Virus record (IMG/VR): IMGVR_UViG_3300020477_000990
Span: 264,150-328,149 of that record
Length of the DNA: 64,000 nucleotides
Reading direction: 5' to 3' (one strand)
Positions 1 through 64,000 of the stretch are shown one piece after another; position 1 is the stretch's first letter, and every line of letters starts with the position of its first letter. The notes below the pieces were generated by a model. It had not been told where the DNA came from. It did no database searches and saw only the letters and a program-made list of their open reading frames with translations. Both the position numbers and the translations under genes were made by a program.

Positions 1-2
1 CA

Positions 3-434
3 ACTGAAGATGATAAGGCATGGGATTTAGCAAAGCATCAAGCCCAATATGTTATTAATGTTAAGAGAGAACATAAAGAGCAAGAAGAGATTCCAATAGT
101 TCAAGGGCTAATTCCAGTTTTAGATTCAGGAACAGGGTTTATGATGATTAAAAGGTCATGTATAGATAAAATGATAGAAAAATTTCCTGAAACAAAATAT
201 AATAATGATCTTAATACTAATCCTAAATACAATCCTTACTTTTATGCGTTATTCGATACAATGATAGAAGATGGAACAAAGAGATATTTGTCAGAAGATT
301 ACACATTTTGTAGACGTTGGCAGTCAATTGGTGGGGAAATTTGGATGGATCCTTCTATTGATTTAGATCATTATGGAAATTATTCATTTCAGGGTAATAT
401 CAGCGAACAATTTACATTAATCAGAAAAGACTAG
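3..434 (+). CDS. 5'-truncated glycosyltransferase-like protein (GT-A-like phage family)
   Basis: Frame is open from position 3. Motifs DSGTGFMMIKR and YLSEDYTFCRRW..IGG.IW.D are typical of phage GT2-like proteins. Confidence 0.6.
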   Translation, partial: TEDDKAWDLAKHQAQYVINVKREHKEQEEIPIVQGLIPVLDSGTGFMMIKRSCIDKMIEKFPETKYNNDLNTNPKYNPYFYALFDTMIEDGTKRYLSEDYTFCRRWQSIGGEIWMDPSIDLDHYGNYSFQGNISEQFTLIRKD

Positions 435-437
435 TAA

Positions 438-466
438 TTGACTTTTGATACAAAATATAGTATTAT
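438..466 (+). promoter_or_regulatory. sigma70-type promoter, leaderless start
   Basis: TTGACT-N17-TATTAT; the ATG at 473 lies 6 nt after the -10 box. Confidence 0.7.
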
Positions 467-472
467 TAAGTA

Positions 473-964
473 ATGAGTCTACTTGAAAAAATAAAACAAT
501 TATTTCCAACAGCTTCAAAGCCTAATGATGTAAAAACAATTGGAGATGACCTTCTTCATAATAGTTTTTTACAACTTACGGAATATGTTGAGCTTGTAGT
601 TGCACAAATATATAAATTAACTAAAGATACTACATATAGAAGTCGTGAAGATGGGCTTAAAGGTATAGAATGGCTAAAGAAACAAAAAGAAAAAGATATC
701 AAATACCAGTCAGCATTGGATGAAATTAGAATTCTATATACATGGTGGAATGATTTAAGACCAAAAAGAAATGATCCGTGGAAAGGAATTGATCGATCAT
801 TTGGTGATTTTAGAGACGAATGGCTAAATACAACGGAAGATAAAAATCCAGAGTATAAAAGTTTTATGGATCAATGTCGTCATGCAGAGAAAATTCAAAA
901 AGTATATGGCATTGAGGATACCAAGATGCTAATAAGGTTGGTTAACATTAGAGAATATTTGTAA
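473..964 (+). CDS. hypothetical phage protein
   Basis: 163 aa ORF with own promoter; LYTWW..RP.R.DPW and EDTKMLIRLV motifs recur in phage hypotheticals. Confidence 0.6.
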   Translation: MSLLEKIKQLFPTASKPNDVKTIGDDLLHNSFLQLTEYVELVVAQIYKLTKDTTYRSREDGLKGIEWLKKQKEKDIKYQSALDEIRILYTWWNDLRPKRNDPWKGIDRSFGDFRDEWLNTTEDKNPEYKSFMDQCRHAEKIQKVYGIEDTKMLIRLVNIREYL

Positions 965-965
965 T

Positions 966-1217
966 ATGTCAGATAATAATAAAAAAGATGGTTCTAAAAC
1001 TTTTCATTTAACATATCAAGAAATAGTAGATGCATTTGCACAATATCTTTACGATAGACAGTTGCTTGATAATGAAGAATCTGAAGGTTCTTTAGTATTT
1101 GAGCTCAGTGAAGATAACGGTGCTAAAGTAATTGTTACTCCTAAAGTAACAGAAGATGATGAAAGTTCATCAGATTATACAGTTGAGCATATAGATTTAG
1201 AAAAGGAAGAAGAATAA
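966..1217 (+). CDS. acidic hypothetical protein
   Basis: 83 aa ORF, tightly packed. Confidence 0.55.
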   Translation: MSDNNKKDGSKTFHLTYQEIVDAFAQYLYDRQLLDNEESEGSLVFELSEDNGAKVIVTPKVTEDDESSSDYTVEHIDLEKEEE

Positions 1218-1218
1218 T

Positions 1219-1404
1219 ATGGCATACGATGTAGAATTAGAACAATTAAAAGATGAACACGCGAGATTACACATAGCATTAGAAAAATTAGTAGCAGAAG
1301 GTGATGATGACGTTAGAATCGCTGTTATGAAAAAAAGAAAGCTATGGATTAAAGATAAAATTTCACATATTGAAACTAAAAATCAATTAGCACAAGCAAA
1401 TTAA
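1219..1404 (+). CDS. DUF465/YdcH-like small coiled-coil protein
   Basis: L.QLKDEH..L...MKKRKL.IKD.I pattern. Confidence 0.7.
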   Translation: MAYDVELEQLKDEHARLHIALEKLVAEGDDDVRIAVMKKRKLWIKDKISHIETKNQLAQAN

Positions 1405-1420
1405 TATAATAAAAATAATC

Positions 1421-1831
1421 ATGTACGAATATAGATGTAAAATACTAAGAATAGTGGACGGTGATACAGTAGACGTTGACGTAGATTTAGGATTTGGTAC
1501 ATGGATGCACAAAGAACGTGTTAGATTATTAGGAATAGACACTCCAGAATCAAGAACACGTGATAAAGAAGAAAAGAAATTTGGAATATTATCAAAGAAT
1601 TATTTAAAAACCCACTATCCTGTGGGATCATCAGCAGTATTAAGAACCCATAAAGACAAAACAGGAAAGTTTGGTCGTATATTGGGAGAGTTTATATATG
1701 ATAAAACAACAATTAACCAGAAAATGGTTGACGAAGGCTATGCAGTAGTGTACAATGGACAAAGTAAAGATGATATACAAAAAATGCATTTAAATAACCG
1801 TATACGGCTAATTAACGAAGGTAAACTATAA
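1421..1831 (+). CDS. thermonuclease (SNase-like)
   Basis: [17 protein letters not shown] and GKFGRILG motifs. Confidence 0.9.
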
Positions 1832-1857
1832 ATATAGGAAACTATAGACTTAATACA

Positions 1858-3927
1858 ATGAATACTAAAGACTTAACGCGATACAGAAATATAGGTATTA
1901 TTGCCCACGTTGATGCTGGTAAAACAACTACAACAGAAAGAATATTATACTATACCGGAAAATCCCATAAAATTGGTGAAGTTCACGATGGAGCCGCGAC
2001 AACGGACTACATGGAACAAGAACAAGAACGTGGTATAACAATTACATCAGCGGCAACTACAGTTTTTTGGAACGATCACAGAATTAACATTATTGATACA
2101 CCAGGACACATTGACTTTAACATTGAAGTAAACAGATCATTAAGAGTACTTGATGGTGCTGTAGTAGTATTTGATGGAGTTGCAGGTGTAGAACCACAAT
2201 CAGAAACAAACTGGCGTTTAGCAGATCAATACAGAGTTCCAAGACTTTGTTTTGTAAACAAATTAGATAGAACAGGTGCAGATTTTTTAAGATGTGTTGA
2301 AATGATTAAAGAAAGACTAGGTGCAAAACCAGTTATAATGACAATACCAATTGGTGCAGAATCTAATTTGCAAGGTATTGTAGATTTAGTTACAATGAAA
2401 GCAATAGTTTGGGATGGAGAGCAATTAGGTGCTTCATTTAATGAGCAAGAAATTCCAGAAGATATGAAAGCTGATGCTGAAAAATATAGAACAGAATTAA
2501 TTGATACTGTAGTTGAACAAGATGAAGCTGTAATGGAATCATATTTAGAAGGTGAAGAACCAACAGTAGAACAAATTAAGTCTTGTGTTAGAAAAGGTAC
2601 AGTTGCATTTGATTTTGTTCCTGTATTATGTGGTAGTGCATTTAAAAATAAAGGTGTACAACCTTTACTAGATGCAGTAGTTGATTACTTACCTGCACCA
2701 ACAGAAGTTGATGCAATATATTCTATAGATGAAAATGGTGAACAAAAAGATCCTATTAAATCTGACCCGTCATTACCATTTAGTGCGTTAGCATTTAAAA
2801 TTATTAATGACAAGTATGGTGCATTAACATTTGCTAGAGTATATAGTGGTAAGGCAAGTTCAGGACATACACTTTACAATTCAACAAGAGATGAAAAAGA
2901 ACGTATTGGTAGAATATATGAAATGCACGCCAATTCAAAAGAAGAAGTAAAAAATATACAAGCTGGTGATATTATTGCATTTGTAGGATTAAAAAATGTT
3001 ACTACAGGTGATACTTTAGTTGCAGAAGATAGTGAAGTAGTATTAGAAAGAATGGTGTTTCCAGAACCAGTTATTGATATTGCAGTAGAACCAAAAACAA
3101 AAGATGACCAAGAAAAAATGGGAGAAGCACTTGGTAAGTTTGTACAAGAAGATCCAAGTTTACGAGTTAAAACAGATCAAGAAACAGGTCAAACAATTTT
3201 AAGTGGAATGGGTGAATTGCATTTAGAAATTATTGTTGATAGAATGAAAAGAGAATTTAAAGTTGGCGCCAATATTGGTAAGCCACAAGTTGCTTATAGA
3301 GAAACAATAACAAAACCATATGAAGTAACATATACACATAAAAAACAATCAGGTGGTTCAGGACAATTTGCACATATTGTTTGTAATATTGAACCAGGAC
3401 AACGTGGTGATGGGTATACATTTGAAGATGAAATTAAAGGTGGTAATGTTCCTAAAGAATTTATACCATCAGTTGAAGATGGGTTTAAAACACAAGGCTA
3501 TTCAGGAGTATTAGCAGGATGGCCAACAGTAGATTATAAAGTTACATTGTTAGATGGAAAATATCACGAAGTAGATTCATCAGCAATAGCATTTGAAATT
3601 GCGGCAAAGGCCGCTTTTAGAGAAGGTATGAAACAAGCAGGACCAGTATTATTAGAACCTATGATGAAAGTTGAAGTTATTACACCTGAAGAATATTTAG
3701 GAGATGTAATAGGTGATTTAAGTTCACGTAGAGGACAAATTAGAGGGCAAGAACCAAGAGGTAATGGATTAGTGTTAGATGCATTAGTTCCTTTAGCCCA
3801 AATGTTTGGATATGTTGGTAATTTACGTTCTTTAACAAGCGGTAGAGCGTCATACAGCATGGAATTTAATAGTTATGAAATTGTACCAAGCAATGTACAA
3901 GAAGAAATAGTAGCAGGAAACCAATAA
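1858..3927 (+). CDS. fusA: elongation factor G
   Basis: [23 protein letters not shown]; full-length 689 aa with domains IV/V ([11 protein letters not shown]). Confidence 0.98.
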
Positions 3928-3930
3928 TGT

Positions 3931-4170
3931 ATGGGGATACTAGATTTACATGGATATTATATACATGAAGCTTGGGAAGAGTTTAAAAAGTTTATTGATG
4001 ATAGTCAAGATATGAAATATGTAACAGTTATTACAGGCAAAGGTAAAATGCAAGAAGAATTCCAACATTGGGTTGATACAAATCCAAAGTTGAAATCCTG
4101 TGAGTTACTACCAACTGGTGGTGCTTACAAGGTATATTACAAGAAAGATAAGAGGAGTCAAAGTGAATAA
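3931..4170 (+). CDS. stand-alone Smr-domain protein
   Basis: LDLHG...VITGKG...GGAY signature. Confidence 0.8.
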
Positions 4171-4366
4171 AGGTAAAATTAAATGGTTTAATCCGACTAA
4201 AGGTTACGGATTTATTGAAGACAGCGAAGGTGGTAAAGATGTATTTTTACATATTTCTGCACTACACGAAGCTGGAATTGAGTCTATTACAGAAGGCGAA
4301 GAAGTTACTTTTGAAATAGGTGAAAATAGAGGCAAGCCTACCGCTATAAATATTAAAAAGGCATAA
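4163..4366 (+). CDS. csp: cold-shock protein
   Basis: GKIKWFN..KGYGFI..DVFLH; probable GTG start at 4163 after AGGAG. Confidence 0.92.
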
Positions 4367-4376
4367 AGGAGACCAA

Positions 4377-4676
4377 ATGAGTACAGGTAAACTAAAATGG
4401 TATAATGGAGCAAAAGGATTTGGCTTTATAGTACCCTCAGATGGTAGCAAAGATGTTTTTGTTCATGTTACTGCATTTAAAGAAGCAGGCATAACAAAAA
4501 TTGACCAAGGTCAAGCTCTTGAATTTGAGATTAAAGAGCATAACGGGAAACCGGTTGCTACTGCTTTGAAATTATTAGAATCACCTGGTGATGAGTCTGC
4601 AGAAGTTAGTACTGAAGCAAAAGTTGAAGATAAAGCTGAAGAAACACCTGCAGAATCTGAAACACCAGCACAGTAA
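4377..4676 (+). CDS. csp: cold-shock protein with acidic C-terminal tail
   Basis: GKLKWYN..KGFGFI..DVFVH plus an E/A/P-rich tail. Confidence 0.92.
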   Translation: MSTGKLKWYNGAKGFGFIVPSDGSKDVFVHVTAFKEAGITKIDQGQALEFEIKEHNGKPVATALKLLESPGDESAEVSTEAKVEDKAEETPAESETPAQ

Positions 4677-4689
4677 TAAGGAGTAGCAA

Positions 4690-5112
4690 ATGGCTAAAGA
4701 AGTAGTCGGGCTGATTAAATTACAAATTCCAGCCGGACAAGCCAAACCAGCCCCGCCAGTAGGGCCAGCTCTTGGACAGAGAGGTGTGAATATCATGGAC
4801 TTCTGTAAGAAGTTTAATGATAAAACTAAAGCCATGGAAGGTCCAATACCTGTTACTATAACGGTCTATAAAGATAAGAGTTTCATTTTTGAGCTAAAAC
4901 AACCACCAGTATCGTTTTTTATATTAAAAGCGGTTGGTTTAAAAAAAGGTGGCAGAACGCCTGGTCGTTCAGTTATTAAAAGAATAACTAAAGCACAGGT
5001 AAGAGAGATAGCTGAGAAAAAAATGGTTGATATGAATGCCTTCACAGTTGAGCAGGCGATGAAGCAAGTTGAAGGCTCATGTCGTTCGATGAGTATCGAA
5101 GTTGTCAAATAA
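4690..5112 (+). CDS. rplK: 50S ribosomal protein uL11
   Basis: [32 protein letters not shown]; SD AAGGAG. Confidence 0.97.
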
Positions 5113-5241
5113 TTTTTGATTCATTTTTGATATATTATAGGTTTCTTTTAAATCATTTTTTATAAATATTTTTTGGTAGTAAGCCCAACGCCGGTAACGA
5201 CGGTAAGCTGATCCCCACAATAATTTAATCGGAGACAGTCT

Positions 5242-5430
5242 ATGGAAAAAATATTCAGATCCATGGGCGACGGACTCTTAATGGTTGGTGCCCTATTTTC
5301 TAAGAAGCATAGATCATTGGATGTTCCTGCCGACCAGTCGGATCAGGTTAAAAGGTTCAAAAGATGGTTATCCTACGAGCCATCTAAGCATTATTTAGGT
5401 GCTGGCCAAAAAAAGGACACGCATAAGTAA
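5242..5430 (+). CDS. small hypothetical protein
   Basis: GGAG SD; TATAAATA at 5161; C-terminal YEPSKHY motif. Confidence 0.5.
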   Translation: MEKIFRSMGDGLLMVGALFSKKHRSLDVPADQSDQVKRFKRWLSYEPSKHYLGAGQKKDTHK

Positions 5431-5435
5431 TCTTC

Positions 5436-5464
5436 TTGACAAGATGCGTTGTTTCGTGTATTAT
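5436..5464 (+). promoter_or_regulatory. sigma70-type promoter of queD
   Basis: TTGACA-N17-TATTAT. Confidence 0.7.
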
Positions 5465-5497
5465 TATTAATATGCTAAAACAACGCATTTTGCATAT

Positions 5498-5540
5498 TGA
5501 GGTCTTAACGTCATCCCTCTTTAAAAATTCTGCCGTTTTA
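5498..5540 (+). ncRNA. preQ1-I-like riboswitch candidate
   Basis: GAGG-UCUUAACGUCAUC-CCUC stem-loop, then UUUAAAAA; loop AACG can pair with CGUU (5534-5537); directly upstream of the queD SD. Confidence 0.6.
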
Positions 5541-5551
5541 TAGGAGGAAAT

Positions 5552-6004
5552 ATGGGTAAACATTTAAGTACAAAAACATACGGACATAACATTGGTTTAA
5601 GTTCAGTATTTAGACAGCCTAATGCAGACCATTCACATTGTCATTTATTACATGGTTATAGTTTAGCATTTAAGTTCACATTTGGTTGTAATGAGCTAGA
5701 TAATAAAAATTGGGCAGTAGATTTTGGTGGGCTAAAACCATTAAAAGCATGGTTAGAAGATAATTTTGATCATAAAGTTGCATTAGATAAAAACGATCCA
5801 CATCTAGAAAAATTTAAAGAACTTGAGCAATTAGATTTAGCAGAGTTAAGAATATTTGATGGAGTTGGTGCTGAAAAATTTGCGGAACACGCCTTTAACT
5901 TTGCAGATAAATTAATTAGAGAAAAAACAAATAATAGATGCTATTGTATAGAAGTTGAATGTGCGGAGCATGGAGCCAATTCAGCAATATATCGTAATGA
6001 ATGA
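5552..6004 (+). CDS. queD: 6-carboxy-5,6,7,8-tetrahydropterin synthase (QueD-like)
   Basis: SHCHLLHGY, VDFGGLK and FDHK motifs. Confidence 0.85.
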   Translation: MGKHLSTKTYGHNIGLSSVFRQPNADHSHCHLLHGYSLAFKFTFGCNELDNKNWAVDFGGLKPLKAWLEDNFDHKVALDKNDPHLEKFKELEQLDLAELRIFDGVGAEKFAEHAFNFADKLIREKTNNRCYCIEVECAEHGANSAIYRNE

Positions 6005-6650
6005 TGATTATCAAAATTCAGGGTATCCTAATTGGGGTATGCTTGGAGAATTAATTAAAGAAACAAAACCTAAAATAGTTGTAGAAATAGGAACATACTA
6101 CGGAGGGTGGACAAAGTTTCTTTCTGAGAATACTAGTCCAGATACAAGAATTTTTACATTTCAAACACCTGAACGTAGAAGATTAAATCATTTAGCAGAT
6201 ACTACACAAGGAGAAAATAATATTCTTCCTGATTTTGTGGTAGAAGCTTTAACTCAAGATTATCCAGAAACTTGGGGAAATTTTACTGCACAAAATTGGA
6301 AGGATTTAGCAAAGCAAAGTCTAGACAAAAAATATCATGGAATGTATGATTTTAATTTACTTGCTGATGCAATTAGTAATGATAAAAAAATTACTTGTAT
6401 TTTAGCAACTTCTCCACTATCATATCCATGGCCAGTTAAGTATGATTTATGCACAATAAATCTTTCATATCATTTAGATGACAATTTAAAGCAAATAGAT
6501 TATTGGATAAAATATGCCAAAAAGAATGGAATTTTATGTATTAGTTCATATGGGTCTATAGATAAAATTCAAGAAATTTACGGAAAAGATCATAAAGTAA
6601 AACGATGGAGTAATGGTTACTTATGGATTTACGGCAAGTCAAAAATATAA
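5997..6650 (+). CDS. class I SAM-dependent methyltransferase-like
   Basis: VVEIGTYYGG motif I; ATG at 5997 overlaps the end of queD. Confidence 0.6.
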   Translation: MNDDYQNSGYPNWGMLGELIKETKPKIVVEIGTYYGGWTKFLSENTSPDTRIFTFQTPERRRLNHLADTTQGENNILPDFVVEALTQDYPETWGNFTAQNWKDLAKQSLDKKYHGMYDFNLLADAISNDKKITCILATSPLSYPWPVKYDLCTINLSYHLDDNLKQIDYWIKYAKKNGILCISSYGSIDKIQEIYGKDHKVKRWSNGYLWIYGKSKI

Positions 6651-6681
6651 AATTTGTTCATGATTTTATATAAATAATATT

Positions 6682-8064
6682 ATGTTTATGGCAATACTTA
6701 CATTGCTGACTGCATTAAGCATTTCAGCGGTAGCGATTTACTATTCAATTGCAGGTTTGGCGGCTATATTTGCCGCGGCGGCAATCCCTATTATGATTAT
6801 GGGTACTGTTCTTGAGGTTGGTAAGTTAGTAGCGGCCTCTTGGTTGTATCAAAACTGGAAGGCGGCTCCAGGGGCAATTAAAACATATCTATCAATTGCA
6901 GTTGTTGTATTAATGCTAATTACGTCAATGGGTATATTTGGATTTTTATCTAAAGCACACGTAGAGCAAACGTCATTAGGATCTACACAACAAGTTAAAT
7001 TAAACAACATAGAAGAAAAAATTATTAGATCAGAAAATAAAATTGAACGTTGGTCAGATGAAATTGCAAGACTTAATAGTGGGCAAAATGTTCGTGTTGA
7101 TATTTTAATTGATAAGCAAAATGAAGAACTAGCAGTATTGTATGAAAGAATTAAAGAAGAAAAGAACGAATTAAGAGCCCAAGCAGATAAAGATATTGAA
7201 TTACAAAATAATAGATTATTACAAGCAAAAGAACGTAAAGAATCAGATATTGCCGCGGCACAAGAAAGATTTAAAGGTTCTTTTAGTAAAAGAAAATTAG
7301 ATGAAGCTATAGCAGAAGCTAAAGCAAATGAACTTGCAGTTGCTTCGGCGGCACAAAGAATTATTGTAGAAATACAAAATAAGTTACAAGAAAATCTTGC
7401 TAAAATTGATGAAAAATATGCTCCACAAATAGAAAATATTAATGCAACAATTAACGGTTTAAGATCAGAAGCAAACGTTAAGACAGATAATATTGATACA
7501 AGAATTGATGAGTTAGAAATATTCATTGAAGAAGAACAAGATTCGTTAAACCAAGTAAATGAAGATAAAATTATTATTGTAATGGAACAGCAAAAACTTG
7601 AAGTAGAAGTTGGTCCATTAAAATATATTGCAGAATTTATATATGGGCAAGAAGCAGATAGAAATTTATTAGAACAAGCAGTACGTTGGGTTATTATTAC
7701 AATTATATTTGTATTTGATCCACTAGCAGTATGTTTATTAGTAGCGGCTAATATGTCACTTATTAGAAGATTTGGAAGAGGATTTGAAAAACAATATGAG
7801 TACGATCCTAATTTAATAAAAGAATATACTGGTAAGAAGCCAACAAGTGTAACACCAGAGCAAAAAAAAGACGAAAAAGAATTAGCACAGATAAAAGATA
7901 GTAATGCTGAATTAGAAAAAAAATTAAGTGAAGCTGAATCAAAATTAGCTGAACAATTAGATTATCAAAAATCTTTAGAAGATAAACCAGAAAAGTTGGT
8001 CATCAATATTGATGAAACAGCTACAATTGATGCAGAAGATGACACCGAGAAAAAAAAAGGATAA
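6682..8064 (+). CDS. membrane-anchored coiled-coil protein (may extend by -1 frameshift to 8420)
   Basis: Three N-terminal TM helices, long coiled coil, VGPLKYIA...IIFVFDPLAV TM segment; TATAAATA at 6669-6676. Confidence 0.75.
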   Translation: MFMAILTLLTALSISAVAIYYSIAGLAAIFAAAAIPIMIMGTVLEVGKLVAASWLYQNWKAAPGAIKTYLSIAVVVLMLITSMGIFGFLSKAHVEQTSLGSTQQVKLNNIEEKIIRSENKIERWSDEIARLNSGQNVRVDILIDKQNEELAVLYERIKEEKNELRAQADKDIELQNNRLLQAKERKESDIAAAQERFKGSFSKRKLDEAIAEAKANELAVASAAQRIIVEIQNKLQENLAKIDEKYAPQIENINATINGLRSEANVKTDNIDTRIDELEIFIEEEQDSLNQVNEDKIIIVMEQQKLEVEVGPLKYIAEFIYGQEADRNLLEQAVRWVIITIIFVFDPLAVCLLVAANMSLIRRFGRGFEKQYEYDPNLIKEYTGKKPTSVTPEQKKDEKELAQIKDSNAELEKKLSEAESKLAEQLDYQKSLEDKPEKLVINIDETATIDAEDDTEKKKG

Positions 8065-8420
8065 CCAAGTCCGAGGTAGTTAATCTTGTTATTGATGATA
8101 TTAATGAAATTAAAACACAAGAAATACTAAATGAACAGGCCAATGTTTCAACGGTCGAAGAGTATAAGGTTGAAAAGCCAGATGAAATTTTGGTTGAAAA
8201 TATTAAAATTGAACCAAAACCAGAAGTTGAAATGAAATTTAAAGAAGAAGTAAATGTTAGGATGAAGGAAATAGAAAAAAAGATTGACACAGAGCAAAAT
8301 CGTGTTATTATTAATAAAACTATGAAAAATGAAAGTTTAAAGAAAACAACAAATACTTCACAAGAAATTGGATGGCTAAAAGGCTATGTTGGCAAGATTG
8401 CTGGAGATAAAGAAGAATAA
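8050..8420 (+). other. -1 frame extension of the preceding gene starting at an A9 run
   Basis: The -1 frame is open from 8052 to the stop at 8420; no convincing independent start or SD. Confidence 0.55.
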
Positions 8421-9109
8421 TGGATTGGACAAATTTAGACAAAGTTGAGTTTGCTATTACAACACATTGTCAAGCTAAATGTCCGTTGTGTGCTAGAACC
8501 AATAAAGAAACTTTAGAAAAAGTAAATTGGTTGCCATTGCATCATTTATCTTTAGATGAATACAAAAATGCTGTTGATCAATTGTTACCTAATAGAGATA
8601 TAGATTTTTGTGGTGATTACGGTGATCCAATAATGCATCCACAAATTGAAGATTTTATTGATTATGCTATACAAAAAAATCACAATGTAAGTGTACACAC
8701 AAATGGTGGCTTACGTACAAAAGATTGGTATATTAAAGTTGCAAAGAAATATAATAAACTTTTAATGGTGTTTGCTATTGATGGAATAGACGAAGAAACA
8801 AATTCAAAATATAGAGTAGGAGTTAACTTTAATCGTGCTTGGGAAAATATGATAGCTCATGCAGAAAATAGTAATGGGCATACAGTTTGGAACTTTTTAG
8901 TATTTGATTTTAATTATGATCAATTAGATAGAGCAAAAGAATTGTGTCAGAAACATAATATTATATTTGTTCCACATATGAATACTAGAGTAACAGAATA
9001 CTATGATCATTTAATTAAAGATTTAACTTTAAAAGTGCAATTAGAACAAAAGTGTGATAATATGTATGATCCAAAATTAACAGAAAGAGTAGCTTTATAT
9101 GTCGATTAA
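8420..9109 (+). CDS. radical SAM protein (core domain)
   Basis: CQAKCPLC (CxxxCxxC), CGDYGDP, TNGG, FAIDG. Confidence 0.88.
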   Translation: MDWTNLDKVEFAITTHCQAKCPLCARTNKETLEKVNWLPLHHLSLDEYKNAVDQLLPNRDIDFCGDYGDPIMHPQIEDFIDYAIQKNHNVSVHTNGGLRTKDWYIKVAKKYNKLLMVFAIDGIDEETNSKYRVGVNFNRAWENMIAHAENSNGHTVWNFLVFDFNYDQLDRAKELCQKHNIIFVPHMNTRVTEYYDHLIKDLTLKVQLEQKCDNMYDPKLTERVALYVD

Positions 9110-9383
9110 TTGCAAATCAAAAGGTATCATTGTTGATTATAATAATAAAGTTTACCCTTGTTGCTATGTATTAACTAGAGAAATGTTTCCTGAAGAAAAA
9201 AGTAAATATTTAAGTAAGTTAGATAATGATTGGAATGATTTATCAAAGTATACATTAGAAAAAATATTAAGTAATAAAGCATTTACTGAACATTTCAATG
9301 AAAAACATTGGAATGATAAAAACAACTGCGATGAGATATGTACGTCTCAATGCTCAATAAAGAAAGAAAAAAATAATGCCTAA
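9099..9383 (+). CDS. stand-alone SPASM/twitch-like Fe-S domain
   Basis: C...VYPCC...C..QC matches the C-terminal domain of paralogues at 13151 and 25519. Confidence 0.75.
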
Positions 9384-10647
9384 GAAAAAAGACGAACAAT
9401 TTAGTTGTTCATTTTGTGGAAAAAATAGAGAGAAAGTAAAAAAACTTATTGCAGGACCAAAGGTTTATATTTGTAATGAGTGTATTGAACTTTGTCATTC
9501 AATTTTAGAAGAAAGTGATTTACGTCAAGTAGAAGAACGTAAGCAAGAATTAAAACAAATTATACCAGATGAATTAAAAGCACATTTAGATGAACACGTA
9601 ATTGGTCAAGAACAAGCTAAAAAAGTTTTAAGTGTAGCAGTATATAACCATTATAAAAGATTAGCTAATCCTATAGTAGATGGTGTTGAACTTGAAAAAT
9701 CAAATGTTTTATTAGTAGGACCAAGTGGCTGTGGTAAAACATTATTAGCAAAACGTATAGCAGATTATTTAGATGTTCCATTTGCTCAAGCAGATGCAAC
9801 TACATTAACTGAAAGTGGATATGTTGGCGATGATGTAGAAAATATTATATTAAGATTATTACAAAATTGTGATTTTGATGTAGCAAAAGCAGAAAAAGGT
9901 ATTGTTTATATTGATGAAATAGATAAAAAATCACGTAAGTCTGAGTCAACTTCTATTACTAGAGATGTATCAGGAGAAGGTGTGCAACAAGCATTATTAA
10001 AATTGCTTGAAGGTACTATAGTGAGAGTTCCACCAGCTGGTGGAAGAAAACACCCACAGCAAGAAATGATTACTGTTGACACTACAAATATTTTATTTGT
10101 TGTAGGTGGAGCATTTGTTGGGTTAGAGGAAATTATTCGTAAAAGACTTAATTTGAATACAACAATAGGATTTAATTCTTCATCACCATCAAAAGAAGAA
10201 ATTGAAAGAGTATTAGAAAGAGCTGAACCAGATGATATAGTTAAATTTGGATTAATTCCTGAAATGGTAGGTAGGTTGCCAGTTGTTGTTGCTTGTCATA
10301 AACTTGATAAACAACATTTAAATGATATTCTTGTTAAACCTAAAAGTGCCATATTAAAGCAATTCCAAAAAATGTTTAAGTTAGATGGAATTGAATTAGA
10401 GTTTAGTGATGAAGCAATTGAAGTTGTATGCACTTTAGCATTAAAAAAAGATATAGGTGCTAGAGGACTAAGATCTGTTTTAGAAAAGCATTTATTACAA
10501 TTACAATACGAGTTACCAATGCTTAAAGAACAAGGTGTTGAACGTATTGCAATTAATGAAACTTTTATAACAGAAGGAAAGCCACCAATGTTAATATATA
10601 AAGAAGTAAATAAAGATAAAGACGGAACGGATAACGGAGCGAAGTGA
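9376..10647 (+). CDS. clpX: ATP-dependent Clp protease ATP-binding subunit ClpX
   Basis: Zn finger [19 protein letters not shown] loop, IGF. Confidence 0.97.
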
Positions 10648-11201
10648 AAAAGCATTTCATTAGAAGAAACAACAAACCAACGGTATTATTAAACTCTGCA
10701 ATTACCTTTCCAGAAATTAGGTTAATTGATCCAGATGGACAATTTATTGGAATAGTTCGAAATCAAGAAGCACATCAAAAAGCCAGAGATGCAGGATTAG
10801 ATTTAATTTGTATTGCCGATAAGGCAAGTCCTCCTGTTTGCCGTATTATGGACTTTGGTAAATGGAATTATGAAAAACAAAAAGCCGATAAGGAAAAGAA
10901 AAAGAAAGAACGAGCTAATCGAATTGAATTGCATGAAGTACAATTAAGACCAGGAACAGATGTTCATGATCTTAAAGTTAAATTAAAAAAAGTACAAGAA
11001 TTTATAGATGATGGAGATAAAGTAAAAATGGTAATGAAGTTACGAGGTAGAGAAATTGGGCAAGGAACTATGTTTGTAGATCAATTAAAAGTTATGGTTG
11101 CTGGCCAATTAGAATTAGGTAAATTTGATTCTCCACCAAAGCAGTTTGGTAATAAAATTATTGCAACAGTTTCTAAACAAAATGAGAAAAAAAATGCTTG
11201 A
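10644..11201 (+). CDS. infC: translation initiation factor IF-3
   Basis: [20 protein letters not shown] and GDKVK motifs. Confidence 0.93.
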
Positions 11202-11231
11202 CAATAATCTAAATTATGTTATTATATTATT

Positions 11232-11564
11232 ATGAAACACAGTTCTAAACCAAGAAAGACATTCGAAATAGGAAAGTTTCAAGGTGATCGTCCTAATTGG
11301 AAAGATCGTAAAGATAGAAAACCAAGATATGAAAAACTTCCTGGAATGGCAGTTGCAGTTCAAGATAATAATGTTGAAAAAGCAATAAGACGACTTAAAA
11401 AAATGTTACAAAAAGAAGGTATGTTTCAAGAATTACGTGATAGACGATATTATGTTAAACCTTCTGAAAAGAAAAGAGTTGCAAAAAAAGCCGCAATAAG
11501 AAGAGCCAAAAGAGATAGAAAATTAGAAGAACTTGGTTTACCCCCAAAAAGATCAAGATACTAG
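11232..11564 (+). CDS. rpsU: 30S ribosomal protein bS21 with N-terminal extension
   Basis: VEKAIRRLKK..QKEG.FQELR.RRYYVKPSEK; TTGACA promoter at 11198. Confidence 0.92.
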   Translation: MKHSSKPRKTFEIGKFQGDRPNWKDRKDRKPRYEKLPGMAVAVQDNNVEKAIRRLKKMLQKEGMFQELRDRRYYVKPSEKKRVAKKAAIRRAKRDRKLEELGLPPKRSRY

Positions 11565-11568
11565 CATT

Positions 11569-12327
11569 ATGAAAGATAAGATTTCAAAATGGATCAAGGA
11601 TTATGCCTTGGACCATAATCGCAAAGCATTGGTTGTAGGAATATCAGGTGGAATAGATTCATCTGTAGTTAGTACTTTGTGTGCTATGACCGGACTACAA
11701 ACTTATGCAGTATCAATTCCAATTAATCAAATTGAATCACAACATGATTTAAGTATGGATCATGGATCATGGTTAGAAGAAAATTTTAAAAATGTTACAC
11801 ATCATAATATTGATTTAGATAGATTATATGAAAGATTTTATTTAGATATGATGTTTGATTTTAATAATGATATGGCTTTTGCAAATTCAAAATCAAGATT
11901 ACGAATGGTTACATTACATCAAATATCAGGAGCAACACAAGGTATAGTTGTAGGCACAGGTAATAAAGTTGAAGATTTTGGTGTAGGATTTTTTACAAAA
12001 TATGGTGATGGTGGAGTAGATATATCACCAATAGCAGATTTTTATAAAACTGAAATTTGGCAAATGGGCAAAGAATTAGGCATACTACAAGAAATTATTG
12101 ATGCTGAACCTACAGATGGATTATGGGAAGATGGAAGAACTGATGCAGATCAGTTACATGGATTATCATATGAGCAAATGGAACACGCGATGAAAAATGG
12201 ATCTGATAGTGAGTATTACGATAAATATTTAGAGATACGAAAACCAAACTTACATAAAATGAAAGAGATACCGGTATTTAAAAATGATAGAGCACAAACA
12301 TCTGATAGTAAGGGCAGAAGTAAATAA
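11569..12327 (+). CDS. nadE: NH3-dependent NAD+ synthetase
   Basis: GISGGIDS, SRLRM, GTGNK, TKYGDG, PTDGL. Confidence 0.95.
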   Translation: MKDKISKWIKDYALDHNRKALVVGISGGIDSSVVSTLCAMTGLQTYAVSIPINQIESQHDLSMDHGSWLEENFKNVTHHNIDLDRLYERFYLDMMFDFNNDMAFANSKSRLRMVTLHQISGATQGIVVGTGNKVEDFGVGFFTKYGDGGVDISPIADFYKTEIWQMGKELGILQEIIDAEPTDGLWEDGRTDADQLHGLSYEQMEHAMKNGSDSEYYDKYLEIRKPNLHKMKEIPVFKNDRAQTSDSKGRSK

Positions 12328-12652
12328 CCCACCAACAGATCAAAAATGGGCCCATACTTGGCTAACAGAGTTAGTGTCTAAAATTGGCATGGAAATATGC
12401 CAAGGTCCTATTACAACGTATGTAAATGTACCAGGTAATAGAGGCTTAACCGGTCTAGTAATTATAGAAACATCACATATAGCATTGCATTGTTGGGATG
12501 AAACTGATCCTGGCTTATTACAATTAGATGTTTATACCTGTGGAAGTTTGCCAACTGATGTTATATTTGAAGAAATTAAACAATTTGATCCTGTTAAAGT
12601 TGAATACAAATACTTAAATAGAGAACGAGGTTTAACAGAGATTAATATATAG
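12284..12652 (+). CDS. speD: S-adenosylmethionine decarboxylase proenzyme
   Basis: IETSHIALHCW and LDVYTCG (pyruvoyl cleavage site). Confidence 0.88.
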   Translation: MIEHKHLIVRAEVNNPPTDQKWAHTWLTELVSKIGMEICQGPITTYVNVPGNRGLTGLVIIETSHIALHCWDETDPGLLQLDVYTCGSLPTDVIFEEIKQFDPVKVEYKYLNRERGLTEINI

Positions 12653-12727
12653 GCGATTAGCTCAGTTGGTTAGAGCATTCCCTTGATAAGGGAAAGGTCG
12701 TAAGTTCGAGTCTTACATCGCCTACCA
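12651..12727 (+). tRNA. tRNA-Ile(GAT)
   Basis: Cloverleaf; anticodon arm TTCCC-TTGATAA-GGGAA; GTTCGA; CCA encoded. Confidence 0.95.
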
Positions 12728-12728
12728 C

Positions 12729-12804
12729 GGGTGATTAGCTCAGTTGGTAGAGCACCTCGTTTACACCGAGGGGGTCGTTGGTTCGAGTCCAGCATTACCC
12801 ACCA
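12729..12804 (+). tRNA. tRNA-Val(TAC)
   Basis: Arm CCTCG-TTTACAC-CGAGG; CCA encoded. Confidence 0.95.
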
Positions 12805-12805
12805 T

Positions 12806-12882
12806 GGAGTGTTAGCTCAACTGGTTAGAGCACCCGCCTGTCACGCGGGAGGTTGAGGGTTCGAGTCCCTTACACTCCGCCA
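12806..12882 (+). tRNA. tRNA-Asp(GTC)
   Basis: Arm CCCGC-CTGTCAC-GCGGG; CCA encoded. Confidence 0.95.
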
Positions 12883-12900
12883 TATAAATATTATAAAGCT

Positions 12901-13146
12901 ATGAAAAAAAATATTAATAATATAGAAGATTTAGATTTACGAACTTTACAAAAAGAAGCCGCAAGAGCTTTAGCATCACATATTGATGGTACTAATAATG
13001 GATTAGCAGAAATTAATAAAAAATGCCATCATAATTCTACTATATTTTATAAAGAAGTTATTAAACTGTATATTGATAAATTTGGCGATTTACCAAGCAA
13101 AACAGGACCAGGAAAAGAAGTATCATTAGTGTCCGATAAATACTGA
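12901..13146 (+). CDS. hypothetical phage protein
   Basis: ATG at 12901 after TATAAATA; the longer ORF call starts inside tRNA-Asp. Confidence 0.6.
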   Translation: MKKNINNIEDLDLRTLQKEAARALASHIDGTNNGLAEINKKCHHNSTIFYKEVIKLYIDKFGDLPSKTGPGKEVSLVSDKY

Positions 13147-13150
13147 TACT

Positions 13151-14203
13151 ATGCCATTAAGTCTTAATAATATAAAAAAGTTTGATATTGAAATTACAAA
13201 TAAATGTAATGCTAGATGTCCAGGATGTATTCGTACGGTAAATGGAGATACACACCCTTTGCTAAAACAAAATATTACTGAATGGTCAATGGAAGATTTT
13301 TCTAATTTAATTCCTAAAGATATTATTAATGGTAAAGAGTTTATATTTGGTGGCACAGTTGATGATCCTTTTATGAATAAAAATATCATACCAATTACAA
13401 AATATATTTTAGATAATGGTGGATCAATTGAAATACATACTAATACAGGAGCAAATACTGAAAAAACATTTAAAGAAATGGGAAGATTAAGTAAAGAGTC
13501 TGGAAGGCTATTAGTAATATTTTCTGTAGATGGATTTGAAAAAACAAATCATTTATATAGAGTAAATGTTAATTGGAATAAAGTTGTTGAAAATATGAAG
13601 GCATATACAATAGCAGAAGGCAACTGTGAATGGGAATATTTAGTTTTTGATCATAATTATGATGATATAGAGAAAGCAAGACGATTTGCAAATGATTTAG
13701 GAATAAAATTTATATTAAGACAAAATGTAAGAAACAATCATAGTTGGGTTAGTAAAAGCAAAGTAAAAGAAAAAGGTGAAATAGTAACTAAAGAGTTTGA
13801 AGTAAAAACAACCGATAAATTTAAACACCCTGAAACAGAAGAAGTAGTCAAATATAATGATAAATTAAAGGTTTCTAAAGAAGAAGGCCAAAGTATATAT
13901 TGTAAAATGTATCATGATAAAAGTGTATTTGTTGATTGGAACTATAAAGTATGGCCATGTTGTTGGTTTGCAACAGAAAATTTTGAACAGCATGAATATT
14001 TTCATATGTTGATTGATCAATTTGGAGAAACTTGGAATAGTTTAAGGTATCATACTTGGAATGAAATACTAGGCCATGATTATTATTCTAAATTATTATA
14101 TCAAAGTTGGAATGGTCAACAATCAGATTATTATAATCCTACTTGTTTTAAGCAATGTGGTGATAATGCATCTAGACAGAGTTATAAAAAAGAACAATTA
14201 TAG
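13151..14203 (+). CDS. radical SAM protein with C-terminal SPASM/twitch-like domain
   Basis: CNARCPGC, FSVDG, VWPCC, CFKQC. Confidence 0.88.
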   Translation: MPLSLNNIKKFDIEITNKCNARCPGCIRTVNGDTHPLLKQNITEWSMEDFSNLIPKDIINGKEFIFGGTVDDPFMNKNIIPITKYILDNGGSIEIHTNTGANTEKTFKEMGRLSKESGRLLVIFSVDGFEKTNHLYRVNVNWNKVVENMKAYTIAEGNCEWEYLVFDHNYDDIEKARRFANDLGIKFILRQNVRNNHSWVSKSKVKEKGEIVTKEFEVKTTDKFKHPETEEVVKYNDKLKVSKEEGQSIYCKMYHDKSVFVDWNYKVWPCCWFATENFEQHEYFHMLIDQFGETWNSLRYHTWNEILGHDYYSKLLYQSWNGQQSDYYNPTCFKQCGDNASRQSYKKEQL

Positions 14204-14239
14204 ACTTGACAAAAATATAATTGATGCTATTATTATATT

Positions 14240-14485
14240 ATGAACAATTTAGAAATACAAAATAAACAATTAGCTTATGCTTGTATAGATCGTTTAGGTG
14301 GAGAAGCAGAAGGATACGAAGTACGTAAACTTTCTGGAATAGAAGAAGATCCACGAATTAACTATAATGGCCTAAATACACAAATAGCCCTAAGAGGACT
14401 AGAAAAAGAAGGCATTATACATAGAACAAAACGAAATACAAGACAAGTTACTTGGCATATTACAAAGAAAAAAAGAATTATTTAA
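14240..14485 (+). CDS. small winged-helix-like protein
   Basis: ALRGLEKEGII.R wing pattern; promoter TTGACA at 14206. Confidence 0.45.
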   Translation: MNNLEIQNKQLAYACIDRLGGEAEGYEVRKLSGIEEDPRINYNGLNTQIALRGLEKEGIIHRTKRNTRQVTWHITKKKRII

Positions 14486-14570
14486 GTAATTTTAAAAAAA
14501 AGAGCTTTTTGGCTCTTGACTTTTTAAAAATAGTGCTTATATAATAATATACAACATTAGTTGTATAAAT

Positions 14571-14626
14571 ATATGTGTAGATTGCTATGATAGGATCTAC
14601 ATATTAAAACTTGCTTAAAGGAGGAG
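14571..14626 (+). promoter_or_regulatory. ROSE-like RNA thermometer
   Basis: Two hairpins, each pairing UUGCU with AGGA around a bulged G; the second contains the hsp20 SD. Confidence 0.6.
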
Positions 14627-14631
14627 TTAAA

Positions 14632-15075
14632 ATGACTAGAAATCTATCTATTTTTAATCAGTTACGTCCAGTAACTGTAGGGTTCGATAATATATTTGAT
14701 CACTTTGAAAGAATGTTTGACGGAGACGTTATGAACATTCCACAGGTTAATTATCCACCATATAATATCGTAAAGACAGGTGAAAACACCTACGATATTG
14801 AATTAGCATTAGCAGGATTCAGCAAAAATGATATTGATGTTGAATACGAGAATAATGTATTAACTGTAAAATCAATCAAAAAAGCAGAAACCGTACAAGA
14901 AGGAAACAATGGAATGTTACATCAAGGTATTTCCAAAAGAATGTTTTCTAAATCTTTTACTGTTTCAGATGATGTTGAAGTTAAAGGTGCAGAACTTAAA
15001 GATGGTTTGCTTAAAGTTTCTTTGGAAAGAATTATTCCAGAATCTAAAAAGCCAAGAACTATCAAAATTAAGTAA
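14632..15075 (+). CDS. small heat-shock protein Hsp20/IbpA family
   Basis: YPPYNI, ELALAGF, LKDGLLKVSL. Confidence 0.95.
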   Translation: MTRNLSIFNQLRPVTVGFDNIFDHFERMFDGDVMNIPQVNYPPYNIVKTGENTYDIELALAGFSKNDIDVEYENNVLTVKSIKKAETVQEGNNGMLHQGISKRMFSKSFTVSDDVEVKGAELKDGLLKVSLERIIPESKKPRTIKIK

Positions 15076-15103
15076 TTAACAGGAAAGGAGATATATTAGA
15101 ACC

Positions 15104-16996
15104 ATGAGTAAAATAATTGGTATTGACTTAGGTACAACAAACTCTTGCGTATCCATTATGGAAGGTAAGGGAGCCAAAGTTATAGAAAATGCAGAAGGTA
15201 CTAGAACAACACCATCTGTAGTATCGTTTGGAGATGAACGATTAGTAGGTACACCAGCAAAAAGACAGGCTGTTACAAATCCTACTAATACGGTTTTTGC
15301 TTCTAAACGTTTAATAGGAAGAAAATTTGATGGAGATTCTGTACAAAAAGACATACAGACATCACCATTTAAAATTGTAAAGGCGGAAAATGGAGATGCT
15401 TGGGTAGAAGCTAACAACGAAAAATACTCACCATCACAAATTTCGGCTTTCGTTCTTCAAAAAATGAAAGAAACAGCAGAAAAGTATTTAGGACAAGAAG
15501 TAACTAAAGCGGTTATTACTGTTCCTGCGTACTTTAACGATTCACAAAGACAAGCAACTAAAGATGCAGGTAAAATTGCAGGACTTGAAGTTGAAAGAAT
15601 TGTGAATGAACCAACTGCGGCGGCACTTGCCTACGGTTTAGATAAGAAAAAAACTGGTACGGTTGCTGTATATGACTTAGGTGGAGGTACTTTTGATATT
15701 TCTATTTTAGAAATAGGTGACGGAGTATTTGAAGTTAAGTCAACAAATGGTGATACATCATTGGGTGGTGAAGATTTTGACAATGCATTAGTAGATTATA
15801 TACTTGCAGAGTTCAAAAAAGACTCAGGTGTAGACTTAAGAAATGATAATCTTGCACTTCAACGTGTAAGAGAGGCGGCAGAAAAGGCAAAATGTGAATT
15901 ATCATCTGCAACACAAACAGATATTAGTTTACCATTTATTACTGCTGACAAATCTGGACCAAAACATTTAAATCTTAAATTAACAAGAGCTAAATTTGAA
16001 TCATTGGTTGATGATCTAGTTGATAGAACATTGCAACCATGTAAACAAGCTCTAAAAGATTCAGGATTTAGTGCTGGAGACATTAGTGAAGTTATTCTTG
16101 TAGGTGGTATGACAAGAATGCCTAAAGTTCAAAAAGCAGTTCAAGACTTTTTTGGTAAAGAACCAAATAAAAGTGTAAATCCAGATGAAGTAGTAGCAAT
16201 TGGAGCCGCAATTCAAGGTGGTGTATTACAAGGTGATGTTAAAGATGTGTTACTTTTAGATGTAACACCATTATCACTTGGTATTGAAACACTTGGAGGT
16301 GTATGCACGAAGCTAATTGAAAAGAATACAACTATTCCTACAAAGAAAAGTCAAGTATTCTCAACTGCTGATGATGGTCAAACGGCAGTTACTATTAGAG
16401 TAATGCAAGGTGAACGTGAAATGGCCGCTGATAATAAGTTACTAGGTAACTTTGACTTGGTAGGTATTGCATCTGCACCAAGAGGTGTACCTCAAATTGA
16501 AGTAACATTTGATATTGATGCTAATGGTATCGTAAATGTTAGTGCAAAAGACAAAGGTACTGGCAAAGAACAAAAGATACAAATACAAGCATCAGGTGGA
16601 TTAAGTGAAACTGAAATCGATAAGATGGTAAAAGACGCTGAAGCCAATAAAGAAGCAGATAAAAAGAAAAGAGAAGAAGTAGATGTTAAGAATCAAGCAG
16701 ATACAATGATTCATTCTACTGAAAAAACTCTTAAAGAACATGGCGATAAGTTATCAACAGAAGATAAAAAGAAAGTTGAAGACGACTTGACTGCATTAAA
16801 AGATGTAATATCTTCTGGAAATAGCGAAACAATTAAGGATAAAATTAAATCTTTAACTGAATCAGCTATGAAGTTAGGTGAAGCTGTATATAAAGATCAG
16901 CAACAACAAACATCTAATAATAATGAAAATGCTTCTAACGATGCAAAAAACAACGATAATGTTGTTGATGCAGACTTTGAAGAAGTTAAGAAATAA
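15104..16996 (+). CDS. dnaK: chaperone DnaK
   Basis: [24 protein letters not shown]-terminal VVDADFEEV. Confidence 0.98.
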
Positions 16997-17008
16997 TTAG
17001 CTATACAA

Positions 17009-17042
17009 AATCCCCGGTAATTTTTTTTGCTGGGGATTCTCT
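17009..17042 (+). terminator. hairpin after dnaK
   Basis: AATCCCCGGTAA / TTGCTGGGGATT inverted repeat. Confidence 0.65.
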
Positions 17043-17103
17043 TGAATAACGATAAATACTTTAGAATATAAGAATTAGTTTCCGAAAAGGGCTTTTAAGT
17101 AAA

Positions 17104-17667
17104 ATGGATTTTTTAAAAATAAAAAAACACGGGATATTTTTGAAATGGTGGTGGTTTTTCTGCTTATTATTTGCGGCAACCGTACTATTAATTAATTTTG
17201 AAGTACATGAATTACTATGGGATCAAGATAGAACCAAATTATCATTCTTTATTTTATCTATTTTCTATGCAATGACAGTACATTGTGGATATGAAAGTTG
17301 GAAATTAAGTAAATTAGCAAATGGAGATATAAAAAATCTTCCAAATTTAGATACAAGGCACGAACCAGGTTGGTTTGCATCTGACATTTTATTAACATTA
17401 GGTCTAATTGGAACAGTATCAGGATTTATTTTAATGTTAGCTGGGGCTTTTAGTGGAATTAATATTTCTGATGTATCATCAGTACAAACTGCATTAGCAA
17501 GAATGGCAGTAGGAATGTCAACAGCATTATATACAACGTTGACAGGTTTGATAACTAGTACAATTTTAAAATTTCAATATTTTAGATTAGATCAAGACTT
17601 AGAGAGGTATAGACAGAGACAGGCATCAAGCCTAATAGAACAGGTTGTTGAAAACCAAAAGGAATAG
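17104..17667 (+). CDS. MotA/TolQ/ExbB proton-channel family protein
   Basis: LGLIGTVSG and GMSTALYTTLTGL TM motifs. Confidence 0.85.
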   Translation: MDFLKIKKHGIFLKWWWFFCLLFAATVLLINFEVHELLWDQDRTKLSFFILSIFYAMTVHCGYESWKLSKLANGDIKNLPNLDTRHEPGWFASDILLTLGLIGTVSGFILMLAGAFSGINISDVSSVQTALARMAVGMSTALYTTLTGLITSTILKFQYFRLDQDLERYRQRQASSLIEQVVENQKE

Positions 17668-17670
17668 TCA

Positions 17671-18378
17671 ATGTCAAATTTACGTCGCCATCGTAGTTAC
17701 GGATCACAAGTTGCTTTTATAGATTTATTATTCAACACTCTTGTTGGATTTGTATTTTTATTTGTAATGGCGTTCATATTAATTAATCCAGTTGCTAAAA
17801 AATCTAATGTTGAATTAAATGCAGAATTTATTATTACAATGAAATGGCCGAAAAAAGCAGAAGATGATGTAGACCTTTGGGTAAGAGATCCTTTAGGAAA
17901 TACAGCTGGATTTAAATCTAAAGATGTTGGACTTATGAGTTTAGATAGAGATGATTTAGGTGGTGCCAATGATACAGTTATTGGTGCAGATGGTAAAGCA
18001 ATTAAAGTATATAATAATGAAGAGCATATGACAATTAGAGGAATTATACCAGGAGAGTATATTGTTAACGTTCACTTGTATGCCAAAAAAGCAGAAAAAC
18101 AAGTTAAAAGTAAAAGTAAATACTATCCTAGTATACCGGTAACTGTTACAGTAGAAAAATTAAATCCATACGGAATTGTAACAGTTAGAGAAATTATATT
18201 AACGAAAAAAGGACAAGAAATTACGGCAGTTAGATTTACAGTAGATGATCAAGGTAAGATTACGAACATAAATCAATTGCCATATCAAATGATTATTAAT
18301 CCATATTCTGGCACAGATGATGGAATTGGAAGTAGTCATGGAGCCGCGGCAAACACAGAATATTTTGGAGCACCATAA
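17671..18378 (+). CDS. MotB/ExbD-like single-TM partner with YfaP-like periplasmic domain
   Basis: AFIDLLF TM aspartate; DVDLWVRDP...LDRDD...GEYIVNVH. Confidence 0.65.
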   Translation: MSNLRRHRSYGSQVAFIDLLFNTLVGFVFLFVMAFILINPVAKKSNVELNAEFIITMKWPKKAEDDVDLWVRDPLGNTAGFKSKDVGLMSLDRDDLGGANDTVIGADGKAIKVYNNEEHMTIRGIIPGEYIVNVHLYAKKAEKQVKSKSKYYPSIPVTVTVEKLNPYGIVTVREIILTKKGQEITAVRFTVDDQGKITNINQLPYQMIINPYSGTDDGIGSSHGAAANTEYFGAP

Positions 18379-18380
18379 TT

Positions 18381-18947
18381 ATGATACAAGGGCATATATT
18401 TTTAGTACTACTTTTAATGATCATAGGAGCAACAGTTCTATGGACATTTATATCTTCATCTGGAAGTAAATGGAGTATAAAAGCAGTAATGACATTATTG
18501 GTTATATTAGCAATTTTAAGTTCTTGGGTTGGATTAAAAACAATGTATGGATATCCATACGATTCATATCCAAATCATGGAAAGTATTTTTTAATAGGCC
18601 AACACGTTAAAGAGCCAAATATTAAAACTGGTGATCCTGGAGCAATTTATGTATGGTTAATTATTAGAGAGGCCAATGAAGAAAATTTAACTTGGGTAGA
18701 TAAGTTAAGTGATCTATTTAATGGTAGACAACCGCGTGTTTATGCTATACAATATAATAGACAAATGCATGAAGAATTACAAAAGATTGATGAGGAAAGA
18801 AGAGGGCAACCTTTTCCGATAACTATTGCATCTGAAGAAGCAAAAGAAAGAGGCGAAGCACATCAAGGTAATGATCGTGAAGAAAGGCAAAAATTTGTAC
18901 CGTATGTTTTACCAGATACGGTTCTAATTGAAAAAAATGTAAATTAA
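18381..18947 (+). CDS. two-TM membrane protein, third gene of the motor-like operon
   Basis: Two hydrophobic N-terminal helices followed by GYP; starts 2 nt after the previous stop. Confidence 0.6.
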   Translation: MIQGHIFLVLLLMIIGATVLWTFISSSGSKWSIKAVMTLLVILAILSSWVGLKTMYGYPYDSYPNHGKYFLIGQHVKEPNIKTGDPGAIYVWLIIREANEENLTWVDKLSDLFNGRQPRVYAIQYNRQMHEELQKIDEERRGQPFPITIASEEAKERGEAHQGNDREERQKFVPYVLPDTVLIEKNVN

Positions 18948-18958
18948 AAGGATAAAAT

Positions 18959-19282
18959 ATGACAGAATCAGGTAACGCAAACGCATCAGCAAATATACAA
19001 ACAACAACTAGTGTTCAAACAGATTTAAATGAACCTAGCAAGTATAATGTTATTTTATTAAATGATGATTATACGCCTATGGACTTTGTTACTGATATTT
19101 TAACTACAATCTTTAGAAAAACAAAAGAACAGGCTGAAGCAGTTATGTTAAAAATTCATGAGAATGGTAAAGGCGTTGCCGGCAGTTATGTATTTGAAAT
19201 AGCAGAACAAAAAGCAATTGAAACTACAGCAAAAGCGAGGTCGCAAGGACATCCGCTTAATTGTACAGTTGAAAAAGAATAA
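18959..19282 (+). CDS. clpS: Clp protease adaptor ClpS
   Basis: YNVILLNDDYTPMDFV, IHENG, EIAEQK. Confidence 0.95.
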   Translation: MTESGNANASANIQTTTSVQTDLNEPSKYNVILLNDDYTPMDFVTDILTTIFRKTKEQAEAVMLKIHENGKGVAGSYVFEIAEQKAIETTAKARSQGHPLNCTVEKE

Positions 19283-19297
19283 TAATAAGGAATAAAA

Positions 19298-20293
19298 ATG
19301 TTTAGATTTTTTACCACCAGAAAATGGTTACTATGGGCCTGGCTAGGTTCAGCAATTATTTTAGGATCACTTTGGGTTCAAGTAAAAATTGATGTTAAAA
19401 TAAATGAATGGTTTGGTGTGTTTTATGATATGATTCAAAAAGCACTTGCAACACCAAATGCAATTACACTACAAGAATATTTTGCAAGTTTATTATCATT
19501 TATAACACTTGCAGGTATGTATGTTGGATTATATGTTTTAATAAGTTATTTTACAGCTCACTTTTTATTTAGGTGGCGTACTGCTATGGTTGAATGGTAC
19601 CATAGTGTTTATGATAAAGCACGTTCTATAGAAGGTGCATCACAAAGGGTTCAAGAAGATACAATTAAGTTTTCACGTATTATGGAAGGACTTGGTACAA
19701 GTTTAATTGAATCAGTTATGATTTTAATTCAATTTATTCCTATACTATTTGGGTTATCACTTGGTATTCCAATATTCTTTTTTGGTGATTGGCAATATGG
19801 TTTAATTACTGGTGCATTGATTTGGACATTAGGTGGTACTGTATTTTTAATTGGGCTAGGTTGGATATTGAGACTAGTTGGTGTTGAATATGATTTACAA
19901 AAACAAGAAGCGGCTTATAGAAAAATTCTTGTAATTGCTGAAGATGATGGAAATGTAAGACCGAAAAAAATTGAAGAATTCTTTGATGATGTTCGTAAAA
20001 TACATTTTAAAAGTTATCTGCGTTATCTATATTTTAATATTGGACGTATGGCGTACTTACAAGCGAATGTATTATCAGCTTATGTATTTTTAGCACCAGC
20101 CATTGTAGCAGGTGTTGTTACACTTGGTGTAATGCAACAAATTATAAGGGCATTTGGAAGAGTTGAAGGTTCAATGCAGTATCTTTTAAAAGCATGGCCA
20201 ACAATCATTGAGTTAGCAAGTGTTTATAAACGTTTAAGAGAATTTGAAGCTAAATTACCTAAAGAAAAAGATGATACACAACGAGTACATTAA
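19298..20293 (+). CDS. SbmA/BacA-like inner-membrane transporter
   Basis: FRWRTAM, IEGASQRVQEDT, EAAYRK. Confidence 0.9.
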   Translation: MFRFFTTRKWLLWAWLGSAIILGSLWVQVKIDVKINEWFGVFYDMIQKALATPNAITLQEYFASLLSFITLAGMYVGLYVLISYFTAHFLFRWRTAMVEWYHSVYDKARSIEGASQRVQEDTIKFSRIMEGLGTSLIESVMILIQFIPILFGLSLGIPIFFFGDWQYGLITGALIWTLGGTVFLIGLGWILRLVGVEYDLQKQEAAYRKILVIAEDDGNVRPKKIEEFFDDVRKIHFKSYLRYLYFNIGRMAYLQANVLSAYVFLAPAIVAGVVTLGVMQQIIRAFGRVEGSMQYLLKAWPTIIELASVYKRLREFEAKLPKEKDDTQRVH

Positions 20294-20822
20294 AGAAATT
20301 AGTACAAGTATTGATGATAGTTATAGATTAAAGTTAGTTAACTATGCTACCGAATTAGTATATCATGAAGGTATATCGTCGACATATACGGCAATACATT
20401 TTAGTCAAGAATTAGATATTAATAATGAATTATTAAAACCAATAGTTGAAGATTTTAAAAAAGCAGTTCCTGATGCATATAACTTAAATATTAGGTTTTT
20501 TAAATTTCCACCTTTTGGGTCACAGTTCCCTCATTCAGATTTTAGTATTGCTACATCAGAAAATGGAAGATCATTTTTAGTACCACTATATCCTGATCCA
20601 TCTTCAGATTTATATGCTCCATTATTATTTTGGGGTGATGATATTAAAAAAGTACCATATGATTGGTATAATGAAAGTAAAGCAAAATATGTAGTTCCTA
20701 AAATTAAAAATGGATATATAGTTAATATTCATAAAATTCATAGTGTAATGAATCATATACCACTACATAGATATAATTTACAAATAAGATTTAATACTAA
20801 CAATAAGGATATTTTAATATAA
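20271..20822 (+). CDS. 2OG-Fe(II) oxygenase-like protein
   Basis: PHSD...IHSVMN...RYNLQI (HxD..H..R). Confidence 0.55.
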   Translation: MIHNEYIKEISTSIDDSYRLKLVNYATELVYHEGISSTYTAIHFSQELDINNELLKPIVEDFKKAVPDAYNLNIRFFKFPPFGSQFPHSDFSIATSENGRSFLVPLYPDPSSDLYAPLLFWGDDIKKVPYDWYNESKAKYVVPKIKNGYIVNIHKIHSVMNHIPLHRYNLQIRFNTNNKDILI

Positions 20823-21151
20823 TGGAAAATGAAATAGATAAACCAAAATTAACAATATATGCTAAAATTGTTGAAAACTTAAAACAGGTTTATGATCCTG
20901 AAATTTCAGTCAATATATATGATTTAGGATTAATATATAATATTGATTTAGAAAGTTTGCCAAAAGCGACAATAACACATACTCTTACAAGTGCATTTTG
21001 TCCAGCGGCAGACCAAATTGTGGCCGATATAAAAGGTGCGGCTGAAACTGTAGAAGGAGTAGATGCAGTTGAAGTCATTACAACATTTGATCCACCTTTT
21101 GGTCCAGATAAAATGTCAGAAGAGGTAAAATTAGCTCTTGGCATTTTCTAA
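20822..21151 (+). CDS. DUF59/SufT/PaaD-like Fe-S maturation protein
   Basis: VYDPEISVNIYDLGLIY, LTSAFCP, FDPPF. Confidence 0.9.
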   Translation: MENEIDKPKLTIYAKIVENLKQVYDPEISVNIYDLGLIYNIDLESLPKATITHTLTSAFCPAADQIVADIKGAAETVEGVDAVEVITTFDPPFGPDKMSEEVKLALGIF

Positions 21152-21186
21152 TAAGTATAGTATAATATAGAGAAGGATTTAAAAAA

Positions 21187-21405
21187 ATGGATATTTCAAA
21201 AGGTTTATATAAAGCATTAGAAATAAAATATATGGCTGAAATTGAAGATGCAAAAGTGCGTTTAGTAATATATTTTGAAAAATCAGTTGCTATTGGAGAA
21301 CATCCACAGCATACTGAAGAAATGGATAAGTTATTATCACAAATATCTGGTGCTGAAGATAATTTAGAATCGTTAAAAAAATATTTCAATACTTATGACA
21401 ATTAA
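21187..21405 (+). CDS. small hypothetical protein (GEHP motif)
   Basis: 72 aa ORF. Confidence 0.6.
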   Translation: MDISKGLYKALEIKYMAEIEDAKVRLVIYFEKSVAIGEHPQHTEEMDKLLSQISGAEDNLESLKKYFNTYDN

Positions 21406-22885
21406 AGAATTATTAGACGAAATAGGTGTAGATCAAAATTTATATACAGTACCAAATGGAGTACCTGTAATATCTCCAATTGATGCTAAAGAAATAGCTA
21501 AAGTAAAGCATACAACTCGACAAGAGTACGAAGCAAAATTATTAAATGTTAAACAAGCACAAATTGATTGGCGAACAGTACCAGCACCACAACGTGGTGA
21601 ATTAATAAGATTATTTGGCGAAGAGCTTCGCAAATATAAAAACGAACTTGGTAGATTAGTTACTATTGAAAATGGTAAAATATTTCAAGAAGGTTTAGGT
21701 GAAGTTCAAGAAATGATAGACATCTGCGATTTTGCAGTTGGGTTATCAAGACAATTATACGGGTTGACAATGCCAAGTGAAAGACCAGGTCACCGTATGC
21801 AAGAGATGTGGAATCCTTTAGGGGTGGTAGGAGTTGTTACAGCATTTAACTTTCCTGTAGCAGTATGGAGTTGGAACTTTGCACTTGCAACAGTATGTGG
21901 TAATGCAACACTTTGGAAACCATCACCTAAAACACCTCTAGTATCTTTTGCCTGTGAAGCAATATTTAAAAAAGCAGTTGAACGTTCAGGAATACCCCAA
22001 GCAAAAAGTATTTTAGAACTTGTAATTGGGGCTAATGAATCATCTGAATGGATTGCTAATGATAAACTTATTAATTTAGTTTCATTAACAGGATCAACAG
22101 CAATGGGACAAGCATTAGGTAAAAATGTTACAGAAAGATTTGGTAGAGTATTAATGGAACTTGGTGGTAATAATGCAATGATAGTTACACCAAATGCAGA
22201 TATGAAATTAGCAATAAGAGCCATATTGTTTAGTGCTGTAGGTACAGCAGGACAAAGATGTACAACTTTACGTAGAGTTATTGCACATAGATCAATTTAT
22301 GAACAATTAGCAAAATACTTAAAAAAATATTATGCAAAAATTACAATTGGTAATCCATTAGATGAAGGTGTACTAGTTGGTCCTTTAGTAAGTGAACAAG
22401 CATATGATAGTATGAAAGCTACAATAGATGAGTGTGAAAAATTAGGCGAAGTAACAGGTGGAACAAGATTAGATATGCCTGGAGTATATGTAAAACCAGC
22501 AATAGTAGAATTACAAAAAGCAGAAGAAATTACAAAAACAGAAACGTTTGCACCTTTATTATATATTATACCATATGATGAATTAGCAGAAGCAATAGCA
22601 ATTAATAATAATGTACCACAAGGTTTAAGTAGTTGTATCTTTACAAAAGATTTACAAGAAGCTGAATTGTTTATTGGAGCAAATGGATCTGATTGTGGTC
22701 TTGTAAATGTTAATATTGGCCCTAGTGGGGCTGAAATTGGCGGCGCCTTTGGTGGAGAAAAACATACAGGTGGCGGAAGAGAAAGTGGTTCAGATGCATG
22801 GAAACAATATATGCGTAGAAGCACGGTAACGGTAAACTACTCAACAGACTTGCCATTGGCACAAGGAGTTGAATTTAATGTCTAA
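21395..22885 (+). CDS. aldehyde dehydrogenase, ALDH7/P6C dehydrogenase-like
   Basis: [33 protein letters not shown]. Confidence 0.93.
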
Positions 22886-22895
22886 GGAGATGAAT

Positions 22896-23480
22896 ATGAA
22901 TTTAGTACCAATGGTTGTTGAACAATCATCAAGAGGTGAAAGAAGTTATGATATTTTTTCACGTTTATTAAAAGAGAGAATTATTTTTATAACAGGACCA
23001 ATTAACGATACTGTAGCAAGTTTAGTTTGTGCCCAGTTATTATTTTTAGAATCCGAGTCATCAGAAAAAGATATCTATATGTATATTAATTCACCAGGTG
23101 GATCAGTTACATCAGGTTTGGCTATGTATGACACTATGCAATATGTTAAACCAGATATTTCAACAGTAAGTATTGGATTATCAGCAAGTGCTGGTTCTTT
23201 ATTATTAATGGCAGGAACAAAAGGAAAAAGAATTTCGTTACCTCATAGTAAAATAATGATACACCAACCATCTGCAGGTTTTTCAGGACAAGCTACAGAT
23301 ATAGAAATTCATGCTAAAGATATATTAGACACTAAAAAACGTTTAAATGAATTATACGTAAAACATTGTGGTAAAGATCTTAAAACTGTAACTGATGCTA
23401 TGGAACGTGATAATTTTATGACACCAGAACAAGCATTAGAATTTGGGTTAATAGATAAAATCACTGATAAACGTGTTTAG
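22896..23480 (+). CDS. clpP: Clp protease proteolytic subunit
   Basis: [24 protein letters not shown]. Confidence 0.97.
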
Positions 23481-23673
23481 GCTAATTGGTTACGAAGATC
23501 CAGAAAAGCACGAAATAATATCTCAAGATGAAACATTAGACAGAACATGGCTTCCTAGTCATGCAGAAGATATTATTACAGTTACAGATAAGCAATTTGT
23601 TTTGGCCAAGTTAAAATATCCAGACGTAGAAATATTAGGTTTTTATTCATATCCACTTGATCTTTTGAAATAA
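23473..23673 (+). CDS. hypothetical protein
   Basis: 66 aa ORF overlapping the end of clpP. Confidence 0.5.
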
Positions 23674-23692
23674 AACAAGTATAATAAACATT

Positions 23693-24412
23693 ATGGCGTT
23701 AGATATATTTCATTTAAGTTACCAAGAGCCTTATGCGGATAAAACTTGGAAATCACTTGTAAAAAGGTTTCCTTATGCTAGGCGTGTAAAAGGAATAAAA
23801 GGAATTTTTAATGCACACAAACGATGTGCAGAATTGGCTTATACAAAATCTTTTTATGTGGTTGATGCAGATGCTATATTAGAACCTGATTTTGATTTTA
23901 GCTTTAAGCCAAGTAAATGGGATGAACATTGCACTCATGTTTGGCGTTGTAAAAATCCAATAAATGATTTAGTATATGGTTATGGTGGTGTTAAATTATT
24001 TCCTACACAAACTTGTAGATCTGCAAATGAATGGCGAATAGATTTTACAACATCGGTATCAAATAAACCTGGAGAAAAAGGTGCATTTAAGGCAATGCCA
24101 ACTATTAGTAATGTTACGGCATTTAATACAGATCCTTTTAATACATTTAAATCAGCATTTAGAGAATGTACAAAACTAGCGGCAAAGGTAATTGACAAAC
24201 AAAAAGATCATGAAACCGAGCAAAGATTAAATGTTTGGTGTAGTGTAGGTTCAGATAAAGGGTTTGGTGAATATGCAATTGCCGGTGCTATTGCCGGTAG
24301 AGAATATGGTGAAGCAAATAAAAATAATATGGAGGCATTAAGTAAAATAAATGACTTTGGCTGGCTTGAGCAACAGTTCAACAAAATCCAAATCTCATCT
24401 AGAAGTACATGA
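23693..24412 (+). CDS. glycosyltransferase-like protein (DxD)
   Basis: FYVVDADA, YGYGGVKLFP, AFRECTKL; promoter TTGATC-N17-TATAAT at 23657-23685. Confidence 0.55.
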   Translation: MALDIFHLSYQEPYADKTWKSLVKRFPYARRVKGIKGIFNAHKRCAELAYTKSFYVVDADAILEPDFDFSFKPSKWDEHCTHVWRCKNPINDLVYGYGGVKLFPTQTCRSANEWRIDFTTSVSNKPGEKGAFKAMPTISNVTAFNTDPFNTFKSAFRECTKLAAKVIDKQKDHETEQRLNVWCSVGSDKGFGEYAIAGAIAGREYGEANKNNMEALSKINDFGWLEQQFNKIQISSRST

Positions 24413-25250
24413 GTTATTAGATAGATTTGAATTATTGTATGATGATGTAAGTGAATTAAAAGATCTTAGACGTGCTATTCTTGACAAAGATTTATCTAGC
24501 ATATTTCGTTTAAGTAAGAATTATGACGGATATTTAATTGATGAACTCCGTAAATCAGTTTTAGAAGAAAATCAATATTCTATACTTAGGTTATTAAAAA
24601 TTTATGTAAAGAACAAATCGTTAACAACACTAACAAAAACGATTAAAAATTTTCCTAAAAGTAATATTAAAGATGCATATTCTAGAGGGCAGTTACACAG
24701 TAAAAAATGGTTAGTATCTGAAGTTGAAAAAATAGGAATGCATTTAGGTACAGTATTTTTGTGTGCTGGCTGGTATGGAACGTTAGCAACAATGCTTTTT
24801 GAATCTGAAAAAATACATTTAGATAAAATAAGAAGTTTTGATATTGATCCTACGTGTTGGCAAATTGCAGAGTCAATTAATAAACCTTGGGTTATGACTG
24901 AATGGAAATTTAAAGCAACTACACAAGACATACATAGTATTAATTTTAACGAGTATACGTACAAAACATTAAGATCAGATAAAACAGAAAGAGAATTATT
25001 TGATAAGCCAAATACAGTTATTAATACAAGTTGTGAACATATTGAAAATTGGCAAGAATGGTGGAATAAAATTCCTAATGGAAAATTATGTATTTTACAA
25101 TCAAATGATTATTTTGAATTACCTGAACATATTAATTGTGTTAAAGATGTTAGCAATTTTAAATCTATAGCACCAATGGCAACTTACCTTTACACTGGCG
25201 AATTAATGTTAGGCAAATATACGAGGTATATGCTTATAGGTATTAAGTAA
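24351..25250 (+). CDS. class I SAM methyltransferase-like protein
   Basis: LCAGWYG, SFDIDP, INTSCEH. Confidence 0.6.
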   Translation: MTLAGLSNSSTKSKSHLEVHELLDRFELLYDDVSELKDLRRAILDKDLSSIFRLSKNYDGYLIDELRKSVLEENQYSILRLLKIYVKNKSLTTLTKTIKNFPKSNIKDAYSRGQLHSKKWLVSEVEKIGMHLGTVFLCAGWYGTLATMLFESEKIHLDKIRSFDIDPTCWQIAESINKPWVMTEWKFKATTQDIHSINFNEYTYKTLRSDKTERELFDKPNTVINTSCEHIENWQEWWNKIPNGKLCILQSNDYFELPEHINCVKDVSNFKSIAPMATYLYTGELMLGKYTRYMLIGIK

Positions 25251-25507
25251 TGCCAAAGTATGTATATAGATTAAAGTCTAAAGATCAACCAGTTCTTTTT
25301 CGTGAAACAGGAAAGTTCATGGAGATTCCAATGGTAGAAGACGAATTAGAAGTAGTACATCAAATTGAAGAATGGATAAAAGAAAATTGTTCTCAGTCTG
25401 CAAGTATAGAATCCTTTGATAATTATGATTATACAGGTAAGGACAAAATTACCATTTACTTTAAAAGTAAAGAAGATTTGCTACTTTTTAAGCTCAAGTT
25501 TGAGTAG
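25250..25507 (+). CDS. hypothetical protein
   Basis: 85 aa, translationally coupled. Confidence 0.55.
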   Translation: MPKYVYRLKSKDQPVLFRETGKFMEIPMVEDELEVVHQIEEWIKENCSQSASIESFDNYDYTGKDKITIYFKSKEDLLLFKLKFE

Positions 25508-25518
25508 TAAATACATAT

Positions 25519-26628
25519 ATGTACAGATATGAAGATATACGAACAGTACATTTAGAAATCACAGCGAAATGTCAGGCCGCTTGTTTGCAATGTGATAGAA
25601 ATGTTAATGGTGGTGAAATAAATCCAAATATTTCACTTGATGAGTTATCTCTTGAAGATTGCAAAAAAATATTTCCACCTGAATTTGTAAAACAATTAGA
25701 TAGTTTGTTTATGTGTGGTAATTTAGGTGACCCAGTTATTGCACAAGATTCACTTGAAGTAATGGAATATTTACGTAGTCAAAATTCTAATATTTGGTTA
25801 AGCATGAATACAAATGCCGGCGCCAAAAAATCAGAGTGGTGGAAAGATTTAGCAAAAATACTTGGTAAGCAAGGCCATGTAATTTTTAGTTTTGATGGAT
25901 TAAAAGATACTAATCATTTATATAGGCAAAATGTTAATTGGGATATATGTATGGATTCGGCACAGGCGTTTATTGATGCAGGTGGTAGAGCAAGATGGGA
26001 TTATTTAATATTTGGACATAATCAGCATCAAGTTGAAGATGCAAAAGCATTATCAGAACGTATGGGATTTGAAAAATTTATGAGTAAAAAAACTGGTAGA
26101 TTTTTTAGTAATGTAAAAGCAAAAGGAAAAGAAGAACATCAAGGTGTAAATCGTAAAGGTAAACAAACACAAAAACTTACAAAGCCAGATGAAAAATATG
26201 TAAACAAAGCTCTTAAGAAAGAAGATTTACTTATAGAAAAATATGGATCTATGAATAATTATTATGATAAAGCACATATTAATTGTAAAGTATTAAAAGA
26301 TATGAATGTATATGTAAGTGCATCAGGACATTTGATGCCTTGTTGTTGGGTAGCAGGACAAATGTACAAGTGGTGGGAGAAGCCAGGAGAAAATCAAATT
26401 TATAGATTTATAGAGCAAGTAGGTGGACTTGATGAGCTATCAGTTTTACAACATGGTTTTAAAAAAGTTTTAGAAGGAGACTTTTTTAATAATATAAAAG
26501 CAAGTTGGAAAAAAACTTCTTGTAATGGCGGCGATGGAAAATTAAAAGTATGTTCTGTTAAATGTGGTACAGAGTTTGATCCATTTGGTGCACAATTTGA
26601 AGATAACTTCGTTACAACAGCAAGGTAA
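25519..26628 (+). CDS. radical SAM protein with C-terminal SPASM/twitch-like domain
   Basis: CQAACLQC, CGNLGDP, MPCCW, CSVKC. Confidence 0.88.
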   Translation: MYRYEDIRTVHLEITAKCQAACLQCDRNVNGGEINPNISLDELSLEDCKKIFPPEFVKQLDSLFMCGNLGDPVIAQDSLEVMEYLRSQNSNIWLSMNTNAGAKKSEWWKDLAKILGKQGHVIFSFDGLKDTNHLYRQNVNWDICMDSAQAFIDAGGRARWDYLIFGHNQHQVEDAKALSERMGFEKFMSKKTGRFFSNVKAKGKEEHQGVNRKGKQTQKLTKPDEKYVNKALKKEDLLIEKYGSMNNYYDKAHINCKVLKDMNVYVSASGHLMPCCWVAGQMYKWWEKPGENQIYRFIEQVGGLDELSVLQHGFKKVLEGDFFNNIKASWKKTSCNGGDGKLKVCSVKCGTEFDPFGAQFEDNFVTTAR

Positions 26629-26637
26629 ATATATAAA

Positions 26638-28107
26638 ATGAGCAATAATAAACTACCATCAAAAACGTTTTGTGCGTTACCGTGGATGCATTTATCAACT
26701 AGACCAGATGGAAATATGCGAGTATGTTGTACAGCTAACGCAAGTTCAGTAGGTGCAACTAATGATAAAAAGCATGGTGGACAAGTTGGTATTCTAAAAA
26801 AAGATAATGGTGTTCCTGCAAACTTAAATAATTCAGATTTAATGTCATCGTGGAATAATGATTATATGAAGAACGTTCGTTTACAAATGTTAAACGGAGA
26901 AAAACCACCAGCTTGTTTAAAATGTTTTAAAGAAGAAGATGCAGGTCATAATTCAAAACGTATGTGGGAAACTGAATATTGGATGAATAGATATTCTTTA
27001 GAAGATATGATTGGTGAAACAAAAGAAGACGGTTCTATTCCACCTAAAATTAGATATATTGATTTGCGTATGGGATCTAAATGTAATTTAAAATGTATTA
27101 TGTGTAGTCCACATGATTCTTCATTATGGGTCAAAGATTGGTTAGACGTATATCCTACAATTAAAAATCCACAGCTAAAGCAAACAATGGGTTGGGATAA
27201 TAAAGGTAAAGTACATGGCGCTGGTTATAACTGGCATAAAAATAACGAAGTATTTTGGAAGCAGTTATATGAGCAAATACCTCATATGTATCAATTATAT
27301 TTTGCAGGCGGTGAGTCTACAATTATAGAAGAACATTATACATTATTAGAAGAAGTTATTAGAAGAGGATATGCTCCTAAAATAGAATTACGTTATAATT
27401 CAAATGGTGTTGAAATGCCAGATAGATTATTTGAATTATGGAGTCATTTTAAAAGAGTGCGTTTTCATTATAGTGTAGATTCAATTGAAGAAATGAATCG
27501 TTATATACGTTTTCCTGCAGATTGGGATAATACAGTTAAACAATTTCATTTGTTAGATAATACAGAAGATAAAGTAGAAGTAACAATTGCCTGTGCAGTA
27601 CAGGCTTTGAATATACATTATATTCCAGATTTTATTAAATGGAAATGGAAACAAAATTTTAAAAAAATAAATGTATGGCCATTTGGAGCAGGTATGTTAA
27701 ATTATCACTTTGTATATTGGCCTGGGCAATTAAATGTAAAAGCATTGCCACAATGGATGAAAAATAAAACAAAAGAAAAATATGAAGCATTTTATCCTTG
27801 GTTATTAGAAAATTGGAAACTATCCGGTGCACCAAGTAAAGAAGCATTTATGGAAGCAAGTTACGGTATTAAAAGATTAAAAGGAATGATTCAATTTATG
27901 ATGTCAGAAGATTGGTCAAGACGTATGCCAGAATTTAGAGAATATATTACAAAATTTGATAAGCAACGTGGCACAGATTTTGCTAAAACTTTTCCGGATA
28001 TGGCTGATATGTTAGATGAGTCATTAGATTATAGTGTTAAACCAATAACCGGTGAAAGTATTGATGAAAAAACAGAGAAGGAATTAGAAGATGGCGGAAC
28101 AATCTGA
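26638..28107 (+). CDS. radical SAM protein with N-terminal twitch-like domain
   Basis: FCALPW..RVCC..CLKC, then CNLKCIMC and FAGGE. Confidence 0.88.
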   Translation: MSNNKLPSKTFCALPWMHLSTRPDGNMRVCCTANASSVGATNDKKHGGQVGILKKDNGVPANLNNSDLMSSWNNDYMKNVRLQMLNGEKPPACLKCFKEEDAGHNSKRMWETEYWMNRYSLEDMIGETKEDGSIPPKIRYIDLRMGSKCNLKCIMCSPHDSSLWVKDWLDVYPTIKNPQLKQTMGWDNKGKVHGAGYNWHKNNEVFWKQLYEQIPHMYQLYFAGGESTIIEEHYTLLEEVIRRGYAPKIELRYNSNGVEMPDRLFELWSHFKRVRFHYSVDSIEEMNRYIRFPADWDNTVKQFHLLDNTEDKVEVTIACAVQALNIHYIPDFIKWKWKQNFKKINVWPFGAGMLNYHFVYWPGQLNVKALPQWMKNKTKEKYEAFYPWLLENWKLSGAPSKEAFMEASYGIKRLKGMIQFMMSEDWSRRMPEFREYITKFDKQRGTDFAKTFPDMADMLDESLDYSVKPITGESIDEKTEKELEDGGTI

Positions 28108-28657
28108 TTTACATAAAAAGTGGGAAGAAATGAAAGACCACGTTACAAAGCCACGTAAAGAGTTAGATGGTATGGCTATTTGTCCATTTGCTAAAATGGG
28201 ATTCAAACGTAATGAAGTTGAAGTTAAATGGGTTAAAAAAGATATGTTTAAAATTGCCAATGAAGCAATTGAAAATTATCCTGAAGAAAAACAGTTAGTA
28301 TTATGTATTGGAGATCCAAAAGATTATTCATTAGAAGAATTAGAAAAATGGGAAAATGAAAACCAAGCAAAAGCAGTTGCAAATGATTTATACATTTATA
28401 CATCTTATAAGTCAGAAGAAAAACAAGGATCAGTAGGAGTTGAAAAAAATACAGATAAACTTATTCCTGGATTAGGTTCTGGTAATAAAGGTTTAGCAAT
28501 CATACAAATACAAGGGTTAAGTGATTTAAATGAAAAATCTGAATGGGTACATAGAAATACAAAGTATTATGATAAATGGAATAAAAAATATTATGATGCT
28601 ATTGTAAAAAGAAGATATAAAGATAGTAACTATGATAGTGAGGAGTTTGAAAAATAA
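28091..28657 (+). CDS. hypothetical protein, DUF1415-like CPFA motif
   Basis: ICPFAK motif. Confidence 0.45.
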   Translation: MAEQSDLHKKWEEMKDHVTKPRKELDGMAICPFAKMGFKRNEVEVKWVKKDMFKIANEAIENYPEEKQLVLCIGDPKDYSLEELEKWENENQAKAVANDLYIYTSYKSEEKQGSVGVEKNTDKLIPGLGSGNKGLAIIQIQGLSDLNEKSEWVHRNTKYYDKWNKKYYDAIVKRRYKDSNYDSEEFEK

Positions 28658-29739
28658 TGGTTAATAATTACAATAAATTTTTTAGTGATACGTCTCTAGT
28701 AAAGTGCTATTCAGAATTTCAACGATTAGAAGAAGTAATTGTTGGTAGTGCATATAAACCAGATTGCTTTGATAGTAGTGAGCAATTTAGCCAAGAAGCC
28801 AAAGACTTATTAAAAAGAGTGTTTACAGAAACAGCAGAAGATTTAGAAGTACTTGTTAGTATATTAAAAGCTGAAGGCATAATAGTACAACGTCCTAAAG
28901 TAATGCAAGATCCACTTGCAAAATATAATATGGGAGAATTTGATATTGAATATGCAAACCAACCTTTGCAACCAAGAGATATATTAGGATTTTATGGTAA
29001 TAAAATTATTGAAGCATACACAAAAGACAGAACAAGATATTTTGAAAATTGGTGTTCAAGAGATATATTAAAGCAATATTATTTGCGTGGTGCAGAGTGG
29101 ATAGCAATGCCACCACCACAATTAAATAAAAAAACATACCAAGATTATTATCAAAATAGTGAAGTACTTTTTCATAATGCTAACTTAATTAAATGTGGTA
29201 AAGATATATTCCATTCACAATCACATCAAAAAGATCCTGTAAAAGGTAAAGGTACAGAACAAGGTTTAGAATGGTATAAAAAGCAATTGCCAGAATTTAC
29301 ATTTAATGAAATACCTGTTGGAGGTCATGCTGATGGTAAAATTGCATTAATTAAACCAGGTTTATTAGTAACTTGGAAAAAAGAATGGATACCAGAAAAG
29401 TTAAAATCATGGGATTGTATTATAACAGAATCAGGAACAAAGTTTCCAGAAGATTTTAAAAAAACACGTAAAGAACATTTTTATAAAGATTATATTGAAA
29501 AATGGTTATCGCATTGGATTGGTTATGTTGATGAAACAGTATTTGATGTTAATATGTTGAGTATATCAGAAGATAAAGTTATTTGTACAGGAACAGATAA
29601 AGAAGTATTTGCAAAATTAGAACAACACGGAGTAACACCTATATATTGGAAATTTAGACATCAATATTTTTGGGATGGCGGAGTACATTGTTTAACAGCA
29701 GATGTAAGACGTAAAGGAGAACAGGAAAATTATTTCTAA
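28657..29739 (+). CDS. amidinotransferase (glycine/inosamine-phosphate family)
   Basis: SEFQRLEEVIVG, QPRD, HADG, FDVN, GGVHCLT. Confidence 0.88.
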   Translation: MVNNYNKFFSDTSLVKCYSEFQRLEEVIVGSAYKPDCFDSSEQFSQEAKDLLKRVFTETAEDLEVLVSILKAEGIIVQRPKVMQDPLAKYNMGEFDIEYANQPLQPRDILGFYGNKIIEAYTKDRTRYFENWCSRDILKQYYLRGAEWIAMPPPQLNKKTYQDYYQNSEVLFHNANLIKCGKDIFHSQSHQKDPVKGKGTEQGLEWYKKQLPEFTFNEIPVGGHADGKIALIKPGLLVTWKKEWIPEKLKSWDCIITESGTKFPEDFKKTRKEHFYKDYIEKWLSHWIGYVDETVFDVNMLSISEDKVICTGTDKEVFAKLEQHGVTPIYWKFRHQYFWDGGVHCLTADVRRKGEQENYF

Positions 29740-31022
29740 TGGACAATCAAGCATGGAAGAAACGTGATTGGGATTGGCACAAAACAATCACTAAAAAATG
29801 TGTAGCACCTTGGCATAGTTTAACTATCGAATGGGATGGTGAAGTATATGCTGATGCTGTGGCGTTTAAACCATATGGAAGTATATATGAAAATACTTTA
29901 ACTGAATTATGGAATTCTCCAAAAGCAGTTAATCTTCGTAAATCATGGAGCAAAGGATTGCCAGATAATATAATATGTGCTAGTTGTATAAAGAAAGAAG
30001 AAACAGTAGGTAGTTCTAGACGACAATACTTTTATAGAAATTTGCCATCTGAATTATTAAAAACAGCAACATATGATCCAGAGCAAAAACCTAATATATG
30101 GTATTTAGAAATTAACTCATCAAATAAATGTAATTTAAAATGTAGAATGTGTAATGGGCAAGTTTCAAGTACTTGGATTAAAGAAGAAACACAATTAGCA
30201 AAAATATCTCCTAGTTGGATGCCAAAAAGAAAAAATGGAAAATACTCTAGAGTTGATTTTGATGTTATTAAAAATGTTTTAGAAAAAAGAGAATATTTTA
30301 AAGATTTGCAATTTTTAAAGTTAACAGGCGGTGAGCCATTAATGGAAGAACAAAATTATCAATTAATGGAACAATTTATTGAATGGGATATTGCAAAAAA
30401 TGTTATGCTTGATATTAACACTAACGGAACATTTATGAATGAAAGATTAATAAACATTGCTAAACATTTTAAATTAGTTAAGTTACATATAAGTTTAGAA
30501 GGAACAGGAGAGTTATATCAATATATACGTGGTGGAGAAAACTTTACTTTAGATCAATTAGAAACAAATATAATTGAATTCAACAAGTTACCAAATACAG
30601 TAATAATTTATACTGTTACAGTACAAATATATAATATTTTTAATTTATCAGATATATGGAATTGGTATTTAAAAATAAGAAAACCAACTAATGAAATTTA
30701 TTTTAAAAATGTTGTAGTTAATCCTCCACATTTAAATTTTCAAATATTACCTAATAGTTTAAAGTTAGAAGCATATGAAATAATGAAACAAGCAGATTTA
30801 CCACAAGGTGAGTATTGGGAATTAGATGATTTTAGTCAAGGTGATATAGGATTTAGCAATATTATGAAGAATTTACAGAATCTAAATACATATAACGAGC
30901 AACGTTTAAAAGAGTTTGTCCAGTTTACACGTGATATTGATACTATAAGAAAAACGGATATTAAAAAAATTGTCCCGCAATTAGCAGGATTATTTGAGGA
31001 AGTATATGAAGCAAGAGCCTAA
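29739..31022 (+). CDS. radical SAM protein with N-terminal twitch-like domain
   Basis: CVAPW, CASC, CNLKCRMC, TGGEP. Confidence 0.88.
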   Translation: MDNQAWKKRDWDWHKTITKKCVAPWHSLTIEWDGEVYADAVAFKPYGSIYENTLTELWNSPKAVNLRKSWSKGLPDNIICASCIKKEETVGSSRRQYFYRNLPSELLKTATYDPEQKPNIWYLEINSSNKCNLKCRMCNGQVSSTWIKEETQLAKISPSWMPKRKNGKYSRVDFDVIKNVLEKREYFKDLQFLKLTGGEPLMEEQNYQLMEQFIEWDIAKNVMLDINTNGTFMNERLINIAKHFKLVKLHISLEGTGELYQYIRGGENFTLDQLETNIIEFNKLPNTVIIYTVTVQIYNIFNLSDIWNWYLKIRKPTNEIYFKNVVVNPPHLNFQILPNSLKLEAYEIMKQADLPQGEYWELDDFSQGDIGFSNIMKNLQNLNTYNEQRLKEFVQFTRDIDTIRKTDIKKIVPQLAGLFEEVYEARA

Positions 31023-32223
31023 AACATTTTGTATTTTGCCATGGATGCATTTAGCAACAAATTCTAGTGGAAATTATAGAGTATGTTGTAATTCAACTCC
31101 AGGTAAAAATTTTATTTTAGATAAAAATGGTGAGCCTTATAAAATTTATAAAGCTGATATTAAAGAAATGTGGAACTCTGAAACATATAGAAATTTACGT
31201 TTGCAACTACTTAAAGAAGAATATCCAGATATGTGTCAACGTTGCTGGAGAGAAGAAGCAAGTGATATTAAATCTGCTCGTCAAAGTTTTAACGAAGCAT
31301 ATTCACATTTTATTGATGGAGCATTATCAAATACAGATATAGAAGGTAAAGCACCATTAAAAGTAGGGTATGTTGATTTACGTTTAGGAAACTTATGTAA
31401 TTTAAAATGTCGTATGTGTAATCCATGGGCAAGTAACCAATGGACTAAAGAATGGAATAAAACAACATCATATGATGGTAAAGATATACCAGAAGATGAA
31501 CGTACGAGATTAGAGCATATGGATTGGCCCACAAATGAAAAAACGTGGGAAAACTTAATGCCAATTATAGATTCAGTAGAAGAAATTTACTTAACAGGTG
31601 GAGAACCTACATTAGCATTAGAACAATATAAGTTATTTGATAAATGTATTGAATTAGACAAAGCAAAAGATATTGTATTAAAGTATAATACTAATTTAAC
31701 TAATATACCACCTAAAATGATTGAGTATTGGAAAAACTTTAAAAAGATTAAGATTAATGCTTCAATAGATGGGTTTGATGAGCTTAATAGATATATTAGG
31801 TATCCAACAAATTGGAAGTCAGTTGATAAAAATCTTAAAATATTTCATGAAATAGAAAAAGAAGGTAAAATGAGAGTGCAGATTCATACTACTGTACAAT
31901 TATATAATATACTTGATATAACAGATTTATTTGAATATGTTGATCAGTTTGGTTATTTTCCGTATTTAAATATATTAGATCATCCAGATTACTTAAATGT
32001 AAGAGTGTTGCCATTGCACCTTAAAGAATGTGTAGCAGAAGAATTACAAAAGTATATTGATAAGCCAAAAGTAAAAGGGTTAATAACTTATATGATGGAC
32101 GAAGATTGGTCACAGCATACAGATAAATTTATTGAATATACTAATTGGCTAGATAAATCACGTAAGCAAAATGTTCTTGATATTGTTCCTGGATTAGAAG
32201 ACATAATAAATTTAAAAAAATAA
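31006..32223 (+). CDS. radical SAM protein with N-terminal twitch-like domain
   Basis: FCILPW..RVCC..CQRC, CNLKCRMC, TGGEP. Confidence 0.88.
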   Translation: MKQEPKTFCILPWMHLATNSSGNYRVCCNSTPGKNFILDKNGEPYKIYKADIKEMWNSETYRNLRLQLLKEEYPDMCQRCWREEASDIKSARQSFNEAYSHFIDGALSNTDIEGKAPLKVGYVDLRLGNLCNLKCRMCNPWASNQWTKEWNKTTSYDGKDIPEDERTRLEHMDWPTNEKTWENLMPIIDSVEEIYLTGGEPTLALEQYKLFDKCIELDKAKDIVLKYNTNLTNIPPKMIEYWKNFKKIKINASIDGFDELNRYIRYPTNWKSVDKNLKIFHEIEKEGKMRVQIHTTVQLYNILDITDLFEYVDQFGYFPYLNILDHPDYLNVRVLPLHLKECVAEELQKYIDKPKVKGLITYMMDEDWSQHTDKFIEYTNWLDKSRKQNVLDIVPGLEDIINLKK

Positions 32224-32286
32224 CTTGACAATATATAGTATCATGCTATTATAAAAACACATTAACAATTTAACAAGAGAGGTTAT

Positions 32287-32508
32287 ATGTTCAAATACTT
32301 TGTAAAACATTTTAGCCAAGCATTATTGTTTTTATTAGCAATAGTTGGCTTTGCATGGCTTGGAGTTGAAATTGGCAAATTTGTAGGTGGCCAATTACAA
32401 AACGAATCATATACACATATTGTTTCTATTGGATTTATATTTTTAGTAGGAATAGTATATTATGCATATGGTCAAGCAAAGATTGATATAAAATATCAAT
32501 CCAAATAA
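32287..32508 (+). CDS. small two-TM membrane protein
   Basis: Two hydrophobic helices; SD GAGG; promoter TTGACA at 32225. Confidence 0.6.
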   Translation: MFKYFVKHFSQALLFLLAIVGFAWLGVEIGKFVGGQLQNESYTHIVSIGFIFLVGIVYYAYGQAKIDIKYQSK

Positions 32509-32514
32509 GGCTTT

Positions 32515-32589
32515 GACCCCTTCGTCTATCGGTTAGGACATCAGGTTTTCATCCTGAAAAGAGGAGTTCGATTCTCCTAGGGGTCGCCA
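32515..32589 (+). tRNA. tRNA-Glu(TTC)
   Basis: Arm TCAGG-TTTTCAT-CCTGA; CCA encoded. Confidence 0.93.
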
Positions 32590-32613
32590 GATAAATAAAA
32601 TAAAAGGAAAAAA

Positions 32614-35208
32614 ATGTTTGATTATTTAATTGAAAAAATTAATAATAGTAAGAAATCTAAAGAACTAGATAGTGTAGTTGACGCATTTACATTTGATAAT
32701 TTTTTTACAAATCAACATTATAGTAAGTTATCAAAAGATGCTGATAGTTTTAAAGAATTTGTTCAGGAAGATTCTCCTATTGAAGGTAAAGACCCATCAG
32801 TAATATCACTAAATGATTTAACTAACTTAAACAAAGATGATACTTGGTTTTACGATCAATTAATTAAAACAGTTAAAAGTCAAAGTTTTAAACGTGCAAT
32901 TTTAACAAAAGCTGGATTTGATAATAGTGAAGCTGTAAAGTTATCACAATTAATTGAGTCTACAGCAACTTTTCATACTGATTATACACACCAATCTGAT
33001 AATAGGCATACTGATCAAAAAAATAATTTTATTAGTATAACATTACAAATATATTTGCCAGATAATAATAGTAATAAAAATTATGGAACAGAATTTTATA
33101 ATAGAAATAATGAAAAAATTTATCAGACTGACTTTTCCCCAAATACTGGATATCTTTTGGTATCAAATAATAATTCGTGGCATAAATCAATAAATGGAGT
33201 TTATAGGAAATCAATATTATTTAGATACTATGTTCCTTTTGATTTATATTTTTCTAGAGAGCATAGTTATCTAGAAAATGAAATGCCGTTGCCAGCTATT
33301 TTTAATAGAAATAAACAAAACAATACTTGTTGTATAGTTTGGAATAAAGATATGGGAGTGCCTACTAAAATTACTGATTGGTTTGCAAATATGACGTTTC
33401 GTAATTGTATAGATCTTAGGCTTCAAAATTTAATAGTATTAAATAATCCGTTTAAATATGATATAGAGGCGTTGTCTATATTAAAAGAAATACATAATTT
33501 TAAGAAAGCATTTATATTTTTTGGTGGCTTTGTATGGAAAAATAAAGACATATATGAATATGCTGTAAATTTAGATATGAAAGATAATGTTATAGCAGGA
33601 TTATTAGATGAAGATCAATTTTTGAGGCAATGTGTTATTATTAATTTAGATAAGTTAGATGAAATAAATGAAGATGATGCACATGGTGATGGTGGATTTT
33701 TTGAAAGGTTTATTGGAAAGCATATTAGTTTAGAAGATATGTGGTTGCCGAGAACATACTATCACCCAGAAGTTGAAGAAAATCAGATAGTTATAAAATG
33801 CTTGTATAATTCAAATGAAATTTCTAATTTTCCTAAATTAGAATATATTAAAAAATATCAAACTAAAACAACAATACAAGAATATAAAAATGCATTGCAA
33901 AAGATAAGTTATGAGGGATACCCCGACGATTTTTCTTATATTGATAATCAAATAGATAATGCTAAACCAATAAATGAGTTACAAGGAACAACTAAAGCAT
34001 TCACATTAGATAATTTTTTTAATGATATTGATTATAAGAAAATATCACAAGATGTTATTGATTATATACATTATACTAAAGAAGATGCTCCTATTGAAGG
34101 TGAAGAACCGTCAATTATTACTTTTGACAGGTTAGAAAAACAAGATTCATTTTATAAAAATCTTTGGGCATATTTTAATACACGAAAAATGAAAAGAAAA
34201 ATTTTAGAAAAATTTGGTTATGGATCTGATATAGAAGAGCTTTTACAATGTATGCACCATTCAATATGTTTTCATACAGAATATCCACATCAAATTGATA
34301 ATGTGCATTCTGATCAGAAATTTACATTATCAACTTTTACATTACAAGTATATTTGCCACAAGATGATAGTATTAAAGAATATGGAACACAATTTGTAAA
34401 CAATAATGATGATATTATTTTTCATAAACAATTTGTGCCAAATCAAGGGTACATGATGGAGTCGAATAATAATTCTTGGCATAAACCAAAAATGGGGGCT
34501 GAACGAAAGTCTTTAATAGTTAGGTATCTTATTGAAATTGATTATGAAAAGGTAAAAAGAGTCTTTAATTATAATAAAGATAATGATACTTGTTATATTA
34601 TATGGAATAAATCATATAATAAAGTTCATACTAAAATTACTGATTGGTTTACAATAGCATCATTGCAGAATGCACAAGAACAAAATATTGAAAATATAGT
34701 AGCTACATCAAACATTACTAACACATTGAAGTATTTGCAAAAGCAAGGGTATAAAAATGTTGTAGTATGTTATGGTGGGCATATTTTTAGTGATAATAAG
34801 ATACAACAATATGCTATTTCAATAGAAAATGTTATTGTACAAGATTTAGGAAAAATTATTGGTAGTAACGTAAGTTATTATGAACCAAAAGCAAGTGCTT
34901 CTGCAGAATTGCTTGGGTATATACAACGTAATAAAAGTGTAGAGTATGTGCAGAGTGAATACCCTGAATTAGCTAAACAGCTACAATACATTAAATCTTA
35001 TAGAAATAATTACAGTTCTTTTAACAAAATATCAAAATCTATTATTCCTAAAACTTTTCTTTATTGCAATGATTGTCAAAAACAAACAATTCATCTTGAT
35101 ACATATCCTAGTGGATTTTATTGTAATAGTTGTAAATGTTATAAACAAGAAGATCCAGGGGCATATCTTAGTCCAACTGATTATGTAGAGTCTGATTTTA
35201 AAGATTAA
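32614..35208 (+). CDS. internally duplicated 2OG-Fe(II) oxygenase-like protein with C-terminal Zn ribbon
   Basis: Two copies of HxDQK..TLQxYLP..YGT.F..NNNSWH..RKS, each followed by a WNK..TKITDWF domain; CNDC/CNSC at the end. Confidence 0.6.
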   Translation: MFDYLIEKINNSKKSKELDSVVDAFTFDNFFTNQHYSKLSKDADSFKEFVQEDSPIEGKDPSVISLNDLTNLNKDDTWFYDQLIKTVKSQSFKRAILTKAGFDNSEAVKLSQLIESTATFHTDYTHQSDNRHTDQKNNFISITLQIYLPDNNSNKNYGTEFYNRNNEKIYQTDFSPNTGYLLVSNNNSWHKSINGVYRKSILFRYYVPFDLYFSREHSYLENEMPLPAIFNRNKQNNTCCIVWNKDMGVPTKITDWFANMTFRNCIDLRLQNLIVLNNPFKYDIEALSILKEIHNFKKAFIFFGGFVWKNKDIYEYAVNLDMKDNVIAGLLDEDQFLRQCVIINLDKLDEINEDDAHGDGGFFERFIGKHISLEDMWLPRTYYHPEVEENQIVIKCLYNSNEISNFPKLEYIKKYQTKTTIQEYKNALQKISYEGYPDDFSYIDNQIDNAKPINELQGTTKAFTLDNFFNDIDYKKISQDVIDYIHYTKEDAPIEGEEPSIITFDRLEKQDSFYKNLWAYFNTRKMKRKILEKFGYGSDIEELLQCMHHSICFHTEYPHQIDNVHSDQKFTLSTFTLQVYLPQDDSIKEYGTQFVNNNDDIIFHKQFVPNQGYMMESNNNSWHKPKMGAERKSLIVRYLIEIDYEKVKRVFNYNKDNDTCYIIWNKSYNKVHTKITDWFTIASLQNAQEQNIENIVATSNITNTLKYLQKQGYKNVVVCYGGHIFSDNKIQQYAISIENVIVQDLGKIIGSNVSYYEPKASASAELLGYIQRNKSVEYVQSEYPELAKQLQYIKSYRNNYSSFNKISKSIIPKTFLYCNDCQKQTIHLDTYPSGFYCNSCKCYKQEDPGAYLSPTDYVESDFKD

Positions 35209-35295
35209 TCTAGTTTTACTACTATAAAATACATACTTAATTTTTTACAAAAAAATTGTAAATAATAGTAGCAGAGAATAAGGTAGAACTAGTTC

Positions 35296-36246
35296 ATGAA
35301 ATTTCTAAAAATTATTATATTAATGGTACTCTTAGGTGTGGCTCCAATAGCACTTGCAGACACAACTAATTCAGGTTCTACTACAAACTCTCAAACAAAT
35401 GCATCAGGGTCCAACACTACAATTTCAGGCGGATATTCTGCTGAAACTACCAATACATATCAGTCTGGATCGTCAAATAACACTACTACCAACAATGATA
35501 CCACTAATACAACTAATAATAAAAATACAATTCCGGTTCCATCAGCTGGTGCACCGTCAATGAGTGCATATTCACAAGATGTTTGTGCTGTTGGAAAATC
35601 AGGTGGTATCCAACTACCGGGTGTTGGAGTCTCTGGTGGTGCTACATCACGTGATATGAATTGTGAACGTATGAAACTTTCTAAATTATTAAATGATTAT
35701 GGTATGAAGGTTGCCGCGGTAGCAATACTATGTCAAGATCCAAGAGTATTTGAAGCAATGGAACAAGCTGGTACTCCATGTCCATTTGAAGGTAAAATTG
35801 GTAAAGAAGCAATGGATCAATGGAACAAATATGATATTGAAAGACCAGATTATAAAAAATATGTAGATAAAATGGATGATCGTTTAGAAATTGATGAACG
35901 TATTATGAAAGAAGAAGGTATTTTAGAAGAAAACGAATCATTAAAAACTGATATCAAACAAATTGCAAAAGATAATAAGAAGTTGCAAAAAGAAATTTTA
36001 AAGTTACAAAAAATGCAGGTTGAGTTACTTAAAGCGGCAGAAGAAGAAGCTAAAGCGGCAGAAGAAGCTCTAAAAGAACAAATGGTTAAAGAAAGAGATC
36101 CAGTAGAAGTACATACTGGTGATAATGTAACTGACCCAGCAGAACTTCCTAATATAGAAGTAGTAGATGAAGAAGAAATAATTATTATTCCTTTACCAAA
36201 ACCAGAACAAACAAATAGCGAAGAATTTAACGCCGCTGGGAAATAA
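35296..36246 (+). CDS. secreted Cys-containing phage protein with coiled coil
   Basis: Signal peptide (ALA-D), T/N/S-rich linker, QDVC...NCER...LCQD...TPCP. Confidence 0.65.
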   Translation: MKFLKIIILMVLLGVAPIALADTTNSGSTTNSQTNASGSNTTISGGYSAETTNTYQSGSSNNTTTNNDTTNTTNNKNTIPVPSAGAPSMSAYSQDVCAVGKSGGIQLPGVGVSGGATSRDMNCERMKLSKLLNDYGMKVAAVAILCQDPRVFEAMEQAGTPCPFEGKIGKEAMDQWNKYDIERPDYKKYVDKMDDRLEIDERIMKEEGILEENESLKTDIKQIAKDNKKLQKEILKLQKMQVELLKAAEEEAKAAEEALKEQMVKERDPVEVHTGDNVTDPAELPNIEVVDEEEIIIIPLPKPEQTNSEEFNAAGK

Positions 36247-36249
36247 TAT

Positions 36250-38076
36250 ATGAGAGTGTTTATTTCAACACTCCTGCTAACATTGGCATTGGTGTTATTT
36301 TCTACAAACGTAGGTGGCGAAACTGCTACATCAGGAAACTTGCTACCAAACAGCACAGGTTGTAATCAAGTTTATGATGATAATAGTGCAGGTGTGCCAG
36401 GAGTAGGTTGTTCAGGTACCGCCAATAGTGGTTTAGAATCAGGTGACACAACCGGTCAAGGTTTTGATGTAAGATCAGGTACAGGTCATGATTGGGGTAC
36501 AGCAGGAACTCAAGACATAGAAGCAGATGGTAATATCACAATAGGTGATTCAGGATCTCTAGAAAATATCACAGTAACAAAACAAAACGGTGGAACTACT
36601 ACAACAGATACAGATATGCTAGATGGTGGTGTTACACTAAAGTCAACCACAGAAACGCAAAACTGTGAATGGACAGGATCAAGTTATCAATGTGGACAAG
36701 CACGTTCAGGCAGAGACACATTCACAGTCAGAGTACAGATCAAAGATGCTAGTGGTAACGTGTTGGCCACAGTAGAACAACAAAGGAACACAGATGCTGG
36801 TTATTATGGTAATACAGCCGTACACGAAGACACAGTAATTTATACAGGAGAAGGCTCAAGAAGTTTTGACTGGCAATGGACAGGTACAGACGGTAACAGT
36901 CCGAATGCTACTAGTAATCTTAGAGGACCAAACTTGATAGGTGCGGCATTAGAAATGACACTAGCAGATATAGATTATTCTCCACAACCACCCATATCAG
37001 AAGAAACACAAGAAGAAATTGAAGAAGCAGAAGAAACTGTAGAAGAAGTAGAGCAAATAATTGAAACGTTACCAATTGAGGAAGTAATAAATGAAGTAGA
37101 AGAAGTTAATGTGGAAGAACCAACAGTAGAAATTACAGAACCTACAATTGAAGAACCAACAGTAGAAATTACAGAAGAAGTATTTCAAGAATCGTTTGAA
37201 GAAAACTTTACGGCAGTACTTGAAGAAGAAGGTTTAACAGAAGAATTTGAACAAGCATTAGAAGAAGAAGGTATTACTGAAGAACAGTTTTTTGAATCTG
37301 TAACAGAAATGATAACAGAAGAATTTGCAACACCTACAGAAGAAGAGCCAACAGTAGAAGAGCCAACAGTAGAAGAAGAGCCAACAGTAGAAGAAGAAAC
37401 AGTAAATACTACTGAAGAAACAGTAGAAACAGAAACTACTACAGAAACAGAAACTACTACAGAAACAGAAACTACTGAAAATGAAACTAATACTGAGACA
37501 TCAACAGAATCAGAGCAAACTGAAACGGAAACAGAAAGCACAGAGAGTGAGACCGAGTCTAGCGAAACTGAAGAAACTGAAAATACTGAACAAGAAGAGT
37601 CCACTAGTAATGAAGAAGAGTCGGTGGACGAAAGTAATGAAGAAGCATCCACTGATGAACAAGATGGTGCAGATGCAAGTGTTGATGGAACTGACGTAGA
37701 TTCTGGTGTTAGTGAATTAAGCAAAAAAGTTGCAAACATAATTAAAAAATTAGAATCAAAATTAAAAACTCTTGATCAAAAATTAAAAGTTATATCAATG
37801 GTAACAGCACAGGCAATGGTTGAAGATCAGCCAGATATGTCTGAGTATACTGAACAACAATTTTATGATACAAGAAAATTAGCTGATAATCCTGATTGGT
37901 ATGCAGAAGATACAATTTTAGCGGCATATGGTAGATCAATATATCAAGATAAAACATTATCAGCTTATCAAATTAATGATCCGGTGTTTCAACACCAGGA
38001 AGAGGTAAATAGAGTAAATGAGAATATTAGTAGGCTGGAAGCCGAACTAGAGGTATTAAGAAATGAACGTAATTAA
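36250..38076 (+). CDS. secreted protein with beta-rich N-domain and long acidic E/T repeat stalk
   Basis: Signal peptide; EEPTVE and TETETT repeats; C-terminal coiled coil. Confidence 0.7.
   Translation: MRVFISTLLLTLALVLFSTNVGGETATSGNLLPNSTGCNQVYDDNSAGVPGVGCSGTANSGLESGDTTGQGFDVRSGTGHDWGTAGTQDIEADGNITIGDSGSLENITVTKQNGGTTTTDTDMLDGGVTLKSTTETQNCEWTGSSYQCGQARSGRDTFTVRVQIKDASGNVLATVEQQRNTDAGYYGNTAVHEDTVIYTGEGSRSFDWQWTGTDGNSPNATSNLRGPNLIGAALEMTLADIDYSPQPPISEETQEEIEEAEETVEEVEQIIETLPIEEVINEVEEVNVEEPTVEITEPTIEEPTVEITEEVFQESFEENFTAVLEEEGLTEEFEQALEEEGITEEQFFESVTEMITEEFATPTEEEPTVEEPTVEEEPTVEEETVNTTEETVETETTTETETTTETETTENETNTETSTESEQTETETESTESETESSETEETENTEQEESTSNEEESVDESNEEASTDEQDGADASVDGTDVDSGVSELSKKVANIIKKLESKLKTLDQKLKVISMVTAQAMVEDQPDMSEYTEQQFYDTRKLADNPDWYAEDTILAAYGRSIYQDKTLSAYQINDPVFQHQEEVNRVNENISRLEAELEVLRNERN
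37113..37475 (+). repeat. coding tandem/direct repeats (EEPTVEITE x2, EEPTVE x3, TETETT x3)
   Basis: GAAGAACCAACAGTAGAAATTACAGAA twice; GAAGAGCCAACAGTA three times; ACAGAAACAGAAACTACT repeats. Confidence 0.8.
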
Positions 38077-38443
38077 TAAACTTACACAATGGGGATCTTT
38101 AATCGGTGTTATTTGTGCTATCGGTGGTGGATTTTATGCTTGGGGTGAATTTAATACAAGATTAGCAAATATTGAAAGTAGACCAGTTGCTGACATGACA
38201 TCTATAACTGAAGATGTAGCAAATTTAAAAGTAGATATGGTTGATAGAATTACTGCTATTGAAGATAAACTTGAAGCACAATCAGATACAGAATTAGGTA
38301 CAATCCAAGCCGACATTAGTGAAATAAAAGACTCACTAGTTAAAGCATTAAAAGATATCGAGATTCAAAGTAAAGTAAATGAATTGCAAGATCAAAAAAT
38401 TGAACAAGTAAGATTAAAAGCAACAAATCCATTAGCAAATTAA
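38063..38443 (+). CDS. single-TM coiled-coil protein
   Basis: IGGGFYAWGEF TM segment, coiled coil, NPLAN end. Confidence 0.65.
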   Translation: MNVINKLTQWGSLIGVICAIGGGFYAWGEFNTRLANIESRPVADMTSITEDVANLKVDMVDRITAIEDKLEAQSDTELGTIQADISEIKDSLVKALKDIEIQSKVNELQDQKIEQVRLKATNPLAN

Positions 38444-39435
38444 ATTTCAGCGAATGTATGTTGTTTTTTTCCAAAGTGAGAACAACTCTTTTGACATCTT
38501 GACAAGAACATAGGATGGTTTTCATTCCAACTATCTTTTAGTATTTGTGAGAACCATTCATGATCTAATATATCTTGAATATCATGTTCAAGTGAATTAT
38601 TCCAATTAGAACTATATTTAGAAAATTTTTCAGACATATCATCACGTTTGTACCAATTATTATCATACAAATAACAACAAGGCCAAATTTGATAATTAGC
38701 ACCAAAGTAAATTTCACCTTCATGTATTAGTTTACATTTTATATTTAAATTTTTAGTTTCGTTTTTAATTTCAGGATGTTGATATTTTTTATTTGTTAAA
38801 GATACTTTGTTTATAACTTCTTTAGTTTTTTTATTAACTACAGTATGCGTACTTTCTTGTTTCATAGAATAACGTAGTGAAAATTTAAATCCAAGTTTAG
38901 TAGATAGTTGTTGTGCTTTTTCTATATCATCGATATTATGATCAAATGGATTATAAACCCATTGTCCTTTGCCACCAGCATCAGAATATGCAGTCATATT
39001 TTCTACAAGTTTATTCCAATTAACACCAACTCTATAAATGTGATTTGTATTTTCAAAGCCATCTACACAAAAACGCATATCTAATTTTGGATTGTCTTTG
39101 CTAATTGCTCCTAGTTCTGCCCAATATTCTTTTGAACGCAATCCACCGTTAGTAGAAACAATTATAACCTTTGGATTCATAGATAATGTGTATTCACATA
39201 TTTCTATAAATTCTTGATTTACTAATGGATCGCCTAAAACACCACAATAAAAAATTTCTTTGTTTTCTATATATTCTTTTGAGTGTAATACTTTTTTATA
39301 GTTTTCTAGAGTAATATCAGCTAATTCTACATCTGGGTTAGTTTCCCCTTTTAATGTTCTAGCACACCCAGGACATCTAGCATTACATCTAGTGGTTAAT
39401 TCTACTTCTATTTTCTTAAGATTTTGTACGAGCAT
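38440..39435 (-). CDS. radical SAM protein with C-terminal SPASM/twitch-like domain
   Basis: CNARCPGC, CGVLGDP, IWPCC, CQKSC; the only clearly real minus-strand gene; TATAAATA 5 nt upstream of its ATG. Confidence 0.88.
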   Translation of the reverse strand: MLVQNLKKIEVELTTRCNARCPGCARTLKGETNPDVELADITLENYKKVLHSKEYIENKEIFYCGVLGDPLVNQEFIEICEYTLSMNPKVIIVSTNGGLRSKEYWAELGAISKDNPKLDMRFCVDGFENTNHIYRVGVNWNKLVENMTAYSDAGGKGQWVYNPFDHNIDDIEKAQQLSTKLGFKFSLRYSMKQESTHTVVNKKTKEVINKVSLTNKKYQHPEIKNETKNLNIKCKLIHEGEIYFGANYQIWPCCYLYDNNWYKRDDMSEKFSKYSSNWNNSLEHDIQDILDHEWFSQILKDSWNENHPMFLSRCQKSCSHFGKKQHTFAEI

Positions 39436-39506
39436 AGTAATATTTATAGTGCTTATTTTACTAGGAAATACTATATATAGTGGCCTATTTTTTTGGCATT
39501 TTTTGG

Positions 39507-39534
39507 TTGACAGATCTCTAATATATGCTATATT
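39507..39534 (+). promoter_or_regulatory. sigma70-type promoter
   Basis: TTGACA-N16-TATATT with extended -10 TG. Confidence 0.6.
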
Positions 39535-39561
39535 AAATTATAAACTATTTTAAAGGAGAAG

Positions 39562-39759
39562 ATGCAAATGTCATCAAAAGTAATATTTAAAAATGTAAGC
39601 CTATCAAAAAAACCAGAAGAGGCTTTATACAAAGTAGTAAAAACGGCTAATGTAACAGATACAACTATTAATGGCCAACTTTACAATACACAAGAATTAA
39701 ACGGCTTTTTAAAGTCATTATCAACTAGACATATTAACTGGGAGATTATAAGTGAGTAA
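39562..39759 (+). CDS. hypothetical protein
   Basis: SD AAGGAG; follows the promoter. Confidence 0.6.
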   Translation: MQMSSKVIFKNVSLSKKPEEALYKVVKTANVTDTTINGQLYNTQELNGFLKSLSTRHINWEIISE

Positions 39760-40438
39760 TCAAATGAAAAAAATTGTTCCTACTTACGATACTAAAATTG
39801 CTCTAGCAGTTGCTAATAATGTTTATGTTAAGCACGGTTACGTTAGAACTACTGAAGCAACATTTGGTGAACGTCAATCTAATAAGCAAAGAGTTACTGA
39901 AGCTCTTGCTAAAGAGAATCCAAAATATACTAAAAAAGATATGGCAATGGCTGAAGAAATTATTGATCATTATCAAGGATTGTTATTATTTAAATTAGGT
40001 GATAAGCAAAGCGATTTTCAAGAATCTGTATTATCTTGTATTGCACAAGATACAGTTCAATATAAAATGTTAGGTGTGTTGGCTTCTTTACCACACACTT
40101 ATAAATGTACTATTGAAAGAGAAAAAAGGCAAGAACACGAAAAGAAAATGGCAAAAGAAAGTTCATTTGTAGGCGAAGCAAAGAAAAGAAATATATTTGA
40201 TATTGTAGTTGAAATGGTTAAACCATTACCACATAAAGGTTTGAACATTATTACATTTTTAGATTCTAACAAAAACATTATTAAGTATTTTACACCTAAT
40301 GATCCTGCTGTAGATGGAATTGTAATAGGTGCTAATTTACAAATTAGTGGATATGTTAAAGATCATCAAATTAACAAATATAATAATGGTAAAGAAACTA
40401 TTGTTAATAGAATTAAAGTATTAAGGATTGAAAAATAA
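39752..40438 (+). CDS. hypothetical phage protein, possible C-terminal OB fold
   Basis: SSFVG...GYVKDH...ETIVNRIK pattern. Confidence 0.55.
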   Translation: MSNQMKKIVPTYDTKIALAVANNVYVKHGYVRTTEATFGERQSNKQRVTEALAKENPKYTKKDMAMAEEIIDHYQGLLLFKLGDKQSDFQESVLSCIAQDTVQYKMLGVLASLPHTYKCTIEREKRQEHEKKMAKESSFVGEAKKRNIFDIVVEMVKPLPHKGLNIITFLDSNKNIIKYFTPNDPAVDGIVIGANLQISGYVKDHQINKYNNGKETIVNRIKVLRIEK

Positions 40439-40725
40439 TGTCAGGATGGATATTAGCTATATGGATTACCTTTGTTCCTTTGGAAGCAGGTAAAGAACCA
40501 CAAGAATTACAATTAAGTATTCCACATGATTCATACAAATCATGTCAAGAAGAAGTTAGTAAGATAGATAAATTTATGTTTACTATGCCAGGATTAACTT
40601 TAAAAGTTGATGCAGAATGCCAACCAAATGAAAATTATTGCACAGATGATGGTTGCCCAGATTTTTATAAAGAAGATATAATAGAGGAAAATAATGTACA
40701 AAGTCATACAAGAACTAGAATCTAA
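40438..40725 (+). CDS. hypothetical exported protein
   Basis: Hydrophobic N-terminus; Cys pairs. Confidence 0.5.
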   Translation: MSGWILAIWITFVPLEAGKEPQELQLSIPHDSYKSCQEEVSKIDKFMFTMPGLTLKVDAECQPNENYCTDDGCPDFYKEDIIEENNVQSHTRTRI

Positions 40726-42004
40726 TAATTCTAGATTATTTAAAGAAGATGTTATTAAGAGAGAAGCAGAATCTAATAACATTGAATTTTTTAGTGGTGC
40801 CAAATTAGCATTAGATCCGTTGGCTACATTTGGAGTTAAACAAGTTCCAACAACAGATACAAATGGAGCAGGATTATCATTTGACGAGTTTACTGAAGTT
40901 GTAGATAAATTAATGGCACGTGAATTAACAGGACACGCCGCAAGAGATGCCATACAAGATTTAGCCAACCAAGCAACAAAAGAGCAATGGAATGATTGGT
41001 ATAGAAGAATACTAATTAAAGATTTAAGATGTGGTGTTAGTGAAAAGACTGTAAACAATGTTGTTAAGAAAGCAAATAAAGATTATACTATACCGGTTTT
41101 TAAATGTATGTTAGCACACGATTCAGCTAATCATGAAAAGAAATTAGTAGGTGAAAAACTTTTAGATTATAAATTAGATGGTGTTAGAGTATTGGCTATC
41201 TATGATGCTAAAGCAGATTCAGTTACAATGTATTCAAGAAATGGTAAGCAGTTTATTAACTTTGGGCATATAGAAGAAGAAATACTTAATACAATTGCAA
41301 GTAAGTTTTCAGAGTCTATGGTATTAGATGGTGAAATGGTTAGTAGTTCGTTTCAAGCATTAATGAAACAAGTGCATAGAAAAGATAATGTTCAAGCCAA
41401 AGATGCTCAATATGCCTTATTTGATGTATTAACATTAAAAGAGTTTATGTCGGGTGGAACTAAAAAAGGTTGTTGGGACAGGCATTTACAATTACAAGAT
41501 TTACTTAAAGATGCTAAAGAAGATAGCAATATGTTTGTAGTAGATAAAGTAGAATGTAATTTTGATACAAAAGAAGGTCAAAAAATATTTAAAGATTATA
41601 ATGCAATGGCAATTGAAAAAGGTTTTGAAGGTATAATGATTAAAGATAGAGATGCTCCATATGAGTGTAAAAGAAGTCATTATATGTTAAAAGCAAAACC
41701 ATTTATTGAAGTAAGTTTAGAAGTTAAATCAACAGAAGAAGGTACAGGTAGAAACAAAGGTAAACTTGGTGCATTAATTTGTGAAGGCACAGATGATGGA
41801 AAGTTTATTAGAGTTAATGTTGGTAGCGGATTAAGTGATGCTAATAGAGATGAATTTTGGGCTAGTAAGGATAAACTTATTGGACAAATTGTAGAAGTAA
41901 GGGCAGATGCTATAACTAAAAACCAAGAAGCTGATAATGAATGGAGTTTAAGATTTCCTAGATTCCTAAGATTTAGAGGCTTTGAAATAGGAGAAAAAAT
42001 ATAA
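40694..42004 (+). CDS. lig: ATP-dependent DNA ligase
   Basis: KLDGVR, LDGE, EGIMIK, KRS, LRFPRF. Confidence 0.95.
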   Translation: MYKVIQELESNNSRLFKEDVIKREAESNNIEFFSGAKLALDPLATFGVKQVPTTDTNGAGLSFDEFTEVVDKLMARELTGHAARDAIQDLANQATKEQWNDWYRRILIKDLRCGVSEKTVNNVVKKANKDYTIPVFKCMLAHDSANHEKKLVGEKLLDYKLDGVRVLAIYDAKADSVTMYSRNGKQFINFGHIEEEILNTIASKFSESMVLDGEMVSSSFQALMKQVHRKDNVQAKDAQYALFDVLTLKEFMSGGTKKGCWDRHLQLQDLLKDAKEDSNMFVVDKVECNFDTKEGQKIFKDYNAMAIEKGFEGIMIKDRDAPYECKRSHYMLKAKPFIEVSLEVKSTEEGTGRNKGKLGALICEGTDDGKFIRVNVGSGLSDANRDEFWASKDKLIGQIVEVRADAITKNQEADNEWSLRFPRFLRFRGFEIGEKI

Positions 42005-42249
42005 TGGACATTTGGGTTAATCCTGTACAGGAAAATAAAATAAGAAAGTTAGGATTTACTATTCCTGAAAGACCAGGAAGAGGTAAAGTTTTTTATGAAA
42101 ATGAAGAAGTAGGTTTTATTGATGACTTTATTGGAATAAGAATAGAAGATAATAAAACAGACGCAATTATAAAGTTATTGGACAATGAAGAAGCATTGAA
42201 ATTATGTATATGGAATCCACCGTCAATAGAAAGAACTAACCATGGATAA
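42004..42249 (+). CDS. hypothetical protein
   Basis: Coupled ORF. Confidence 0.5.
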   Translation: MDIWVNPVQENKIRKLGFTIPERPGRGKVFYENEEVGFIDDFIGIRIEDNKTDAIIKLLDNEEALKLCIWNPPSIERTNHG

Positions 42250-42505
42250 TATTATAAACATAAAAGAATTAAGAACTAAAAAGAATAAACAAGCAAGTAA
42301 TAGTGCTGAAGAAATATGTCAGCATGGATTTAAAGGATTGCTATCTCATATGTATGCAAGTGGCTTTCCTATCATGGAGCCAGAATTCCAAAAAGATTTA
42401 TCAATAGCATTTAAATTTATTCATGCCGCAGTTTCTAGGCAATATGGTTTAGAAAGTCCTTTTATAGAAGCAATAGACGAGTTTAAGAAGAACCAAAAGT
42501 TCTAA
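42242..42505 (+). CDS. hypothetical protein
   Basis: Coupled ORF. Confidence 0.5.
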   Translation: MDNIINIKELRTKKNKQASNSAEEICQHGFKGLLSHMYASGFPIMEPEFQKDLSIAFKFIHAAVSRQYGLESPFIEAIDEFKKNQKF

Positions 42506-42759
42506 TGATAACTAAAGAGCAGTATAAAAACTTAAAGGCCTATTACGATTATCAAAGATTAAAAGAATATAATAAAGAAAAGTTAAGAGAAAAGATATTT
42601 CATTTAGTAAAGCAATTTGACGATGAAGATGGAGATGATTTCAATATTGATACAATATTTGAAAGAATGTGGGCAGATATGAAAGAAGAAGATTATGATA
42701 GGCCTATTCCATGGAGTTGGGTTCCTAAAGATCCTAAATGGAGATTGTGGAATGAATAA
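42505..42759 (+). CDS. hypothetical protein
   Basis: Coupled ORF. Confidence 0.5.
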   Translation: MITKEQYKNLKAYYDYQRLKEYNKEKLREKIFHLVKQFDDEDGDDFNIDTIFERMWADMKEEDYDRPIPWSWVPKDPKWRLWNE

Positions 42760-42804
42760 TAAAAAAGTATTGATTTTTTAATTAAACTATTGTATTATAA
42801 ACAT

Positions 42805-43053
42805 ATGGTCGACAGCAAAATAGTAAATTTAGATAAAATCCGGAAAACAAGAAAAAGAAAAAGTCCAAGTAAAACTTCAAAAGCATTTGATCTTGGTGAT
42901 TTATTAAAATGTGATCTCGAGAAAGCTAGAAAAATGCTAGAAAGTGTTTTTCCAGGACACAATATATTAGAAGTTATAGATGATGGTAAGAAGAGATTAT
43001 TAATTAGAGGTCCAAAGTTAAATTGTGTGTTGACAGCGAGGGAAGATTTATGA
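42805..43053 (+). CDS. hypothetical protein (leaderless start)
   Basis: TTGATT-N17-TATTAT at 42770-42798; ATG 6 nt later. Confidence 0.55.
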   Translation: MVDSKIVNLDKIRKTRKRKSPSKTSKAFDLGDLLKCDLEKARKMLESVFPGHNILEVIDDGKKRLLIRGPKLNCVLTAREDL

Positions 43054-44060
43054 AAAAAATAGTATGTTTAGGGACTAGTCATACTTATGGTGGAGCAAAT
43101 GAACGAAACTATACATTTGATGAAGCATGGCCAGGACAGTTAAGTAAGTATCTTAAAGACAATGGTGTTGATAATTATGTTTATAACGGAGGTGAAAGTT
43201 CTTTTTCATCTTTCTTCTATCCAACTAAAATTATAAATTTTTATAATGAATATAAACCAGATATGTTTGTTATTGAAGTACCTGATACAGATAAAGTTGA
43301 TATTGAAATATCAAGTGCTATTACAGGGCATTATATTAAAAAGCATGGCGGAAGAGATAGTAAGCCGTATCATCCAATTTATGCAAGGCAAAGAGTACTA
43401 ACACAAGATTGGGAACGTGGAGAACAATATAATTGGCCCAATAGAAAAAGTATATCTAAAGGTGAAGCAGTAGATTTTTATCATGGAGCAGACACTACAG
43501 TAAAAATTAAAGAATTTTTTAAAGGTGAAACAGGAAGAGCAGTAAAAGAATTTTATGAAAGTGCTAGTTTAGGTGATCATGAAAGAGATAATGTTAAAAG
43601 AAAATTTAATGAGTTATACACAGCCTTAGGAAGAAATGATGAAAATTTTAAAGCAATGCTGGCTTATTGTTATTTTCATTCAGTATTCATAGATATGAGT
43701 GACTTTGAAGTATCTTGTTATCTTGCAAATTTAATGAATATAATTAATACTTTAAAAATGTTGAATGTTAAATTTTCGTTGCATTCACACGTAAACAGAC
43801 AGCATTGGTTAGATCATTTTATATATAAAGAAACATATGAGCCAATTATTAATAAACCAGACTATTGGATGACAGGTGATATGGATTGGTCTGTAAAAAA
43901 ATGGGCAATAGATAAATGCACGTCAAATAATCGTAGTGATAAAGAAGCACAAGAAGAATGGGAGAAAATGAAATCAGATAAAGTTCATTTTCATCCATGG
44001 GTTTATACAATGCTTATTGATGAAGTGTTTGGACCAGAAATATTAAGAAAGTTAAAATAA
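43050..44060 (+). CDS. SGNH/GDSL hydrolase-like protein
   Basis: CLGTSHTYG block I and C-terminal DKVH. Confidence 0.55.
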   Translation: MKKIVCLGTSHTYGGANERNYTFDEAWPGQLSKYLKDNGVDNYVYNGGESSFSSFFYPTKIINFYNEYKPDMFVIEVPDTDKVDIEISSAITGHYIKKHGGRDSKPYHPIYARQRVLTQDWERGEQYNWPNRKSISKGEAVDFYHGADTTVKIKEFFKGETGRAVKEFYESASLGDHERDNVKRKFNELYTALGRNDENFKAMLAYCYFHSVFIDMSDFEVSCYLANLMNIINTLKMLNVKFSLHSHVNRQHWLDHFIYKETYEPIINKPDYWMTGDMDWSVKKWAIDKCTSNNRSDKEAQEEWEKMKSDKVHFHPWVYTMLIDEVFGPEILRKLK

Positions 44061-45112
44061 TGAGAATTAATAACGAACCAAAATTAAATTTTGAAGACGT
44101 TTTATTACAGCCAAAACGTTCTACACTACAATCACGTAAAGATGTTGATATGATGCGTAAATTTACTTTTCGAAATTCAAAAAAAGTATTAAGTTTTTTA
44201 CCTATTTTTGCAAGTAATATGGATGGTGTTGGTACATTTAGTATGGCAAAAGTATTACAAGAATATAAAATGATGACAGTAATAACAAAAACTACTACTC
44301 CAGATCAATGGAAAGAAGCAGTAGGGTCAGGATTAAGATTACAATCAGTTGCAGTATGTACTGGTACAAATAAAATGTTTGATGATGAAGCAGAAGATTA
44401 TACTAGTATGCAACGAGTATTAGATAGTTTTCCTGATATTAAATTTATTTGTATTGATGTTGCCAATGCTTATCATCAAAATATGGTTGGGTTTGTAAAA
44501 AAAGTAAGAGAAGAATATCCAGATAAAGTTATTATAGCAGGTAACGTAGTTACACCTGAAATGACAGAAGAATTAATTATTAGTGGTGCTGATGTAGTTA
44601 AAATTGGAATAGGACCAGGTAGTGTTTGTACAACAAGAACAATGGCTGGTGTAGGAGTTCCACAATTTTCAGCAATACTAGAATGTGCAGATGCGGCCAA
44701 TGGTGTTGATGGACACATAATGGCAGATGGCGGATGTACAACACCTGGTGATATTGCAAAAGCATTAGGTGGAGGTGCCCATATGGTAATGATCGGCGGT
44801 ATGTTAGCAGGGCATGATGAATCAGAAATCCCATCTACTGATGGGAAACGAGAATTCTACGGTATGAGTTCAGATCGTGCAAGAGAAGTACACGGTAAAA
44901 GAAAAGATGGCTATAGAGGTAATGAAGGAAGATTAATTCATTTACCTGATAGAGGTCCAGTTAAAGATACAGTAGAAGATATACTTGGGGGTGTAAGAAG
45001 TGCTTGTACATATATTGGAGCAAGAAGATTAAAAGATATGCCTAAATGTGCTACCTTTGTTACAACTCAAAATATAATTAACAGGGTATACGAAAACTAT
45101 ACTCAAAAATAA
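44060..45112 (+). CDS. guaC: GMP reductase
   Basis: DVLLQPKRSTL, NMDGVG, GIGPGSVCTTR, FYGMSS, GGVRSACTY. Confidence 0.95.
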   Translation: MRINNEPKLNFEDVLLQPKRSTLQSRKDVDMMRKFTFRNSKKVLSFLPIFASNMDGVGTFSMAKVLQEYKMMTVITKTTTPDQWKEAVGSGLRLQSVAVCTGTNKMFDDEAEDYTSMQRVLDSFPDIKFICIDVANAYHQNMVGFVKKVREEYPDKVIIAGNVVTPEMTEELIISGADVVKIGIGPGSVCTTRTMAGVGVPQFSAILECADAANGVDGHIMADGGCTTPGDIAKALGGGAHMVMIGGMLAGHDESEIPSTDGKREFYGMSSDRAREVHGKRKDGYRGNEGRLIHLPDRGPVKDTVEDILGGVRSACTYIGARRLKDMPKCATFVTTQNIINRVYENYTQK

Positions 45113-45124
45113 TTAGGGGGGTGT

Positions 45125-46060
45125 ATGAAAATAATCGCCGGGCAAAGTAATAGAAATTTAGCAGAATCTATTGCAGAGCATTGTTTTACTAGTTTAGTTC
45201 CTGCTAACATTGGAACATTTGCAGACGGCGAATGTTCAGTTGAATTATTAGAGAATGTTCGAGGAGAAGATTGTTTTATAATTCAATCAACAAGTTCACC
45301 AGTTAATGATAATTTAATGGAATTGTTAATTATGATTGACACACTTAAAAGAGCATCAGCGAAACGTATTACAGCAGTTATGCCATATTTTGGTTATGCA
45401 AGGCAAGATAGAAAGAGTGCATCACGTACTCCTATTACGGCAAGATTAGTTGCTAACTTATTAACTGAAGCAGGTGCAAATAGAATTTTAACAATGGATC
45501 TTCATGCTGGGCAGATACAAGGATTTTTTAATATACCTGTTGATGATTTAACATCTAGATTATTGTTTGTAAAAGATATTAAAAGGAAATTGCAAGATGA
45601 AGCAACTAAAACAGTTTTTGTATCACCAGATGCAGGAGGAGTTGTAAGGGCAAGAAAATTTGCAGATGCATTTAGTGGCATGATTGCAATTGTTGATAAA
45701 AGAAGATCAAGACCAGGTGTTAGTGAAGCTATGCACGTTATTGGTAATGTAAGAGATAAACACGCAATATTAGTTGATGATATGGTAGACTCAGGCGGCA
45801 CACTTTGTAATGCGGCAAAAATATTATTGGCCAAAGGTGCGTTAAGTGTAAGAGCATATATTACTCATGGAGTATTAACAAATGATTCTTGTAAAAAAAT
45901 TCAGGATAGTGATTTAAAAGAATTGGTTATAACAGATTCTATAAAATATAATTGTCCTCCAGAAATTACAAAAATTAAAATAGTATCAATTGATAAATTG
46001 TTTGGAGAAGCTCTTAGAAGAGTAACAAATGAGGAATCAGTAAGTACCTTATTTTCTTAA
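45125..46060 (+). CDS. prs: ribose-phosphate pyrophosphokinase
   Basis: [33 protein letters not shown]. Confidence 0.96.
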
Positions 46061-46100
46061 ATTATAGACTAAATAGTTGTATACTTTCAAAGGTACAACT

Positions 46101-46367
46101 ATGTCTATTAAAAACAAAGCAAAAGAGGATCTTGAAATAATTGATATTACCTTATTGTTAAGGCAAAGGCGATGTCGAGATTCGATAGATGAAGAATTAC
46201 AAAAAATGCAGATGTATGATTCCTATTATGGAGATGCGGACATTATATTAGAAGGTAAGATATATCGTTTACAGCCATTTGTAATTCATAGAAGAACAGG
46301 TAAAAGAATAGATGTATTGTATAATGAAGATACACACAAAGTCGAAGCTCATATTATTCCGCAGTAG
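46101..46367 (+). CDS. hypothetical protein (3' end overlaps tRNA-Asn)
   Basis: ORF after TAAATA at about 46070; the stop codon lies inside the tRNA. Confidence 0.5.
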   Translation: MSIKNKAKEDLEIIDITLLLRQRRCRDSIDEELQKMQMYDSYYGDADIILEGKIYRLQPFVIHRRTGKRIDVLYNEDTHKVEAHIIPQ

Positions 46368-46433
46368 CTCAGTTGGTAGAGCAGTTGACTGTTAATCAAT
46401 TGGTCGCAGGTTCGAGTCCTGCCTGCGGAGCCA
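46358..46433 (+). tRNA. tRNA-Asn(GTT)
   Basis: Arm GTTGA-CTGTTAA-TCAAT; CCA encoded. Confidence 0.95.
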
Positions 46434-46450
46434 GTTAAGATATTATTAAA

Positions 46451-46717
46451 ATGTATAGAAGAAAGCAGTTTAAAAAACATAAGAAACATCCTAGTGAATT
46501 TAAAAAAACTAGTTACAATCGTACTGGCGATTTTAAGCATAATAATAATGGTTATAATAAAGTACGTAGTTTATCAAAAAATTCAAAATATCAAAGACTA
46601 TCACAGATAGATAAAGAGTTAGCAGATATTGTATTTGAACCAGAATATAGAGCTGGTGACAGATATGATAAATTATTGCTAGAACGTTGGCGATTACGTT
46701 ACGAATTAGGCCTCTAA
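46451..46717 (+). CDS. basic hypothetical protein
   Basis: 88 aa, K/R-rich N-terminus. Confidence 0.5.
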   Translation: MYRRKQFKKHKKHPSEFKKTSYNRTGDFKHNNNGYNKVRSLSKNSKYQRLSQIDKELADIVFEPEYRAGDRYDKLLLERWRLRYELGL

Positions 46718-46766
46718 AAACTATATATATAATAGAAAAAGCATAAATATTAAAAAGTACATATAT

Positions 46767-46829
46767 TTCTATGACTTGGGCGTAAGCCCGGACAGTCCAA
46801 TTAGTTGGATACGAAGGGCTGACATGGAG
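46767..46829 (+). ncRNA. structured 5' leader (three-way junction sequestering SD)
   Basis: UUCUAUG/CAUGGAG outer stem, GGGC-GUAA-GCCC hairpin, CAGUCC/GGGCUG stem; GC-rich island after TAAATA at 46744. Confidence 0.55.
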
Positions 46830-46834
46830 ACAAA

Positions 46835-48031
46835 ATGGCAGTAGTTTATAATTTAAAAGGGACATCAAATCCTTATTTTAAAATCGGTAAAAGTGGGTCT
46901 ACCCTATTTCAGGGTACGTCAGATCCTTCAGGTTCATATACTGTAGCAAATGGTGACGTTTGGTTTGATACATCAAATGGTACATTAAAATTTAGATCTT
47001 CAGGTTCATGGTCAGGTATTACAACAGCATCAGATTTAAATGTAACTGGTAATTTAACAGTTAGTGGTACTACAACTACAGTAAATTCTACAACAATTGA
47101 TGTACAAAATTCTATAAGATTTGAAGGTGCTTCAGCAGATGAATACGAAACTATATTAACAGTTGAAGATCCAACAGCAGACAGAACAGTTACGATACCA
47201 AATGCTACAACAACACTAGTAGGTACGGATACTACACAAACACTTACAAATAAAACATTTACAAATCCAACGATCAACAGCAGAAGTCTTACTGGTACTG
47301 TAGTTGGAACAACAACAGCAGACACATTAACAAATAAAACTTTATCAGCTGGAATATTAACAGGAAATACAGTTTTAAGTGGTACAAATGATTTAATTGG
47401 TCTTAGTGGATATACTGGAAACTATTTCTTGCAATTCCAATCAGGAATAACAGTATTATCTGGAGGAGTTGGTACAAGTCAAGGTGTAGATCTTAGAGGA
47501 TCAGGAGTAGTAAGATTGCTAACTGGTGGATCAGTTAGAGTTCATATTGATGATAGTGGTAATGTTGGTATTGGTACTGTTTCTCCAGATCATCCATTAG
47601 ATGTAGCTGGTAATATAGGAACAACAGGTAGTATAGTATTTGAAGGTGCTACAGCAGATGCACATGAAACAACTTTATCAGTAACTGACCCAACACAAGA
47701 TAATACAATTACATTACCAGATGAAACTGGTACAGTTGTAACTAAATCTTCTACTACAGGTGCTATTACAATGCCAGTTGGAACTACAGCACAAAGACCT
47801 GGAACTCCAGCAACAGGCATGATTAGGTTTAATACTGATATAGATTATTTTGAAGGCTACAATGGAGTAAGTTGGGTTAAACTTGGACACTCTACTCCAA
47901 CTGGTGACACACGTGATTATGGTGCTATTACAGATACATCGAAAGTATCTGAAGTTGATTATGGTGCTATTACAGATACAGATGCTACAGAAACAGAATA
48001 TGGTTCTGTAACTGATGACGATGAAGTGTAG
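46835..48031 (+). CDS. fibre/virion structural protein
   Basis: G/T/S-rich; GNLTVSGTTTTVNST, TQTLTNKT, GNVGIGT and GTTAQRP..GMIRFN..FEGY motifs typical of phage fibres. Confidence 0.75.
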   Translation: MAVVYNLKGTSNPYFKIGKSGSTLFQGTSDPSGSYTVANGDVWFDTSNGTLKFRSSGSWSGITTASDLNVTGNLTVSGTTTTVNSTTIDVQNSIRFEGASADEYETILTVEDPTADRTVTIPNATTTLVGTDTTQTLTNKTFTNPTINSRSLTGTVVGTTTADTLTNKTLSAGILTGNTVLSGTNDLIGLSGYTGNYFLQFQSGITVLSGGVGTSQGVDLRGSGVVRLLTGGSVRVHIDDSGNVGIGTVSPDHPLDVAGNIGTTGSIVFEGATADAHETTLSVTDPTQDNTITLPDETGTVVTKSSTTGAITMPVGTTAQRPGTPATGMIRFNTDIDYFEGYNGVSWVKLGHSTPTGDTRDYGAITDTSKVSEVDYGAITDTDATETEYGSVTDDDEV

Positions 48032-48270
48032 TCAACTTTAGTTAATTTTGGCCAAATTTCACTAATTTTAAGTTATAATATAAACACATATATTGCGTCT
48101 AATTGCGCCGTTAATCCTATTTTAAGGCGTCTTGTAGCTTGATTAACACGCAATTTATCCAAATACTGCACTTGATATAATAGTTTTTAATGGTTTAAAC
48201 ACATGGCCTTAAATATAAAGGAGTTGCATAGACTCACACATACGCGAGGACTTTTAAAAGGAGATTACTT

Positions 48271-48495
48271 ATGTGGGATAAAGTTATTAATGGCGTTAAG
48301 AAATTAACTGAAGTAGGAATTACGTTAATTTCATTTGGCGTTGTATTACAGGTGTTATTTGGTGACAAACTAATTGGGTTTTATGACCTTGATGTAGTTG
48401 CTAATATCATTAATATCGTAAATCAAATCGGTAGCCAAGGTCTTGTAGGCCTTGTAGCTTTATGGATCCTTTGGTGGATTTTTACTAAGAGATAA
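48271..48495 (+). CDS. small two-helix membrane protein (paralogue of 58937)
   Basis: LTEV...VLQV.FG...DVV.N...GLVGLVA; SD AAGGAG. Confidence 0.75.
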   Translation: MWDKVINGVKKLTEVGITLISFGVVLQVLFGDKLIGFYDLDVVANIINIVNQIGSQGLVGLVALWILWWIFTKR

Positions 48496-48522
48496 ATTCC
48501 GTAGAATTAAACTGTAAATGAT

Positions 48523-48559
48523 AAAAGGTGCTCCGGGCTTACTTCTGGGCACCTTTTTT
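48523..48559 (+). terminator. rho-independent terminator
   Basis: AAAAGGTGCTC...GGGCACCTTTTTT. Confidence 0.8.
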
Positions 48560-48606
48560 CTTGATAGATAAATACAATTATATTAACGTTAATAGGAGAT
48601 TCTACT

Positions 48607-48870
48607 ATGTGGGATTTAATAAAATATGAAATACCTGAAATGCTAGACAACTGGAGAGTAATTCCAAGATTGTTAATTTTCTTATATGCAGTAGTATTTT
48701 ACCAAACAATGAGTTGGTTTATGTTGCTAGAGAATCCAAACAATGCACAGGCAGGATTTGTATCAGTAATAGTTGGTGCAGGTGCGGCATGGTTTGGTTT
48801 ATATGTAAATTCAGGAACAGGTAAAAAAGTAAGATTTGAAACAACAAATAGAGGTAGTAAAAGTAGCTAA
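48607..48870 (+). CDS. small two-TM protein (holin-like topology)
   Basis: WRVIPRL...QAGFVSVIVGAGAAWFGLY. Confidence 0.6.
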   Translation: MWDLIKYEIPEMLDNWRVIPRLLIFLYAVVFYQTMSWFMLLENPNNAQAGFVSVIVGAGAAWFGLYVNSGTGKKVRFETTNRGSKSS

Positions 48871-49307
48871 TGTCACCAGATCTTAACACATTATCGATGG
48901 ATTTAACAGGTATGCTATTACCTTGGATTATAGTATTAATATCTTTGGTGATAGCTGTTTGGTTTAAAGATTTTGCTACAGGTTTAGCAAAAGGTTTAGC
49001 ATTTAAATATGATCCGGCATTTAAAGAAGGCGATGAGGTTATATTAGATGGATGTACAGCAATGATTGTTAAGATTGGGTCAAGGCAAACTGTATTTGGA
49101 TTATATTCGGAAAGAGGTTATACTTGGAGATATGTTCCAAATGAAAGAATACCATATTTAAAACTTGAAAAAGTTGTTAAAAAAGATTTACATATAGACT
49201 CAGAAGAAGAAAAAGCAGAAAAGCTAAAAACAATTATTGATAAAATACAAGATAAGCAAATTCAAGAAAATAAAGATGCAATTGAAAGAATAAAGGTTAA
49301 AAAGTAA
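48870..49307 (+). CDS. MscS-like mechanosensitive channel domain protein
   Basis: TM segment plus FKEGDEVILDG...VPNE beta-domain. Confidence 0.6.
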   Translation: MSPDLNTLSMDLTGMLLPWIIVLISLVIAVWFKDFATGLAKGLAFKYDPAFKEGDEVILDGCTAMIVKIGSRQTVFGLYSERGYTWRYVPNERIPYLKLEKVVKKDLHIDSEEEKAEKLKTIIDKIQDKQIQENKDAIERIKVKK

Positions 49308-49678
49308 TGAGACCATACCAACATCATATTAGATTGTATGTAAATGAAGAATTGCCAAGAGAAGCAATTGTTGTAGTTTATAAAACAGTTGAGTTAGTTG
49401 TTCCTGAAGGAGTATTAAGAGCTCACGTAAGATTTAATAAAGAACCAACTGATGTGTTATATCATATTAAAGATGGACGTCATGCATATGATATGCCTAC
49501 AACAAGAGATTTAACACCAGAAGAAACAGAAACATTGTTTATTGCTTTAGATATGGTTATGAGCATTGACTTTGATATAGAATCTACCACACCTGTAGTT
49601 GGAAAATTAGGTGATCCAGAAAAAGATGCTATTGAAGTTGGCATCGACGCTTATAATAAAGCATTACAATCTAACTAA
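49307..49678 (+). CDS. hypothetical protein
   Basis: Coupled ORF. Confidence 0.55.
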   Translation: MRPYQHHIRLYVNEELPREAIVVVYKTVELVVPEGVLRAHVRFNKEPTDVLYHIKDGRHAYDMPTTRDLTPEETETLFIALDMVMSIDFDIESTTPVVGKLGDPEKDAIEVGIDAYNKALQSN

Positions 49679-49723
49679 AAATAATCCTCTTTACAAATAA
49701 TTTATTTGTGCTATAATACAATT

Positions 49724-50302
49724 ATGGATTTAATGATCGATTTAGAAACCCTGTCTACATCAAACAATGCCGCTATTGTAACAATGGCCGCTATTAAGTT
49801 TGATCCACACGCAAACTATAGTGGAATTAAAGTAGAACAATTGCCACCAAATCAAGTTTTTTATAGAAGAATTGATTTAGATTCTTGTATAAAAATTGGT
49901 TTAGTTACTAACGAGCAAACTATTCAATGGTGGGGAACACAACCAAAAGAAGCACAAGACGAAGCATTTGGTGAAGGTAATAGAATTAGTATAGAAGAAG
50001 CCATGCGTGAATTAAACAAGTTTACATTTGGAATGAAAAAGCCTTGGAGTCATGGATCATGTTTTGATTTAATGATTATTGAAGAAGTTTGTAAACGGTT
50101 AGAGCTAGGAGTACGTTGGAAGTTTTATGACATACGTGATACTAGAACATTATTTGACCTAGGAATTGATCCTAAAATGCCAAAAGCAGATAAGCACCAT
50201 GCGTTGCACGATGCATTTAGACAAGTAGTTGGCGTACAAAATGTTATGCGTGAATTAGTCAAAAATGGTGTACCAGTTAAAAATACAGTAAAATTATTTT
50301 AA
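49724..50302 (+). CDS. 3'-5' exonuclease (DEDDh family)
   Basis: MIDLETL, WSHG..FD, RDTRT, HHALHDA; promoter TTTACA-N16-TATAAT. Confidence 0.85.
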   Translation: MDLMIDLETLSTSNNAAIVTMAAIKFDPHANYSGIKVEQLPPNQVFYRRIDLDSCIKIGLVTNEQTIQWWGTQPKEAQDEAFGEGNRISIEEAMRELNKFTFGMKKPWSHGSCFDLMIIEEVCKRLELGVRWKFYDIRDTRTLFDLGIDPKMPKADKHHALHDAFRQVVGVQNVMRELVKNGVPVKNTVKLF

Positions 50303-50334
50303 ATTTAGTTGCTGTTTGTCATATAAATATTATT

Positions 50335-50904
50335 ATGGATTGGCAACAAATACTTAAAAATAAAAAGCAGACATTCAATTGGTCTGATAAAGTTCCAGAA
50401 CGAAAAATAATTGATCAAATATTAGATGAAGTACATACATATTGTCCAAGTAAGCAAAATAATGTTCCGTACTCAATTGAAGTATTAGATTGGTCTAATC
50501 CAGCAGAACGAAATGAGATATTTAAAAATACATGGTGTGATTCAAATACACCTGAAGATAGACGGAATCCACAAGTATTGGCACCTTATTTGTTTATTTG
50601 GCGTTCTAGAGATGTAGGAAATTCTACAGATAACAGCTATTCGCAACTAGAAATTGGGTTAGCATCAATGTTTGTAGTAGCATCAGCAGTAAATTATGGA
50701 CTCGATATAGGATTTTGTGGATGTCATAATCAAGATGATATTATATTATCTGTAGGTGTTGGATATGCTGGAGTTAAAGATGGTGGAAAGTTTTGGAATC
50801 CAATATCACAAAAAGAAGAGTGGTCTCCTGGAATAGTGCCTGGAAATGATACAAATGATGGGCAAGTAAAGCCAAATAAAAGCGATTATATTAAATTTCA
50901 TTAG
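50335..50904 (+). CDS. nitroreductase-like protein
   Basis: PSKQN..PY, AP, GLDIGFCGC pattern. Confidence 0.6.
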   Translation: MDWQQILKNKKQTFNWSDKVPERKIIDQILDEVHTYCPSKQNNVPYSIEVLDWSNPAERNEIFKNTWCDSNTPEDRRNPQVLAPYLFIWRSRDVGNSTDNSYSQLEIGLASMFVVASAVNYGLDIGFCGCHNQDDIILSVGVGYAGVKDGGKFWNPISQKEEWSPGIVPGNDTNDGQVKPNKSDYIKFH

Positions 50905-50965
50905 GTTTTTAATTTTCTCTTGACAGTATAAATATGTATGTATATACATAGATTAAGGAATTGTC

Positions 50966-51352
50966 ATGACAGATAAAACATTTAAAGATTATTTGAAGCT
51001 AGTTGAAGACGGTACTCCAGAGCCAAGTGTAACACCACATGATGATCTTGGTTTAGCAGACGAGTTAGTTAATATAGCACAAAATGATCCAGATTTATAT
51101 AATAGACAGTATTTTCCAATAATCAAGAACTTATTGCGTAAAAGAGTAAAAGGAGTATATGATCATAATTTAGCTATTAAATTATGGCGTTACTTAATTG
51201 ACAATGTTGCTAAACATGATGCAGGGCATATGGCTAGACATAAATGGTCAGGTGTAGTTAGAAATTTAGCCGCAAAAGAACTTGCAGATGAAGAACTTGG
51301 TAATATGGAAAATGGTGAATATGATCATATTGATTTAAAACGAGGAGCATAA
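50966..51352 (+). CDS. putative internal head protein
   Basis: N-terminus KTFKDYLKLVE resembles T4-type capsid-targeting sequences; TATAAATA upstream. Confidence 0.5.
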   Translation: MTDKTFKDYLKLVEDGTPEPSVTPHDDLGLADELVNIAQNDPDLYNRQYFPIIKNLLRKRVKGVYDHNLAIKLWRYLIDNVAKHDAGHMARHKWSGVVRNLAAKELADEELGNMENGEYDHIDLKRGA

Positions 51353-51354
51353 TA

Positions 51355-51498
51355 ATGGCGATAAAGAGTGTAGAATCAATTATCGATCATAAGCCTAAAC
51401 GCACTAGTCAAGGTGGCAAAAAACCAAAGATGTCATCAATGAATAAAGATAAAAGAAGAACATATAAGAAATATAGAGGGCAAGGTAGAGGTAAATGA
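51355..51498 (+). CDS. 47-aa highly basic phage peptide (not in ORF track)
   Basis: MAIKSVESIIDHKPKRTSQGGKKPKMSSMNKDKRRTYKKYRGQGRGK; SD GAGGAG; ATGA overlap with the next gene. Confidence 0.75.
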   Translation: MAIKSVESIIDHKPKRTSQGGKKPKMSSMNKDKRRTYKKYRGQGRGK

Positions 51499-54400
51499 AA
51501 TTAAACGAACTTATACAACCTAAAGGGACAAAAGCGTCATTTACATTTGGTAGATTTAATCCACCAACTAAAGGTCATTCTCATCTTTTAAATGTAGTTA
51601 AGAAAGCGGCAGGAACAGGTGATCATTATGTTTTCACAGGAAGAACAAATGATAAAGATCGTAATCCATTAAGATATGAAGATAAAATTACATTAATGAG
51701 AGCAATGTTCCCAACAATTAATATTGTAGATGATCCAAATGTAAAAAATCCTTGGCAGGCACTTGAAGAGTTAGGTAAGCATTATGATGATGTTACTTTA
51801 GTTGTTGGTTCGGATAGGCAACAAGATTTCCAATCTCAAATGAGACCATATATGAAAGAGTTTGGTATTAAAAATTTTCAAGTAATTAGTTCAGGAGAAC
51901 GTGATGCAGACTCAACTGATGTGCAAGGTATTTCGGCAACTAAAGCTAGAGCATTTGCTAGAGTAGGAGACTTTAAATCATTTTCACAAACAGTAGATGG
52001 TGGCGAAACACTTAAAAAAGAATTATATAATAAAGTAAGACAAGGTATGGGAGTTACTGAAAGTAAAAAGCCAGTACCACCTAAAAAACCAAATCCAGTT
52101 GCAAAACAATTAACAGATCCAAAATTTAGACCACAAACAGTTAAAGATAAGAAAAAAGAAATTGATAAAGGATATGTTAAGCACAAAGGCAAGGCGTATG
52201 ATATTAATGAAGCATATATTATGGATTTAAATCAAAACCAAGATTTACTTGTATTAAGAGTTAAAGACACAGATAAAAAAGGACATATAGAAGTTAGAGG
52301 TAAAAAGAATTATGAAACAGATGGGTATGATCCAAAAGATCCATTGCACAGAGTTTTAGATCAATTAGATGGAGCAACAGTTTCAAGATTATATTCAGAT
52401 GAAAAAGTAGTTTTAAATCCAAAAAATCCTAGAACAGCACCAACAATAAAAAAAGCACAAGAACTTATGAAAGAACAAGAGCCAAGTAAGCCAATTGTTT
52501 ATGTTGACATGGACGGCGTATTAGCAAACTTCTTTGAAGAGTATGCTAAATTGGCAGGAGTTAAATCAGGAAACTATAAAGATATTCCACCAGCTAAAAC
52601 AGACCCTACATTAAATAAAATGGTAGGTACAGATTTTTTTAATAGATTACCAAAGTTTCCAACAGCAGATAAATTATTGCAATTAGTTACATCGATGTTT
52701 GGTAGCTATTCAATTTTATCAGCACCATTAAGAGGTGATCATCAAAATAGTACAGCACAAAAACATAAATGGATACAACGTGAACTTGCTATTAAGCCAG
52801 ATAATGTTATTATAGTTGGAAGAAAAGATTCTTATGCTACACAGGCAGATGGCACACCTAATATATTAATTGATGATAGAGGAAGAAATGTTGAAGCATG
52901 GAGAAATAGAGGTGGGCTTGGAGTTAAGTATCAAGCTGATGAAGATCCTTTATCTAAAGTAGAACAAGCACTTACACAATTTAAAGGACAGTTTACTTTG
53001 AAAGAATGGGGCGGGCTAATTGTTAAGGGCATAAATACCACAGCAGATGTAGGTATGGATGCAATTAAAAAGCAGTCAGGAAAATTAGGATTTAAAGTTG
53101 ATAAACAAGGAAAGCCACCAATAATGAATACAAAAGGTCAAGCAGTAGTTAAACGTATGCAAGAGCAGTTAATTAAAATTAACGGTTCAAATAAAGATTT
53201 AACATTACAGCAACAAATAGATTTATTAGAAATTACTAAAGGTATTAAAAATATCGTTAAAGAAAGAAAAGCAAAAAGAGTTAAAAAAGCATCATCTAAT
53301 GCATCAGAAGTTCCATATCAAAATGATGCAGGAACAATGAGTTTACTTACACATCCTGGTACAGAGCTTTGGCAAAAAATGAAAGCAACATCTAAGCCAG
53401 GAACAGAAGAATGGTTTAAAACTTGGAGAACATTATCATACTTAACTAAAGGTAGAAAGAATCATTATATGTTACCTATTAAAGAAGAATTAGAAAAACT
53501 TTTAGTTAAGTATAAAATTATTAAAGAAAGTGATGTAGTTGATTTACAACAAGCAATTGCTAAAAGAGTTTCATCAGTAACTGATCCAGCACTTTTAAAT
53601 AAAATAGCAAGTATGTTACGTAGAAGTAATATTGGTAACATTTCAAGAATGGCATTTAAGCAAGACGAAGATGCGGCAAAATTTATTAATAGGTTATCAG
53701 AAATAATTGTAGGAATTGAAGTTCCAATAAATGATAAAATTGCGTTCCTTAGAAAATTTGGAAGATCTAATTTTATTAAACCTGAAGTACTATTTGATAA
53801 TAGTGGTGCAGTACATTCAATGGATGATTGGTGGGAAGGAACTGGATTTGCAACAACTATGTTTAAGTTAATGATAAACGATCCACAGCTTCAAGGAAAA
53901 TCAGCAGGTGAATCTGGACCAGGTGAAGTTGCAATAGCTTGTTTCCATAAAAAGATTTCAGTAGGTTCTGATCCATCAGCAGGATACGATTTAAAATGGG
54001 GTAATCAAGAAATTGAAGTTAAAACAAAAGCATCAGAAAAATCTAGTTCAGGTGGCGGACGTTGGACAGCATATGATGGTGCTCCATTAGAAACTTATTT
54101 ACAAAGTGGTCAAAGTTTATTAGATCCAGAAAAAGTTCCTGCAGGTGTTAGAGCAACAAAATCATCACGTGCTGGAACACAAATAAGTTTTGCAGAAGTT
54201 TTAAATAATCCACAATACTTAAAAGATCCTAATACACCGTTAACTCAACAACAACAAAAAGAAATTTTTGCAAAAGTATTAAAACAAGCATATCAAAGTG
54301 CACCTAATGAAATTATTAATACAGCATTAGCAAATTATCCTAACGTAACAGATAAAGATATTGCACAGGCGGCATTTGCTAGTTATAGAGTTAAGCAAGG

Positions 54401-54557
54401 ATTTCAGTCAATGCTATTAATGAAGGCATCAGGTGGCGGAATTAGTACAATACACTTTAGTGAATTAGATAAAGGAATTGATAATTTTAAAGTTAATGGT
54501 CCGTATGTACGTGGACAAAAGCAACGTGGAATGGATGTTCAAGCAACATTAAGGTAA
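51495..54557 (+). CDS. multidomain polyprotein: cytidyltransferase-like + HAD 5'-nucleotidase-like + PD-(D/E)xK-like
   Basis: GRFNPPTKGH (HxGH-type), VYVDMDGVLANF...LIDD (HAD), GPGE...D...EIEVK; N-terminal MKLNEL tag. Confidence 0.7.
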   Translation: MKLNELIQPKGTKASFTFGRFNPPTKGHSHLLNVVKKAAGTGDHYVFTGRTNDKDRNPLRYEDKITLMRAMFPTINIVDDPNVKNPWQALEELGKHYDDVTLVVGSDRQQDFQSQMRPYMKEFGIKNFQVISSGERDADSTDVQGISATKARAFARVGDFKSFSQTVDGGETLKKELYNKVRQGMGVTESKKPVPPKKPNPVAKQLTDPKFRPQTVKDKKKEIDKGYVKHKGKAYDINEAYIMDLNQNQDLLVLRVKDTDKKGHIEVRGKKNYETDGYDPKDPLHRVLDQLDGATVSRLYSDEKVVLNPKNPRTAPTIKKAQELMKEQEPSKPIVYVDMDGVLANFFEEYAKLAGVKSGNYKDIPPAKTDPTLNKMVGTDFFNRLPKFPTADKLLQLVTSMFGSYSILSAPLRGDHQNSTAQKHKWIQRELAIKPDNVIIVGRKDSYATQADGTPNILIDDRGRNVEAWRNRGGLGVKYQADEDPLSKVEQALTQFKGQFTLKEWGGLIVKGINTTADVGMDAIKKQSGKLGFKVDKQGKPPIMNTKGQAVVKRMQEQLIKINGSNKDLTLQQQIDLLEITKGIKNIVKERKAKRVKKASSNASEVPYQNDAGTMSLLTHPGTELWQKMKATSKPGTEEWFKTWRTLSYLTKGRKNHYMLPIKEELEKLLVKYKIIKESDVVDLQQAIAKRVSSVTDPALLNKIASMLRRSNIGNISRMAFKQDEDAAKFINRLSEIIVGIEVPINDKIAFLRKFGRSNFIKPEVLFDNSGAVHSMDDWWEGTGFATTMFKLMINDPQLQGKSAGESGPGEVAIACFHKKISVGSDPSAGYDLKWGNQEIEVKTKASEKSSSGGGRWTAYDGAPLETYLQSGQSLLDPEKVPAGVRATKSSRAGTQISFAEVLNNPQYLKDPNTPLTQQQQKEIFAKVLKQAYQSAPNEIINTALANYPNVTDKDIAQAAFASYRVKQGFQSMLLMKASGGGISTIHFSELDKGIDNFKVNGPYVRGQKQRGMDVQATLR

Positions 54558-54565
54558 ATATTATT

Positions 54566-54862
54566 ATGCGTATATTAGAAATTATAAGTGAAAATGACAG
54601 ACGTGATTTTATGAAACGTTTGGGTAAAACAGCGGCGGCTACAGCTGGTGCTTTAGCTTTAGGATCATTTGCACTTCCATCAAAAGCATGGCCTAGTGAA
54701 TTACCTGATAATTTTAACTTTATGGATGAGTTTTTAAGTGATAAAGTTTTAAATGATCCAAAATATAAAGAATTTAAATTAAATGGTGAAAAGCTTCTTG
54801 ATATGTTAAAGAATATAGAAAAAAATAAGTTAAAAAAACAGGATAAAGGCATAGACGTTTAA
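54566..54862 (+). CDS. putative internal head protein with internal Tat signal
   Basis: MRILEIISE followed by RRDFMK, a hydrophobic stretch and SKA. Confidence 0.6.
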   Translation: MRILEIISENDRRDFMKRLGKTAAATAGALALGSFALPSKAWPSELPDNFNFMDEFLSDKVLNDPKYKEFKLNGEKLLDMLKNIEKNKLKKQDKGIDV

Positions 54863-55114
54863 ATGAAAATTGGTGATATTATTACTGAAGAAGCTACAGT
54901 AGGATCTACTATGGCTGGTAATTTTGCGGCATTGGCATTTCCTATGACTCCTGGTACTACACATGATCAGGCTATTAAAGCAGTAGATCCATTCGGTAAA
55001 ATATTCAAAAATGCTAAAAAGAAACGTAAAGATATATGGAAAATGGGTTACAGCCCAGATGCTTTAGCATATAGGACTAAAGTGAAAGATATCTATCCTA
55101 TTTTAAAACGTTAA
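54863..55114 (+). CDS. putative internal head protein
   Basis: MKIGDIITEE tag. Confidence 0.55.
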   Translation: MKIGDIITEEATVGSTMAGNFAALAFPMTPGTTHDQAIKAVDPFGKIFKNAKKKRKDIWKMGYSPDALAYRTKVKDIYPILKR

Positions 55115-55145
55115 AAAAGATAAATATTTGTAAGGTACACATATT

Positions 55146-55655
55146 ATGAAATTAAACGAGCTATTTAAACCAGAACAATCATCGTCATTACAAGATTTTA
55201 AAGATTATTATGACAATGCTACTCAATCTATGATTACTAGAGTAAAAGCTGGTGAAAATTATCATGAAGTAATTAATCAATTAGCACGAGAGTTTGCATC
55301 ACAACATAGTGATAGTTACGAAATGTTTGATTTAATGGCTGACGGTTTAAAAAAGCGACATTGGGAAATGTTTTGGGATGAAAAAGAAGAAAAATCAGAA
55401 CCAGAAACACCTGTTGCAATAGTAGTACAACCAGATGAAAAAGAAGTTAAAGAATATGATGGTCCAGATGAAACCCAAGATAATCAAGGATATACAGATA
55501 AGGAAATTAAAATGGCATTTGGTATTTTAAATGATCCTAGATATAAGCAAGGTAATTATTCAGGAGCATACGCGGCCATTGAAAAAATTGCTAAAGGTTT
55601 AGCAAGTCATCCAAGTGTAGCAAACGCATTAAGACGAGCAAACGAGTCGGAGTAA
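55146..55655 (+). CDS. putative internal head protein
   Basis: MKLNELF tag; TAAATA upstream. Confidence 0.55.
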   Translation: MKLNELFKPEQSSSLQDFKDYYDNATQSMITRVKAGENYHEVINQLAREFASQHSDSYEMFDLMADGLKKRHWEMFWDEKEEKSEPETPVAIVVQPDEKEVKEYDGPDETQDNQGYTDKEIKMAFGILNDPRYKQGNYSGAYAAIEKIAKGLASHPSVANALRRANESE

Positions 55656-55659
55656 CGCC

Positions 55660-58134
55660 ATGCGTATCCACGAAGTTGCACCCCCAGGAAGAGAAAAGCA
55701 AGTAAAGAAACTTAAAAAGAAGTTTGATGATCCATCGGCGGCTTACGCCATTGCTTGGGCTCAACATAACAAACATGGTAAGCCTAAAAAAGAAACAAAG
55801 TATGCAAACGTTCCAGGAAGAGAATACGATGCAGATGATAGAGCAGAAGCAAAATTATGGTCTTTGCAAGATCGTAAATCAGCACTTTTAAAAAAATTAG
55901 ATAGAGTTGCAGGCGAAGGTGGCAAAGTTAATATTAATGATCCAATATATAAAGAATTACAAGCAGTTAAAAAAGCAATAGGAAATTTCAAAAAGCAAGG
56001 AATTGGCGAAGATAAAATTCCAAACGATATGCCTGGTATGGTTGGTGATAGTGCTTGGTATAAAAAAACAGGTCAATTAGTTAGAATAGTCGATTACACT
56101 CAAGATGGTAAAGATGGAATTTACACAATTTCATTTGGTGATGGCAGAGGTGAAATGGATGTATTGGTGCATGATTTAGAATTTATAGATGATACAACAT
56201 ATCAAGATTTACCAGACTATGGTGATACAGAAGATAATATGTCTGATATAGAAGCAGATGCAGATACACTAGCATCAGCTGGAATGGGTAGCGATGAAGA
56301 TTATGGCTACTATGGTGATAATGAATCAGTTGATCCTATTAGAAGTGATAGAGGTGCTAAAGAAGAATTAGCAAAAGAAATTTATTACAATGGATCTAGT
56401 GCAAAACATTATCAAAAAATGTATCCTACTTGGGAAGACTTTATGAACTCAGAAGACTTCGAAGAAGAAAATATGAGATTATGGAATAAGTTTGGTGAAA
56501 GTAAAAATGTTGAAATGTGTCCAGAAGCTTGTTGCGGTGTACCAGTAACAGAGTGTTCATGTGGTTCAGATTGTAAACATTGTGATTGTAATGCAAAAAA
56601 TAATGAAGTAAAAGAAGATTTAAAAAAATCATTAAATGAAAGAATGCCTGCTTCAGTTATTAAACATAAACAAAAACTTTCTTTTATGACTGATAAAGAA
56701 TTAGCAGATAGATTTAAAGATTTTGATGAAACAAGATTACGTCAAATGGCATGGAGACATGGCTATGGCAAAATGAGTTCACACTATTGGGATAGAGTAC
56801 AAGCTGGTAAAAACGAATCAGTAACTAATGAAGACCAAACAACAGTTGACGTTAAAGCAATATTAGACAAGCACGGTATTAAAAGTACATACGATATTGA
56901 ATATGGTTCAGATGCCTTTAGTGATTTATTTGATTATTTTTCAAGTGATCCTGATGAAATGCCATACGGTGTTCAAAAAGCAAGAACAGGAATGCCAGAT
57001 GAATGGATTGCAAATAGACTTATAGACTTAGGTTTACTTAAAGAAGCACCATTCCGAAGAAGATTTGCAACAAAAAGTAAAAATCCATTTAGCGGAACAC
57101 AAAAAGCATTAAACACATTAGGGTCAATGTTTGGTTCAAGAAAAGCACAAGGTAGATTAAACACAGGCGTTGAAGCAAATAAAATTGCAAAAGATTGGGA
57201 AGATTATACTTCAGGAGATACAGCAAGACAAATAAATAAAAACTTTAATGGATTTTTAGGTAGCATTGGAGGTAGTGGCAATCCTGAAACATCAGCAAAA
57301 TGGTTTCAAAAAAATCATAAAATAACAATTCCACCAGCTGACTATCAAAAAACTTTTAAACAAGATGGTACTCCACAAGAAAGAGATACAGTATTCAATA
57401 TTATAAAAAAGAGTTCATTAGACTCAGATAGTATTCAGACTTGGTTTAAAAATAATCATGGTATGGTACTTACGCAACCTGATGTAAATCAATTATTAGC
57501 AAATCCAAAAACAGCAATTATAGATTTTGTAAAAAGAAAAGAAGCAGGACAAATGGGTCCAAAAGCTGATGCAACAAAGCCAGAAACTAAACCAGATGCA
57601 CAAGGAGATTTATTTACAGGTGATGATCAAGCTGATCCAACATTAGCACAAATTAAAAAATTAAATCCAGATGCTTCACAAAAATCTGTGAAAGCATTAG
57701 ATAAACTTAAACCAGATGCACAAGGAAAAATGGCACCGTTAAATCCAGAAGAAGAAAAAGAATTAGCACCAATATTACAAAAGATAGGTGCGGCATTAAC
57801 TGATCCTGCTAAAAGAGCCAAGTTAGTAAATATGATGACGTCAGGTAAGTATAGTGATTTTAAAGATTTTACATCAATATTGAGTGAATCAATTAGTAGA
57901 GAAGAATTATCTAAATTGGATTATTTGGCTAGACAAGGACTAGTTCCAAGTTCTAAAGTATCAAGATTTAAGACAGCCATGCGTACACTTGCTAAAGGTA
58001 AAGACTTATCAATAACATATAAAAATGATGTAGTAGATGTAGTTGTTAAATTAGCTGGTATTATTACTAAACCTGGTGTAATGCAAATGGTTAGAAGGGG
58101 ACTAAATAAAGATAAGGGTAAAGGTAAAAAGTAA
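55660..58134 (+). CDS. putative internal head polyprotein with Cys-rich module
   Basis: MRIHE tag; modules separated by xxE-S/A/D sites; CPEACCGVPVTECSCGSDCKHCDC. Confidence 0.6.
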   Translation: MRIHEVAPPGREKQVKKLKKKFDDPSAAYAIAWAQHNKHGKPKKETKYANVPGREYDADDRAEAKLWSLQDRKSALLKKLDRVAGEGGKVNINDPIYKELQAVKKAIGNFKKQGIGEDKIPNDMPGMVGDSAWYKKTGQLVRIVDYTQDGKDGIYTISFGDGRGEMDVLVHDLEFIDDTTYQDLPDYGDTEDNMSDIEADADTLASAGMGSDEDYGYYGDNESVDPIRSDRGAKEELAKEIYYNGSSAKHYQKMYPTWEDFMNSEDFEEENMRLWNKFGESKNVEMCPEACCGVPVTECSCGSDCKHCDCNAKNNEVKEDLKKSLNERMPASVIKHKQKLSFMTDKELADRFKDFDETRLRQMAWRHGYGKMSSHYWDRVQAGKNESVTNEDQTTVDVKAILDKHGIKSTYDIEYGSDAFSDLFDYFSSDPDEMPYGVQKARTGMPDEWIANRLIDLGLLKEAPFRRRFATKSKNPFSGTQKALNTLGSMFGSRKAQGRLNTGVEANKIAKDWEDYTSGDTARQINKNFNGFLGSIGGSGNPETSAKWFQKNHKITIPPADYQKTFKQDGTPQERDTVFNIIKKSSLDSDSIQTWFKNNHGMVLTQPDVNQLLANPKTAIIDFVKRKEAGQMGPKADATKPETKPDAQGDLFTGDDQADPTLAQIKKLNPDASQKSVKALDKLKPDAQGKMAPLNPEEEKELAPILQKIGAALTDPAKRAKLVNMMTSGKYSDFKDFTSILSESISREELSKLDYLARQGLVPSSKVSRFKTAMRTLAKGKDLSITYKNDVVDVVVKLAGIITKPGVMQMVRRGLNKDKGKGKK

Positions 58135-58394
58135 TGAAAGATCAAATTATAATGTTACTAATAGGTATTTTAATTGCGTTAGGCGGTTGGAACCTTACCC
58201 AAACTTTTAGTTTATCAACTACTCAAGCAGTTATTGATGATAAAGTTGATAAATTAGAAAGAAGCGTCGAGAAATTGCAAGATCAAATGGATGATATGCA
58301 AAAAATGGATGAAGAGATTGTTGAACAACATGAAGATTTGTTTAGACAATTACAAGAAGGCAATACAGCACCATCAACAGGATATAATTACTAA
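58134..58394 (+). CDS. single-TM coiled-coil protein
   Basis: Hydrophobic N-terminus plus heptad repeats. Confidence 0.6.
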   Translation: MKDQIIMLLIGILIALGGWNLTQTFSLSTTQAVIDDKVDKLERSVEKLQDQMDDMQKMDEEIVEQHEDLFRQLQEGNTAPSTGYNY

Positions 58395-58783
58395 TGAAAA
58401 TACATGATATTATAAATGAAGACAATGTTATTGATCTTAAAGGCCCACAAGGTAATGCTTATTTCCTTTTAGGCACAGCTAAAAAATTAGCAAAAGATTT
58501 AAATCTTGATTACGACAAAATTCAAAAAGAAATGACTGCTTGTAATTACGATAATTTAGTAGATGTTTTTAAAAAATACTTTGGTGAATATGTTGATGTT
58601 AGAGAAAATGAACTTGGTGTGCCACGTATGAACAAGTATAACATTTATACAACAAAAAGCAAAGATGGTGATTTTCAGGCCTGGCAAGGTGAAAAACATC
58701 TTGGAACTTTTAAAACGATTCAAGATTTAAATAAATTTTGGGATCACGCAATAAACAGCGGAAAAATTAAACCTCAAGAGTAA
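58394..58783 (+). CDS. putative internal head protein
   Basis: MKIHDIINE tag followed by an IDLKGPQGNAYFLLG domain. Confidence 0.6.
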   Translation: MKIHDIINEDNVIDLKGPQGNAYFLLGTAKKLAKDLNLDYDKIQKEMTACNYDNLVDVFKKYFGEYVDVRENELGVPRMNKYNIYTTKSKDGDFQAWQGEKHLGTFKTIQDLNKFWDHAINSGKIKPQE

Positions 58784-58853
58784 TTTTACAATTATAAGTT
58801 TAAAATATTTTGGATATTTTAGGCCTATAATTCATTATGACGTTATTATTCTA

Positions 58854-58882
58854 TTGACAGGAAAGCATTTATAACGTATTAT
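58854..58882 (+). promoter_or_regulatory. sigma70-type promoter
   Basis: TTGACA-N17-TATTAT. Confidence 0.7.
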
Positions 58883-58936
58883 GTAATATGATCAAGAATA
58901 AGAAAGTTCTTAACCAAATATCAAGGAGGATAAATT

Positions 58937-59161
58937 ATGCTTGATAAAATTAAATCGGTACTGTCAAGTCTTACAGAAGTGGCATTAACGTTTTTACTAC
59001 TTGGCATCGTGTTGCAAGTGGTGTTCGGATCAGTTCCGTTCTTCCCTGCAGATGTCGTAGGTAATCTTGTTGCACTAGTTGGGTCACTTGGTGACGCAGG
59101 TGTAGTAGGACTTATTGCAATTGGTGTTATTTATTGGCTCGCTAACAGAGGCAAGAAGTAA
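58937..59161 (+). CDS. small two-helix membrane protein (paralogue of 48271)
   Basis: LTEV...VLQV.FG...DVVGN...GVVGLIA; SD AAGGAGG. Confidence 0.75.
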   Translation: MLDKIKSVLSSLTEVALTFLLLGIVLQVVFGSVPFFPADVVGNLVALVGSLGDAGVVGLIAIGVIYWLANRGKK

Positions 59162-59191
59162 TCTCTCTTTACAAATAACAAGTATTGCACT

Positions 59192-59221
59192 TTATAGGGC
59201 GTCTCTAGGGTCGCCCTATAA
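59192..59221 (+). terminator. hairpin overlapping the late promoter of tRNA-Thr
   Basis: TTATAGGGCG...CGCCCTATAA; its 3' arm runs into TATAAATA at 59217-59224. Confidence 0.65.
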
Positions 59222-59231
59222 ATATATATAG

Positions 59232-59307
59232 GCCCTCTTAGCTCAGTTGGTAGAGCAACTGATTTGTAATCAGTAGGTCCGCAGTTCGAATCTGTGAGGG
59301 GGCACCA
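59232..59307 (+). tRNA. tRNA-Thr(TGT)
   Basis: Arm ACTGA-TTTGTAA-TCAGT; CCA encoded. Confidence 0.95.
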
Positions 59308-59337
59308 TTCTAAAATATAAACATAAATAAAAGTACA

Positions 59338-59580
59338 ATGGCAAAGTTAAGAATTTTCCCTCAAGAAGTAATGGAAGTCGTAGATGTTTCACAAATGGAA
59401 CTACCTATTATTGCCGCTAAAATGTTTAGAATGAAATTACGTCCTACATTAGTAGATTGTTTAATTGCATTAAAAAATAAAGAAGTAGACCCAGCAACAA
59501 TTATAGAAGCAATTAAAGAAGATGCTCGTCCTAAAAAAATTGAAAAAGATTTAGATCAATCACAAGATCAAGTAGAATAA
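59338..59580 (+). CDS. hypothetical protein
   Basis: 80 aa ORF after TAAATA at 59324. Confidence 0.55.
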   Translation: MAKLRIFPQEVMEVVDVSQMELPIIAAKMFRMKLRPTLVDCLIALKNKEVDPATIIEAIKEDARPKKIEKDLDQSQDQVE

Positions 59581-59602
59581 TTCAAATAATCCACATTATA
59601 TA

Positions 59603-59631
59603 TTGACAAAATACAACTTTTACGTTATACT
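59603..59631 (+). promoter_or_regulatory. sigma70-type promoter of porin
   Basis: TTGACA-N17-TATACT. Confidence 0.75.
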
Positions 59632-59701
59632 AACTTTGAATATACAATAGTATATTCGAGTTCTTCCCTTTGGAGGAAATTTATAAAGAGGAGAAAAGAA
59701 G

Positions 59702-60634
59702 ATGAGAATATTTCCAAGCAAGGCTTTAATAGGCTTTTTAGCAGTAATATTTGCGTTTGTATTAGTCAGTTGTAGTGAAGCTGAAGCTGTAGAGACAAAA
59801 ATCTACGGTACGTTTAACTACAAATTGAGTAATGACGAGAATAGTTCTGGTACAAGTCATTTAAAGGCTGAAAACAACTCATCGTTGGTAGGCATTGACG
59901 CCGCTGAAGATATTGGCGAAGGCATAACTGGCTTTGCTAAATTAGAAGTAGGTGTTGATACTGATGATGGCAATAACAATCCTTTTGATTCACGTTTAGC
60001 TTATGTAGGCTTAAACTTTGGTCAACTAGGATCGATATCTGCAGGACGTCAGTCATCTCCATTTACTGATAATGTAAGTGGAATAACAAATGTATTTGAA
60101 GTTTATGGTTCAGGTGCAGATCAAAATTTGTTCACACGTGATGCAAATACGATCGCATACTCGAATCAAATGGCGGGAATTACATTTGATGGTCTAGCAA
60201 AGATAGACGGTTCTACAGGTAAGAATGGGATAGATGTTTCAGAAGCAACAGCTACCTATTCTACATTTGGAGTAACTGTAAGTGGTGGTGTATCAAATGA
60301 TCATGTAAATGATATTGATTACTACGGCGCTGGAGTATCTTATGATGCTTCGTCAATGGGTGTACCTGTAAGTGTAGGTTATACTTACACATATAAGGAT
60401 GCCGCAACTGATGTTACAGGCAATGAAATCATTGGATCTTATTCTGTTAGTAATGATTTAAAAGTTACTGGTGGATACGGTAAAATCGAAGATTCAACTG
60501 CATTTTATACAGCAGGAGCATCATATGGAATAACTGGTTCATTATCAACGTATGTTGAATATGAGCATCAAAACAAAACTGGATCAAATAACGATACAGA
60601 CAGTTATTCTACCGGTCTTAAATTTACATTCTAA
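59702..60634 (+). CDS. Gram-negative porin
   Basis: Signal peptide, IYG, S..G..E..G...AKLE, RLAYVGL..G.I.AGR, C-terminal GLKFTF beta-signal. Confidence 0.88.
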   Translation: MRIFPSKALIGFLAVIFAFVLVSCSEAEAVETKIYGTFNYKLSNDENSSGTSHLKAENNSSLVGIDAAEDIGEGITGFAKLEVGVDTDDGNNNPFDSRLAYVGLNFGQLGSISAGRQSSPFTDNVSGITNVFEVYGSGADQNLFTRDANTIAYSNQMAGITFDGLAKIDGSTGKNGIDVSEATATYSTFGVTVSGGVSNDHVNDIDYYGAGVSYDASSMGVPVSVGYTYTYKDAATDVTGNEIIGSYSVSNDLKVTGGYGKIEDSTAFYTAGASYGITGSLSTYVEYEHQNKTGSNNDTDSYSTGLKFTF

Positions 60635-60664
60635 TTTAAGGCTCTTTCAAGAACGTCTTGATCA

Positions 60665-60725
60665 AAGGGGAGGTTGGTATTTTACCAGCTTTCCTCTTGA
60701 CAAATTGCATATCGGTAAATATAAT
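60665..60725 (+). terminator. hairpin after porin abutting a sigma70 promoter for rpiB
   Basis: AAGGGGAGGTTGGTA/TACCAGCTTTCCTCTT hairpin; TTGACA(60697)-N17-TATAAT. Confidence 0.7.
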
Positions 60726-60731
60726 ATACAT

Positions 60732-61196
60732 ATGAAAACTATTGATCTTATTCTAGGTTCTGATCATAGAGGCCTAGAATTAAAACATGAATTGCTAGAT
60801 TGGATATCACCGGACGATATCGAAAACGAAACAAAGTTTGATGTGGCGGTAATACAAAATTTAAAACCACATGATAATAAAAAACCTGTTGACTATCCAG
60901 ATGTATTAAAAGAGTTTGGACATTATTTTGATATATACAATCATGGTATATTAATATGTGGATCTGGATTTGGTATGTGTATTGGTGCAAATAGATTTAA
61001 AAATGTTAGAGCAGTAGTTTGTAGAGATGTATTTGATGTTGAACAGGCTAGACAACATAACAATATGAATGTATTATGTATGGGTGCAGATTATACAGAT
61101 TTTGATACAGCAAAATATATGGTTGAAGCTTTCTTTACAGAAAAGTTTGAAGGTGGTAGACATTTGCGTAGAGTTAAAAAGTTAGGTAAGTTATGA
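60732..61196 (+). CDS. rpiB: ribose-5-phosphate isomerase B
   Basis: GSDHRG, DYPD, ICGSGFG, ARQHNN.N, FEGGRH..RV. Confidence 0.95.
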   Translation: MKTIDLILGSDHRGLELKHELLDWISPDDIENETKFDVAVIQNLKPHDNKKPVDYPDVLKEFGHYFDIYNHGILICGSGFGMCIGANRFKNVRAVVCRDVFDVEQARQHNNMNVLCMGADYTDFDTAKYMVEAFFTEKFEGGRHLRRVKKLGKL

Positions 61197-61528
61197 GTGA
61201 TTTAGTAGTACTTCATATAATTGATCGTAAAGGTGAGAAACGCACAATAGAAGCAGAAGTTGGTAAAACTTTAAAAGATGTTATAGCAAAAGAAATTGAA
61301 ATGGATCATTTTGGTGACTGTGGAGGTTGTTGTGCCTGTGCAACTTGTCATTTGTATATTGAATCAAGTATGGCATGGTCATTAAATGGTCATCATGAAT
61401 TAGGTGAAGAAGAAAAAGATATGCTTGAAATGACAGACAACGTTACTACAGAATCTAGATTAGGTTGCCAAGTAGAAATAAATCCTCAAATGGATGGAAT
61501 GACAATAACAGTAGCACAAGATATTTAA
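61193..61528 (+). CDS. fdx: 2Fe-2S ferredoxin (adrenodoxin/ISC type)
   Basis: CGGCCACATCH and SRLGCQ. Confidence 0.93.
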   Translation: MSDLVVLHIIDRKGEKRTIEAEVGKTLKDVIAKEIEMDHFGDCGGCCACATCHLYIESSMAWSLNGHHELGEEEKDMLEMTDNVTTESRLGCQVEINPQMDGMTITVAQDI

Positions 61529-61929
61529 TGACAAGAATTAATTTAATAGAGCCTAATAAATTAACTAATCAACATTTAGTTGCAGAATATAGAGAAATTT
61601 TTATGGTTGGATCATCTTTACAAAGATCATTAAAATCACCTAGTTGGGAAAAAACAAAAAATACACTTCCTACTGAATTTACATTAAATGGTGGTCATGT
61701 TAAATTTTTTTATAACAAAGGAAAATATTTAAGTAAAAGATATTTAAAACTTATTAAAGAAATGAAACGTAGAGGTATGAATCCTGATCCAAATCGCAAA
61801 TTTAAAAAAGAACAATGGCCTAATGAATTATATAAAGATTGGCATCCAACAAGTAAAGATATAAAAATAATTAAAAAACGAATAGAAGAAAAAATAAATT
61901 TAAAACCTGATTGGTATAGATATGGTTGA
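61528..61929 (+). CDS. denV: pyrimidine-dimer DNA glycosylase (endonuclease V)
   Basis: MTRIN..L..QHLVAEYRE, GHVKFFYNK, KPDWY. Confidence 0.93.
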   Translation: MTRINLIEPNKLTNQHLVAEYREIFMVGSSLQRSLKSPSWEKTKNTLPTEFTLNGGHVKFFYNKGKYLSKRYLKLIKEMKRRGMNPDPNRKFKKEQWPNELYKDWHPTSKDIKIIKKRIEEKINLKPDWYRYG

Positions 61930-62863
61930 AAAATCACAATACACAGAATCAAATACAGAGTTTAAGCGAAATGGAAACTCAATTTATAATGGTGAGTTTT
62001 TATCATACTTACTTGATAAAGATTTTTTTAATACAGCATTAAAAGAAGATGTAATGTGTCAACAGAAGTTTGTTGATTACTATCCAGACTGGGTGTGTAG
62101 TAGTACATTAAATTGTATTCGCGGTTTATCTACGTTCAACTATCGTTTTCCATCAGTTGGAGTTACACAATCATTAGACGAATTTCATTATACAATATTA
62201 GAAGAACATAGAACGTTAAGAATGTTTAGGGGTGAATATCCTTACAACAGAGATGTACATAAATTTTTTAATGATGTACAATCTAATTTTATAGATGATA
62301 GACCTTTACAAAAAAATGATGCAGTTATTATAAGTTGTCCATTTAGTGGTACAGGATCCACGCATGAAAAAATGAATGAAATGCTTGATCAAGCATTAGA
62401 ACTTAAAGTTCCAGTTTTTGTTGATATGGCCTGGTTTGGAACGTGTGCTAATATTGATATAGATTTATCACATTTAGCAATACAAGAAGTTGCGTTCTCT
62501 ACAACTAAAGGATTGTGTACCGGTGATTACAGGGCTGGTATAAGGTTTAGTAGGCATGGAAAAGTAGATTATACATCAGGAGAACGTAAAGATAGATTAG
62601 CCTTACAGGCTGATTGGACTCATGGCTGTCATCTTAATACTAGAATTAGTTTAGAATTAATGGCACATTTTGGTCCAGATCATCAATGGAATAAATATAG
62701 CAAAGCACAAAAGCAAGTTTGTGAAACATATAATTTAACACCAAGTAATTGTGTCCATATAGCATTAGGTGATGAAAATTGGTTGCAATTCAATAGAGAT
62801 AAATTGTATAATAGAGTAAATATAGGTAAAGTTGTAAAAAGAACACATGGGCAAAGTAATTGA
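61922..62863 (+). CDS. PLP-dependent enzyme-like (aminotransferase fold I)
   Basis: GEY.Y, PVFVDMAW (Asp), FSTTKG (Schiff-base Lys), RAGIR. Confidence 0.6.
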   Translation: MVEKSQYTESNTEFKRNGNSIYNGEFLSYLLDKDFFNTALKEDVMCQQKFVDYYPDWVCSSTLNCIRGLSTFNYRFPSVGVTQSLDEFHYTILEEHRTLRMFRGEYPYNRDVHKFFNDVQSNFIDDRPLQKNDAVIISCPFSGTGSTHEKMNEMLDQALELKVPVFVDMAWFGTCANIDIDLSHLAIQEVAFSTTKGLCTGDYRAGIRFSRHGKVDYTSGERKDRLALQADWTHGCHLNTRISLELMAHFGPDHQWNKYSKAQKQVCETYNLTPSNCVHIALGDENWLQFNRDKLYNRVNIGKVVKRTHGQSN

Positions 62864-63065
62864 TTTAATAAAGCATCCAAAATATATTAAAAAGATGATG
62901 CATGAAAAAGAGCTAAAGCAACGTATAATTAGTTTAGAAGAATTTTATAAGCATTTTGCTCATTTAGAAAAATTAAATAAAGAAGTACATAAGTTAAACA
63001 AAAGAGTTGAAAAGAAATTAGATAAGCTACTTTCTAAAAAAGATAAACCAGATGGCAAAAAATAA
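62847..63065 (+). CDS. small coiled-coil hypothetical protein
   Basis: 72 aa, coupled. Confidence 0.5.
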   Translation: MGKVIDLIKHPKYIKKMMHEKELKQRIISLEEFYKHFAHLEKLNKEVHKLNKRVEKKLDKLLSKKDKPDGKK

Positions 63066-63267
63066 ACCTAAAACTAAAAAACCATATTTAAAAGTTAGAC
63101 TAGTACCAGAAGATTCTAAAATGAAAGACCATGCGTTTTATTATTACGCAATGAAGCCAACTAAAGGCGAAAAGAAAAATCAAAAATTAAGAGTAAGAAA
63201 ATACGATCCAATAACAAGAGAGCACATTTGGTGGGTTGAAAAAAAATTACCTCCGCATAGTAAATAA
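63052..63267 (+). CDS. rpmG: 50S ribosomal protein bL33 (Zn-free type)
   Basis: KVRLV...YY..K...KLRVRKYDPITREH..WVEKK. Confidence 0.85.
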   Translation: MAKNKPKTKKPYLKVRLVPEDSKMKDHAFYYYAMKPTKGEKKNQKLRVRKYDPITREHIWWVEKKLPPHSK

Positions 63268-63278
63268 AAATTCCACAT

Positions 63279-63746
63279 ATGAAAAAACTTTGGTATCAGA
63301 AACGATCATCTGTTGAAGGAAATGGACTTTTTGCTAATCGATATATTGGTAAAGGTAAAAGAGTTATTCAATATACCGGTGATAAAGTTAAAAAGAAAAT
63401 TGGGTATAAACGAGCAGAAAAACATTTACCAAAAATTTTTATATTTGAATTGAATCATCATTATCTTATTGATGGTAAAGTTAGATGGAATCCTGCTAGA
63501 TTTATAAATCATTCATGTAATCCAAATTGTGATATAGAAATAGAAAATAATGAAATTTGGGTAATATCTAAAAAAAATATCAGAAAGCATCAAGAGTTAA
63601 ATTATAATTATGGTTATGCATTTGATACTGTTGACGTTAAAGATCATCCTTGTAAGTGTGGAGCCAAAAATTGTGTAGGATATATTTTAGATGAAGATGA
63701 TTGGCCAAAGTTAAAGAAATTCAAGAAAAAATTGACAAAAGTATAG
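63279..63746 (+). CDS. SET-domain lysine methyltransferase with post-SET
   Basis: GNGLFA, RFINHSCNPN, ELNYNY, CKCGAKNC. Confidence 0.92.
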   Translation: MKKLWYQKRSSVEGNGLFANRYIGKGKRVIQYTGDKVKKKIGYKRAEKHLPKIFIFELNHHYLIDGKVRWNPARFINHSCNPNCDIEIENNEIWVISKKNIRKHQELNYNYGYAFDTVDVKDHPCKCGAKNCVGYILDEDDWPKLKKFKKKLTKV

Positions 63747-63760
63747 AAATGTATTATAGT
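63732..63760 (+). promoter_or_regulatory. sigma70-type promoter of RNase P RNA
   Basis: TTGACA-N17-TATAGT; predicted start about 63767. Confidence 0.75.
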
Positions 63761-63768
63761 AAATACAT

Positions 63769-63922
63769 TAGCATAATCGGGCTATCGCTGGTAACAGAGG
63801 AAAGTCAGGACACAGGCAGATATGTGCAAGTCCAAATAGATTGTCAACGACTGCCAGGACAACGGGTAGGACGCAAAGATAAATGGTAGCAATGAACAGA
63901 ATCCTGCTTATGAATTATGCTA
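63769..63922 (+). ncRNA. rnpB: minimal RNase P RNA (catalytic domain only)
   Basis: Conserved blocks GAGGAAAGUC, GUGCAAG, AGAUAAAUG and AACAGAAUCCUGCUUA; P1, P2, P3, P4 (bulged U), P5, P6, P15 and P16 all pair. Confidence 0.88.
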
Positions 63923-63925
63923 TGT

Positions 63926-64000
63926 GGGGGATTAGCTCAGCTGGGAGAGCGCCTGATTTGCATTCAGGAGGTCAGCGGTTCGATCCCGCTATCCTCCACC
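63926..64000 (+). tRNA. tRNA-Ala(TGC), last A cut by window end
   Basis: Arm CCTGA-TTTGCAT-TCAGG; G3-U70 pair; ends ...CCACC. Confidence 0.93.

What the first reader, a model, noticed from the sequence alone, without database searches (positions are those of the whole stretch)
54566..54862. Cryptic twin-arginine signal behind a head-targeting tag
Seen: MRILEIISE|NDRRDFMKRLGKTAAATAGALALGSFALPSKA|W, an RRxF Tat motif with h-region and a plausible peptidase site, starting right after the putative Glu cleavage site. Inference: a protein packaged in the capsid, unmasked by the prohead protease, injected and then exported by host Tat to the periplasm (for example for superinfection exclusion).
Basis: inference. 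Interest (0 to 1): 0.62.

Follow-up and report, generated by a model that had tools for sequence, protein, structure and literature searches.

The report
Head-targeting tag fused to Tat signal
A small gene of a 328-kb marine T4-related giant phage starts with a tag like the one T4 uses to load proteins into its head, followed at once by a conserved bacterial Tat export signal, which suggests (unproven) that the phage carries in its head a protein that the newly infected cell then exports to its own periplasm.

Summary
ORF 54566-54862 (+) encodes the 98-aa protein exactly as read. Residues 11-42 pass NCBI's curated Tat-signal model TIGR01409, as do 36 of 38 homologues. Pfam's shorter model PF10518 does not reach its cut-off. 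R12, R13, E9, A41 and W42 are invariant in the 38 homologues.

The 9-residue N-terminus is a real, protein-level tag. Six of seven consecutive genes here carry it, and so do many neighbours in related marine contigs. A matrix trained only on those neighbours ranks this ORF 2nd of 423 genes. With one residue skipped, the tag lines up with the T4 capsid targeting sequence. The genome encodes a T4 gp21-type prohead protease. In the nearest cultured relative, PA5oct, 5 of 6 tagged ORFs are mass-spectrometry-confirmed virion proteins.

The same layout (tag, hydrophobic-x-Glu, then a Tat signal 2-4 residues later) recurs on at least five other unrelated cargo domains in other metagenomic contigs.

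Every trafficking step is inference: packaging, cleavage after Glu9, injection and Tat export. "Cryptic" is not needed, because a 9-11 residue N-extension is normal for Tat signals. The function of the 57-aa helical mature peptide is unknown. Verdict: partly supported; a new variant of known kinds.

The parts
54566..54862 (+). Whole ORF, 98 codons plus stop. It is the precursor with a bipartite leader.
   Evidence: 81 homologues, all from marine metagenomes.
54566..54592 (+). Codons 1-9 (MRILEIISE): a tag like the T4 capsid targeting sequence, ending in hydrophobic-x-Glu (I-S-E).
   Evidence: The neighbour-trained matrix scores it 14.3 bits, 2nd of 423 genes. E9 is invariant. T4 ipII and ipIII align to the tag with one residue skipped.
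54593..54688 (+). Residues 10-41: Tat-type signal peptide. It has the RR pair (codons at 54599-54604) in D-R-R-D-F-M-K, an Ala/Gly/Thr-rich h-region, and P-S-K-A before the predicted signal peptidase site.
   Evidence: TIGR01409 24.7 bits against a cut-off of 16.7; 36 of 38 members match. The best 12-residue hydropathy window is 1.59. PF10518 is below its cut-off.
54689..54859 (+). Residues 42-98: predicted mature 57-aa peptide. It has an invariant W42 and a conserved FMDxFLSDKVLNDPKYKEFK block, followed by a long helix.
   Evidence: Alignment A2. AlphaFold2 pLDDT is 64-82 over residues 43-91, with a helix at 65-91. No family or fold match.
51495..54557 (+). Tagged neighbour (MKLNELIQP...), 1020 aa: cytidylyltransferase-like domain, DUF7230 and NT5C nucleotidase, then an unassigned C-terminal half.
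54863..55114 (+). Tagged neighbour (MKIGDIITEE...), 83 aa. It lies downstream of the Tat gene in every relative examined.
55146..55655 (+). Tagged neighbour (MKLNELFKPE...), 169 aa.
55660..58134 (+). Tagged neighbour (MRIHEVAPP...), 824 aa.
58394..58783 (+). Tagged neighbour (MKIHDIINED...), 129 aa.
50927..50934 (+). TATAAATA (T4 late-promoter-like octamer), 31 nt upstream of gene 50966-51352, which heads the co-directional run that contains the tagged genes.
   Evidence: The octamer occurs 25 times where 70.7 are expected, and 17 of the 25 lie within 60 nt upstream of a gene start, including the portal gene and a head-core gene.

Best explanation
The gene encodes a 98-aa precursor with two stacked N-terminal address labels.

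**Label 1, residues 1-9.** This is the local version of the T4 capsid targeting sequence. It docks the precursor onto the scaffolding core of the prohead. The phage's gp21-type prohead protease then removes it by cutting after Glu9 (I-S-E|N).

**Label 2, residues 10-41.** This is a Tat signal peptide: N-D-R-R-D-F-M-K, a weakly hydrophobic h-region, and P-S-K-A|W. Cleavage after Glu9 leaves it at the new N-terminus of the packaged 89-aa form.

**After infection.** The packaged form enters the new host with the DNA. The host TatABC system exports it and signal peptidase I trims it. This puts a 57-aa, mostly helical peptide into the periplasm of a Gram-negative host before any phage gene is expressed. 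There the peptide presumably binds an envelope target through its invariant FMDxFLSD...KY..FK block.

Some uncut precursor is probably also exported late in the producing cell.

**Shown:** the two motifs, their conservation, the protease gene, the shared tag, the link between tag and virion proteins in PA5oct, and the recurrence of the layout on other cargos.

**Inferred:** packaging of this particular protein, the cleavage site, injection, Tat dependence, signal peptidase cleavage, and the periplasmic target.
For: **Tat signal.**
- TIGR01409 is above its cut-off in the focal protein, in 36 of 38 homologues, and in all 8 other dual-leader proteins tested.
- R12, R13, K17, A41 and W42 are invariant.
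- The RR pair is kept through synonymous codon changes, and there is no alternative start at codon 16 in one lineage.
- The nearest language-model neighbours are small Tat-signal proteins, but the scores (0.83-0.85) make this a lead only.

**Tag.**
- 8 + strand ORFs match the tag pattern, against none on the - strand.
- 6 of those 8 lie in 7 consecutive genes.
- There is no shared upstream DNA.
- Many tagged neighbours occur in 5 related loci.
- With a matrix trained on those neighbours, 7 of 423 N-termini score 8 bits or more, against 2 of 1719 internal Met positions. The focal ORF ranks 2nd.

**T4-type head machinery.** PF03420 prohead protease (93 bits) and PF07068 major capsid protein (322 bits) are present.

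**Head-module and virion link.**
- A tagged 66-aa protein lies between portal and protease. It is 45% identical to PA5oct gp333, a virion protein by ESI-MS/MS.
- 5 of 6 tagged PA5oct ORFs are annotated ESI-MS/MS structural proteins. The base rate is 93 of 461 (abstract of PMC7318152). My own binomial estimate gives p of about 0.002.

**T4 comparison.**
- T4 ipII and ipIII begin MKTYQEFIAE and score 8.8 bits on the tag matrix with residue 3 skipped.
- In T4, residues 4 and 7 target and residues 8 and 10 direct processing (PMC9026906). These map onto the conserved tag positions 3, 6, 7 and 9.

**Recurrence.** The layout tag, hydrophobic-x-Glu, then a Tat motif 2-4 residues later, is found on at least 5 other unrelated mature domains. 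In one family the first 44 residues are nearly invariant while the cargo diverges to 32-51% identity.

**Host envelope.** A phage-encoded Porin_4 and an Rz-like spanin show that the host has an outer membrane and a periplasm.
Against: - No experimental or proteomic datum exists for this protein. No cultured phage carries it.
- Pfam's Tat model does not reach its cut-off.
- A 9-residue extension does not mask Tat signals in known substrates (my own knowledge). The precursor could therefore simply be exported in the producing cell and never be packaged.
- The ESI-MS/MS notes for PA5oct do not separate head proteins from tail proteins, and PA5oct has no homologue of this gene.
- In the higher-GC contig L040 the dual-leader gene is the only tagged gene in 13 kb, so the tag is not shown to be a general capsid tag there.
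- The host is unknown, so the presence of TatABC is unverified.
- The mature part is a short, non-globular helix. That gives no obvious reason to need a pathway for folded proteins.
Confidence: 0.38

Rival explanations
1. It is an ordinary phage-encoded periplasmic protein. It is made during infection and exported by Tat in the producing cell, for example as a lysis regulator or an exclusion factor in the manner of T4 RI, Sp or Imm. The N-terminal resemblance to the neighbours' tag is a by-product of recombination in this hyperplastic gene cluster, or simply the n-region of the signal. The protein is not packaged.
For: The Tat signal is strong and conserved. An 11-residue n-region is normal for Tat signals (my own knowledge). 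Small phage proteins with cleavable signals that act in the periplasm are known, for example the 97-aa T4 antiholin RI (PMC8385771). An Rz-like spanin gene lies 3.3 kb downstream. In L040 no neighbour carries the tag.
Against: The tag positions are under protein-level constraint. E9 is invariant, and positions 2, 3, 5, 6 and 7 change only conservatively, whereas n-regions of Tat signals are usually free to vary. The tag scores as well as that of any neighbour. A hydrophobic-x-Glu is always kept 2-4 residues before the RR pair, even when the tag is 5 residues longer. There is no similarity to RI, Sp, Imm or any lysis family.
Confidence: 0.3
2. It is a head-internal ejection protein, and the hydrophobic stretch is not an export signal. 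That stretch would be a membrane-inserting helix used during genome delivery, for example as part of a channel or anchor at the inner membrane. The RR motif would be a positive-inside determinant.
For: The evidence that the tag is linked to virion proteins is the same as for the main explanation. Ejection proteins that act in the envelope are known in other tailed phages (PMC8402733 abstract). The predicted helix spans residues 10-31.
Against: The stretch matches the curated Tat model in 10 different protein families or variants, in several as the canonical SRR[SG]FLK motif. The signal peptidase-type P-x-x-A site is conserved, with A41 and W42 invariant. The h-region is weakly hydrophobic (1.59) and poor as a stable transmembrane helix.
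Confidence: 0.12
3. It is a Tat 'carrier' subunit. The small signal-bearing protein binds a signal-less enzyme encoded next to it (Fe/Mn superoxide dismutase, FMN reductase or PAP2 phosphatase in relatives) and takes it across the membrane by hitch-hiking.
For: In relatives the gene overlaps, or lies 0-3 genes after, a superoxide dismutase gene, or directly after FMN_red or PAP2 genes. Hitch-hiking on a partner's Tat signal is established (PMC10924467 abstract). A hydrogenase small subunit is among the nearest language-model neighbours, but this is a lead only.
Against: The window's own genome has no superoxide dismutase at all, yet it keeps the gene at 64-93% identity to those relatives. The immediate upstream neighbour differs in every lineage. 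The dismutase carries its own distinct N-terminal peptide. No binding test was run.
Confidence: 0.07
4. It is a chance ORF or a mis-called start. The true product would start at Met16 with a Sec-type signal, or the ORF would not be a gene.
For: Met16-Lys-Arg followed by the h-region would look like a Sec signal.
Against: There are 81 homologues with conserved residues 1-15. Synonymous changes occur at R12 and R13, and Met16 is Ile in one lineage. Contigs from RNA libraries lie on the gene, though DNA carry-over is not excluded.
Confidence: 0.02

Closest known systems
Phage T4 internal proteins IPI/IPII/IPIII and their capsid targeting sequence (CTS)
   Same: Both have a short N-terminal propeptide shared by otherwise unrelated proteins that are encoded in a variable gene cluster. 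Both end in hydrophobic-x-Glu, as expected for a gp21-type protease, and such a protease is encoded here. T4 MKTYQEFIAE aligns with the tag with one residue skipped.
   Different: The tag is one residue shorter and does not match ungapped (-11.4 bits). No T4 internal protein is known to carry an export signal behind the CTS (my own knowledge). No paper in the searched library contains both 'twin-arginine' and 'capsid targeting'. Packaging is not shown here.
Bacterial Tat signal peptides (TIGR01409), for example on TorA-type periplasmic enzymes and the small 'formate dehydrogenase region TAT target' proteins (TIGR02811)
   Same: It has an RRxF[LM]K motif, an Ala/Gly/Thr-rich h-region, a basic residue in the c-region and an AxA-like site. 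It scores above the curated cut-off. There are weak hits to TIGR02811 over the signal only.
   Different: It is encoded by a phage. The n-region is a conserved tag shared with proteins that have no signal. The cargo is a 57-aa helix with no sign of a cofactor site. Pfam PF10518 is not met.
T4 periplasm- or envelope-acting small proteins (antiholin RI, spackle Sp, Imm)
   Same: They are of similar size (about 100 aa), have an N-terminal signal, and are presumed to act in the envelope of the infected cell (PMC8385771).
   Different: There is no sequence or fold similarity. Those proteins use Sec-type or SAR signals, are made after infection and are not packaged (my own knowledge).
Ejection proteins of P22, T7 and giant phiKZ-like phages
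   Same: They are proteins carried in the capsid, often trimmed after Glu by a prohead protease, that act in the host at the moment of infection.
   Different: They reach the envelope directly during ejection. None is known to be re-routed by a host export pathway (my own knowledge; no hit).

Membership tests
Tat (twin-arginine) signal peptide | Twin-arginine motif close to (S/T)-R-R-x-F-L-K near the N-terminus | tested here: met
   D-R-R-D-F-M-K at residues 11-17. R12, R13 and K17 are invariant and F15 is conserved in at least 90% of 38 homologues.
Tat (twin-arginine) signal peptide | Score above the curated cut-off of a Tat-signal model | tested here: inconclusive
   TIGR01409: 24.7 bits against a cut-off of 16.7, and 36 of 38 members match. 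Pfam PF10518: 6.9 bits against a cut-off of 22.7.
Tat (twin-arginine) signal peptide | Weakly hydrophobic h-region, and a c-region with small residues at -3 and -1 | tested here: met
   The best 12-residue Kyte-Doolittle window is 1.59. The site is P-S-K-A|W, with P38, A41 and W42 invariant.
Tat (twin-arginine) signal peptide | Export depends on TatABC and on the RR pair | not testable with these tools
   This needs a reporter fusion in wild-type and tatC-deleted cells, with an RR-to-KK control. The host of the phage is unknown.
T4-type capsid targeting sequence / internal protein | Short N-terminal propeptide shared by unrelated proteins of one phage | tested here: met
   Six of seven consecutive genes carry it, as do many neighbours in 5 related loci. 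Matrix rank 2 of 423.
T4-type capsid targeting sequence / internal protein | The phage encodes a gp21-family prohead protease, and the propeptide ends in hydrophobic-x-Glu | tested here: met
   PF03420 at 93 bits, G000 205402-205833. The propeptide ends I-S-E9, with E9 invariant.
T4-type capsid targeting sequence / internal protein | Sequence match to the T4 CTS itself | tested here: inconclusive
   Ungapped -11.4 bits. With T4 residue 3 skipped the score is 8.8 bits, the best of three gap positions tried.
T4-type capsid targeting sequence / internal protein | The protein is present in the virion and is cleaved at the propeptide | not testable with these tools
   Only indirect evidence exists: 5 of 6 tagged ORFs of PA5oct are ESI-MS/MS virion proteins.
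T4 RI / Sp / Imm families | Sequence or fold similarity of the mature part | tested here: not met
   No Pfam, PHROG, NCBIfam, PDB-sequence or BFVD fold match to the mature part.

The most novel reading that the evidence does not exclude
Giant T4-related phages run an 'inject, then export' route. A family of bipartite leaders (capsid-targeting tag, a protease site after a Glu, then a Tat signal) loads several unrelated effectors into the head. Once they are injected, the host's own Tat machinery delivers them to the periplasm within the first minutes of infection. This would be a delivery route for phage proteins that has not been described before.
Probability: 0.22. Interest if true: 0.85.

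Novelty: new variant of a known kind. Interest (0 to 1): 0.62.

Why it matters
Phage internal proteins are known as pre-made weapons that act in the cytoplasm. T4 IPI*, for example, acts against a restriction enzyme (PMC3012670). A pre-made protein that the victim cell itself exports to its periplasm would extend that idea to the envelope. The envelope is where superinfection, lysis timing and several defences are decided.

The leader is short, modular and present on at least six different cargos. It therefore gives a directly testable handle: nine residues for packaging and about 32 for export. It is also a possible tool for delivering proteins to the periplasm by phage.

Even if only the tag part is right, the window documents a T4-like 'internal protein' cluster in an uncultured marine giant phage. 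That cluster includes very large enzymes.

Tried and rejected
- **Function of the mature part.** Pfam, PHROGs and NCBIfam on the focal protein gave nothing beyond the signal. Searches with the family profile against PDB sequences, and with the model against BFVD folds, also gave nothing. The AlphaFold2 model is low-confidence overall (pLDDT 61), so no further fold searches were made.
- **Cultured phages.** tblastn and blastn against 50,697 cultured phage records found no relative of the gene, of the 7.6-kb region, or of either leader. One call failed on a length limit.
- **Regulatory cassette idea.** I tested whether the shared tag is a mobile DNA cassette with its own promoter and ribosome binding site. 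This was rejected because the upstream DNA differs and the codons differ.
- **Start at Met16 (Sec signal).** Rejected.
- **Superoxide dismutase hitch-hiking.** Downgraded, because the window's own genome has no such gene.
- **Host identification.** A search of bacterial genomes for relatives of the phage porin found nothing.
- **Other cargos on the focal leader.** A word search restricted to residues 1-44 found only the same family.
- **Second family in IMG/VR.** A scan with alignment A3 found nothing; the metagenome scan did.
- **P0082, apparent fusion with the Tat region internal.** It rests on a single 3.1-kb contig and has an in-frame internal Met 24 residues upstream of the NARR motif, so it is not used as evidence.
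- **Typed tag sequences.** I re-ran the step from locus coordinates.
- **RNA-library contigs.** They cover the gene, but DNA carry-over cannot be excluded.

Full report
**1. What is there.**

The window is the last 64 kb (264150-328149) of a 328,149-bp virus record with direct terminal repeats. It is 27-37% G+C and nearly all genes are on the + strand.

AAGG lies 10 nt before the ATG. No Pfam or PHROG family matches the protein.

**2. The Tat-like part is real as a sequence feature.**

- NCBIfam TIGR01409 (TAT_signal_seq) matches residues 11-42 at 24.7 bits, above its curated cut-off of 16.7. It matches 36 of 38 homologues.
- Pfam's shorter model PF10518 does not reach its cut-off (6.9 against 22.7 bits). 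The two curated models disagree, and I report that as it is.
- The word search found 81 homologues, all unnamed proteins from marine metagenomes.
- In 38 full-length homologues M1, E9, R12, R13, K17, G20, K21, P38, A41 and W42 are invariant.
- The Arg pair is written AGA-CGT or AGA-AGA in different lineages. Met16 is Ile in one lineage. Residues 1-15 are therefore translated and selected as protein, and a Sec-type start at Met16 is excluded.
- The h-region is weakly hydrophobic (best 12-residue window 1.59). No other ORF in the genome has a credible RR-plus-hydrophobic N-terminus.
- A language-model neighbour search returned small Tat-signal proteins, but at scores (0.83-0.85) that the tool rates as leads only.

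**3. The N-terminal tag is real and acts at the protein level.**

- Eight + strand ORFs and no - strand ORFs begin M[KR][ILVM]x[ED][ILVFM]. Six of them are among seven consecutive genes at window 51495-58783.
- Their upstream DNA is unrelated and their codons differ, so this is not a repeated DNA cassette.
- In five related metagenomic loci the same region is a variable cluster. Many genes of unrelated content start the same way. They include a PAP2 phosphatase, a cytidylyltransferase-nucleotidase, DUF7230 proteins and small Lys/Gly-rich proteins.
- I built a position matrix from 27 such neighbour tags, using no sequence from this genome or from the focal family. It ranks the focal N-terminus 2nd of 423 genes (14.3 bits).
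- Seven of 423 N-termini reach 8 bits, against 2 of 1719 internal Met positions.

**4. Why the tag looks like a capsid targeting sequence.**

- The genome encodes a T4 gp21-family prohead protease (PF03420, 93 bits) and a gp23-family major capsid protein (PF07068, 322 bits).
- The capsid protein is about 70% identical to that of Pseudomonas jumbo phage PA5oct and its Rak2-like relatives.
- A tagged 66-aa ORF (MRYRELIKE...) lies between the portal and protease genes. It is 45% identical to PA5oct gp333, which is annotated as a structural protein seen by ESI-MS/MS.
- In PA5oct six ORFs carry the tag, and five of them are ESI-MS/MS virion proteins. The base rate is 93 of 461 (abstract of PMC7318152). 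My own binomial estimate is p of about 0.002.
- T4 ipII and ipIII begin MKTYQEFIAE (read from the T4 record).
- With T4 residue 3 skipped, this scores 8.8 bits on the tag matrix. Ungapped it scores -11.4, and three gap positions were tried.
- In T4, residues 4 and 7 of the CTS direct targeting and residues 8 and 10 direct cleavage (PMC9026906). These fall on tag positions 3, 6, 7 and 9, which are the conserved ones.
- A T4 late-promoter-like TATAAATA sits 31 nt before the first gene of the co-directional run. The octamer is depleted genome-wide and concentrated before gene starts, including head genes. This is weak evidence for late expression.

**5. The combination recurs.**

A profile search of 1.84 billion representative proteins and follow-up look-ups found further proteins with the same layout on other mature domains. 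The layout is a tag, then a hydrophobic-x-Glu, then a Tat motif 2-4 residues later.

| Leader | Where found | Cargo |
|---|---|---|
| MRIHEIITE, then LDPSRRSFLK | P0085, P0087, P0088, P0089; P0086 | Two cargo types |
| MRIHEIITE, then MDPSRRGFLK | P0090 | A third cargo type |
| MRAHEFILE, then MDPSRRGFLK | L050 | A further cargo type |
| MKINEIVQHDIFFE, then MDPSRRGFLK | L051 | Its tail shares a motif with a tagged protein of the marine cluster; the next gene in L051 is also tagged |
| MKINEVINVSLFFE, then MDPSRRGFLK | L052 | A further cargo type |

- All eight of these proteins that I tested pass the TIGR01409 cut-off (19.2-23.7 bits).
- In alignment A3 nearly all of the first 44 residues are invariant, while the cargo falls to 32-51% identity. 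This is the pattern known for the T4 CTS: conserved address, free cargo.
- These contigs have 39-51% G+C. L040 shares a ClpP (58.5% identity) and a small protein with the window's genome, and it holds a T4 Imm-family gene. It is therefore probably a related phage group.
- In L040 no other gene within 13 kb carries the tag, and no protease gene is on the fragments.

**6. What is not shown.**

- Nothing shows that this protein is in virions, that it is cut after Glu9, that it is injected, or that Tat exports it.
- Natural Tat signals often have 10 or more residues before the RR pair (my own knowledge). The uncut precursor should therefore already be a Tat substrate, so 'cryptic' and 'unmasked' are not supported. 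Export in the producing cell is likely to compete with packaging.
- The host is unknown. A phage porin (Porin_4, 79 bits) and an Rz-like spanin indicate only that the host is Gram-negative.
- The mature 57-aa part is predicted as an extended conserved segment followed by one long helix (pLDDT 64-82). It matches no family or fold, so its target and role are open. Superinfection exclusion is one guess among several.
- Contigs from RNA libraries of two runs lie on the gene, but DNA carry-over is not excluded.

**7. Rivals.**

- The main rival is a plain Tat-exported periplasmic phage protein whose tag is not used. Against it stand the protein-level conservation of the tag and the fixed Glu 2-4 residues before the RR pair in all variants, even when the tag is five residues longer.
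- A membrane-insertion role for the hydrophobic stretch fits poorly with the conserved signal peptidase site and the weak hydrophobicity.
- A hitch-hiker role for the neighbouring superoxide dismutase is weakened because this genome has no such gene.

**8. Comparison and novelty.**

The parts are known kinds: the T4 CTS with a gp21-type protease, and the bacterial Tat signal. I found no description of the two in tandem. No paper in the searched library holds both 'twin-arginine' and 'capsid targeting', or both 'Tat signal' and 'jumbo phage', and no cultured phage holds either leader. I rate it a new variant of a known kind, with moderate-to-high interest that depends on experiments which are simple to design.

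Noticed in passing
G000 205980-207092 (scaffold gene, outside the window); G000 230621-232807; PA5oct gp330 and gp249; L005:7363, L007:7354, L014:5930, L015:6606, L016:6606: There may be a second capsid-loading peptide, [LI][KR]xLAG[IL]. It forms the extreme C-terminus of the scaffold protein in this genome (...ELKKLAGLGVK) and in PA5oct (...ELRRLAGIK), and the C-terminus of a 728-aa protein here. It also lies inside the PA5oct virion protein gp249. In the marine relatives it opens a roughly 50-residue N-terminal extension of the Fe/Mn superoxide dismutase. Only 2 of 423 genes of this genome match, and both matches are C-terminal.
   Followed up: partly
L005, L007, L014, L015, L016, L036 (relatives); absent from the window's genome: In relatives, an Fe/Mn superoxide dismutase, an FMN reductase and a PAP2 phosphatase lie directly upstream of the Tat-leader gene, sometimes with overlapping stop and start codons. 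The window's genome has no superoxide dismutase gene.
   Followed up: partly
window 51495-54557: A tagged 1020-aa protein combines a cytidylyltransferase-like domain, a DUF7230 motif, an NT5C 5'-nucleotidase domain and a roughly 500-residue unassigned C-terminal half. If it is packaged it would be a large injected enzyme, comparable in idea to T4 Alt.
   Followed up: no
window 59702-60634: A phage-encoded Gram-negative porin (Porin_4, 79 bits) has a lipoprotein-like N-terminus. It is conserved in relative L014. No close bacterial relative was found.
   Followed up: partly
window 54863-55114 and homologues in L005, L007, L014, L015, L016, L036: An 83-88 aa tagged protein always lies downstream of the Tat-leader gene. 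In some relatives it is separated from it by inserted tail-fibre-like genes. It has a conserved Gly/Ala/Thr/Ser-rich block ending in PM(T/F)(P/T)G. Its function is unknown.
   Followed up: no
L036:1346-2263 (protein P0082): A single 3.1-kb Tara contig encodes a 305-aa ORF in which the Tat-like region and mature domain are internal (residues 213-305), after ...FKLAEE|NARRDFMKK. If this is real, the signal could work only after proteolysis. However, an in-frame Met lies 24 residues upstream of the NARR motif, and there is only the one contig.
   Followed up: partly
whole genome G000; window 50927-50934: TATAAATA is strongly depleted (25 found, 70.7 expected, on the + strand). Of the 25 copies, 17 lie within 60 nt upstream of a gene start. 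These include the portal gene and a head-core gene, but also an EF-G-like gene and a cold-shock gene in the window.
   Followed up: no
run X4, laid on window 52600-55926: A very small DNA run (4.6 million letters), filed under a named organism rather than as a metagenome, holds a 3.7-kb contig identical to the window. It may be a single-cell or single-virus genome and so a clue to the host.
   Followed up: no
window 58134-58394, 48271-48495 and 58937-59161: An 86-aa Rz-like i-spanin candidate (phrog_739, E 6e-7) has no obvious lipoprotein partner. The window also holds two similar 74-aa single-pass membrane proteins, which may be lysis genes.
   Followed up: no

Follow-up and report, generated by a model that had tools for sequence, protein, structure and literature searches.

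The window analysed here, a stretch of 64,000 nt from IMG/VR record IMGVR_UViG_3300020477_000990 (positions 264,150 to 328,149 of this 328-kb record), carries at its 3' end a near-consensus sigma-70-type promoter, a 154-nt relative of bacterial RNase P RNA and, 3 nt downstream, a gene for tRNA-Ala. The RNA retains only the catalytic half of the bacterial ribozyme, and its elements are arranged as follows:

63732-63760 (+), sigma-70-type promoter with -35 TTGACA (63732-37), a 17-nt spacer and -10 TATAGT (63755-60), matching 11 of 12 consensus positions; the predicted start is at about 63767, 2 nt before P1
63769-63922 (+), minimal RNase P RNA, 154 nt from the P1 5' end to the P1 3' end
63769-63777 (+), P1 5' strand, pairing with 63914-63922
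63781-63786 (+), P2 5' strand, pairing with 63885-63890
63788-63797 (+), P3 hairpin CUG-GUAA-CAG, 3 bp with a GUAA (GNRA) loop
63798-63810 (+), J3/4 and P4 5' strand (conserved region CR-I) with a bulged U at 63805; 63802-04 and 63806-10 pair with 63902-09
63811-63826 (+), P5 (63811-14/63823-26) closing an 8-nt loop in place of the whole S-domain; the loop holds the P6 5' strand (63815-19)
63827-63872 (+), J5/15 (CAA), P15 (63830-33/63869-72), L15 internal loop (AAAUAG 63834-39 and GGGUA 63864-68, containing the GGU that pairs with the tRNA 3' CCA) and P16 (63841-45/63858-62)
63851-63855 (+), P6 3' strand in the P16 loop, forming a pseudoknot with 63815-19
63873-63884 (+), joining region at the place of the absent P18, equivalent of J15/18 plus J18/2 (conserved region CR-IV)
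63891-63909 (+), J2/4 (with ACAGAA) and P4 3' strand (conserved region CR-V), without P19
63923-63925 (+), 3-nt linker (UGU); the base just before the tRNA, N(-1), is U
63926-64000 (+), tRNA-Ala(UGC), whose encoded 3' CCA ends one base beyond the window; an identical contig (L025) shows ...ACCA at this place

All of these helices, as well as the promoter and the tRNA, had been proposed in a sequence-only reading of the window, and every element that it listed was confirmed at its position. In the alignment to the Rfam model of bacterial RNase P class A (RF00010), model positions 1-364/367 were matched to 63769-63923 with 66.5 bits (E=1.9e-20), and in a scan of the whole window the score was 73.6 bits (E=2e-20), which is far beyond chance. 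Both scores are below Rfam's gathering score of 100, so that a default scan at gathering thresholds detected only tRNAs and the RNase P RNA became visible only with E-value thresholds. The alignment contains a deletion of 158 model positions from the P5 loop to P14, replaced by 8 nt, and a second deletion of 24 model positions corresponding to P18, with no nucleotides in their place. Positions 63797-63810 aligned to the CR-I consensus GAGGAAAGUC, AGAUAAAUG at 63877-63885 aligned to the CR-IV consensus AGAugAAUG, and 63896-63910 corresponded to CR-V with J2/4 ACAGAA and the P4 3' strand (...GCUUA); the 8 bp of P4 pair perfectly. Since P4 crosses P2, it is a pseudoknot and has to be annotated with its own bracket type. 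Folding of the single sequence by free energy minimization gave no significant result (z = -1.64), because the two pseudoknots are not modelled.

With a signature pattern, the same RNA was found on 7 IMG/VR viral contigs of up to 328 kb, one of which is the window's own contig, and on about 33 mostly marine metagenome contigs, yielding 27 distinct sequences of 147-166 nt with a mean column identity of 77%. The proposed fold paired 94.3% of cells compared with 29-38% in slid controls, 22 of 45 pairs showed compensatory double changes and none of 500 shuffles reached the observed value. Compensatory changes were present in 8 of 10 aligned P1 pairs, in 5 of 6 P2 pairs, of which 98% of cells were paired, and in 2 of 3 P3 pairs, and P5, P15 and P16 covaried as well. 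In relatives, P3 has 5-7 bp. A P6 of 5-6 bp is possible in all 27 sequences and occurs in five versions (GGCAG/CUGCC, GGUAG/CUACC, GGUGG/CCACC, GUUGAG/CUCAAC and GCUGG/CCAGC), and RNAalifold recovered the nested helices, including P1, independently. The invariance of P4, J3/4 and J2/4 within the family is partly an artefact of the search pattern, which fixed these positions, but P4 showed compensatory changes in two divergent relatives, L075 and L076. Both carry a bulged A instead of the near-universal bulged U, which may mean relaxed or changed function. In contrast, J5/15 and GGGUA were invariant in the 27 sequences although they were not part of the search pattern, and the same applied to most of AAAUAG and of the J18/2 equivalent. 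Absence of covariation among homologues, which the sequence-only reading had named as evidence against its proposal, was thus clearly not observed.

A looser DNA pattern added only chance hits. Nine hits of the main pattern in CPR-like bacteria, two Candidatus Staskawiczbacteria genomes and seven similar metagenome contigs, are not minimal forms: the three that were scanned are ordinary RNase P RNAs of 357-392 nt, in which the CR-II ACAGAAA mimicked the 3' motif, and the other six share their sequence. Searches with blastn and megablast against 50,697 GenBank phage records matched only the tRNA. Other reduced RNase P RNAs of 158-300 nt were observed in tRNA arrays of unrelated viral contigs, and two of these variants likewise found nothing among the GenBank phage records. 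Default Rfam thresholds hide a set of reduced RNase P RNAs in viral metagenomes. Our literature searches retrieved no prior description of such an RNA, and Rfam 15 has no dedicated family.

In 41 of 44 copies, a tRNA for Ala, Asp, Ser or Gln starts 3-11 nt after P1, and all 24 distinct first tRNAs carry an encoded CCA. In relatives, a -10-like hexamer (TATAAT, TATAGT or TACAAT) ends 4-8 nt before P1. The window additionally encodes EF-G, IF-3, the ribosomal proteins L11, S21 and L33, and 7 tRNAs, a translation toolkit in which an RNase P fits. In agreement with the sequence-only reading, which had seen no rnpA, no match to PF00825 was detected among 58 window ORFs of 75-230 aa, and a phmmer search with the E. 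coli RnpA sequence gave no hit in the window or in about 40 related loci; none was found in the next 10 kb either, although a divergent cofactor would be missed by these searches. A search for RnpA relatives intended to build a broader profile returned only Enterobacterales sequences and was not useful for this purpose. No separate S-domain-like hit was obtained in the 64-kb window at E<=1. As only about 84 kb, roughly a quarter of the 328-kb genome, could be examined, an rnpA gene or a separate S-domain RNA could lie elsewhere.

Compared with E. coli M1 RNA and other type A RNAs of about 350-400 nt, the RNA described here retains CR-I, CR-IV and CR-V, P1-P5, the P4 pseudoknot with its bulged U, the P6 pseudoknot, J5/15 and the P15-L15 loop with the CCA-binding GGU. 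It lacks P7-P14 with CR-II and CR-III, and thereby T-loop recognition, as well as P18 and P19, while P16 and P17 are merged and P3 is cut to a stub. Engineered E. coli catalytic-domain ribozymes (Eco CP RPR, Eco CP RPRdelP18 and delP18P3Mini; Mao et al. [quoted passage not shown] However, the E. coli C-domain is about 100-fold slower than the full RNA, so a benefit to the phage is not obvious. Archaeal type T RNase P RNA from Pyrobaculum/Thermoproteaceae (Lai et al. 2010, cited in PMC7191817) is about 200 nt long, works with several archaeal proteins and is the only RNase P RNA of the cell. The RNA in the window has the bacterial signatures L15 GGU, P6 and J18/2, its best match within Rfam's RNase P clan (CL00002) is bacterial class A, and it is presumably an extra copy beside the enzyme of the host. 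Theta ribozymes, which are minimal HDV-like ribozymes, are also phage-encoded, lie directly beside viral tRNA genes and were proposed to help tRNA maturation (bioRxiv 10.1101/2023.06.13.544163), but they have an unrelated self-cleaving fold that acts in cis. The only earlier claim of a virus-encoded RNase P-like RNA that we could find concerns a camelpox/orthopoxvirus RNA (described in PMC3001073); that RNA, from a eukaryotic virus, shows only loose structural similarity and had no processing activity in vitro, whereas the RNA described here is an unambiguous sequence homologue with covariation support.

Taken together, 63769-63922 encodes a real, selectively maintained homologue of bacterial type A RNase P RNA that consists of the catalytic domain only and is carried by a family of large marine, virus-like (jumbo-phage-like) genomes rich in tRNA and translation genes. 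We consider it more likely than not, though with only moderate confidence, that it acts in trans as a minimal RNase P RNA with the protein of the host, which the sequence-only reading had inferred as the probable partner. In this scenario, the RNA would be transcribed from its own promoter as the 5' part of a transcript that continues into the next tRNA, and RNase P cleavage at the tRNA 5' end would release the 154-nt RNA with a 3-nt tail. The released RNA may then bind host RnpA and function as a low-specificity RNase P that matures the CCA-bearing pre-tRNAs of the phage, with substrates held through the L15 GGU-CCA pairing, J5/15 and the protein-leader contact instead of T-loop recognition. 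Transcription unit, catalysis, protein partner and biological role are inferred in this model, in the absence of activity, expression or RNA-end data.

An alternative, which we regard as unlikely but cannot dismiss, is that the RNA acts as a decoy that binds RnpA and titrates it away from the host RNase P RNA, shutting down host tRNA and RNA maturation without cleaving substrates itself. All regions thought to contact RnpA (P3, P15 and the J18/2 and J2/4 equivalents) are retained, the promoter is strong, and a decoy role was once considered for the poxvirus RNA (PMC3001073). However, the phage carries many tRNA genes of its own that need 5' processing, so a pure inhibitor would hurt it, and elements for substrate contact without a known role in protein binding, namely the L15 GGU, J5/15, the P4 bulge and the P6 pseudoknot, are conserved and covary. 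In addition, the same architecture is catalytically active in vitro (PMC5839562).

Equally improbable in our view is a function mainly in cis, in which the RNA processes the tRNA tethered to its own 3' end and the tether replaces the missing S-domain, or in which it recruits RnpA or host RNase P to that transcript. The close spacing to tRNAs of four different identities is in favor of this possibility. On the other hand, a relative designated L015 keeps an intact RNA with no tRNA within 260 nt and is followed by an ORF instead, which argues for action in trans, and L075 has no tRNA in 3.8 kb. Moreover, only the first tRNA of an array would benefit, and a 3-nt linker leaving the far end of a P1 of 9-12 bp probably cannot reach the active site near P4, although this is a geometric inference.

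Slightly less probable still, the ribozyme may use a phage-encoded partner, either a divergent RnpA or an unrelated basic protein, so that the phage would carry a self-sufficient RNase P. Many window ORFs have no family assignment and these genomes encode other translation proteins, but apart from the negative RnpA searches within the examined sequence, no ORF family is shared next to the RNA across subgroups, and no candidate for a dedicated cofactor emerged.

That the replicon is not a phage but a very reduced cellular or organelle-like genome, with this RNA as its only, degenerate RNase P RNA, appears very unlikely. The gene content is cell-like, with EF-G, IF-3, L11, S21, L33, DnaK, ClpXP, Hfq, DnaE and Suf genes, no capsid or terminase gene lies in the 84 kb that were read, and the group B contigs carry cytochrome b, TolC-like and type I secretion genes. 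Conversely, the contigs are catalogued in IMG/VR, every gene called over the 20 kb around the RNA is on one strand, as are 46 of the 52 window ORFs of at least 150 aa, ribosomal protein genes are scattered singly and not in operons, and no rRNA was detected. Phage-type genes are present, including a baseplate-wedge/tail-fibre-like ORF at 46835-48031 related to the HTVC008M baseplate wedge protein, DenV and a T4/T7-type ligase, with strong PHROG matches in relatives. Viral origin is inferred from cataloguing and phage-like genes, not from capsid or terminase genes. Most large ORFs are orphans; tblastn with an 864-aa orphan ORF gave no phage match, and relatives of the phage porin yielded no informative taxon names that would point to a host. 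Finally, a decaying, functionless remnant of a captured host rnpB or an assembly artefact (some other short RF00010 hits look like deletion products or scaffolding artefacts: L053 contains NN, and L028 and L065 have odd deletions) is contradicted by the constant length and architecture in 27 distinct sequences from independent assemblies, the compensatory changes in seven helices, the conserved promoter and the conserved position before tRNAs.

RNase P RNA has been treated as a cellular and organellar gene, with a two-domain design regarded as obligatory in Bacteria and S-domain-less forms as an archaeal oddity or a laboratory construct. If the RNA is functional, it would be the first virus-encoded RNase P ribozyme and the smallest natural bacterial-type one. 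The chances are about even that phages with many tRNA genes carry their own catalytic-domain-only RNase P RNA and load it with host RnpA to gain a tRNA 5'-processing activity that does not read the tRNA elbow, and that the family is one of several independent reduced forms (154-300 nt) embedded in phage tRNA arrays, which would make this a general viral strategy and not a one-off. A naturally selected 154-nt catalytic domain would give a small, easily synthesised ribozyme for structural work and for guide-sequence applications, and would define by natural experiment the minimal functional core of P1-P6, P15/16 and L15, matching the prediction from deletion biochemistry that P6 is needed and P18 is dispensable. 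It would also add tRNA 5' maturation to the list of translation steps that large phages take over, linking it to the phage tRNA arrays, tmRNAs, ribosomal proteins and factors seen on the same contigs.

Reading of the region 63400-64000 showed that each of the helices listed in the sequence-only reading is present at the coordinates it had proposed. At curated thresholds, Rfam reported only the seven tRNAs of the window, whereas with E-value thresholds applied to 63700-63935, RF00010 (bacterial RNase P class A) aligned model positions 1-364 of 367 to 63769-63923 at 66.5 bits (E=1.9e-20), and a scan of the whole window gave 73.6 bits (E=2e-20). The tRNA downstream of the RNA was placed at the same position by ARAGORN and Rfam, and a promoter scan identified a motif upstream of it but no terminator before the tRNA. 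The features of this locus are:
63732-63760, promoter TTGACA-17 nt-TATAGT, matching 11 of 12 consensus positions
63769-63923, region aligned to RF00010
63926-64000, tRNA-Ala(UGC)

P1, P2 and P3, the GAGGAAAGUC block, J5/15 GCAAG, P15, AAAUAG, GGGUA, AGAUAAAUG and ACAGAA...GCUUA all aligned to the consensus at high posterior probability. In contrast, 158 model positions, comprising everything between the P5 strands and thus P7-P14, are replaced by 8 nt, and the 24 positions of P18 are replaced by none.

To identify relatives, we scanned for a pattern made of the two P4-flanking motifs held 68-98 nt apart, since ordinary RNase P RNAs have more than 230 nt between them. IMG/VR yielded 7 viral contigs, including the window's own contig (IMGVR_UViG_3300020477_000990, 328 kb) and one of 242 kb, while metagenomes yielded 45 contigs and genomes 3 records. 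About 33 of the metagenome hits, many of them from Tara Oceans and other marine assemblies, belong to the same RNA family, resulting in 27 distinct sequences of 147-166 nt. These fall into two subgroups, A (window-like, with a P3 of 3 bp plus a GNRA loop) and B (with a P3 of 5 bp and a different P6). RNase P RNAs from two Candidatus Staskawiczbacteria genomes and a similar metagenome contig (loci L059:7610-7966, L060:4969-5360(-) and L021:3351-3707(-)) are full length (357-392 nt) but have many non-consensus stretches, and the L060 copy falls just under Rfam's threshold (99.1 bits), in line with published reports of diverged CPR RNase P RNAs. Locus L028:825-991(-) is a 167-nt RNase P RNA that keeps P18 but lacks the S-domain and P15-17 and scores 108 bits, above threshold, whereas locus L053:3720-3891(-) is a 172-nt form that contains NN and is probably a scaffolding artefact.

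Base pairs were counted on the alignment of the family with P4 and P6 written as pseudoknots. Standard pairs are formed by 94.3% of cells, compared to 29-38% when the 3' partners were slid by 1-3 columns, 22 of 45 pairs show changes on both sides, and no shuffle of 500 reached the observed values. P1 (8 of 10 pairs), P2 (5 of 6), P3, P5, P15 and P16 all covary, and P6 can form in every sequence and exists in five versions. RNAalifold, which cannot see pseudoknots, recovered P1, P2, P3, most of P5, and P16 on its own. Motifs that were not part of the first search pattern are invariant or nearly so across the 27 sequences, namely J5/15, AAAUAG, GGGUA and ACGCAAAG-AU-AAUG. P4 never varies inside the family, but much of it was fixed by the search pattern. 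Two further scans that used only J5/15-L15 motifs recovered the same seven viral contigs plus two divergent RNAs, L075:782-939(-), with 158 nt and an RF00010 score of 79.4 bits, and L076 (about 3214-3411, -), with 198 nt. Their P4 helices read AAC(A)CCGGA/UCCGGGUU and ACC(A)CCUGA/UCAGGGGU, so that the changes are compensatory, but the bulge is A instead of the near-universal U. L076 additionally has ACAAAA instead of ACAGAA, and these two relatives may be functionally shifted or relaxed copies.

In 41 of 44 loci, a tRNA gene on the same strand starts 3-11 nt after the P1 3' strand. Depending on the lineage it is Ala, Asp, Ser or Gln, and it is often the first of an array. All 24 distinct first tRNAs carry an encoded CCA, and the base before the tRNA, N(-1), is U in 12, A in 6, C in 5 and G in 1. 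In the relatives, a -10-like hexamer ends 4-8 nt before P1. The RNA therefore probably starts at or near P1, and its 3' end is most simply made by RNase P cleavage of the following tRNA. Relative L015 has an intact RNA followed by an ORF instead of a tRNA, and L075 has no tRNA in 3.8 kb.

The flanking genes differ between lineages, and no ORF is always adjacent. In the window, L33 and a SET-domain protein are encoded upstream and a cysteine desulfurase downstream. The RNA sits among iron-sulfur cluster assembly genes, with SufB- and SufC-like ORFs upstream in L001, a related contig, as judged by reading their sequences and not by a family scan (ORFs 790-2220 nt and 50-790 nt upstream of the GAGG motif at 9754), and with the cysteine desulfurase and an IscA-type protein, identified by Pfam calls, downstream of the window (read via contig L070:10772-11980 and 19010-19333). 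In one group A lineage, tmRNA genes with the tag peptide ADENLALAA lie about 1.5 kb upstream of the minimal RNase P RNA (L003:10573-10892, L005:2675-2992, L026:2019-2337, L049:2220-2540(-), L056:3705-4024 and L057:3970-4290(-)).

Of the 52 ORFs of at least 150 aa in the window, 46 are on the + strand. Besides the RNA, the window encodes a set of translation genes together with seven tRNAs:
1858-3927, EF-G
4690-5109, ribosomal protein L11
10644-11198, IF-3
11232-11561, ribosomal protein S21
63052-63267, ribosomal protein L33

These genes are scattered singly over 64 kb of a virus-catalogued contig, and three ribosomal proteins plus two translation factors is a large translation set for a virus. 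Weak YrlA (Y RNA-like) hits at 12696-12753 and 12770-12834 overlap the tRNA-Ile/Val/Asp cluster and are almost certainly due to the tRNA-like module of that model. The window further encodes the chaperones and proteases ClpX, ClpP, ClpS, Hsp20 and DnaK, two cold-shock proteins, the repair and nucleic-acid proteins DenV, an ATP-dependent DNA ligase, SNase and an exoribonuclease, as well as RpiB and PRPP synthetase. At least seven radical-SAM or SPASM-domain ORFs were found (8420-9106, 13151-14203, 25519-32223, 38440-39435(-)), four of them in one block (25519-32223), which suggests a peptide-maturation or cofactor pathway. A Gram-negative-type porin gene is located at 59702-60634, but its relatives at 45-50% identity, although very numerous in marine assemblies, carry no taxon names and thus did not reveal the host. 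The next 10 kb adds Hfq, an Hc1-type protein, an M17 peptidase and the start of DnaE.

ORF 46835-48031 resembles the baseplate wedge initiator of Pelagibacter phage HTVC008M and cyanophage proteins, and relatives carry ORFs with very strong PHROG matches. In contrast, no capsid, portal or terminase gene was seen in the 84 kb examined. Group B contigs carry a lone cytochrome b gene between tRNAs, a 1180-aa repeat protein, and TolC-like and ABC-exporter-like genes (L004:6160-7428(-), 7940-11482, 11502-13025, 13006-13773; all identified by reading their sequences), a content that is unusual for a phage. A phage origin is therefore probable, but not proven.

A phmmer search with E. coli RnpA (from NC_000913) against all six-frame ORFs of the window and about 40 related loci gave nothing better than E=0.28. 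A Pfam scan of 58 window ORFs of 75-230 aa found no PF00825, and the precomputed Pfam calls for the next 10 kb show none either. Likewise, no second RNase P fragment that might point to a split enzyme was found in the whole-window Rfam scan at E<=1, although these negative results together cover only about a quarter of the genome.

A direct yardstick for the possible mechanism is provided by work on the E. coli catalytic domain alone, which cleaves at the correct site with and without C5 protein, about 100-fold slower than the full RNA (Mao et al., 2018; PMC5839562). Its activity depends on a P6-like pairing, P18 contributes nothing once the S-domain is gone, and a version lacking P18 and with a shortened P3 still cleaves at +1. 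The natural RNA has exactly this set, with P6 kept and covarying, P18 gone and P3 reduced to a stub. It also keeps the L15 GGU, the partner tRNAs encode CCA, and an example without a tethered tRNA exists. The best explanation is therefore a trans-acting minimal RNase P that relies on CCA pairing, J5/15 and a protein-leader contact instead of T-loop recognition, with the host's RnpA as cofactor. Alternatively, the RNA could be a non-catalytic RnpA decoy or a cis-acting leader, it could function with a phage-encoded cofactor, or the replicon could be cellular. Without experiments these possibilities cannot be excluded, but we consider them less likely. A decaying relic is contradicted by the covariation. 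The minimal RNA is real and its structural interpretation in the sequence-only reading as a catalytic-domain-only type-A RNase P RNA is right, whereas the functional interpretation proposed there, a phage-encoded ribozyme probably borrowing host RnpA, is the most likely one but untested.

Rfam 15 has no dedicated family for this RNA, which fails the threshold of RF00010. Full-text literature searches revealed no phage-encoded RNase P RNA, although prior description cannot be ruled out because many subscription journals were outside their scope. Known are the archaeal type T (PMC7191817), diverged but full-length CPR RNAs (PMC8172020), metagenomic type A/B surveys with no mention of phage or of a truncated form (PMC1874661), an inactive camelpox RNase P-like RNA (PMC3001073), and theta ribozymes beside phage tRNAs.

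When the same two motifs were held 99-129 nt apart, seven more viral contigs of 12-191 kb were hit, six of which carry 190-207-nt RF00010 hits that span the whole model, at 58-118 bits. Five of these six sit inside or beside large tRNA arrays, two of them with tmRNA genes, whereas the sixth, in L064, has a short ORF downstream instead and the nearest tRNA is about 4.8 kb away. Including the forms from L074 and L076, the reduced homologues of 190-300 nt, each hit spanning its whole Rfam model, lie on unrelated IMG/VR contigs of 39-191 kb:
L063:12072-12271(-), reduced RNase P RNA homologue
L064:6195-6396(-), reduced homologue followed by an ORF
L065:10596-10802(+), reduced homologue exceeding Rfam's threshold
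L066:1941-2132(-), reduced homologue
L067:482-672(-), reduced homologue exceeding Rfam's threshold, with the window's architecture plus a P19-like hairpin
L068:1378-1575(+), reduced homologue
L074:5694-5990(-), 297-nt form exceeding Rfam's threshold, on a 173-kb contig with 26 tRNAs
L076:3214-3411(-), divergent RNA matching the archaeal model best (39.9 bits)

None of them matches GenBank phages by blastn. In addition, a 177-nt RF00010 hit (L061:3931-4107(-), 72.4 bits) sits in the middle of a tRNA array on a 20-kb contig binned as an Elusimicrobia MAG, which may be a phage or prophage that was binned with the MAG. Reduced RNase P RNAs thus recur in tRNA-rich viral contigs, and the window family is the most reduced of them.
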